35,409 nucleotides of DNA, from the NCBI GenBank assembly GCA_025453475.1, contig JALOQH010000001.1:1-35409 (forward strand). Direction: 5' to 3'. The notes below the pieces were generated by a model. That model saw nothing but the letters and a program-made list of their open reading frames with translations. It was not told the origin of the DNA and ran no database searches. A program made the position numbers and the translations under genes. Each line of letters begins with the position of its first letter. Position 1 is the first letter of the stretch. The stretch is from an archaeon (GTDB lineage Archaea; Nanobdellota; Nanobdellia; Pacearchaeales; GW2011-AR1). Shown here piece by piece: positions 1-35,409 of this stretch.

Positions 1-35
1 CTGAGGAGAACTTTTTCTATTTCAATCCTGCGCAT
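1..35 (-). CDS. rpl5: ribosomal protein uL5 (L5), N-terminal fragment running off the window edge
   Basis: ATG at 35..33 lies 11 nt downstream of the eS4 stop and translates MRRIEIEKVLL, which is uL5-like. uL5 follows eS4 in archaeal spc operons. Only 11 codons are visible. Confidence 0.5.
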   Translation of the reverse strand, partial: MRRIEIEKVLL

Positions 36-46
36 TGGATTCTCGC

Positions 47-673
47 TCATCCTGCAATTACCTCGCTGCCAGGGATAGTGACTGCTGTCTCTTTTTCTTT
101 CAGTTTTATTTTAACCAATTTATCATTGACAGACTCTATCTTGCCCTCGTTGCCTGCATATTTCCCGGAGATGATGAAGCCATCCTTTCCCTTCTCCAGG
201 GCAATGTGCCTCTTTATTTTTCCGGAAAAATCAAGGAAAACCGAGTCTCCGATTGCTATTTTTTCTTTTGTAAGGACATTGGAACCGTCATGAAGATTCA
301 ATTGGACTGTATTTTTGGGGAGAGTTTTCCTGCCGACTACCTTGCATAATCTTACGTCATTATCTTTTGTCTCCTCAAAAGAGAATTTTTTAGTTGGAAG
401 AAGAATAAGTTTGTATGTCTTGTCTGCTTCGAGAAGATTAAACAATTTTATGCTCTCGTGATAGTCTTTGACAACACGGCCATTTACCTTTAGCATCTTA
501 TCGTTTATCATTTTCTTTACTTCGTGGGCATTTCTTGCGAGATGGAGTATGTCACGAACTGCGATTAGAACAGGAACTGCGCTTGAGAGACTGTCTGAAG
601 CTCTTGCTAGGTATTTTGTTCCTTTTCTTGGTATCGGAAATGCTGTGAGTGATTCCTGTCTTGTCTGATGCAT
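47..673 (-). CDS. rps4e: ribosomal protein eS4 (S4e)
   Basis: The 208-aa ORF has an eS4-type N-terminus (PIPRKGTKYL), an S4-like RNA-binding segment and a KOW-like C-terminal part. It sits between uL24 and uL5. Its start abuts the uL24 stop with no spacer. Confidence 0.95.
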   Translation of the reverse strand: MHQTRQESLTAFPIPRKGTKYLARASDSLSSAVPVLIAVRDILHLARNAHEVKKMINDKMLKVNGRVVKDYHESIKLFNLLEADKTYKLILLPTKKFSFEETKDNDVRLCKVVGRKTLPKNTVQLNLHDGSNVLTKEKIAIGDSVFLDFSGKIKRHIALEKGKDGFIISGKYAGNEGKIESVNDKLVKIKLKEKETAVTIPGSEVIAG

Positions 674-1090
674 TTATTTTTTCTCCTTGGTTTTTTCTGC
701 AGGCTGGGCGGCTTTGCGATTAAGTGCATTGACGCGCTCCTTGTCATCGAGATTTAAAATCTGAATCTGCAACGCCGACGGGTGGAAGAAGACATTTACT
801 TTTGAACCGTCTTTCTTTGTTCGTTGAATGCTTTCCAAGACGACGCGGGTGTTTTTCAAATCTACAGAACTGATTTTGGCTTTCGTTTTTCTAAACGAGC
901 CGCGCATAACAAGCACCTCATCCCCTTTCCTGAGGGGAAGACTTCTCTTGCCATACTTTTCTCTCAGGGATTTTGACAAATTAGCGCTTAAAAATCTATG
1001 CTTTGTGTGCAACGGAGCATTTGCCAGATATTTATGCTGTTTTCTCGGCTGTTTGCTGGATATCCATTGGGTTGAAAATTCCTGTTTCAT
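674..1090 (-). CDS. rpl24: ribosomal protein uL24 (L24)
   Basis: KOW motif LRKGDEVLVMRGSFRKTKAKISSVD. Operon position is uL14-uL24-eS4. GGAGGT lies about 12 nt upstream of the ATG. Confidence 0.95.
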   Translation of the reverse strand: MKQEFSTQWISSKQPRKQHKYLANAPLHTKHRFLSANLSKSLREKYGKRSLPLRKGDEVLVMRGSFRKTKAKISSVDLKNTRVVLESIQRTKKDGSKVNVFFHPSALQIQILNLDDKERVNALNRKAAQPAEKTKEKK

Positions 1091-1141
1091 GATAAAGACA
1101 ACCTCCAGTTTTCTTTATGAATCTTTCCTGTGAATGCCATA

Positions 1142-1543
1142 TTATAAAACAAATTGCGCTATCTTTGCGACTTGCCCCCATCTTTCCTGAACTTCACGAG
1201 CAACAGGGCCTTTTACCTGGGTGCCCTTTGGATTTCCCTTGTCATCTTTTAACAAAGCAACTGCATTGTCTTCAAAGCATACTCTCTCGCCTGTAAGCCT
1301 TCTGTATGGCTTCTTCTGCCTTATTACCACTGCATCAAACACCTGCCCTTTCATATCTGGTTTTCCTGCGCGAACAGAAACCTTTACCCAGTCACCGACT
1401 TTTGCAGGCTGCTGCCTTCCCTTGGTTGTTTTTCCATGAACAACGCCTGTGATTCGGACAATTCTTGCTCCGCTGTTATCTGCTGCAAGAACCTTGCTTC
1501 CAATGTTAAGCCCTCGTGTTACGACTGCGGTTAGTGCTTTCAT
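1142..1543 (-). CDS. rpl14: ribosomal protein uL14 (L14)
   Basis: Hallmark uL14 sequence (GSKVLAADNSGAR...VVIRQKKPYRR). GGAGGG lies 5 nt upstream. The start overlaps the upstream micro-ORF stop as ATGA (1540..1543). Confidence 0.97.
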   Translation of the reverse strand: MKALTAVVTRGLNIGSKVLAADNSGARIVRITGVVHGKTTKGRQQPAKVGDWVKVSVRAGKPDMKGQVFDAVVIRQKKPYRRLTGERVCFEDNAVALLKDDKGNPKGTQVKGPVAREVQERWGQVAKIAQFVL

Positions 1544-1743
1544 TTTTGCCCTCCGTAATTTTGAGCAACTTTAACTGAAGGTTTGCTATCTGAACTTGAA
1601 CTGTAATGCTTGTAGATTGCAATTCCTGCTGCAATTGCGCCTGTTAACAATAATGCGCTTCCGGCTATTGCCCATGGCGCGATTCTCACAAATCCATCTG
1701 CCCGATCCATACTCTCATCTACAACGGCATTTTCCAATTTCAT
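1540..1743 (-). CDS. 67-aa single-pass membrane micro-protein of unknown function embedded in the ribosomal-protein operon
   Basis: The ORF exactly fills the uS17-uL14 gap and has an ATGA overlap at both ends (1740..1743 with the uS17 stop, 1540..1543 with the uL14 start). It has one clear TM helix (FVRIAPWAIAGSALLLTGAIAAGIAIY) and a Ser-rich tail. The longer 89-aa version (start 1809) would overlap uS17 by 70 nt. Confidence 0.6.
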   Translation of the reverse strand: MKLENAVVDESMDRADGFVRIAPWAIAGSALLLTGAIAAGIAIYKHYSSSSDSKPSVKVAQNYGGQK

Positions 1744-2066
1744 TTCTTCTTCTCCCTGGAAACTTTTCCAATTACTATAAAGTGGATTATCTTGCTGAGA
1801 GGGCGGCACTCCCTTATCTGAATATAATCTCCGATATTTATCTCGTTGGCCATTGAGTCTGGAAGTCGCGCGTGCAACCTTGTTTTTTTCTTGCAGAATC
1901 TTTCATATTTCTGAATAAATACTGTGCGCTCGAATTCGATTACAACTCTCTTTGGGAATTTCTTTGTTACAAACCCCTCAAATGTTCTTCCCCTCGCAGC
2001 CAGATTTAGAGCTCGTGCTGGGGCTGTTTTTGCTTCTTGCTTTTCTGTTTTCTGTTTCTTTGCCAT
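1740..2066 (-). CDS. rps17: ribosomal protein uS17 (S17)
   Basis: OB-fold uS17 signature (RGRTFEGFVTKK...VVIEFER...RLHARLPD...GDYIQIRECRPLSK). The operon position is as expected. Confidence 0.95.
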   Translation of the reverse strand: MAKKQKTEKQEAKTAPARALNLAARGRTFEGFVTKKFPKRVVIEFERTVFIQKYERFCKKKTRLHARLPDSMANEINIGDYIQIRECRPLSKIIHFIVIGKVSREKKK

Positions 2067-2084
2067 TTTGCTTTTCCTTTGTGA

Positions 2085-2390
2085 TTAGTCGCTTATTGAC
2101 TCTTCGGGGAAACCAAGCTTCACGAGGATTGGCTTGACCTGCTTCTTGTGGTTGCCCTGAAGCTCGATGATGCCGTCCTTGACGGTTCCACCGCAGGCAA
2201 GCACTTCCTTGAGGTGCTTTGCTGTTCCTTTGATGTCAAAGTTCTTGTCGAACCCTGCCACCAACGTGGTTAGTTTCCCGTATCGTCTAGCAACCGTTGT
2301 CACGGTTATCTTTTGCTCGGTTTTCGCGATTTCCTCGAAAACCGAAGCTTCGTTCGGCAAGCCGAATGATGATACGTCTTCTATCTTCAT
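2085..2390 (-). CDS. sui1: translation initiation factor aIF1 / SUI1
   Basis: The 101-aa ORF has the SUI1 pattern (KLTTLVAGFD...LKEVLACGGTVKDGIIELQGNHK). It lies between uL29 and uS17, as in many archaea. Confidence 0.93.
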   Translation of the reverse strand: MKIEDVSSFGLPNEASVFEEIAKTEQKITVTTVARRYGKLTTLVAGFDKNFDIKGTAKHLKEVLACGGTVKDGIIELQGNHKKQVKPILVKLGFPEESISD

Positions 2391-2392
2391 AT

Positions 2393-2593
2393 TTACTTGT
2401 TCTTCAGCTCCTCCTTAGCGGATTTGCTGACTGTTATAAGGCGAGCTAGTGTCCTTTTAATCTCTTTGGTTTTAGCTGTTGCCTTGTTTGCGGTAACGCC
2501 TGCGCGCACAAGCTGCATTCTTAATTCTGCGATTTTGCCGTCAATGTCCTTGCTGTTCATTTTCTTAATATCCTTGATTTTTAAGATTGCCAT
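2393..2593 (-). CDS. rpl29: ribosomal protein uL29 (L29)
   Basis: 66-aa helical-hairpin protein (IAELRMQLVRAGV...KEIKRTLARLITV) immediately after uS3, with a 1-nt overlap at 2593. Confidence 0.9.
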   Translation of the reverse strand: MAILKIKDIKKMNSKDIDGKIAELRMQLVRAGVTANKATAKTKEIKRTLARLITVSKSAKEELKNK

Positions 2594-3309
2594 TATTCCT
2601 TAGCCTCCTTTGCTTTCCTTTTTGAAACTTTTTTCTTCGGCTTTCTCTCTTCTGCCTTTTTTTCTGCTTCTTTCTCTATCTCTGCCAGGTCTGCCAGAAT
2701 AATCTGCTTCTTCATTTCCTCAGTTACATGTATCCTGTCATGAATCGGCGCATCTGGAGGCAGTATGCTTACTTTTATTCCGATAACTCCTGGAAGGGTT
2801 ATTGCCTGGGACATTGCCCTGTTTACCACCTTGGAAGGATCGCCGGTCTTGTTGAGATATCCCTGCGAGAATCTCCAGGACTTTGCTCTTTCAGAAGGAA
2901 GTTTTCCTGAGAGAACAAGCTCTGTTCCTCTTGCGCCTGCACCCATTATCTGCTTAATCATCTTGTATGCAATAATCTTGAATTTTAATGAACCCTGGCG
3001 CTCCAAAAGCAGTGCAATTTCATCTGCGACAAGCTGTGCATCAAGATACGGACTTGTTATTTCTTTTATCTCGATATGAGGATTATCCAGCTTGAATCTC
3101 TTTTTCAAGACGCGGGTAAGCTCGTCAATCTTCTCGCCTTTCTTTCCGATTACTATTCCCGGGCGGTTTGTAGCGATGATTATTTTCTCTCCAACAGGAG
3201 TGTATTCAATAAACACATCAGAGATTCTTCCTTTTCCAAGAGCATTTTTGATGTATTCCCTGACACCAAGCTCTTCTTTCTTAAAGTTTACAAATTTTTT
3301 CTCTTCCAT
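2593..3309 (-). CDS. rps3: ribosomal protein uS3 (S3) with Lys/Glu-rich C-terminal extension
   Basis: KH domain (GIVIGKKGEKIDELTRVLKKRF) and the uS3 C-terminal domain (ARGTELVLSGKLPSERAKSWRF). The tail is EKEAEKKAEERKPKKKVSKRKAKEAKE. Confidence 0.97.
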   Translation of the reverse strand: MEEKKFVNFKKEELGVREYIKNALGKGRISDVFIEYTPVGEKIIIATNRPGIVIGKKGEKIDELTRVLKKRFKLDNPHIEIKEITSPYLDAQLVADEIALLLERQGSLKFKIIAYKMIKQIMGAGARGTELVLSGKLPSERAKSWRFSQGYLNKTGDPSKVVNRAMSQAITLPGVIGIKVSILPPDAPIHDRIHVTEEMKKQIILADLAEIEKEAEKKAEERKPKKKVSKRKAKEAKE

Positions 3310-3310
3310 G

Positions 3311-3817
3311 TTACTTCTTTGCCTCCGTTGGCTTTAGTTCGTTTGCTTTTATGATTATATTTGCCCTCTTGAACCTTCCGCCTCCGCGCTTTGAAGGAAG
3401 CGAAGCAAAGCTTGATGATGCGTGGCTTATTCTCGTGTTGTCCAGGTCCATGCCGTTTGCGATGGCATTGCCTTTCAATCCCTTAAGAATGTTTACTATC
3501 GCTTTTGAAGCATTCTGGGGATATCTCCCAGCCATTATGCCTGGCTGTGAACGGTGAGGGTATTCTCCAGTCATTGGAACAGCTCTCCGGTATTTCAGGA
3601 CATCCTGCAAATCATTAATTGCCGTGTCTATGGTCTTGCCTTTTATGAATTTTGAGATATATTTGCCCTGCTTCATCGAGATGTGGAGATTGTTTCCAAG
3701 AGCTATTGCTTCTTCTTTCTTCACCTTTGCAGGCTTCTCTGCCTTTTTATCTCCTGCCTTCTCAGTTTTTACTTCGTCCACTTTCTTATCTTCTGATTTT
3801 ATTTTTTGTTCTTCCAT
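3311..3817 (-). CDS. rpl22: ribosomal protein uL22 (L22) with about 40-aa Lys/Glu-rich N-terminal extension
   Basis: The uL22 core (KGKTIDTAINDLQDV...AVPM...GRYPQNASKAIVNILKG) is preceded by MEEQKIKSEDKKVDEVKTEKAGDKKAEKPAKVKKEE. Confidence 0.93.
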   Translation of the reverse strand: MEEQKIKSEDKKVDEVKTEKAGDKKAEKPAKVKKEEAIALGNNLHISMKQGKYISKFIKGKTIDTAINDLQDVLKYRRAVPMTGEYPHRSQPGIMAGRYPQNASKAIVNILKGLKGNAIANGMDLDNTRISHASSSFASLPSKRGGGRFKRANIIIKANELKPTEAKK

Positions 3818-3818
3818 T

Positions 3819-4226
3819 TTACTTCTTCTGCACTCCTGATGAACTCTTGGTTGAGCCTATTCCCGGCTCTCCGTGAGAGACTTTCTTTCTTGTGAGAGCG
3901 AATTCACCGAGGCGATGCCCAATCATCTTGTGATTTACGTGAACATCCTCAAAATCCTTGCCATTATGCACTCCGATGACCATGCCTACCAGCCTTGGAA
4001 CAATTACAATATCTCTAAGGTGCGTTCTTATTTTCTTTCTTTCTGAAAGAGCGCGCTCGCATCTCTTTACAAACTTTTCAATAACCTGGAAGTTTCTTAG
4101 AACCGAACGCCTGCTTCTTGAAGGAAGATATTTGGCACATTCTCTGACATCAAGGTTCTTCAGCTCTTCAACATTCTTTCCCCGATAGAAAAGCTCCTTT
4201 GACCTTACGATTATGTCTTCAGCCAT
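3819..4226 (-). CDS. rps19: ribosomal protein uS19 (S19)
   Basis: Signature GVHNGKDFEDVHVNHKMIGHRLGEFALTRK. There is a 1-nt TAATG overlap with uL2 at 4226. Confidence 0.96.
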   Translation of the reverse strand: MAEDIIVRSKELFYRGKNVEELKNLDVRECAKYLPSRSRRSVLRNFQVIEKFVKRCERALSERKKIRTHLRDIVIVPRLVGMVIGVHNGKDFEDVHVNHKMIGHRLGEFALTRKKVSHGEPGIGSTKSSSGVQKK

Positions 4227-4924
4227 TACTTAGCCCTCCCTGTTCTTCTCGGCCTTATGTGGCCTACTCTCGCCCCTGGAGGAGCGTTCCTCTTGGCGAT
4301 CTTGGATTTGATTCTCTTGCCTCTGCCTGAACCAAATGGATGGTCAATGGCGTTCATCTTGACTGCTGATGTTCTAGGCCAGAGCTTGTTTCTGGTCTTC
4401 ATCTTGTAGAACTTCGCACCTGCTTTAAGGAATGGTTTCAAAACACGCCCTGCACCTGCAACAACGCCGATTGTTGCCCTGCAATATCCTGGAAGAACAA
4501 TCTCTTTCTTGTTCGGCATTAGAACCGAAACCTTATCATTATCGAGCTTCTTGTAGACAATTGCGCTTGTTCCGCTCGAGCGCATCATCTTGCCGCCGTC
4601 GCCTGGATGCGCCTCTATGTTGAATATTGATGTGCCGATTGGGATGTTGCGAATCTCCAGGATGTTCCCATCCTTGACAGTGCTTCCGCCTATGGCTATT
4701 TTTTCTCCGACAACTGCGCCGTTGAATGCTGGATTGTAGAATACTTCTTTTCCGGATTTTATCTTCAAAAGAGGGGCTGAATGCGCCGCAGAGTGTATTA
4801 AATCAAGCAGGACTGCCTCTCCCTCTGCTCGGGGATAGCCGATTCTGTAGATAAAGGCTTTCTTTCTAACCTGATAACTTAGGCTTCCGTGCCCTCTTGC
4901 CTGTGAGATTATTGATTTGCCCAT
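4226..4924 (-). CDS. rpl2: ribosomal protein uL2 (L2)
   Basis: 232-aa ORF with conserved uL2 blocks (IHSAAHSAPLLKI, GNILEIRNIPIGT, MNAIDHPFGSGRGK). Confidence 0.97.
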   Translation of the reverse strand: MGKSIISQARGHGSLSYQVRKKAFIYRIGYPRAEGEAVLLDLIHSAAHSAPLLKIKSGKEVFYNPAFNGAVVGEKIAIGGSTVKDGNILEIRNIPIGTSIFNIEAHPGDGGKMMRSSGTSAIVYKKLDNDKVSVLMPNKKEIVLPGYCRATIGVVAGAGRVLKPFLKAGAKFYKMKTRNKLWPRTSAVKMNAIDHPFGSGRGKRIKSKIAKRNAPPGARVGHIRPRRTGRAK

Positions 4925-4925
4925 T

Positions 4926-5168
4926 TTATATCATTCCCAGCTTTGTAGCAACGTCTATTGCCGGATTGGATTTAATTAACTTTACAAATGCGAATTTCTT
5001 GTTCGATTTTATTGAAGTTCTGACTTTTTCAACTTTTACCGAGAATACTTTTTCAATTTCCTTCTTCACATCTGTTTTTGTGGCGCGCCTTTCAACTTCA
5101 AATATCAGAGTGTTCTCCAAATCAATCAGCTTGACTGCTTTTTCAGAGGTTATTGGACGCAGGTTCAT
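4926..5168 (-). CDS. rpl23: ribosomal protein uL23 (L23)
   Basis: The protein starts MNLRPITSEKAVKLIDLENTLIFEV. GGAGGT at 5176..5181 lies 7 nt upstream of the ATG at 5168. The ORF track's longer start at 5210 adds 14 residues that are not uL23-like. Confidence 0.9.
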   Translation of the reverse strand: MNLRPITSEKAVKLIDLENTLIFEVERRATKTDVKKEIEKVFSVKVEKVRTSIKSNKKFAFVKLIKSNPAIDVATKLGMI

Positions 5169-5211
5169 TCTACAAACCTCCAGCGGGTTCCTAGGAGCTC
5201 CAGCAACCACG

Positions 5212-5985
5212 TCATTGTTTCTTCTCCTCCGAAGTTAATTCATCCAGGGCTTTCTTTGTATAGAGGGTTAATCTTCCCAAAGGATACAAATCAGAAATCA
5301 TTACCTCGCCAACTTTTCTGACTTCGATTCCCGGGAATTTGGCATTCTCGTCTTTCCCAATTACCACAAGAAGCCCTGCATTGGACTTGTATTTTCTTCC
5401 CCTTATCTTTCCCTTGCCGGCCCGGACATTCTTGTCCTTTAGAACAAGAGAGATTGTTTCTCCAAATATCTTTTTCAATGAGGCGAGAATTTCCCCTGCT
5501 TTTGAAGGAAGCGATTCTATCACAAAAGGAGCGGAGATTTCCTTCATCGATGAATATCTTCCGAGAACAAAATTCTTATTCGCGGTTGCCGCGAATGCAG
5601 AATTCATGGCAAGAGTTATCTCTTTCTTGTTTAGTTTCTTCGGAGTTTTAACGCCTTTTGGAGGGTGAGCGCGCCTGCCGCCTCTTGCTGCTGAGACCTC
5701 TGCGCCTATCCAATAGAATTGTGTTCCGCGTCGCCACATTATCTTTCTGGGCATTCTTGAGATACCTTTTCCGTACTGCGCTTTCCATTTATGTCTTCTG
5801 TGGCTGATTATTCCTGATGCAACATGCCTCTTTCCCGCTTCAACATATGAAGCATAGGGTTGGGTTTCTTTCTCTACTTCAAAGAATTTGGCTGCAATAT
5901 CCTCCCTGATTTCTGAATTGAACAACTGGGGCAATTCTATGTCTGACTTCTTGTTTCCTTTTAGGTCATATAATGCTGCTTTCAT
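5212..5985 (-). CDS. rpl4: ribosomal protein uL4 (L4)
   Basis: 257-aa ORF with archaeal uL4 blocks (GKRHVASGIISHRRHKWK, GRRAHPPK). ATGA overlap with uL3 at 5982..5985. Confidence 0.95.
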   Translation of the reverse strand: MKAALYDLKGNKKSDIELPQLFNSEIREDIAAKFFEVEKETQPYASYVEAGKRHVASGIISHRRHKWKAQYGKGISRMPRKIMWRRGTQFYWIGAEVSAARGGRRAHPPKGVKTPKKLNKKEITLAMNSAFAATANKNFVLGRYSSMKEISAPFVIESLPSKAGEILASLKKIFGETISLVLKDKNVRAGKGKIRGRKYKSNAGLLVVIGKDENAKFPGIEVRKVGEVMISDLYPLGRLTLYTKKALDELTSEEKKQ

Positions 5986-6932
5986 GCTGATAACTCCAGG
6001 AACTCATATTTCCTTTTTGCGAGCGATTTTGTCGGGCGGAAAGACGGCGTTAGCAAAACAGCCCTTTTCTGCGGACCCTGAACACTGCCTACAAGAATAA
6101 GATAGTTGGACTTTATGACGCCGTAGTGCTTGAATCCGCCTTTTTTGTTGATGTCTTTCTCAGCGATTGAACCAGAAGCGATAAGCTTGGAGTTATATTG
6201 GACTCTTGTGAACATGCCCAGCTGTCCTGCCTGCGCGACACGGAATGATGTGTGGGCAGGATGCCATGGTCCAAGTGTTCCAGGTCTGCGGACACCCTTC
6301 TCTGCCTTGTGAGACCTCTTGGAAATCCCCATTCTTTTCATTGGACCAACAAGCCCCTTGCCTTTTGTTAATCCGCGAACATCGAGGAGTGTGAATTTTA
6401 CAAAATCCTTCATTGAAATTTCTTTTCCTAGAAGAGATTTTATGAATGCGAGCTTGTCCTTTGCGTCTATTCCCATTTCGATCATGTCCGGAGTTTTCTT
6501 GATGTTTGTCTGGGAAGGCATTGAATAAACTATTACCCTGATGTCGTCAAAATCTTTTGGAGCTTCTGCATCGAAATTCTTTGCAGTTTTTGGAATCCCG
6601 ACAATCCTCTTAAGTTCCTTGTCAGCTGAGACAATAACATCTTTTCTGACAATTCCGTTTTTGTAGAATCTTACAGAATATATTTTCATATTCGGCGCTT
6701 CAAGAATTGTTACCGGAATGTAAACTTTCTTGCCCAGAACCATTGATTTATCTGTTGAATCTTTAATAAGGGCTGTTCCCATGCCCACCTTATAAGCCAA
6801 AAAACCGAGAATAGAATCGCTCTTGCCGTCGCCTTTGACAACCTTCCAGTTTACACTAGGAACTAGCTTCTCTGCCCTCTTTCGAGGCCAGAATTGAAGG
6901 CTTCCGAATCTTGGTCTTGTACCGCCTGCCAT
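5982..6932 (-). CDS. rpl3: ribosomal protein uL3 (L3), first gene of the operon
   Basis: It has the archaeal uL3 N-terminus (PRFGSLQFWPRKRA) and conserved blocks (KGKGLVGPMKR, GQLGMFTRVQYN). An AT-rich promoter-like spacer lies upstream. Confidence 0.97.
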   Translation of the reverse strand: MAGGTRPRFGSLQFWPRKRAEKLVPSVNWKVVKGDGKSDSILGFLAYKVGMGTALIKDSTDKSMVLGKKVYIPVTILEAPNMKIYSVRFYKNGIVRKDVIVSADKELKRIVGIPKTAKNFDAEAPKDFDDIRVIVYSMPSQTNIKKTPDMIEMGIDAKDKLAFIKSLLGKEISMKDFVKFTLLDVRGLTKGKGLVGPMKRMGISKRSHKAEKGVRRPGTLGPWHPAHTSFRVAQAGQLGMFTRVQYNSKLIASGSIAEKDINKKGGFKHYGVIKSNYLILVGSVQGPQKRAVLLTPSFRPTKSLAKRKYEFLELSA

Positions 6933-6953
6933 TTTGTGTTTGTGTTATTTAAG

Positions 6954-6969
6954 TTACAATTTTACAATT
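6954..6969. repeat. tandem direct 8-mer TTACAATT x2 in the uL3 operon upstream region
   Basis: Read directly: gTTACAATTTTACAATTg, 22-39 nt upstream of the uL3 ATG (minus strand). It overlaps the expected TATA position. Confidence 0.5.
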
Positions 6970-7025
6970 GTTAGTTTAAATGTAAAAATAGGCTCAACTC
7001 AACCCATGTGACCTCAACTAGTAGT

Positions 7026-7056
7026 GCGTTTTTTCCCGTTATCAGCGGTAAAACGC
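7026..7056 (-). other. imperfect hairpin (GCGTTTT...AAAACGC with inner CCG/CGG) downstream of PCNA; possible terminator or small-RNA element
   Basis: The outer 7-bp stem (7026..7032 with 7050..7056) and an inner 3-bp stem were read from the sequence. A second inverted repeat, TAGTAATC/GATTACTA, lies at 7079..7086 and 7109..7116. Confidence 0.3.
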
Positions 7057-7132
7057 TCTCGTGCATTCAATTAGATTCTAGTAATCCATCAAAATGGGGC
7101 TATATAAAGATTACTACGGAGAACTGGGGGGT

Positions 7133-7867
7133 TTATTCCTGGTCGACTCTTTGCCTTGGGGCAAGAATAAAGCTTAGAATGACATTTCCTGTCGGGAAAT
7201 TAATCCTCATTGGATGGTCGTCGGAGAAATTGATTACTGTTTGGGATGAGATTTTGGCGCCTTTCACAAACTTCTGCAAGTACTCGAGGGAGAATCTTGC
7301 TGTGCTGTTGCCTGAATGGATTTCAATTTCTTCTGAGGAGAATTCGGCGCGGGCAGAGTTTAATGGGCCTGCTGCTTCAATCACGAATTTTGAGGGCTCT
7401 GCAACAAAGGTGCAGGCATCTGAGACAATCGAGCAGTCTTCAATAACTTCTGTAAATGCCTCTGAATCGATTTTGATGACAGAATTAAACTCCCATGTCG
7501 GCATTTCCTTCTCTTCGGCATCTATGTCAATCAGAGCGAGCGTGAAATCCCTCTTAACGCGGTCGTGAATGCTGAGTTTTATAGTATTGTCTGCCTTGGA
7601 AAGCAGAAGAGCGCTTCCTGGCTGGCATCTTCTGAGAACAGCCTTGAGATTCTCAAGATTCAATCCGAGAACCTCCTCAGTTTCCAGCTCATATTGCGAG
7701 AATAAATCCGCAGGTATCTTGAAGTAGACCATTGCGACATTAGCGGGGTCTATGGCTGTAAGAGATATGCCCTCTTTTGTTATTTTTAATTTAACCTCCG
7801 TAACGAGCTCTGAGATAATTGATATGATATCTGAGAGCAGTTTCGGATTATCCAACTTTAACTGCAT
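7133..7867 (-). CDS. pcn: DNA polymerase sliding clamp PCNA
   Basis: 244-aa ORF with the two-domain PCNA pattern (LTAIDPANVAMVYFKIP..., FSLEYLQKFVKGAK). Its length and acidic C-terminus are typical. Confidence 0.95.
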   Translation of the reverse strand: MQLKLDNPKLLSDIISIISELVTEVKLKITKEGISLTAIDPANVAMVYFKIPADLFSQYELETEEVLGLNLENLKAVLRRCQPGSALLLSKADNTIKLSIHDRVKRDFTLALIDIDAEEKEMPTWEFNSVIKIDSEAFTEVIEDCSIVSDACTFVAEPSKFVIEAAGPLNSARAEFSSEEIEIHSGNSTARFSLEYLQKFVKGAKISSQTVINFSDDHPMRINFPTGNVILSFILAPRQRVDQE

Positions 7868-7888
7868 GGATTAATTGGCAGATTTAAG

Positions 7889-7896
7889 CTTTTAAG
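7889..7896 (-). promoter_or_regulatory. putative TATA element of the PCNA promoter (leaderless)
   Basis: The minus-strand sequence CTTAAAAG is centred about 25 nt upstream of the ATG at 7867. No SD is present. Confidence 0.4.
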
Positions 7897-7916
7897 TATT
7901 GTTGTATTCAAAACAA

Positions 7917-7928
7917 TAATAATTATAA
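7917..7928 (+). promoter_or_regulatory. putative TATA element of the primase promoter
   Basis: TAATAATTATAA is centred about 28 nt upstream of the ATG at 7951, in the divergent spacer shared with PCNA. Confidence 0.45.
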
Positions 7929-7950
7929 TGCGCACTTGTTTGAGAGATGC

Positions 7951-9528
7951 ATGACTGAAGATAAAAAAGATGCGAAAGAGCAGAGAATCAGGGCAATCAC
8001 AAGACTCCATTATTCCAAGCCGAATGTAATTGAAGCTATTGCAAAATTCTCGCGGGACAGGGAGGTTGTTCCCAGATATTTTGAGGGGTTTGGGAAAAGA
8101 CCTGACCAGATACAATATCCGTCGGATATAATGGGGATGGTAAACCGCGGGGCAACATCTTTTCACGCTTCAGAGGAATTGTGGCTTGACCCGTTGAAGA
8201 TTGACTCAAATATGACTCCTGAAGAGCTGAGCAAAATAAGAAAGTCATGGGATTTGCTTATTGACGTAGACTCTCCGTTTCTTGACTGCTCAAAAATCGC
8301 AACAAAATTAATCATTGCCGCGCTTGAACAGCATGGAGTTAAGAATTATGGCGTTAAATTCTCCGGCAGCAAGGGATTTCATATAATTGTGCCTGGGAAG
8401 GCTTTCCCGAGAATATTCAATGGGCAGGAAACAAAGAATATGTTTCCGGAATGGGCAAGAGCAATATCTGAATACCTGATGAATTGGATAAGACCTACAT
8501 ATAATAAAGAGGTTGCAAAACTTTTCAGTGAAGAAGAAATCCTGAAAAGGACAAATCTGAAAAGAGAAGATTTGAAATCCACGAGATGCCTGCAGTGCAA
8601 TAATGCTGCGCAGAAAGGAATCCTCGTAAAACTATACTGCCCTGAATGCGGATTTGAAGCAGAAAGAAGAGAATTAAAGTTAAATAAAAGAAAGCTCAGA
8701 TGCCTGAACGAAAACTGCCCCGGAATTCTTGAGATGAGAGATTCTGAGGAGTACAGCTATTGCGGATATTGCAAGGACCCTGAAAATGAAAAAATTGCGC
8801 TCTCATCCGACAGACATCCTGACAAGTTTGAGGAGACAGTTGGAATAAATGCGGAAGTGATTGCAAATCTTGATTTGGTTCTTGTTGCCCCGAGGCATCT
8901 TTTCAGAATGCCGTATTCGCTTCACGAAAAAACCGCTCTTGCGAGCGTGGTCCTGAAAAAAGAGCAGATTGAATCATTTTCCCCGAGAGATGCTGACCCA
9001 TTGAAAGTGAAGATTGCGGATTTCCTTCCAAATTCAATTGAAGGCGAGGCAAAAGGACTGCTCGCATCTGCACTTGAATGGAAGCGGGATTTTTCTGCAG
9101 CAGAAGAAAAAGCAATTACAAAGAAGTATGCAAACTACCAAAACTCCGGAAATTTTGAGAAGATTGATTCAAGAAATGTAACTGAGGATATGTTCCCGAA
9201 GCCCATAAAGAAGCTTCTTCTTGGCTTGAAAGACGGAAAGAAAAGGGGGCTGTTTATCCTCATCACATTTTTAAGAAGCCTGAATTTCCCGCCGGATTTT
9301 ATTAATATGCGGGTTCGCGAGTGGAATAAGAAGAACGAGCCTCCTTTGAAAGAGGGATATATCAAGAGCCAGATTGATTGGCACCTAAGGCAGAGAAAGA
9401 ATATACTCCCGCCGAACTATGACAACAAGAGCTTTTACACTGACCTTGGGCTGCTTGACGGAAAACCAGAGGTAAAGAACCCCATCGTGGAAGTAACCAG
9501 AAAGGTAAGGAACAGAAGCTATAATTAA
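7951..9528 (+). CDS. priS: DNA primase, single-chain PriS catalytic domain fused to a Cys-free PriL-CTD-like helical domain
   Basis: AEP motifs are present: I DLLIDVDSP, II KFSGSKGFHIIVP, III LFRMPYSLHEKT. An insert carries two Cys4 ribbons (CLQC..CPEC and CLNENC..CGYC). The C-terminal segment FPKPIKKLLLGLKDGKKRGLFILITFLRSLN resembles the PriL C-terminal domain. The first ATG in frame is 7951; the track's 7936 start is TTG. Confidence 0.85.
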   Translation: MTEDKKDAKEQRIRAITRLHYSKPNVIEAIAKFSRDREVVPRYFEGFGKRPDQIQYPSDIMGMVNRGATSFHASEELWLDPLKIDSNMTPEELSKIRKSWDLLIDVDSPFLDCSKIATKLIIAALEQHGVKNYGVKFSGSKGFHIIVPGKAFPRIFNGQETKNMFPEWARAISEYLMNWIRPTYNKEVAKLFSEEEILKRTNLKREDLKSTRCLQCNNAAQKGILVKLYCPECGFEAERRELKLNKRKLRCLNENCPGILEMRDSEEYSYCGYCKDPENEKIALSSDRHPDKFEETVGINAEVIANLDLVLVAPRHLFRMPYSLHEKTALASVVLKKEQIESFSPRDADPLKVKIADFLPNSIEGEAKGLLASALEWKRDFSAAEEKAITKKYANYQNSGNFEKIDSRNVTEDMFPKPIKKLLLGLKDGKKRGLFILITFLRSLNFPPDFINMRVREWNKKNEPPLKEGYIKSQIDWHLRQRKNILPPNYDNKSFYTDLGLLDGKPEVKNPIVEVTRKVRNRSYN

Positions 9529-9602
9529 AATATAACCAAGAAAGAGAAGAGTAGATTAAATATCTTTTGTCTTGGGAAGATTGTTTTGAAGATTGGATTT
9601 CT

Positions 9603-9610
9603 ATTTAAAT
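9603..9610 (+). promoter_or_regulatory. putative TATA element upstream of the 9634 ORF
   Basis: TATTTAAA is centred about 27 nt upstream of the ATG at 9634. It is only about 18 nt from the alternative ATG at 9625. Confidence 0.4.
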
Positions 9611-9633
9611 CTGAAATAACCATAATGATTTTG

Positions 9634-9909
9634 ATGGGGGAGACAAAAGCAGGAAGATTGGGCAGATTCCTTGCGATTTACATCGGTTACGCCATCAGGG
9701 AGATGCCTGCAGATGGAAAAAAAGAGTATTGCAAAAAGATTGAACAGGTGATTTCCGATTCTGCATTAAATGATGAGCTAGCAGAAATTGAAGAGTTTAA
9801 TCCTGCCTGCCCAGAGCATGCTGGCAGACTTGTGAAGCAGATTGCTAACCTTCAGTATAACCTTAACACAAGAAGGAACACAATCGAGGGGTTCTTAAGA
9901 GAACTTTGA
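9634..9909 (+). CDS. hypothetical small protein (about 91 aa), no recognisable domain
   Basis: The ORF lies in the primase-downstream spacer on the same strand. The start was chosen from TATA spacing; alternatives are ATG 9625 and TTG 9586. I recognise no motifs. Confidence 0.45.
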   Translation: MGETKAGRLGRFLAIYIGYAIREMPADGKKEYCKKIEQVISDSALNDELAEIEEFNPACPEHAGRLVKQIANLQYNLNTRRNTIEGFLREL

Positions 9910-9914
9910 GAACA

Positions 9915-9925
9915 TTTTTAAATAA
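9915..9925 (+). promoter_or_regulatory. putative TATA element, leaderless promoter of the 9944 gene
   Basis: TTTTTAAATAA is centred 24 nt upstream of the ATG at 9944. No SD is present. Confidence 0.5.
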
Positions 9926-9943
9926 CCATTACATTAAAATCCT

Positions 9944-11794
9944 ATGAAAAAAGGCAGGTTATTTGCAGTATATATTATAGCTGTTCTTGCTGCGATTTTG
10001 TTATCGATGGGTTCTGTAAGCGCTGCTGCCAACGACAGCATGGATACAAGCGCAAAAGCCTATAAATGCCTTGAAGACCAGATTTCAACAAAGGGCGCGA
10101 GTGCGCTGTCTTTGCAAGAGGCGGTTTTCTCAATGCTTGCCTTGGGCTCAAAAAGCGGACTTTCGGATAAGATAGAATCTGAGAAGGGAGCTTCATGCTG
10201 GCCGAAATCAGGATGCACGATAAGAGACAGTGCCCAGGTTTTGCTTGCGTACCAAAGAGCTGGAAAGGGCACAGGAGAGATTGAAAAATGGCTCGAGACA
10301 AAGAATGCAACTCCCACAGAACTAAAGTGGCTTCTTGAGATAGACATAACAAATGGAGTCAGCGCAAACTGCACAATAAATGACGGAACAAAGGAAAATA
10401 AGATAAAGATTCTTGACACAATGAGGCTGCAGGGAAGCCCTGGCAGCTGCATGGTAATTGACCCCTCTGGATTTATGCTAAGAATAAACAGCAATTGCAT
10501 GGGCACGCAGTTTACCATATCGTGCGACGCGGATTTTGTAACAACAATGCTTTACCAGAGAGGAACAGGCGGAACAGTGTTTGTCCCTTCTGAAACACAC
10601 TCCGCAGCTGCTTCAGGCACAACAACAGAGAGACCGAATGCAAAGTGCTTCAAGACAGCAAGCACATGCGATTATGAGGGCACTCTTTGGGCCGCGCTTG
10701 CATTGCAGAAACTCGGAAAGGATGTAAGCGAGTATATGCCTTACCTTCTTGCGCTTGCTCCGGATAATCCGAGATACTTCCCAGAAACATTCTTATATAT
10801 ATTGGGCGGCGGAGAAGAGCAATACTCCTCAATTGTGCAAAACCAGAAGCAGGGCAAATACTGGGAGCAGGCAGGAACACCTTACGGCAAATTCTACGAC
10901 ACTGCGCTTGCCCTGATGTCATTGAGCGGAAAGTCTTCTGCAGAGTACGATAATGCAAAGAACTATCTTTCAAGTGTTCAGACAAAAGACGGGTGCTGGA
11001 ATAATAATAACATAAAAGACACGGCATTCCTGCTTTACGGCGGATGGCAGAAGTCAGCGAGTACAGAGGCAAAAGCTGCGCCGTCGTGCACTGGAAGCGG
11101 ATTTTCATGCGAGAACCTATATGATTGCGTAAATGCAAATGGAACTGTCCAGTACGGCTATGAGTGCCTTGGTGCAGGATTGTCCTGCTGTTCTGTAAAA
11201 GTCGCTCAGCAGACATGCACTCAAAAAGGCGGAATGGTTTGCACCATTGAGCAGACATGCGATGGAAGATTGGAATCAGCGTCTGACGGCTCATGCTGTC
11301 TCGGCGGCGCGTGTATCGCGGCAGTAAGCCCAATAACTGAAACATGCGGGGGCGCAGGTGGAATCTGCAAAGATTCGTGCGAGTCCAACGAAGAATATCT
11401 CTCGGTTGAAACGTGCGGGCAGGCAACCCAGATTTGCTGCAGAACAAAAGCTGGCTCGCTTATGTGGCTTTGGATAATATTGCTCATAATCCTGATAGCC
11501 TTGGTTGTGCTTGGAATAATATACCGCGACAAGGTAAAAATCTGGTGGTTCAAGTTCAAGGAGAAATTCAAGAAGAAGCCAGCTCAGCCTCCTGCAGGAG
11601 GACTGCCTGCTGCAAGGATACTTCCCCCTGGAATGGCAAGACCGCCGATGGTGGGAGCACCAAGACCTCCAATGGGATATCCCATGAGGCCAATGCCTGC
11701 ACCTGCAAGAGCTGTTCCTCCAAGACAGCCTACTGCAAAGGACAGGGAAATGGAAGAGACACTTAAGAAGATAAAAGAGATAGGCAAGAAGTAA
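9944..11794 (+). CDS. type I anchored surface protein: signal peptide, prenyltransferase/terpene-cyclase-like alpha/alpha-toroid repeats, three Cys-rich modules, TM helix, Pro/Met-rich cytoplasmic tail
   Basis: The signal peptide is MKKGRLFAVYIIAVLAAILLSMGSVSA. Repeated helical-hairpin motifs are present (LQEAVFSMLALGS, RDSAQVLLAYQRAG, YEGTLWAALALQKLG, FYDTALALMSLSG) along with a QW-like motif, VQTKDGCWNNN..DTAFLLYGG. The TM helix is LMWLWIILLIILIALVVLGIIY. The tail is PPAGGLPAARILPPGMARPPMVGAPRPPMGYPMRPMPAP. Confidence 0.85.
   Translation: MKKGRLFAVYIIAVLAAILLSMGSVSAAANDSMDTSAKAYKCLEDQISTKGASALSLQEAVFSMLALGSKSGLSDKIESEKGASCWPKSGCTIRDSAQVLLAYQRAGKGTGEIEKWLETKNATPTELKWLLEIDITNGVSANCTINDGTKENKIKILDTMRLQGSPGSCMVIDPSGFMLRINSNCMGTQFTISCDADFVTTMLYQRGTGGTVFVPSETHSAAASGTTTERPNAKCFKTASTCDYEGTLWAALALQKLGKDVSEYMPYLLALAPDNPRYFPETFLYILGGGEEQYSSIVQNQKQGKYWEQAGTPYGKFYDTALALMSLSGKSSAEYDNAKNYLSSVQTKDGCWNNNNIKDTAFLLYGGWQKSASTEAKAAPSCTGSGFSCENLYDCVNANGTVQYGYECLGAGLSCCSVKVAQQTCTQKGGMVCTIEQTCDGRLESASDGSCCLGGACIAAVSPITETCGGAGGICKDSCESNEEYLSVETCGQATQICCRTKAGSLMWLWIILLIILIALVVLGIIYRDKVKIWWFKFKEKFKKKPAQPPAGGLPAARILPPGMARPPMVGAPRPPMGYPMRPMPAPARAVPPRQPTAKDREMEETLKKIKEIGKK
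11087..11440 (+). repeat. three tandem Cys-rich modules (protein-level repeat) preceding the TM helix
   Basis: Module A (11087..11191) is C-x6-C-x5-C-x12-C-x6-CC. Module B (11216..11314) is C-x7-C-x5-C-x11-CC-x4-C. Module C (11345..11440) is C-x6-C-x3-C-x11-C-x6-CC. Confidence 0.7.
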
Positions 11795-11803
11795 AACAGC
11801 AAA

Positions 11804-11812
11804 TTTATATAA
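11804..11812 (+). promoter_or_regulatory. putative TATA element, leaderless promoter of the 11833 gene
   Basis: TTTATATAA is centred 25 nt upstream of the ATG at 11833. Confidence 0.5.
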
Positions 11813-11832
11813 TTGTTCTATTTGGATTTGAT

Positions 11833-12897
11833 ATGAAAAGAATGCTGGTGTTCGCGATTGTTCTTATGATTTCCATGCAGGGAGTGTTTGCGATATCCAC
11901 TAATCTAAAAGACAGTTATAAGCCGGGGGAGACAGTTGCAAGCGAAATTTACGGGAATATCCTTGAGCCAATAACCAAAGATAGCGTGGAATTCAGAAGA
12001 GGGCATGTGCTTGTGCCGTTTGAATATGATTTGAAGAGGCTTGGCGACAAATACTATCTCTGGATGATTACTCCAGAAAATGAGGAGAACTACACGCTGA
12101 TTATAAAAGATATAACAACAACTGTTTCGGGCGAGATAAAAGAAGTAGACTATGAAAAGAATTTTACGACAAAGGGAAATCTAAGCGATTATTCTGTAAA
12201 GCCGGGTTTTATCTATGCACAAAGTGATTTTGAGCTGACAATGAATCTTAACCAGGACATGGAAAAGAGCATTCAGATTAACTTTCCGAACAAGACAAAT
12301 ATTGTGCTTAAGCCGGGAGAGAACAAATTTATGTTTTCCATAGGGGGAATCAATAAAACAGAGCTTAGAAATATCACAATAGGAAAATATTCCCTGCCAA
12401 TGTATGTTATTGTAAATAAAACAATAACGGCAGATGTTACTAATGCTACGAAGGAAGAGGAGGAGGAAGAAAAGGAAGAGAAAATTGAAATCCGCACAGA
12501 AAACCAGAGCGGGCAGAGATTCGAGAATTTCAGCATATATCCGTGCTCAGGAACTGACGGATTAAATGGGAAGATATGCGCGGCTGATGAAGTTTGCTCC
12601 GGAAAAGAAGTTGTTTCGGCAGATGGAATCTGCTGTAACATTGGAGAGTGCATGAAGAAAGAGCAGGTCAAGAAAGGAGGCAATGCGTGGATAGGCTATG
12701 TTGTTGCTGCCCTGGTAATTATCGGCGGGGTTTTTATCTGGATAAAATACAAGGGCGTTAAAAAGGAAGAGAACCCCATAGAAAAAGCTGCCCGGCAATT
12801 ATCTCCGAGATCACCTTACTTCTTTTTTGCCTTTTTCTTTGGAGATTTTGATTTCTTTTCCTTAACCTCGGCTGGAGCGGGTTGGGGCGCTGGCTGA
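11833..12897 (+). CDS. type I anchored, sequon-rich surface protein with poly-Glu linker and one Cys-rich juxtamembrane module
   Basis: The signal peptide is MKRMLVFAIVLMISMQGVFA, and there are about 10 N-x-S/T sequons. The linker is KEEEEEEKEEK. A Cys module (12544..12651) has the same spacing as module B of the upstream gene. The TM helix is AWIGYVVAALVIIGGVFIWI. The last 27 codons are antisense to the tail of the convergent gene. Confidence 0.8.
   Translation: MKRMLVFAIVLMISMQGVFAISTNLKDSYKPGETVASEIYGNILEPITKDSVEFRRGHVLVPFEYDLKRLGDKYYLWMITPENEENYTLIIKDITTTVSGEIKEVDYEKNFTTKGNLSDYSVKPGFIYAQSDFELTMNLNQDMEKSIQINFPNKTNIVLKPGENKFMFSIGGINKTELRNITIGKYSLPMYVIVNKTITADVTNATKEEEEEEKEEKIEIRTENQSGQRFENFSIYPCSGTDGLNGKICAADEVCSGKEVVSADGICCNIGECMKKEQVKKGGNAWIGYVVAALVIIGGVFIWIKYKGVKKEENPIEKAARQLSPRSPYFFFAFFFGDFDFFSLTSAGAGWGAG
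12544..12651 (+). repeat. fourth copy of the Cys-rich module (C-x10-C-x5-C-x11-CC-x4-C)
   Basis: CSGTDGLNGKICAADEVCSGKEVVSADGICCNIGEC aligns with CTQKGGMVCTIEQTCDGRLESASDGSCCLGGAC of the 9944 protein. Both sit directly N-terminal to the TM anchor. Confidence 0.65.
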
Positions 12898-13331
12898 GGG
12901 GCATTTTTGAATAATTGAGGTGCAACTTCCCGGAGTTTCCCAATAGCGAAATTCCTCTCTGCGATTATTCTCTTTGCGATTGCGTCATAATCATGCAATC
13001 TTGCCAGAAGTTTGTTGCCAAGCTCATTAAACTGGACGTTTGTCAGAGAAAAACTTGATGGGGAGATTATTTCTATATGGGCAGGCATATAGGCAAAAAT
13101 TATACCAAAGTAACTGTTCATTGATTCGAATTCTATAGTGACTTCCGCGAAAGTTGTGTATATGTCTTCGGAATCTTTCACTGCAACAGGTTCATGTACT
13201 ACCTTATCAATAACCTTTATGCCTTTTTCAGAGGATAACTTCGAAACCAATTCAGATAGAGCTGACTTTATGTGCTCTGCAGGTCTTCCAAGAATTTCAA
13301 GAACCATGACTGCCTGGATTTCTTTTGCCAT
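12816..13331 (-). CDS. hypothetical 171-aa protein with PQPAPQPAP linker and poly-Lys tail
   Basis: The ORF is clean, has its own TATA element and no signal peptide. Its C-terminus is PQPAPQPAPAEVKEKKSKSPKKKAKKK. I recognise no family. Confidence 0.7.
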   Translation of the reverse strand: MAKEIQAVMVLEILGRPAEHIKSALSELVSKLSSEKGIKVIDKVVHEPVAVKDSEDIYTTFAEVTIEFESMNSYFGIIFAYMPAHIEIISPSSFSLTNVQFNELGNKLLARLHDYDAIAKRIIAERNFAIGKLREVAPQLFKNAPQPAPQPAPAEVKEKKSKSPKKKAKKK

Positions 13332-13350
13332 AACTAAAACTAAGATATTG

Positions 13351-13363
13351 TATTTTTAAAAGC
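13351..13363 (-). promoter_or_regulatory. putative TATA element, leaderless promoter of the 13331 gene
   Basis: The minus-strand sequence GCTTTTAAAAATA is centred about 26 nt upstream of the ATG at 13331. Confidence 0.5.
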
Positions 13364-13371
13364 TTGGTTTC

Positions 13372-14052
13372 TCAAATTTTGCGAAGGGATATTAGAATAA
13401 CAACAACTATGCAGATTGCGGCAAATGCATAAGCTATCCCGAGTCTGACTTTTTCATCATTTGATATGTAACTCTCCGTTATTTGAGAAGCAGGATTAAG
13501 CAGGGTTTTTTCACCTGATGCCTCTTGGAGAAGCTCCTGGAAAGATGAGTCTTGATTGGATGACGGGACAAAATCCTCTCCAGGAGATTTGTTTAGCACT
13601 CTCTCTGTTGCTGCGCTTTCTGATTCAGAGTCTTCGCCTGCATCTGATTCCTCATCTTCATCTGCCTCTTTTTCGCCAGCTATCAGGCTTATCTTTTGGC
13701 AGACTTCTGTATAACTCGTGGCTCCCTCTTTTCTCAACCTTGAACAAATTACAGCATTCTCTGAATAATCTGTTGCCCTTACTTCAAATTCTGTTTTCGA
13801 GGGGAAAGCTGATTTAATGTAGTAATATGGATTCTTCCATCCCTCGTTGTATATCTGGGAGATTATTTTTTGCGAGGAGTTATCCATAATTACTATCTTG
13901 ACGTCATAAATATCTGATGCTGCTGCAGAAATTGAAACCGAAAAACTCTCGTTTAGCTCTGCTTCTTCAGGACATGATACAGTAAATGACAGCGCAGATG
14001 ACAGCGAGATTAAGAATACAAAAAACAAACAGCTAATAGCCATATGCTTCAT
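13372..14052 (-). CDS. secreted, C-terminally TM-anchored protein with strongly acidic linker, co-transcribed with the nuclease
   Basis: GGAGGA lies 9 nt upstream of the ATG at 14052. The signal peptide is MKHMAISCLFFVFLISLSSALS. An acidic stretch EKEADEDEESDAGEDSESESAA is present. The C-terminal TM helix is LGIAYAFAAICIVVVILISL. It overlaps the nuclease 3' end by 20 nt. Confidence 0.75.
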   Translation of the reverse strand: MKHMAISCLFFVFLISLSSALSFTVSCPEEAELNESFSVSISAAASDIYDVKIVIMDNSSQKIISQIYNEGWKNPYYYIKSAFPSKTEFEVRATDYSENAVICSRLRKEGATSYTEVCQKISLIAGEKEADEDEESDAGEDSESESAATERVLNKSPGEDFVPSSNQDSSFQELLQEASGEKTLLNPASQITESYISNDEKVRLGIAYAFAAICIVVVILISLRKI

Positions 14053-14788
14053 AGTGCACAATCCTCCCTTCTGAATCGAATAGATACAGGCTGTCCCGGT
14101 CATTATTCCAGATATTCTCCTTGGAGTTCCAGAAGAGGTCTGTTGAATTGTCCTCTCCGGCTCCAGAGTGCAGAATTAAGATTCCTGCCATTTCTTTTTT
14201 GAAAGTGTATGTTTTTCTGCTCTCATCCTTCAGATACCAGCCGACAAGATTAATTTTTGGGCAGTTGTTCTTCAGTACAATTAGTTCATTCCTGCTGTCT
14301 ATCCCAGAATCGAAACATCCGAAATATTCTGAGTTGTTCCAGATTCCGATGGAGCGCGCTATTGCGGATTTCTCTGCTTTCGCAAACTCCTTTAATTCTG
14401 ATTCATCGACCAAGAACTTTGAGGCAAGCCCAAGAGAGACTATCTCCAGATTCAGGTATTCTGGAGCATATAGCCTTGCGAGAGTTCTTTGATATTTATC
14501 TTCTCCGAGATATTCCGCCTCTATTGACTTATTTACATATTTCGAAAGAAATTCAATTGCCTGCCTGTAATTTGGAGTGCCTTTCTCAGGAGCGTTTATA
14601 TTCACAAGGCGCAGTGTTTTCCCATCCTCTGTTTTTAGGGTATCGCCGTCAACAATGCTGGCTAGAATAATATTTTCACGTCTGATTTCTTTTGAAGCAT
14701 GCGTATCAATTTCTGTGAACAGGGAAATCGAGATTATTGCAAGAAGAGATACCATCAGCGAGAATATCAGAGCGTATCTTTTTTTCAT
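14033..14788 (-). CDS. membrane-anchored extracellular staphylococcal-nuclease (SNase/thermonuclease) fused to a lamin-tail-domain (LTD)
   Basis: There is an N-terminal TM anchor. SNase catalytic blocks are present: VDGDTL, LRLVNINAPE, DKYQRTLARLY. The C-terminal LTD pattern is ELIVLKNNCPKINLVGWYLKDESRKTYTF...ILHSGAG...WNNDRDSLYLFDSEGRIV. Confidence 0.9.
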   Translation of the reverse strand: MKKRYALIFSLMVSLLAIISISLFTEIDTHASKEIRRENIILASIVDGDTLKTEDGKTLRLVNINAPEKGTPNYRQAIEFLSKYVNKSIEAEYLGEDKYQRTLARLYAPEYLNLEIVSLGLASKFLVDESELKEFAKAEKSAIARSIGIWNNSEYFGCFDSGIDSRNELIVLKNNCPKINLVGWYLKDESRKTYTFKKEMAGILILHSGAGEDNSTDLFWNSKENIWNNDRDSLYLFDSEGRIVHYEAYGY

Positions 14789-14805
14789 TCAATTCCGCAC
14801 AAAAG

Positions 14806-14826
14806 ATAATTAATATAATTAATTAT
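14806..14826. promoter_or_regulatory. perfect 9-bp inverted repeat ATAATTAAT-ATA-ATTAATTAT in the nuclease/trxB divergent spacer; probable TATA region of the nuclease gene and/or operator
   Basis: Read directly. Its centre (14816) is 28 nt upstream of the nuclease ATG (14788). Confidence 0.45.
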
Positions 14827-14840
14827 GATGTAATAGAAAG

Positions 14841-14851
14841 GTTAATTAAAC
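14841..14851 (+). promoter_or_regulatory. putative TATA element, leaderless promoter of trxB
   Basis: GTTAATTAAAC is centred 25 nt upstream of the ATG at 14871. Confidence 0.5.
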
Positions 14852-14870
14852 ATAAAAGAGAACAACTGGT

Positions 14871-15818
14871 ATGAAAAAAGGTGAAAGCGCGAAAATTTAT
14901 GATTTGGCGGTTATCGGCGCGGGAATTGCAGGTTTATCCGGAGCAATGTATGCCGGGAGGCTTGGTTTAAAGACCGTGTGTTTCGGCGCGAGCCATGGTT
15001 CTGAAATGCCTCTTGGGGGCGTCATAACGACTACTAAGCAGATAGAGAATTATCCGGGATTTGAGTCAATTAACGGCGGTGAACTCGCGGGCAACATGAA
15101 GAAACAGGCAGAAACGTATAAAGCTGAACTTAAAGAAGAGATGGTTGAAAGTGTTGAAAAAACAAAGGAAGGTTTTGCTGTAAAAACAGACAAGGGAAGA
15201 TATTCAAGCAGAACGGTTTTGTTCGCGACAGGCACAAAATGGAGAAAATTGGATATTCCCGGAGGAAAGGAGTTTGAAAACAGGGGAGTGGCTTACTGTG
15301 CGCTTTGTGATGGTCCTTTCTTCAAGAACAAGCAGGTTGCTATAATTGGGGGCTCGGATGTAGCAGTGAAAGATGCGCTTCTTCTTGCGGAGCATGCAAA
15401 AAAAGTTTATATTATCTATCGCGGAGAAAAAATAAGGGGCGAGAATGCCAATCTTGAGAGAATTGCAAAGAATAAAAAAATTGAAATAATAAACAATACA
15501 AATGTCAAAGAAATAACCGGCAATAAGACAGTCACTTCTGTTGTTCTTGACAGAAAGTTCAATGGAAAGGATAAACTTCAGGTTGATGGTGTTTTCGCGG
15601 CAATTGGCAATGTGCCATTATCAAAACTTGCCAAAGAGATTGGGGCGAGGCTCAATGACGCGGGAGAGATTATGACAAACCCTAAAACCGGCGAAACAAG
15701 CATAAACGGCGTTTTTGCTGCGGGCGACGTATCTGACAGCAGATTCAAACAGGCAATAACCAGCGCAGCTGAGGGGTGCATCGCTGCCCACTCTGCTTTC
15801 GAATACCTTAAGAAATAA
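14871..15818 (+). CDS. trxB: thioredoxin-disulfide reductase
   Basis: The FAD motif is DLAVIGAGIAGLSGA. The redox-active CxxC is CALCDG. The NAD(P)H motif is VAIIGGSDVA. The C-terminal FAD block is GVFAAGDV. At 315 aa it is of typical length. Confidence 0.93.
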   Translation: MKKGESAKIYDLAVIGAGIAGLSGAMYAGRLGLKTVCFGASHGSEMPLGGVITTTKQIENYPGFESINGGELAGNMKKQAETYKAELKEEMVESVEKTKEGFAVKTDKGRYSSRTVLFATGTKWRKLDIPGGKEFENRGVAYCALCDGPFFKNKQVAIIGGSDVAVKDALLLAEHAKKVYIIYRGEKIRGENANLERIAKNKKIEIINNTNVKEITGNKTVTSVVLDRKFNGKDKLQVDGVFAAIGNVPLSKLAKEIGARLNDAGEIMTNPKTGETSINGVFAAGDVSDSRFKQAITSAAEGCIAAHSAFEYLKK

Positions 15819-15832
15819 GGATTTCAGGTTAA

Positions 15833-15842
15833 GTTTTTAAAC
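15833..15842 (+). promoter_or_regulatory. putative TATA element, leaderless promoter of the pilin/ATPase operon
   Basis: GTTTTTAAAC is centred 25-26 nt upstream of the ATG at 15863. Confidence 0.5.
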
Positions 15843-15862
15843 TGGATAATACTAATAAACAT

Positions 15863-16330
15863 ATGACTCAAAGAATTGGGAAAAGGGGTATCTCTCCGGT
15901 TATTGCGACAGTGCTTTTGATATCCCTTGTGCTGATACTTGCAATTATAATCTATATGTGGGCAAGAGCATTTCTTCCAGAGCTGCTGCAAAAAGACCTC
16001 GGCAATGGACCTGAACCAATAGAGCGCGCCTGCGAGGCGGCAGTTTTTAATGCTGCCTATGATGTTGAGCAGGTTAGTGTAAGCAATGACGGGAATGTTC
16101 CTATATACGGTTTTGAGATATTGGTGAATGATGCTGCGACAGGTTCAATCATGTCCCTGGGCAGCTTTAACAAAACCATAAGAACCGGCGAGTCTACCAG
16201 TTTTGAGGTTGGTTATGTGGAAACAGGCAGTGAGATTACAATTATCCCTTCGTTAATCGGCGAGAATGAAGACGGCGAAAAAAAGTCCTATGTCTGCGGG
16301 GAAGATTATGCTCTCAGCGTAATTGTTTAA
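15863..16330 (+). CDS. archaeal type IV pilin-like protein (class III signal peptide, KRG-ISPVIATV type)
   Basis: The N-terminus MTQRIGKRGISPVIATVLLISLVLILAIIIYMW matches the archaeal pilin N-terminal domain pattern (G-[VI]-SPVI + hydrophobic helix). Confidence 0.85.
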   Translation: MTQRIGKRGISPVIATVLLISLVLILAIIIYMWARAFLPELLQKDLGNGPEPIERACEAAVFNAAYDVEQVSVSNDGNVPIYGFEILVNDAATGSIMSLGSFNKTIRTGESTSFEVGYVETGSEITIIPSLIGENEDGEKKSYVCGEDYALSVIV

Positions 16331-16331
16331 G

Positions 16332-16871
16332 ATGAAAAGAAATAAAAGAGGAGTTTCTCCGGTTATTGCGACAGTATTTGTATTGATGCTTACTGTAAGC
16401 GCTGTTGCGCTTATTGCAGGATTCCTTGTTCCATTTGTAAAAAAAAGCCTCTATAAAAGCAGCGAGTGCGTAAATTACAAAGAGGTTTATAGTTTTGAAG
16501 AATCTTTGGGATATAACTGTGTCCAGAAAACAGAGGGATTGTATGCGATTTCGGTGAAGGCTAAGTTTGACAAAGAACTTCTTGGCGGTGTCGCCGGGTT
16601 CAGGGTTGTGTTCAAAAATGCAGACGGCACTTCCAAGGGAATAGAAGTAAAAAATGATACTTCTGCCTCAAACGAGCAGGGAGGAATAAGGCTGCTTGGC
16701 AGAGAAGGACTCAGGATTCCTGCCGCAGGGGAGACAATAACCTATGTTTACAGGGGGGCCAGCGGTGAAACATTTGCCTCTGCAGAAGTCTATCCTGTCT
16801 TGAATTCAGGCACCATCTGCGGAGAAAAGGACAGTATAGAATTAATACAGTGCAAAAATAGGATATCATAA
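16332..16871 (+). CDS. archaeal type IV pilin-like protein (second paralogue)
   Basis: The N-terminus is MKRNKRGVSPVIATVFVLMLTVSAVALIAGF. The ATG at 16332 lies 1 nt after the upstream stop; the track's 16323 start is TTG. Confidence 0.85.
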   Translation: MKRNKRGVSPVIATVFVLMLTVSAVALIAGFLVPFVKKSLYKSSECVNYKEVYSFEESLGYNCVQKTEGLYAISVKAKFDKELLGGVAGFRVVFKNADGTSKGIEVKNDTSASNEQGGIRLLGREGLRIPAAGETITYVYRGASGETFASAEVYPVLNSGTICGEKDSIELIQCKNRIS

Positions 16872-16872
16872 A

Positions 16873-17400
16873 ATGAAAAAGGGGCAGGTTTGGATTGAAA
16901 CAGTATTGTACACTCTTATAGGCCTGGCCTTGATAGGCATAGCTCTTGGATTCATAATGCCCAAGATAAATGAGACAAGAGACAGAGTTTTAGTCGAGCA
17001 GGCTGCAAGCTCCCTTAGCGTTTTGGATGAGAAGATAAACGAAGTTGTCCAAAAAGGGATTGGCAATGTGCGAGAGAATGAATTTATGATGAAGAAAGGA
17101 GAGCTTTACTTTAACTCTTCTACTGATGAGATTTTATTTGTTATACGGGATTTGGGAAGACCGTACTCTCAGCCAGGGGTAGAGATTCCACAGGGGAGAA
17201 TAACCATAAAAACCGTGACTGAACAGAAGGGCAATAGTGTTTACATAAAGGCAGACTACAGGGCAAACATCACGTTTTCTGGAAAAGAAGAGCTTGTCAA
17301 ATTCAGCGCTGCCCAGATACCATATAAATTCTATATTGAGAACAAAGGAAACGTCAATACCAACATCTGGATTGATATTGATGAGGGTTCTAACAGATAG
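16873..17400 (+). CDS. pilin-like protein with class III signal of the KKG-Q...E type
   Basis: The N-terminus MKKGQVWIETVLYTLIGLALIGIALGF has Q at +1 and E at +5 after the Gly, resembling the QxSxExxxL class III signal. There is a 1-nt spacer from the upstream gene. Confidence 0.7.
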   Translation: MKKGQVWIETVLYTLIGLALIGIALGFIMPKINETRDRVLVEQAASSLSVLDEKINEVVQKGIGNVRENEFMMKKGELYFNSSTDEILFVIRDLGRPYSQPGVEIPQGRITIKTVTEQKGNSVYIKADYRANITFSGKEELVKFSAAQIPYKFYIENKGNVNTNIWIDIDEGSNR

Positions 17401-17439
17401 ATTTAAATTGAATATCGAGCATAATAATGTATCTGAAAG

Positions 17440-18966
17440 ATGGTGGTTAATATTGACTTAAGTCCGAGCATTCCTGCTCTGCAGAAAATAGAGGACAAAA
17501 CAAAAATAAATGTGCGTTATGCACTTATTTCCCCGTATGCTTTTGCCCATATACACTGGGATAAAAACATTGGAGAAGTAGTATATGAGATTGAAGAGCC
17601 GGTTCTTGACTATTCAGAAAAAGAAATGCTTGAAAAGGTAGAGAATGCGATGCTTGAGATCCTAAATGTGAATGTTGCTGTCGAAAAAACAATGGAAGCA
17701 ATAACTGAATATCTTGACAAAACTGCGAAGCTCCTGATTAATGAACTAAATCTTGGGATGAGCAATGAGACATATGATAAGATATTCTACTATTTATTCA
17801 GGGACTTTATCGGTTTCAATGAGATAGACCCCTTGCTCAGGGACTATTTTATTGAAGATATAGAATGCAACGGGATAAACACTCCGGTTTACATCATCCA
17901 CAGGGTTTTTAGAAATCTAAGGACAAGCATTGTGTTCAAGGACATGGACAGGTCAGCGAGTTTTGTTGAAAAGCTGGCTCAGAGAGCTGGAAGATATATC
18001 TCCTATGCCCAGCCTTTGCTTGATGGCACGCTTCCGGATGGCAGCAGAGTCAATGCGACTTATACAAAAGACGTCACATCGAAAGGCCCAACGTTTACAA
18101 TAAGAAAATTCACAAAGATACCGTGGACCCCTACGCAGCTTATTGCGTTCAATACAGTCAGCCCCGAAATGATGGCTTATTTCTGGATATTGCTCCAGTA
18201 TAAATCAAGCATTCTGGTAGCTGGAGGCACTGCTTCCGGGAAAACAACTTTTCTGAATGCAATAGCGTTCTTTATCCCGCCAGAGGCAAGAGTTGTAAGC
18301 ATTGAAGATACCAGAGAAATAAACCTCCCCCGGGAGAACTGGCTGCCTGCTGTCGCTCGACCTTCGATTGGAACAGGAAAGGTTGGAGAAGTTGATTTGT
18401 TTGAACTTCTAAAGAGCTCATTCAGGCAAAGTCCGGACTACCTGATAGTCGGAGAGGTAAGAGGCAAGGAGGCTTTCGTACTTTTCCAAGGCATGGCTTC
18501 CGGGCACGCGTCATTGAGCACCATGCACGCAGATTCTGTCGATACCCTGATAAGAAGACTTGAGACTCCTCCGATTGAACTATCGCCGACCCTTGTAAAT
18601 ACGCTGGATTGTGTAGCAATTGCCACACATGCAGTGGTGAATCAGCAGGAAACAAGAAGAATCAGGGATGTTTCGGAGATTGTTAATGTGAACAAGGATG
18701 GTACGGCGATTGTAAACACTCCGCTTATATGGGATCCGAAGAGAGATGTGTTCTATTTCAAAAAACAAAGCAGGGTATTTGAGAAGATATCACAAAGATA
18801 CGGAATCCCGATTGAAAAACTGCAAAGGGAATTCGAGCTGAGGGCGAAGATGCTCTATGAACTTGCCAAGCAGAAGGTATTCGGTTTTGAGGAGATTCAG
18901 AAAATCATCATTGACTATTACAAAAACCCTGTGGAAGTGCTTGCAAGGTACAATCTCGGGGGATAA
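17440..18966 (+). CDS. type IV pilus/secretion assembly ATPase (FlaI/PilB-VirB11 superfamily)
   Basis: Walker A is GGTASGKTTFLN. The Asp box is RVVSIEDTREINL. Walker B is PDYLIVGEVRGKEA. The His box is ASGHASLSTMHADS. Confidence 0.95.
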   Translation: MVVNIDLSPSIPALQKIEDKTKINVRYALISPYAFAHIHWDKNIGEVVYEIEEPVLDYSEKEMLEKVENAMLEILNVNVAVEKTMEAITEYLDKTAKLLINELNLGMSNETYDKIFYYLFRDFIGFNEIDPLLRDYFIEDIECNGINTPVYIIHRVFRNLRTSIVFKDMDRSASFVEKLAQRAGRYISYAQPLLDGTLPDGSRVNATYTKDVTSKGPTFTIRKFTKIPWTPTQLIAFNTVSPEMMAYFWILLQYKSSILVAGGTASGKTTFLNAIAFFIPPEARVVSIEDTREINLPRENWLPAVARPSIGTGKVGEVDLFELLKSSFRQSPDYLIVGEVRGKEAFVLFQGMASGHASLSTMHADSVDTLIRRLETPPIELSPTLVNTLDCVAIATHAVVNQQETRRIRDVSEIVNVNKDGTAIVNTPLIWDPKRDVFYFKKQSRVFEKISQRYGIPIEKLQREFELRAKMLYELAKQKVFGFEEIQKIIIDYYKNPVEVLARYNLGG

Positions 18967-18976
18967 GTATTTAAAC
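18967..18976 (+). promoter_or_regulatory. putative internal TATA element in front of the 53-aa ORF
   Basis: GTATTTAAAC is centred 25-26 nt upstream of the ATG at 18997, the same spacing seen at other first genes. Confidence 0.4.
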
Positions 18977-18996
18977 AATTTTTGATTTTTCTATTG

Positions 18997-19158
18997 ATGA
19001 AAAAAGAGGATGTGGCTCTAATTGCGAAATCCTTAACCAGCATAAAAAACGCCATTGACGAGCTTGATTCTGCCATTAAGAAAAACGATGCAACCCGTGC
19101 AAATTCCGCCAAGGAAAGGATATTGGAGATGCAAATCCAGATAAACCGGCTGCTATGA
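18997..19158 (+). CDS. unannotated 53-aa helical micro-protein between ATPase and platform genes
   Basis: Hand translation gives MKKEDVALIAKSLTSIKNAIDELDSAIKKNDATRANSAKERILEMQIQINRLL*. It is below the ORF-track cutoff. Its stop overlaps the next gene's ATG as ATGA (19155..19158), and a TATA-like element sits at -25. Confidence 0.5.
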   Translation: MKKEDVALIAKSLTSIKNAIDELDSAIKKNDATRANSAKERILEMQIQINRLL

Positions 19159-20396
19159 CTGAAGCATTGAAAAAAGCTGTCCAGAAAGAGATTGAAATGC
19201 TTGGAGAGTACTCCCTGATTCTTGCTAAAGCGGAGAACTCGTCACAGTCTGAAAGAAGATTGATGCTTGACGGCGCGGATTCTCTGATTGCTCAAATCAA
19301 GAAGGTGAATAATTCGATACCGGTTCTGTTGAACAGGATTTTAATTGAGCCAGAAGGAAAGAAAAAGAGTGAAAAAGAAACAAAAAAACCAGCCAAGGAA
19401 ATTGTGCTTTCTGAGAGGCTGTCAATAAAGTCCGAAGAAAAAGAAAAGATGCTCGGAGAGCTCAATATCAATGAAAGATTGTTCAGGAAGGTTGGAAAGA
19501 AACAAGGCGAGGAGAAGGAGGCTGAATTTGAGTTCAAAGCAGCGAGAGGCTATCTTAAGATGGCAAATAGATTTTTCCTTGACAGCGCAAACAAGCTGAT
19601 AAAGAAAGGATATTTCCTGAGCTTGGCGGGAGAAATAAAGAAATCCAACCTTGACATGCTTTTTGGAAGCTATGTCGCGATGATACTGTTTACGACTTTC
19701 CTCTCGGTTTTTGCAGGTTTGCTGCTTGCAATAATCCTGATGATTATAATCGGTTTTAACCCAATTATTCTGCTTTTAATCATTGTTGTTCCGATAGGGG
19801 TTTTTTCTGCACTCTACTACTATCCTTCTGCGGAAAGAAGCAGTATCTCAAAGAAGATTGATGATGAGCTGCCATTTGCTGTAATCCACATGAGCTCCAT
19901 ATCCGGTTCAGGCATTGAACCAACAGAAATATTCAAGATAATCGGGCTTAGCAAAGAGTATCCTTTCCTGAAGGGGGAGATAAGAAAGATACTCAACCAG
20001 ATTAATATTTATGGATATGACCTGGTAACAGCCCTTAACGGAGTTTCGAAGAGCACATCAAGCGACAAACTCGCTGAACTTTTGAACGGGCTTTCTGCTA
20101 CGATAAGCTCTGGCGGAAGCCTGTCAGACTTCTTCCAAAAAAGGGCGGATACGCTGCTTGTGTCATACAAACTTGAAAAAGCAAGATTCGTGAAGGTTGC
20201 AGAAACGTTCATGGATGTTTATATCAGTGTGGTTATTGCTGCGCCGATGATACTTATGCTCATGCTTGTCATGATCTCTGTTTCAGGAATACAAACAGGG
20301 TTTACGCCATATCAGCTGACTTTTATCACAATCGGCGGAGTAGCATTAATAAATATTGTATTCCTCGGATTTTTGCAGATGAAGGCTTCGTACTAA
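19155..20396 (+). CDS. pilus platform protein, T2SS-F/TadB-FlaJ-like domain with about 150-aa hydrophilic N-terminal extension
   Basis: The T2SS-F-type region is DELPFAVIHMSSISGSGIEPTEIFKIIG...DLVTALNGVS...LLNGLSATISSGGSLSDFF, flanked by TM helices. The N-terminal 150 aa are K/E-rich and helical. Confidence 0.85.
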   Translation: MTEALKKAVQKEIEMLGEYSLILAKAENSSQSERRLMLDGADSLIAQIKKVNNSIPVLLNRILIEPEGKKKSEKETKKPAKEIVLSERLSIKSEEKEKMLGELNINERLFRKVGKKQGEEKEAEFEFKAARGYLKMANRFFLDSANKLIKKGYFLSLAGEIKKSNLDMLFGSYVAMILFTTFLSVFAGLLLAIILMIIIGFNPIILLLIIVVPIGVFSALYYYPSAERSSISKKIDDELPFAVIHMSSISGSGIEPTEIFKIIGLSKEYPFLKGEIRKILNQINIYGYDLVTALNGVSKSTSSDKLAELLNGLSATISSGGSLSDFFQKRADTLLVSYKLEKARFVKVAETFMDVYISVVIAAPMILMLMLVMISVSGIQTGFTPYQLTFITIGGVALINIVFLGFLQMKASY

Positions 20397-20397
20397 A

Positions 20398-21252
20398 ATG
20401 AGAATAAAAAAAGTTGCAATTGTTGGGATATCTGCGGGTCTTCTGATATTAATCCTGGATTTAATCTTCTTCCGCGGTGAGAAAATATTCAGTTTTATAG
20501 TCGGAATAGCGTTTGTTGTTGCGGCAATGCCTTTTGTACTGGATATTGTACGGGAGGGCAAGAGAGAAGAAGAAGTGAGCGAAATGTTCTTGGAATTCTC
20601 CAGGAATCTTGCAGAGAGCGTGAACACCGGAACACCTATAAGCAAGAGCATAATCAACATGGCAAAGAAAAATTACGGCGCATTGACGCCCCATGTACAA
20701 AAACTTGCAAATCAAATCTCGCTCGGAATACCTGTCGGACGGGCGCTTGAAACATTTGCTGAAGATGTAGACAACAAGGTGATAAGACGGGCTGTTGCGC
20801 TTATCCGGGAAGCTGAGAAAGCTGGCGGAGAAATAGATTATATCCTTGAATCAGTAGCGAACTCTATTTCAGAGGTTGAGAAGCTTAAAAAAGAGAGGAA
20901 ATCTGCGATATTCAACCTGATTGTCCAGGGATATATCATATTTTTCATCTTCATCGGCATAATGCTTGTGATGGAATTTAAGATACTGCCCCTGACTTAC
21001 GGAACAAGTTCTTTTGGCATAGCAACAGGAGACATAAGCTCGTTCAGCTCCGGCGTTACAATGAGCGCTGAAAAATTAAATCCTGCGCAGATATCCCAAC
21101 TGTTCCTCTATCTTCTGCTAACGCAGGGATTTTTTGCCGGACTGACTATCGGAAAATTAAGCGAGGGTTCTATTAAGGCAGGGATAAAACATTCATTCAT
21201 ACTGACAATTGCGGCTTTCCTTATCTCTACAGGCGTCAGAGCGCTTATCTAG
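20398..21252 (+). CDS. pilus platform protein, second T2SS-F/TadC-FlaJ-like domain
   Basis: The T2SS-F-type region is EFSRNLAESVNTGTPISKSII...LANQISLGIPVGRALETFA...LIREAEKAGGEIDYILESVA, plus TM helices. There is a 1-nt spacer from the upstream gene. Confidence 0.85.
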   Translation: MRIKKVAIVGISAGLLILILDLIFFRGEKIFSFIVGIAFVVAAMPFVLDIVREGKREEEVSEMFLEFSRNLAESVNTGTPISKSIINMAKKNYGALTPHVQKLANQISLGIPVGRALETFAEDVDNKVIRRAVALIREAEKAGGEIDYILESVANSISEVEKLKKERKSAIFNLIVQGYIIFFIFIGIMLVMEFKILPLTYGTSSFGIATGDISSFSSGVTMSAEKLNPAQISQLFLYLLLTQGFFAGLTIGKLSEGSIKAGIKHSFILTIAAFLISTGVRALI

Positions 21253-22012
21253 CGACAATATAGAAAATTTCGTTTTCTGAGCCGACTGTATTGAACTTAA
21301 ACCCCAAGTTAGCAAGAAGCTTCTCAAACCATATTCTTCTGGGCTTATTCATTCTTTTTCCGGAGAGAGTGGTTGTTGAAAAACTAACAATAAGATTTTT
21401 GAAAGTTATATTTTTCAGCACGCGCTCTGCAATAACATAGTCATTTTTCCCGAGTATATCAAAAACCTTGAAGATTAAACATAAGTCTGCTTCAGGAACA
21501 GAACATTCGTCTATCTTTCTCAGGTCGCAGAAAAAAGCGTCGCCTTTTATATTATGCTTCTTGAAATAATCCCGGATAATCTCCAGCTCAGACAGATTGA
21601 TATCGCAAGCGTAATAAGTTACTCCGGGTTTTGCGATAGCCAGCGGATTAAGCCCGCATCCAAGATCGAGGATGGATTTTGGTTTTAGACTGTTAATTAC
21701 CTCCTTGAGCCGCGGATAAAAATTAAAACGCTCCTTTGTTGAAGAATGCGTCTTCAGAATTTCATCCATGTCTTCTGAATCTGCCAATTTTTTCCTGTTT
21801 TTTCGGCTTGTTTGGAACATGCCAGTTGAATAACGAAGTTCTGCGCGAATGTCCTTGACAATTAGTTTTATGTCTGAGATTTTCAATTTCTCCAGGGAGA
21901 GATTGTTTCTTTTTACATATGAATCGAGTACCCCCAAGACAATGGAGTCCCCTATACCGGACAGCTCTTTCTTCTGTTTTATCCTGGAGAGTGCAGACTG
22001 CCTGATATCCAT
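21245..22012 (-). CDS. SAM-dependent methyltransferase resembling the FmrO/Rmt/ArmA 16S rRNA (G1405-N7) methyltransferase family
   Basis: The blocks LKTHSSTKERF, ILDLGCGLNPLAI, DLCLIFKVFDIL, LIVSFSTTTLSGKRMNK and WFEKLL parallel, from memory, the RmtB/ArmA blocks LHASTKERL, VLDIACGLNPLAL, DLALIFKLLPLL, AVSFPTRSLGGRGKGM and WFE. Confidence 0.7.
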   Translation of the reverse strand: MDIRQSALSRIKQKKELSGIGDSIVLGVLDSYVKRNNLSLEKLKISDIKLIVKDIRAELRYSTGMFQTSRKNRKKLADSEDMDEILKTHSSTKERFNFYPRLKEVINSLKPKSILDLGCGLNPLAIAKPGVTYYACDINLSELEIIRDYFKKHNIKGDAFFCDLRKIDECSVPEADLCLIFKVFDILGKNDYVIAERVLKNITFKNLIVSFSTTTLSGKRMNKPRRIWFEKLLANLGFKFNTVGSENEIFYIVAR

Positions 22013-22030
22013 ATTAAAACGAGGGGGGCA

Positions 22031-22042
22031 GTGTTTATTAGG
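22031..22042 (-). promoter_or_regulatory. putative TATA element, leaderless promoter of the methyltransferase gene
   Basis: The minus-strand sequence CCTAATAAACAC is centred about 25 nt upstream of the ATG at 22012. Confidence 0.45.
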
Positions 22043-22060
22043 CTATCGCGTAAGGGCAAC

Positions 22061-22070
22061 CTATAAAAAT
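22061..22070 (+). promoter_or_regulatory. putative TATA element, leaderless promoter of the 22091 operon
   Basis: CTATAAAAAT is centred 25-26 nt upstream of the ATG at 22091. Confidence 0.5.
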
Positions 22071-22090
22071 GACAGAAGATAGGATAGAAT

Positions 22091-22795
22091 ATGAAAAAGA
22101 AGGGGTTGAGCAATATCGAATTTATGCTGGCATTTATTCTTTTTGCAGTGTTTGTAATGGCTGCATTTTACCTGTTTAATCCGATAAAGAGCACAAGGGT
22201 TTTAGAATCGTCCAAGAATTATGTTGTAGGGCAGGTTACTGCAGAGGCAACGGTTCAAATCAGAGCGTATTCCGTAAAACTTGAAACAACCGGTTCGTGC
22301 AGTGGAAGTGTTTTTGAGATAGCTGTCCCTGGAATCGGCAGCGGAGAAAAGGCGAGGGTTGAAGATTATTATGGCAATGCTATGCCTTCGAAGAAATCTG
22401 GCGAGAGAGTCATATTTGACAGGGGGAGCAGCAATTTCGCGGTTTTGAAATTCAGCGAGGATTTTGAGGCAGGCATTCTTGATAAGGCAAGCGATGTAAA
22501 TAAGGAGAGCTGTTACACGATAGCTTCCTCATATACCGATGATTCGCTTTCTGAAAAGAAGATTATGGAGATGAATAAGTCTTATTATGTAAATTACGAG
22601 GGCCTGAAAGATAAGTTAAACATTCCGAACAATATTAATTTTGGATTTATGCTTGAATTTGACAGCGGAAAAGTTATTCTTGCAGACAAGAGCTCTCCAC
22701 TCAGAGTTGAGGTATTTTCGGAAAATAAAAGGAGTTCAGTAATCAGAGAAGACGGAGGCTCTGAGTTCGCGCAGTTTATAATAAGGACATGGTAA
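22091..22795 (+). CDS. pilin-like / minor-pilin candidate (class III-like signal KKG-LSNIE)
   Basis: The N-terminus MKKKGLSNIEFMLAFILFAVFVMAAFYLF has E at +5 after the Gly followed by a hydrophobic helix. The rest is a soluble domain with no recognised family. Confidence 0.6.
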   Translation: MKKKGLSNIEFMLAFILFAVFVMAAFYLFNPIKSTRVLESSKNYVVGQVTAEATVQIRAYSVKLETTGSCSGSVFEIAVPGIGSGEKARVEDYYGNAMPSKKSGERVIFDRGSSNFAVLKFSEDFEAGILDKASDVNKESCYTIASSYTDDSLSEKKIMEMNKSYYVNYEGLKDKLNIPNNINFGFMLEFDSGKVILADKSSPLRVEVFSENKRSSVIREDGGSEFAQFIIRTW

Positions 22796-23211
22796 ACAAA
22801 AAAGGATGGTTAAGGATAGTTGAAGCTACGGTTGCGATAATGCTGATTCTTACCATTATCCTTATAGTTGCAGAGAGAAAAAAAACAACATCTGAAAATG
22901 ATATTTCCGAGAGTGTAACCCCTCTTCTTGAAGAAATTGCAAGGAATGCAACACTAAGGGACAATATAATGACAAAAGACAGTGCTTCTGTTGAAGCAGA
23001 GATAGCTAAAACTCTGCTAATCAAGATAGACAATCCAGATATAGGCTACGATGTAAGAGTATGCGACTATAAGCAGATATGCGCGCTTGACAGCTACCCT
23101 GAGACTGCAAAGGGAGATATATACTCCGGTGAGAGAATTATAAGTTCTGCGCTAGGTTCAGCAGATATCCAGCCCAAGAAAGTCGTAGTGTTTATCTGGC
23201 TGAAGAAGTAA
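22789..23211 (+). CDS. pilin-like / minor-pilin candidate (KKG-WLRIVE)
   Basis: The N-terminus is MVNKKGWLRIVEATVAIMLILTIILIV. It overlaps the upstream gene by 7 nt, which suggests translational coupling. Confidence 0.6.
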   Translation: MVNKKGWLRIVEATVAIMLILTIILIVAERKKTTSENDISESVTPLLEEIARNATLRDNIMTKDSASVEAEIAKTLLIKIDNPDIGYDVRVCDYKQICALDSYPETAKGDIYSGERIISSALGSADIQPKKVVVFIWLKK

Positions 23212-23230
23212 ACTGCGGAGAACAATAAAG

Positions 23231-23240
23231 GTTTATAAAG
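23231..23240 (+). promoter_or_regulatory. putative TATA element, leaderless promoter of the 23261 gene
   Basis: GTTTATAAAG is centred 25-26 nt upstream of the ATG at 23261. Confidence 0.5.
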
Positions 23241-23260
23241 TTCTCTTATCTTTATGGCTT

Positions 23261-31114: not shown

Positions 31115-31141
31115 TGTTGTACCCATTTAAGAGTTACAACA
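31115..31141. promoter_or_regulatory. inverted repeat TGTTGTA-N13-TACAACA just upstream of the TrmB-like TATA element (candidate operator, or terminator of the presenilin-like gene)
   Basis: The 7-bp arms at 31115..31121 and 31135..31141 were read from the sequence. Confidence 0.3.
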
Positions 31142-31202
31142 AATAGGAGGTTTTAAGAAGGGGGGATTTGGCTTTTAAACGCAGGTATTGGTATTTTGGA
31201 GA

Positions 31203-32099
31203 TTAATACAGATACTGCAAGGTGTAGATGATACCTAGGGCTATAAAGCACCCCGCGGTAATGAAAGGCATTGCAGGATAGAACTTTCCTTTCTTGGAGA
31301 TGTAGAATAGGAATGAGAGGGCAGCTGTGGCTCCAAGCGTTACCATGAATGCACTAAGCAGTCCGAACTGGCGGAAGACAACGCCTGCCAGAATCATTGG
31401 GAAGACAACGTCACCTCCCCCAAGAATCGCAAGACTGATTTTTATCTTCTTAAGCCTCGTCTTTTTGCGCTTTGATTTTGAAGCATTTTTTATCATATCG
31501 CGCTCTTTCTTTCCAATATACGGCACAAAGAACCCAGAGAATAACTTAAGTTTCTGAATCTGATATTTTGCCATTTTCTGCATGAAACCAGAATGCCAGA
31601 CCGCGTACATGTCGTAGAGCGATATTAGAATGAGGAGAAGCGCAACTGTCCAGAGATTAAGGAGAGGTATGAAAATAACAGCTATTCCAGGATATATCAG
31701 GAGTTCTGTGAGGTTATGCACGAGAATATTTCTTCTGAATATCTTGATAAATGCGAGCGGAAGCGCAATAATCAGAGAGACTATGGCTGCATACGGCAAT
31801 CCAATTAACGCGGCGTTTGCGGTAATTGCGATTGCCAGCACTACTACCAGAAAGAACCATATTCTGAGAAGAAGTTCTGCATTAAATTTCATTAGGAAGA
31901 GCATAATAACAACTGCGAATATCACTGCAGTGACTATTGAAAAGAGGCTGGTTTTAGGATCTATGTCCTTCGGAGGGCTCATCCCATAGGGAATGTTGTC
32001 GTTTTGTGTGAAATATACCTGAGTTACAGCCAAACCAATGAGCTGGGTAAAGAAGAACATGCCCAGAAGAAGCGCAACAATTTTTATGGAGTGTTTCAT
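31203..32099 (-). CDS. presenilin / signal-peptide-peptidase-like intramembrane aspartyl protease (A22, GxGD type)
   Basis: The protein is polytopic. It has the YD motif (ISLYDMYAVW), the GxGD motif (LGGGDVVFPMILAG) and a PAL-like motif (YPAMPFITAG). A basic loop lies between the catalytic TMs. Confidence 0.85.
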   Translation of the reverse strand: MKHSIKIVALLLGMFFFTQLIGLAVTQVYFTQNDNIPYGMSPPKDIDPKTSLFSIVTAVIFAVVIMLFLMKFNAELLLRIWFFLVVVLAIAITANAALIGLPYAAIVSLIIALPLAFIKIFRRNILVHNLTELLIYPGIAVIFIPLLNLWTVALLLILISLYDMYAVWHSGFMQKMAKYQIQKLKLFSGFFVPYIGKKERDMIKNASKSKRKKTRLKKIKISLAILGGGDVVFPMILAGVVFRQFGLLSAFMVTLGATAALSFLFYISKKGKFYPAMPFITAGCFIALGIIYTLQYLY

Positions 32100-32119
32100 G
32101 ATTCTTTTAAGGTATTGGA

Positions 32120-34012
32120 TTATTTCAATCTTATTGTCTCTAGATTCTTTGGAACATTGGTTTCAATCTTATTTAATCGGTATAACGAAGAAGCGAGGTC
32201 GAGGCATTTTGAAGCTTCTCCGTGATTGACTATTATCTTCTTTGGGCGTGGCGTCATTCTGCTTATGTACTGCACAAGCTCATTTCTGCCTGAGTGTGAT
32301 GAGAGTCCGGAAAGAGTTTCGACGCGCATCTTAACTTCCACTTTTTCCCCGCTGCCCTCTGAGGTCAGATAGACTTCTTTTGCTCCTTCCTGAACCTGGC
32401 GGCCAAGTGCATTTGGCGCCTGGTAACAAGTAAAAACAATAAGGTTGTTGGGGTTGTCTGCAAAATGCTTGAAATATTCCACTGAAGCGCCCCCGACAAG
32501 CATGCCTGATGTTGCGATTATGATGCACGGTCCGCCCTCAATTACTTCCTGTCTTTCTGCAGGGCTGCCGATTCTCTTGAAGATATCTGAAAGGAACGGA
32601 TTATTATCCTGGAAAATCTGATTTCTTACAGAATTGCTAAGAAAGTCAGGATAAGCTGTGTGAATTGCAGTTATGTCCCAGACCATTCCGTCAAGATAAA
32701 CAGGAACTTTTGGAAGCTCGCCGAGGCGGATTGCTTCTTCAACCCTTAGAACTGTTTCCTGCGCATGCCCAAGCCCCAGCTCAGGAAGAAGTATTTTTCC
32801 CTTCTTCTTTATTGTTTCATTTGCCAGCTCAATAAATTTGTTTTCTGTCTCGTTTCTTGGTGGGAGCACGTCGTCTTTTGACCCATAGGTGGATTCCATA
32901 ATCACTGTCTCAACTCTTGGAAAATGATTAACTGCGGGGTCAAGAAGCCTTGTTTTCAGGTATTTTGTATCCCCTCCGTAGACTAAGTTGTGCAGTCCAT
33001 TTCCGACATTTATGTGCACCTGAGCAGAACCAAGAACATGCCCTGCATTGTAGAGTGTTATTCTTATATCCGGCGTTATGTCTGTAACTTCCCCGTAATC
33101 CAAACAAACCGAATGACGGACCATCTCCTTGATATCTTCTGCGCGGTAGAGCGGAGAAGCTGCCTGCTTGAACGCAACACCGACAAAATCAAGAGCTGAA
33201 AGGGCCGCGATATCCCTTGTCGGCGCAGTCATGTAAACCGGCCCCTTGTAACCCATCTTATAAAGATATGGAATTAATCCTGAATGGTCGAGATGTGCGT
33301 GCGTTAGAATAATTGCATCAATTGTATTGATATCCCCAATTTCAGAGATATCAAGATAGGGGAATTTATCCGGGCCCTCAGTTATTGCGGGATTTATGCC
33401 GCAGTCTAAAATGACCTTGGATTTCGGAGTGTGCAGAAGCAGACAAGAACGTCCAACCTGGCGCCCTGCTCCGAGGCAAGTAACTCTTACCCAGAGGTCC
33501 ATCTTTTCTGAAGTCCAGTCCGTGTATATCTTTCTGCCAATGTCATTAAGGAATTTCCTTCTGTAGTTGTTGTTTGCATATAGAACTGAACGTATTTTTT
33601 CTGTGATTTTTGACGGGATTGCCGGGCTTCTCTGAACAACAGTTGACCACATTGTTGATTTCTTGATATCATTTAGAATAGAGCCCTGCTTTCCGATAAC
33701 CATTCCCGGCTTTTTTGCCTCTATGATTACGGTGCTCCTCTGGACATCAAATATTATGTTGGTTATTTCTGCTTCTTCCGGCACGATTCCTCTGATGGTC
33801 TTCTCAGTTTCATCTTCCGGCGCAAGAATTGCTGTCTCTGCACGAAGTTCTATCCTCTTCTTTATCTTATCGACAATCTCTTTTATTTTTGATTCGCCTG
33901 TCTTGAAGAATTCCTTGTTGTTCGTATAGAGAACAATATTTGCCCCTTCAAAAGCAGCATCGCTAACAAGTTTCGGTATCTCGTCCTTAATGCTCTTCAA
34001 AATATCTGCCAT
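32120..34012 (-). CDS. fttA: aCPSF1 / FttA: KH-domain beta-CASP metallo-beta-lactamase ribonuclease (transcription termination factor)
   Basis: N-terminal KH domains are present (GMVIGKQGSILNDIK). The MBL motif is ILTHAHLDHSGLIPYL, and beta-CASP blocks follow. The start was set at the ATG at 34012 (MADILKSIKDE), 13 nt after the proteasome stop. The track's 34063 start would overlap psmB. Confidence 0.95.
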   Translation of the reverse strand: MADILKSIKDEIPKLVSDAAFEGANIVLYTNNKEFFKTGESKIKEIVDKIKKRIELRAETAILAPEDETEKTIRGIVPEEAEITNIIFDVQRSTVIIEAKKPGMVIGKQGSILNDIKKSTMWSTVVQRSPAIPSKITEKIRSVLYANNNYRRKFLNDIGRKIYTDWTSEKMDLWVRVTCLGAGRQVGRSCLLLHTPKSKVILDCGINPAITEGPDKFPYLDISEIGDINTIDAIILTHAHLDHSGLIPYLYKMGYKGPVYMTAPTRDIAALSALDFVGVAFKQAASPLYRAEDIKEMVRHSVCLDYGEVTDITPDIRITLYNAGHVLGSAQVHINVGNGLHNLVYGGDTKYLKTRLLDPAVNHFPRVETVIMESTYGSKDDVLPPRNETENKFIELANETIKKKGKILLPELGLGHAQETVLRVEEAIRLGELPKVPVYLDGMVWDITAIHTAYPDFLSNSVRNQIFQDNNPFLSDIFKRIGSPAERQEVIEGGPCIIIATSGMLVGGASVEYFKHFADNPNNLIVFTCYQAPNALGRQVQEGAKEVYLTSEGSGEKVEVKMRVETLSGLSSHSGRNELVQYISRMTPRPKKIIVNHGEASKCLDLASSLYRLNKIETNVPKNLETIRLK

Positions 34013-34025
34013 TTTCCAATAAGTT

Positions 34026-34679
34026 TTACTTGTATTCAGCAACGATTTCTTCAGAAACCACATGCTTTATTCCGTCTTTTGTTATCGTAAATACATCTAT
34101 CCCATTTCCAGATGCGGAGTCTCTTTGTGTTGAGGATTTGAGCGCCTCTTTTGCAAGCTCAACTCCATCCTTAACTGACATGTCTCTTTTGTACTGTCTT
34201 TCCAATAAACCCAGGATGTAAGGCATGCCTGAAGAGAAGTTTGCATCATAGTCATTGACTTTTACTGCGCTCCCGCCAGGCTCGATAGTATACAGTTCCG
34301 TGGATTCGTCTTCATTAACCCCTGCGATTAGTGTCCCGACAATGCTCGGAATCATCGCGGGAGTTCTGATGTTTCGGTATGTCATCATTGCAAGAAGATG
34401 TGCTGCTTCTTTTACAGTTGGACGGGTTTTTGTCTTTAGCTCTTTTAGACGGAGTTCAGCTGCAATTACCTTGTGGGTAAGCTGGGCATCTGCGACTCCC
34501 CCGGTCCATGAGGTAAGTATGTAGTTGTTGACAGGTATAACTTTTCTAGTGTCTTTGCTCAAAACAAGGTTTCCGGCTGTTGCTCTTCTGTCAGCACCCA
34601 TTACAATCCCGTCCTTGCAGACAATTCCTACAAGTGATGTGTTTGATTTCAGTATATTCTTGCTAATATCCTCATTCAT
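34026..34679 (-). CDS. psmB: proteasome subunit beta
   Basis: The pattern matches an Ntn-hydrolase beta subunit: TSLVGIVCKDGIVMGADRRATAGNLVLSKDTRK (Thr1, Asp17, Lys33) and RDSASGNGIDV. Confidence 0.95.
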   Translation of the reverse strand: MNEDISKNILKSNTSLVGIVCKDGIVMGADRRATAGNLVLSKDTRKVIPVNNYILTSWTGGVADAQLTHKVIAAELRLKELKTKTRPTVKEAAHLLAMMTYRNIRTPAMIPSIVGTLIAGVNEDESTELYTIEPGGSAVKVNDYDANFSSGMPYILGLLERQYKRDMSVKDGVELAKEALKSSTQRDSASGNGIDVFTITKDGIKHVVSEEIVAEYK

Positions 34680-34696
34680 CTTAAGAAGTTAGAACC

Positions 34697-34707
34697 TCTA
34701 TAAATCT
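34697..34707 (-). promoter_or_regulatory. putative TATA element, promoter of psmB-aCPSF1
   Basis: The minus-strand sequence AGATTTATAGA is centred about 23-25 nt upstream of the ATG at 34679. Confidence 0.45.
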
Positions 34708-34740
34708 TTGATATAAAAATAGTATTTAAGGTTTTTGCTT

Positions 34741-35409
34741 TTAGAGAACAGGGGACTCTATTGAAGAGAGATTTGCATCTTTCTTAAGCCTGACTACGCT
34801 ATCGACAAAACCCTCTATTTTTTGCTCGTGGCTGACTATTACCAGCTGCCCGACATCAATCTCGTGAAGGACGTCGCGGAGTTTATCCAGCTGGAATTCA
34901 GAGAATCCGTCTGTTGGCTCGTCAAGAATGATTATGTCCCTTGTTTTTATGTTGCTCAAGACAGAGTTAATTGTCTGATTAAGAGCCAGACGGTATGCCA
35001 ATGCAATTGCTGTCCTCTCGCCTCCAGAAAGGAAAGAATACTCCATCTCTGTCTCGCCCTGCACAATCAGCGGGGTAAAGTTCTCGTCAAGATGAACATC
35101 GAATGATTCGCCTGCGAGAAGATGGAACCATTTCCCAAAGAGTCTTGCAAACTCCATTCTAAGCTTAATCATGACATTTCTTTCTATATAATTGATAAGC
35201 GATGAAAACTGGTTGGAAAGCCAGTCGCTGATATCCAGAATTCTGGCAAGTTTTAGCCTTGATGTTTCTTTCTCCTGTATCTGTTTCTCGAGAACAAGTA
35301 TCTCCCTGTGCATGAGTTCTTTTTCCTTCTTGAATTCTGCAAGTGAAATCTCGCACTTTTTCTCATCGTTGAATGCGCGCTCCAAATCAAGCTGTTTTAC
35401 GCGATAGAG
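34741..35409 (-). CDS. rad50: Rad50 (SMC-like DNA double-strand-break repair ATPase), C-terminal part; the ORF continues beyond the window
   Basis: The signature motif is FLSGGERTAIALAYRLAL. Walker B is IIILDEPTDGFS. The H-loop is LVIVSHE. A coiled-coil segment precedes them. The frame stays open to position 35409 (LYRVKQLDLERAF...). Confidence 0.9.
   Translation of the reverse strand, partial: LYRVKQLDLERAFNDEKKCEISLAEFKKEKELMHREILVLEKQIQEKETSRLKLARILDISDWLSNQFSSLINYIERNVMIKLRMEFARLFGKWFHLLAGESFDVHLDENFTPLIVQGETEMEYSFLSGGERTAIALAYRLALNQTINSVLSNIKTRDIIILDEPTDGFSEFQLDKLRDVLHEIDVGQLVIVSHEQKIEGFVDSVVRLKKDANLSSIESPVL

What the first reader, a model, noticed from the sequence alone, without database searches (positions are those of the whole stretch)
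9944..12897. Two adjacent surface proteins share a juxtamembrane Cys-rich module; the first carries terpene-cyclase/prenyltransferase-like alpha/alpha-toroid repeats
What the sequence shows:
- The 616-aa protein has at least five helical-hairpin repeats of the type D/Y-x-T/A-A/L-x-A-L-x-x-L-G, plus a QW-like motif (VQTKDGCW).
- It then has three Cys modules in two spacing flavours. Modules A and C are C-x6-C-x3/5-C-x11/12-C-x6-CC. Module B is C-x7-C-x5-C-x11-CC-x4-C.
- The neighbouring 354-aa protein ends its ectodomain with one flavour-B module (C-x10-C-x5-C-x11-CC-x4-C), in the same position relative to its TM helix.

Inference: the shared stalk module indicates a paralogous surface-display scaffold. 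An extracellular isoprenoid-binding-type toroid is an attractive candidate for binding or extracting host membrane lipids, if this organism lacks lipid biosynthesis as many DPANN do. This is a hypothesis only.
Basis: partly seen in the sequence, partly recalled or inferred. Interest (0 to 1): 0.65.

Follow-up and report, generated by a model that had tools for sequence, protein, structure and literature searches.

The report
Conserved Pacearchaeota surface toroid receptor pair
Two neighbouring genes of a tiny symbiotic archaeon encode membrane-anchored surface proteins that share a small disulfide-rich stalk module; the larger one carries a squalene-cyclase-like helical ring with no enzyme motifs, so it is probably a conserved binding receptor whose ligand is still unknown.

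Summary
ORF A (9944-11794, 616 aa) and ORF B (11833-12897, 354 aa) are real type I membrane proteins.

**ORF A.** AlphaFold2 (pLDDT 88) predicts:
- a 12-helix alpha/alpha toroid split by a 122-residue beta-sandwich insert;
- three 6-Cys mini-domains;
- a TM helix, a Pro-rich tail and a strongly conserved C-terminal helix.

The toroid resembles squalene-hopene cyclase, C3d and transcobalamin/intrinsic factor, but only remotely. It falls below the Pfam cutoff and lacks DxDD, CGEQ and Zn-ligand motifs, so it is probably a non-catalytic binding head.

**ORF B.** It has two Ig-like domains, one Cys module and a TM helix.

**The shared module.** B's module is homologous to A's middle module (hhalign E = 1e-10). 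It is not private to the pair. It is a mobile extracellular mini-domain found in at least 517 protein clusters with many architectures.

**Distribution.** The A family occurs in at least 257 species-level DPANN genomes labelled Pacearchaeota, Woesearchaeota or Nanoarchaeota, with one invariant architecture. B lies just downstream in about 86% of loci.

**Verdict.** The lipid-extraction idea is neither supported nor excluded. This is a new, uncharacterised family of a known fold class.

The parts
9917..9924 (+). TATA-box-like element TTTAAATA, about 24 nt upstream of the ATG of A; possible promoter of a leaderless mRNA
   Evidence: Read directly from the sequence. Inference only.
9944..11794 (+). 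ORF A, 616 aa: type I membrane surface protein, made of a toroid head, a three-module stalk, a TM helix and a conserved cytoplasmic tail
9944..10024 (+). A residues 1-27: signal peptide (MKKGR, hydrophobic helix, VSA|A)
   Evidence: Helix 4-23 in AF2; alignment
10040..10303 (+). A residues 33-120: N-terminal five helices of the alpha/alpha toroid (contains C42, the C85-W86-P-K-x-G-C91 loop and W116)
   Evidence: AF2 helices 35-50, 57-67, 71-79, 93-106 and 111-119 with pLDDT >95
10304..10669 (+). A residues 121-242: beta-sandwich inserted into an outer-to-inner loop of the toroid (12 strands; Cys 143, 169, 185, 194, 235, 242)
   Evidence: AF2. Foldseek finds beta-sandwich matches such as FliC D2/D3 and pilins, all weak. 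Conservation 0.63.
10670..11059 (+). A residues 243-372: C-terminal seven helices of the toroid. Includes the invariant C242-D-Y-E-G-T-L-W, W307, and the QW-like AKNYLSSVQTKDGCW followed by NNNNIKDTAF
   Evidence: AF2; squalene-hopene cyclase QW alignment; sub-threshold SQHop_cyclase_C at residues 303-362
11087..11191 (+). A residues 382-416: Cys module A (C-x6-C-x5-C-x12-C-x6-CC)
11216..11314 (+). A residues 425-457: Cys module B (C-x7-C-x5-C-x11-CC-x4-C), homologous to the module in ORF B
11345..11440 (+). A residues 468-499: Cys module C (C-x6-C-x3-C-x11-C-x6-CC), weakly related to module A
11459..11572 (+). A residues 506-543: TM helix plus a conserved basic/aromatic juxtamembrane helix (YRDKVKIWWFKFK)
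   Evidence: AF2 helices 506-526 and 528-542; conservation
11573..11734 (+). A residues 544-597: disordered Pro/Arg-rich cytoplasmic linker
   Evidence: pLDDT <50; low conservation, 0.31
11735..11791 (+). A residues 598-616: conserved C-terminal amphipathic helix D-[KR]-E-M-E-E-T-L-K-K-L-K-E-M-S-K
   Evidence: Conservation 0.70, equal to the toroid. A strict pattern for the motif matches 58 of 80 species-level homologues, and the tails of the five inspected, including the most divergent, all end in the KKLKEMSK-type sequence.
11804..11811 (+). TATA-box-like element TTTATATA, about 26 nt upstream of the ATG of B
   Evidence: Read directly from the sequence. Inference only.
11833..12897 (+). ORF B, 354 aa: type I membrane surface protein
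11893..12408 (+). B residues 21-192: two tandem Ig-like beta-sandwich domains (21-113 and 120-192)
   Evidence: AF2 pLDDT >93. Foldseek finds tandem Ig proteins (titin, filamin, pIgR), E about 1e-5.
12430..12528 (+). B residues 200-232: disordered acidic linker. It stands where longer homologues carry a third domain of about 100 aa.
   Evidence: pLDDT <50; alignment
12544..12651 (+). B residues 238-273: Cys module of flavour B (C-x10-C-x5-C-x11-CC-x4-C)
12685..12756 (+). B residues 285-308: TM helix, followed by a short basic cytoplasmic tail
   Evidence: AF2 helix 285-308

Best explanation
**What A is.** A is the window's copy of a lineage-wide surface receptor of Pacearchaeota-type DPANN archaea. 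No second copy was seen in the window or in any of the 80 loci. It is a Sec-exported type I membrane protein.

**The head (shown by prediction).** The membrane-distal head is a single 12-helix alpha/alpha toroid. It belongs to the structural class of terpenoid cyclases, prenyltransferases, TED domains and transcobalamin. A disulfide-bonded beta-sandwich is inserted into one of the outer-to-inner loops.

**Orientation (inferred from topology).** All the long conserved loops, and the beta-sandwich, lie on one face of the toroid. The opposite face has short loops and leads into the stalk. So the conserved face should point away from the cell, and it is the likely binding site.

**Non-catalytic (shown).** No catalytic or metal-binding motif of any enzyme family with this fold is conserved. 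The head is therefore most likely a binding module, not an enzyme.

**Ligand (inferred).** The head is held off the membrane by three small disulfide-knotted modules. Because the head is uniformly conserved across an order-level clade, its ligand is probably chemically invariant. Candidates are a lipid or isoprenoid, a cofactor, a glycan, or a component of the cell's own envelope. A variable host protein is less likely.

**Coupling to the cytoplasm (inferred).** A conserved basic juxtamembrane helix, a flexible Pro-rich linker and a highly conserved C-terminal helix probably couple the protein to a conserved cytoplasmic partner.

**B.** B has two Ig-like domains on one copy of the same stalk module. 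It is a usually adjacent companion surface protein. It may be a co-receptor, or simply another protein displayed in the same way.

**The module.** The shared module is a generic, shuffled extracellular stalk/spacer domain. It is not evidence that A and B are paralogues.
For: Architecture and fold:
- AF2 gives mean pLDDT 87.9, with >93 throughout the head.
- Foldseek hits with high probability are all alpha/alpha toroids: squalene-hopene cyclase 2sqc (prob 0.97), 8pak (0.98), C3d (0.98), and the intrinsic factor alpha-domain (TM-score normalised to the target 0.54).
- A family profile ranks squalene-hopene cyclase first in the PDB (E = 0.014), through QW-like repeats.
- SQHop_cyclase_C is sub-threshold in 11 of 30 members and in the family consensus.

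Non-catalytic:
- CGEQ occurs in 4 of 120 members and DxDD in 6 of 120. There is no conserved His and no CxxC.

Conservation and distribution:
- At least 419 clusters at 90% identity; all with a source name are called hypothetical except one JGI label, 'competence protein ComGC', and none has a Pfam domain.
- 257 species-level genomes.
- The domain order is the same in 71 of 80 species-level homologues by HMM; the other 9 show only missed or doubled module calls. This includes the 34%-identical one.
- The C-terminal helix is as conserved as the toroid.

Topology:
- Signal peptide, positive-inside flanks, 28 ectodomain Cys (an even number), and sequons at N30 and N121 conserved in 66 and 86 of 120 members.

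B:
- for the fold.
- B lies on the same strand within 1.3 kb downstream in 64 of 74 loci long enough to judge.

Module:
-.

Neighbourhood fits a surface/scavenging theme:
- A secreted SNase-LTD nuclease, another TM-anchored surface protein and a type IV pilus cluster lie nearby.
Against: - No ligand, partner or expression data exist.
- All fold and sequence similarities to characterised toroids are weak. No Foldseek E-value is below 1e-3, and all sequence hits fall below curated cutoffs.
- Many of the most conserved residues (Cys, QW-type Trp/Gln, D/E-T/S-A helix caps) can be explained as purely structural. Conservation therefore does not prove a binding site.
- The A-B adjacency sits inside a block of general synteny (PCNA, primase, A, B, p171, nuclease, TrxR). 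Each gene has its own TATA-like box, so adjacency may not mean functional coupling.
- A evolves faster (about 43% identity) than the housekeeping neighbours (57-71%).
Confidence: 0.45

Rival explanations
1. The toroid is an isoprenoid/lipid-binding head. It extracts or receives membrane lipids from a host cell for a lipid-auxotrophic DPANN archaeon. This is a specific sub-case of the best explanation.
For: - The closest sequence-level relative is squalene-hopene cyclase, through QW-like repeats.
- Lipid biosynthesis pathways are commonly incomplete in DPANN cluster 2, which includes Pacearchaeota, and lipid transfer from host is documented for N. equitans (PMC7414124).
- Pacearchaeota have the most limited metabolism among DPANN (PMC8204110).
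- The family is lineage-wide, as expected for an essential scavenging function.
Against: - QW motifs are structural staples, not ligand determinants.
- The inner helices are rich in Ala, Leu and Gly, which suggests tight packing rather than a wide aromatic-lined funnel. This is read from the sequence only.
- The conserved distal-face loops are rich in Asn, Gln, Lys, Arg and Asp as well as aromatics.
- C3d and transcobalamin match equally well.
- No lipid transporter is encoded next to it.
- The lipid genes of this genome could not be checked from a 35-kb window.
Confidence: 0.15
2. A transcobalamin / intrinsic-factor-like carrier. A small polar-amphipathic cofactor, such as a corrinoid, is trapped between the distal face of the toroid and the inserted beta-sandwich, and is then delivered to an uptake system.
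For: - The intrinsic factor alpha-domain gives the highest target-normalised TM-score (0.54), and transcobalamin entries recur among the hits.
- The arrangement of a toroid plus a beta domain on the same face is analogous to transcobalamin, where the ligand sits between the alpha and beta domains (established structural knowledge, recalled, not tested here).
- The conserved head fits an invariant small-molecule ligand.
Against: - No Cobalamin_bind or DUF4430 Pfam signal, even at E = 10.
- The beta domain is inserted rather than C-terminal.
- The Foldseek E-values are 0.5-0.7, which is not significant.
- No BtuCDF or ECF transporter lies in the neighbourhood.
Confidence: 0.1
3. A glycan-binding or glycan-processing head, meaning a lectin or a cryptic (alpha/alpha)6 glycoside hydrolase or lyase with an accessory beta-sandwich. 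It would act on the host cell wall or on the cell's own envelope glycans.
For: - (Alpha/alpha)6 toroid plus beta-sandwich is the commonest architecture of polysaccharide hydrolases and lyases (established knowledge, recalled).
- The conserved distal-face loops combine Trp/Tyr with Asn, Asp, Glu and Arg: Y244, E245, N353, N356, R358, D359.
- Pacearchaeota are proposed to attack bacterial cell walls (PMC8204110).
Against: - No GH or PL family appears among the fold hits with high probability, and none appears in Pfam.
- The acidic residues at the helix N-termini recur in every hairpin, as a capping motif would.
- The only PDB sequence hit to a glycosyl hydrolase is non-significant (E = 0.12).
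Confidence: 0.12
4. A structural envelope protein. A, with B and the neighbouring p243, forms or anchors the S-layer or pseudo-periplasm of the cell. The conserved tail ties the envelope to a cytoplasmic scaffold, and there is no external ligand.
For: - A C-terminal TM anchor plus a stalk is typical of archaeal S-layer and anchor proteins (established knowledge, recalled).
- The family is lineage-wide with an invariant architecture.
- Three TM-anchored surface proteins are clustered.
- The cytoplasmic motifs are conserved.
Against: - S-layer proteins usually evolve fast and are heavily glycosylated. A has only two moderately conserved sequons.
- An alpha/alpha toroid has no precedent known to me as a lattice former.
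- No oligomerisation evidence could be obtained.
Confidence: 0.13
5. A TED-like covalent binder or protease trap related to alpha-2-macroglobulin and complement C3.
For: - C3d is among the best fold hits (prob 0.98).
- The invariant C242-D-Y-E245 has the i / i+3 spacing of the CGEQ thioester and sits at the start of an inner helix.
Against: - The i+3 residue is an invariant Glu, not Gln, so spontaneous thioester formation is not expected.
- CGEQ-type motifs occur in only 4 of 120 members, at non-homologous places.
- The head has 10 Cys, an even number, all conserved, which fits all being in disulfides.
- There are no MG or CUB domains.
Confidence: 0.03

Closest known systems
Squalene-hopene cyclase / class II triterpene cyclases (Pfam SQHop_cyclase_N/C; PDB 2sqc, 8pak)
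   Same: - Alpha/alpha toroid fold.
- QW-type motif (K-x-Y-L-x3-Q-x3-G-x-W), and invariant Trp in outer-to-inner loops.
- Inner helices start with D/E-T/S-A.
- It is the top hit for both the family profile (E = 0.014) and Pfam (sub-threshold).
   Different: - One toroid, not two.
- No DxDD and no membrane-dipping active-site channel.
- Extracellular, disulfide-rich and TM-anchored.
- A beta-sandwich is inserted in the ring.
- Scores are below the Pfam gathering cutoff (14 bits against 26.1).
Thioester domain (TED) of complement C3 / alpha-2-macroglobulin (C3d, PDB 3oxu, 1ghq)
   Same: - A single extracellular 12-helix toroid combined with beta-sandwich domains.
- Foldseek probability up to 0.98 over about 150 columns, rmsd 4-5 A.
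- A conserved Cys at the start of an inner helix.
   Different: - No CGEQ thioester.
- The topology is inverted: here the beta-sandwich is inserted into the toroid, whereas the TED is inserted into a CUB domain.
- No MG domains.
Transcobalamin / intrinsic factor (alpha6/alpha6 barrel plus beta domain; PDB 2v3n, 2pmv, 4zrp)
   Same: - A non-enzymatic extracellular toroid with disulfides, paired with a beta domain.
- The best target-normalised TM-score (0.54 for the intrinsic factor alpha-domain).
- It works as a ligand carrier and receptor ligand.
   Different: - No sequence or Pfam similarity.
- The beta domain is inserted, not C-terminal.
- The protein is membrane-anchored, with a stalk and a cytoplasmic tail.
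- The E-values are not significant.
Lineage-specific membrane/extracellular hypothetical protein families of Pacearchaeota and Woesearchaeota (modules 222 and 98 of Castelle et al. 2021, PMC8204110)
   Same: - Restricted to this DPANN clade.
- No functional prediction.
- Predicted membrane-bound or extracellular.
   Different: - That study lists families only as unannotated.
- I could not verify that this family is one of them.
- No structure or domain analysis is given there.
Small disulfide-rich extracellular repeat modules (EGF-like, beta-defensin-like, MopE-type Cys motifs)
   Same: - About 35 residues, 6 Cys, beta-hairpin rich.
- Occur singly next to a TM helix or in tandem arrays in surface proteins.
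   Different: - No significant Pfam or PDB sequence match. Defensin_beta_2 gives only E = 8.4 for module C, and there is no PDB hit for the module B/X profile.
- The Cys pattern C-x7-C-x5-C-x11-CC-x3/4-C, with conserved G and D-G, appears to be unnamed.

Membership tests
Squalene-hopene/oxidosqualene cyclase (Pfam SQHop_cyclase_C, PF13243) | Score above the Pfam gathering threshold (26.1 bits) | tested here: not met
   12.2 bits (E = 0.094) for the window protein. Best among 30 members: E = 0.024. Family consensus: 14.1 bits.
Squalene-hopene/oxidosqualene cyclase | Catalytic DxDD (or equivalent acid) motif | tested here: not met
   DxDD is present in only 6 of 120 ectodomains and is not at a conserved column.
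Squalene-hopene/oxidosqualene cyclase | Two alpha/alpha barrel domains (beta-gamma didomain) | tested here: not met
   The AF2 model has 12 helices, which is one toroid.
Squalene-hopene/oxidosqualene cyclase | Repeated QW motifs | tested here: inconclusive
   One clear QW-like motif (residues 338-352) aligns to the cyclase's QW repeats. Invariant Trp sits at equivalent loops of three other hairpins, but the Q/G spacing is degenerate.
Protein prenyltransferase beta subunit (Pfam Prenyltrans, PF00432) | Prenyltrans repeat hits and a Zn2+ site (Asp, Cys, His) | tested here: not met
   No PF00432 hit even at E = 10. There is a single, non-invariant His in the whole ectodomain.
A2M/C3 thioester domain (TED) | CGEQ thioester motif | tested here: not met
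   C[GA]EQ occurs in 4 of 120 members, and not at a conserved site. The conserved motif is C-D-Y-E.
A2M/C3 thioester domain (TED) | Embedded in a CUB domain and flanked by MG domains | tested here: not met
   No such domains are present. The beta-sandwich is inserted into the toroid instead.
Transcobalamin / intrinsic factor (Pfam Cobalamin_bind plus DUF4430) | Sequence membership and a C-terminal beta domain | tested here: not met
   No Pfam hit. The Foldseek E-values are 0.5-0.7, although the target-normalised TM-score reaches 0.54 for the intrinsic factor alpha-domain.
Alpha/alpha toroid fold class (terpenoid cyclase / prenyltransferase-like superfamily) | Closed ring of six helical hairpins (six inner and six outer helices) | tested here: met
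   AF2 predicts 12 helices with pLDDT >93. All high-probability Foldseek hits are toroids.
Alpha/alpha toroid fold class | A central or distal cavity able to hold a ligand | not testable with these tools
   The tools return no model coordinates.
Shared juxtamembrane Cys module (unnamed; C-x7-C-x5-C-x11-CC-x3/4-C) | Six conserved Cys with this spacing, plus conserved G and D-G, recognised by an independent profile | tested here: met
   hhalign gives E = 1.1e-10 between profiles built from separate families. Reciprocal HMM detection works in both directions.
Glycoside hydrolase / polysaccharide lyase (alpha/alpha)6 families | Family HMM match and a conserved catalytic acid pair | tested here: inconclusive
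   No Pfam match. Conserved acids exist (D243, E245, D319, D359), but they recur as helix N-caps. Activity is not testable here.

The most novel reading that the evidence does not exclude
A is the long-sought acquisition receptor by which lipid- and cofactor-auxotrophic Pacearchaeota take a hydrophobic molecule from a partner cell or the environment. The cargo could be archaeol or another isoprenoid lipid, a quinone, or a corrinoid. The cyclase-derived toroid would have been recruited to the cell surface as a non-catalytic ligand trap, capped by the inserted beta-sandwich. The conserved Pro-rich tail and C-terminal helix would hand the cargo, or a signal, to a cytoplasmic machine. The helix resembles an ESCRT-III MIM1 peptide.
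Probability: 0.12. Interest if true: 0.85.

Novelty: new variant of a known kind. Interest (0 to 1): 0.5.

Why it matters
How DPANN archaea with almost no biosynthetic capacity obtain lipids, cofactors and other building blocks, and how they hold on to partners, is an open question. No Pacearchaeota member appears to be cultured (from memory, not checked here).

This family is present in at least 257 species-level genomes. It has one fixed architecture and a confidently predicted head domain. That makes it one of the few concrete, lineage-wide surface candidates that can be expressed and tested.

The analysis also defines a small disulfide-rich stalk module that recurs in many surface proteins of ultra-small archaea, and possibly of CPR bacteria. 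This module is useful for annotating their 'dark' surface proteomes.

If the head is only structural, the finding is an ordinary lineage-specific envelope protein.

Tried and rejected
1. **Single-sequence searches.** Pfam, NCBIfam and PDB sequence searches gave nothing above threshold.
2. **Foldseek on the full-length model.** No E-value was below 1e-3, because the insert splits the toroid and the chain has many domains. Only the probability and TM columns were informative.
3. **Thioester idea (C242-D-Y-E245 against CGEQ).** Rejected: the i+3 residue is an invariant Glu, the Cys count is even, and there is no CGEQ.
4. **Enzyme motifs.** DxDD, DDxxD, NSE/DTE, HExxH, CxxC and a Zn-ligand His are all not conserved.
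5. **A conserved third gene between A and B.** Where the gap is larger, the inserts are heterogeneous. They include HicAB-like and PIN/AbrB-like toxin-antitoxin pairs and unrelated ORFs, so there is no conserved partner.
6. **Operon inference.** It is weakened by general synteny with PCNA and primase, and by separate TATA-like boxes.
7. **Internal-repeat detection between hairpins.** Only marginal.
8. **Literature searches.** Searches for DPANN or Pacearchaeota toroid, Cys-rich or structure-predicted surface proteins found no description of this family.
9. **ESCRT survey.** A survey of ESCRT systems (PMC10936438) does not mention DPANN at all, so the MIM1-like tail idea could not be tested.
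10. **Model coordinates.** None are exposed to the scripting sandbox, so pocket, surface-conservation and disulfide-geometry analyses were impossible.
11. **Unused search.** The third homologous-protein search was not used, because the top 120 rows would again be filled by the family itself.

Full report
**1. What is there**

The window is archaeal. It encodes ribosomal proteins L3, L4 and S3, PCNA, a primase, a proteasome subunit, the termination factor FttA, OapB/OapC and type IV pilus genes. All close relatives of the two target proteins come from metagenome-assembled genomes (MAGs) labelled Pacearchaeota, Woesearchaeota or Nanoarchaeota.

The cysteine spacings are also exactly as stated.

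**2. Protein A**

*Family.* A word-indexed search found at least 419 clusters at 90% identity. They align full-length at 42-57% identity. All with a source name are called hypothetical except one JGI label, 'competence protein ComGC', and none has a Pfam domain. A scan of one genome per GTDB species found 257 genomes encoding a relative.

In 80 of these loci the domain order is the same: head, module A, module B, module C, TM, Pro-rich linker, C-terminal helix. HMMs detect this order in 71 of 80. The other nine show only missed or doubled module calls. The 34%-identical homologue has the same order.

*Predicted structure.* AlphaFold2 with 120 homologues gives mean pLDDT 87.9 and pTM 0.75. The predicted elements are:
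- a signal-peptide helix (residues 4-23);
- five helices (35-119);
- a block of about 12 beta-strands (121-242);
- seven helices (244-367);
- three small beta-rich modules (380-501);
- a TM helix (506-526) continuing into a basic/aromatic helix (528-542);
- a disordered Pro/Arg-rich stretch (544-590);
- a C-terminal helix (598-615).

The head is therefore a 12-helix alpha/alpha toroid with a 122-residue beta-sandwich inserted between helices 5 and 6.

*Fold relatives.* Foldseek against the PDB gave no hit with E below 1e-3. This is expected for a multi-domain chain with a split toroid. Every high-probability hit is nevertheless a toroid:
- squalene-hopene cyclase 2sqc (prob 0.97) and 8pak (prob 0.98, rmsd 4.0 A over 184 columns);
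- C3d (prob 0.98);
- transcobalamin, and the intrinsic factor alpha-domain (TM-score normalised to the target 0.54).

*Sequence relatives.* A profile of the head ranks squalene-hopene cyclase first among all PDB sequences (E = 0.014). It aligns '...DTslallal...aknyllsiQtkeGcW' to five QW repeats of the cyclase. Pfam SQHop_cyclase_C is hit below threshold by the window protein (12 bits), by 11 of 30 members and by the family consensus (14 bits against a cutoff of 26.1).

The structural-class assignment is therefore supported. Membership of any curated family is not.

*Motifs.* No enzyme or ligand motif of the related families is conserved. CGEQ occurs in 4 of 120 members and DxDD in 6 of 120. 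There is no conserved His, and no CxxC or HExxH.

The invariant positions are mostly structural:
- 10 Cys in the head;
- Trp 86, 129, 307 and 352 in the outer-to-inner loops (QW-type positions);
- D/E-T/S-A caps at the start of each inner helix.

The positions not obviously explained this way are Y244, E245, K94, Q98, N353, N356 and R358, plus D134, D197, F198, Y204 and E229 in the insert.

*Orientation.* This is inferred from topology alone. All long conserved loops, and the beta-sandwich, belong to outer-to-inner connections, which lie on one face of the ring. The other face has short loops and leads into the stalk. The conserved face should therefore point away from the cell.

*Conservation by region* (mean frequency of the top residue):

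| Region | Conservation |
|---|---|
| Toroid, N-terminal half | 0.62 |
| Beta-sandwich insert | 0.63 |
| Toroid, C-terminal half | 0.70 |
| Cys modules | 0.52-0.57 |
| Pro-rich linker | 0.31 |
| C-terminal helix | 0.70 |

The C-terminal helix D-[KR]-E-M-E-E-T-L-K-K-L-K-E-M-S-K is as conserved as the head. This argues for a conserved cytoplasmic partner.

**3. Protein B**

The search found 81 relatives. Close ones have 323-330 aa. A longer form of about 400-430 aa carries an extra middle domain.

AlphaFold2 (pLDDT 81) predicts the following:
- two Ig-like sandwiches (residues 21-113 and 120-192);
- a disordered acidic linker;
- the Cys module (238-275);
- a TM helix (285-308).

Foldseek finds tandem Ig proteins at E about 1e-5.

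**4. The shared module**

Profiles built separately from A-family module B and from the B-family module align with hhalign probability 97% and E = 1.1e-10. Modules A and C are weakly related to each other (E = 1.2e-3). Cross-flavour pairs are not significant.

HMMs of either family detect the other family's module. They detect nothing else in the six-frame ORFs of the window.

A joint 36-position profile was searched against 1.84 billion cluster representatives. It found 517 proteins at E of 1e-3 or better. The top 150 break down as follows:
- about 82 are B-family and 7 are A-family;
- 61 have other architectures;
- these include tandem arrays of 2-5 modules and fusions with CARDB, beta-helix, dockerin, F5/8-C and MopE-type motifs;
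- they also include other large Pacearchaeota proteins and proteins from bins labelled Patescibacteria or Nealsonbacteria.

Of 142 newly retrieved representatives, 97 have the order module, TM, short tail.

The module is therefore a generic, mobile extracellular stalk/spacer mini-domain. It has no Pfam or PDB counterpart. Sharing it does not make A and B paralogues.

**5. Genomic context**

In 80 species-level loci the order is PCNA(-), primase(+), A(+), B(+), p171(-), p243(-), SNase-LTD nuclease(-), TrxR(+), and it is widely conserved. B lies on the same strand within 1.3 kb downstream of A in 64 of 74 loci long enough to judge.

Where the A-B gap is enlarged, the inserted genes are heterogeneous. 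They include toxin-antitoxin pairs and unrelated ORFs.

A and B each have a TATA-like box about 25 nt upstream of the ATG. They may therefore be transcribed separately as leaderless mRNAs.

Median identity to the window copy across loci:

| Protein | Median identity |
|---|---|
| PCNA | 71% |
| TrxR | 60% |
| Primase | 57% |
| A | 43% |
| B | 42% |
| p243 | 33% |

A is thus moderately conserved for a surface protein, but it is not housekeeping-like.

**6. Interpretation**

*Shown:* the architecture, the fold class, the homology of the module, the distribution of the family, and the absence of catalytic motifs.

*Inferred:* A is a non-catalytic binding head displayed on a disulfide-rich stalk and coupled to the cytoplasm through a conserved tail. 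Uniform conservation across an order-level clade favours a chemically invariant ligand, or a component of the cell's own envelope, over a variable host protein.

Literature confirms that lipid pathways are commonly incomplete in this DPANN cluster and that host-to-symbiont lipid transfer occurs in N. equitans (PMC7414124). Nothing in the sequence distinguishes a lipid ligand from a cofactor (transcobalamin-like), a glycan, or no ligand at all. The TED-like covalent-binder reading is essentially excluded.

**7. Novelty**

Castelle et al. 2021 (PMC8204110) report Pacearchaeota-specific modules of unannotated protein families, many of them membrane-bound or extracellular. This family fits that description. 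I found no paper that describes its structure or function.

It is a new, uncharacterised family within a known fold class. Its arrangement is unusual:
- a toroid with an inserted beta-sandwich;
- a triple Cys-module stalk;
- a conserved cytoplasmic tail.

I rate it as a new variant of a known kind, with interest 0.5.

**8. Limits**

- Whole-genome gene content could not be checked.
- There are no expression data.
- All similarity to characterised toroids is weak.

Noticed in passing
window 11735-11791 (A residues 598-616): The extreme C-terminus of A, D600-K-E-M-E-E-T-L-K-K-L-K, follows a Pro-rich disordered linker. It fits five of six positions of the ESCRT-III MIM1 consensus (D/E)xxLxxRLxxL(K/R), which I recalled from memory. 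The motif family is retained across species-level homologues (strict pattern in 58 of 80). It could be a docking peptide for a MIT-domain or other cytoplasmic protein, or it could be a chance match in a charged amphipathic helix.
   Followed up: partly
window 9529-9943 (ORF 9586-9909, +): The primase-A intergenic gap is 415 nt here, against a median of about 56 nt in 66 related loci. It holds a 107-aa ORF with no Pfam hit and no homologue in any of the 80 loci. It is either a lineage-specific insertion or a spurious ORF.
   Followed up: partly
window 12757-12897 (B residues 309-354), overlapping 12816-13331 (-): B in this window carries a Phe-rich C-terminal extension (…SPYFFFAFFFGDFDFFSLTSAGAGWGAG), about 25-30 residues longer than its 323-330-aa close homologues. 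The ORF overlaps the 3' end of the convergent gene p171 by 82 nt. The extension reads as the antisense of that gene's Lys-rich tail. It looks like a lost or shifted stop codon, not a functional tail.
   Followed up: partly
loci L036, L063, L059, L013 and others, between the A and B homologues: The A-B intergenic space is a hotspot for small insertions in other genomes. Examples are a HicA/HicB-like pair (L036), a PIN/AbrB-like pair (L063) and unrelated ORFs elsewhere.
   Followed up: partly
window 13372-14788 (-): Two further secreted or surface proteins lie beside the pair. One is a 243-aa protein with a signal peptide, an acidic linker and a C-terminal TM helix, with no Pfam hit; it is found in 42 of 80 loci. 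The other is a nuclease with SNase and lamin-tail domains, found in 60 of 80 loci, which fits extracellular nucleic-acid scavenging. The two ORFs overlap by about 70 nt as called, so the start of the 243-aa ORF is probably further downstream.
   Followed up: partly
window 15863-21252 (+): A type IV pilus-like cluster: three small ORFs, the first with a sub-threshold Pilin_N hit and the other two with no Pfam hit, a T2SSE-type ATPase (508 aa) and two T2SSF membrane proteins. It lies directly downstream of a thioredoxin reductase gene (14871-15818).
   Followed up: no
window 22091-27000 (+): Four consecutive ORFs (234, 140, 324 and 909 aa) have no Pfam match at E of 1e-3 or better. They follow an FmrO-type rRNA methyltransferase on the opposite strand.
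   Followed up: no
window 27884-28712 (+) and about 7000-7940: OapB and OapC (origin-associated protein) genes are present. Separately, gene orientation switches at the divergent PCNA/primase pair, where the cumulative GC skew reaches its minimum (about 6-7 kb). Either place might lie near a replication origin.
   Followed up: no
protein P0186 (a 531-aa B homologue, seen): One B-family member carries an insertion of about 120 aa with extra Cys motifs. One of them (C-x6-C-x3-C-x11-C-x6-CC) has the spacing of A's module C. This shows that both module flavours are shuffled between surface proteins.
   Followed up: no
proteins P0209 and P0353: Proteins carrying the flavour-B Cys module are also deposited under CPR bacterial names (Patescibacteria, Nealsonbacteria). 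This could mean real sharing of the module between ultra-small archaea and bacteria. It could also be mis-binning.
   Followed up: no
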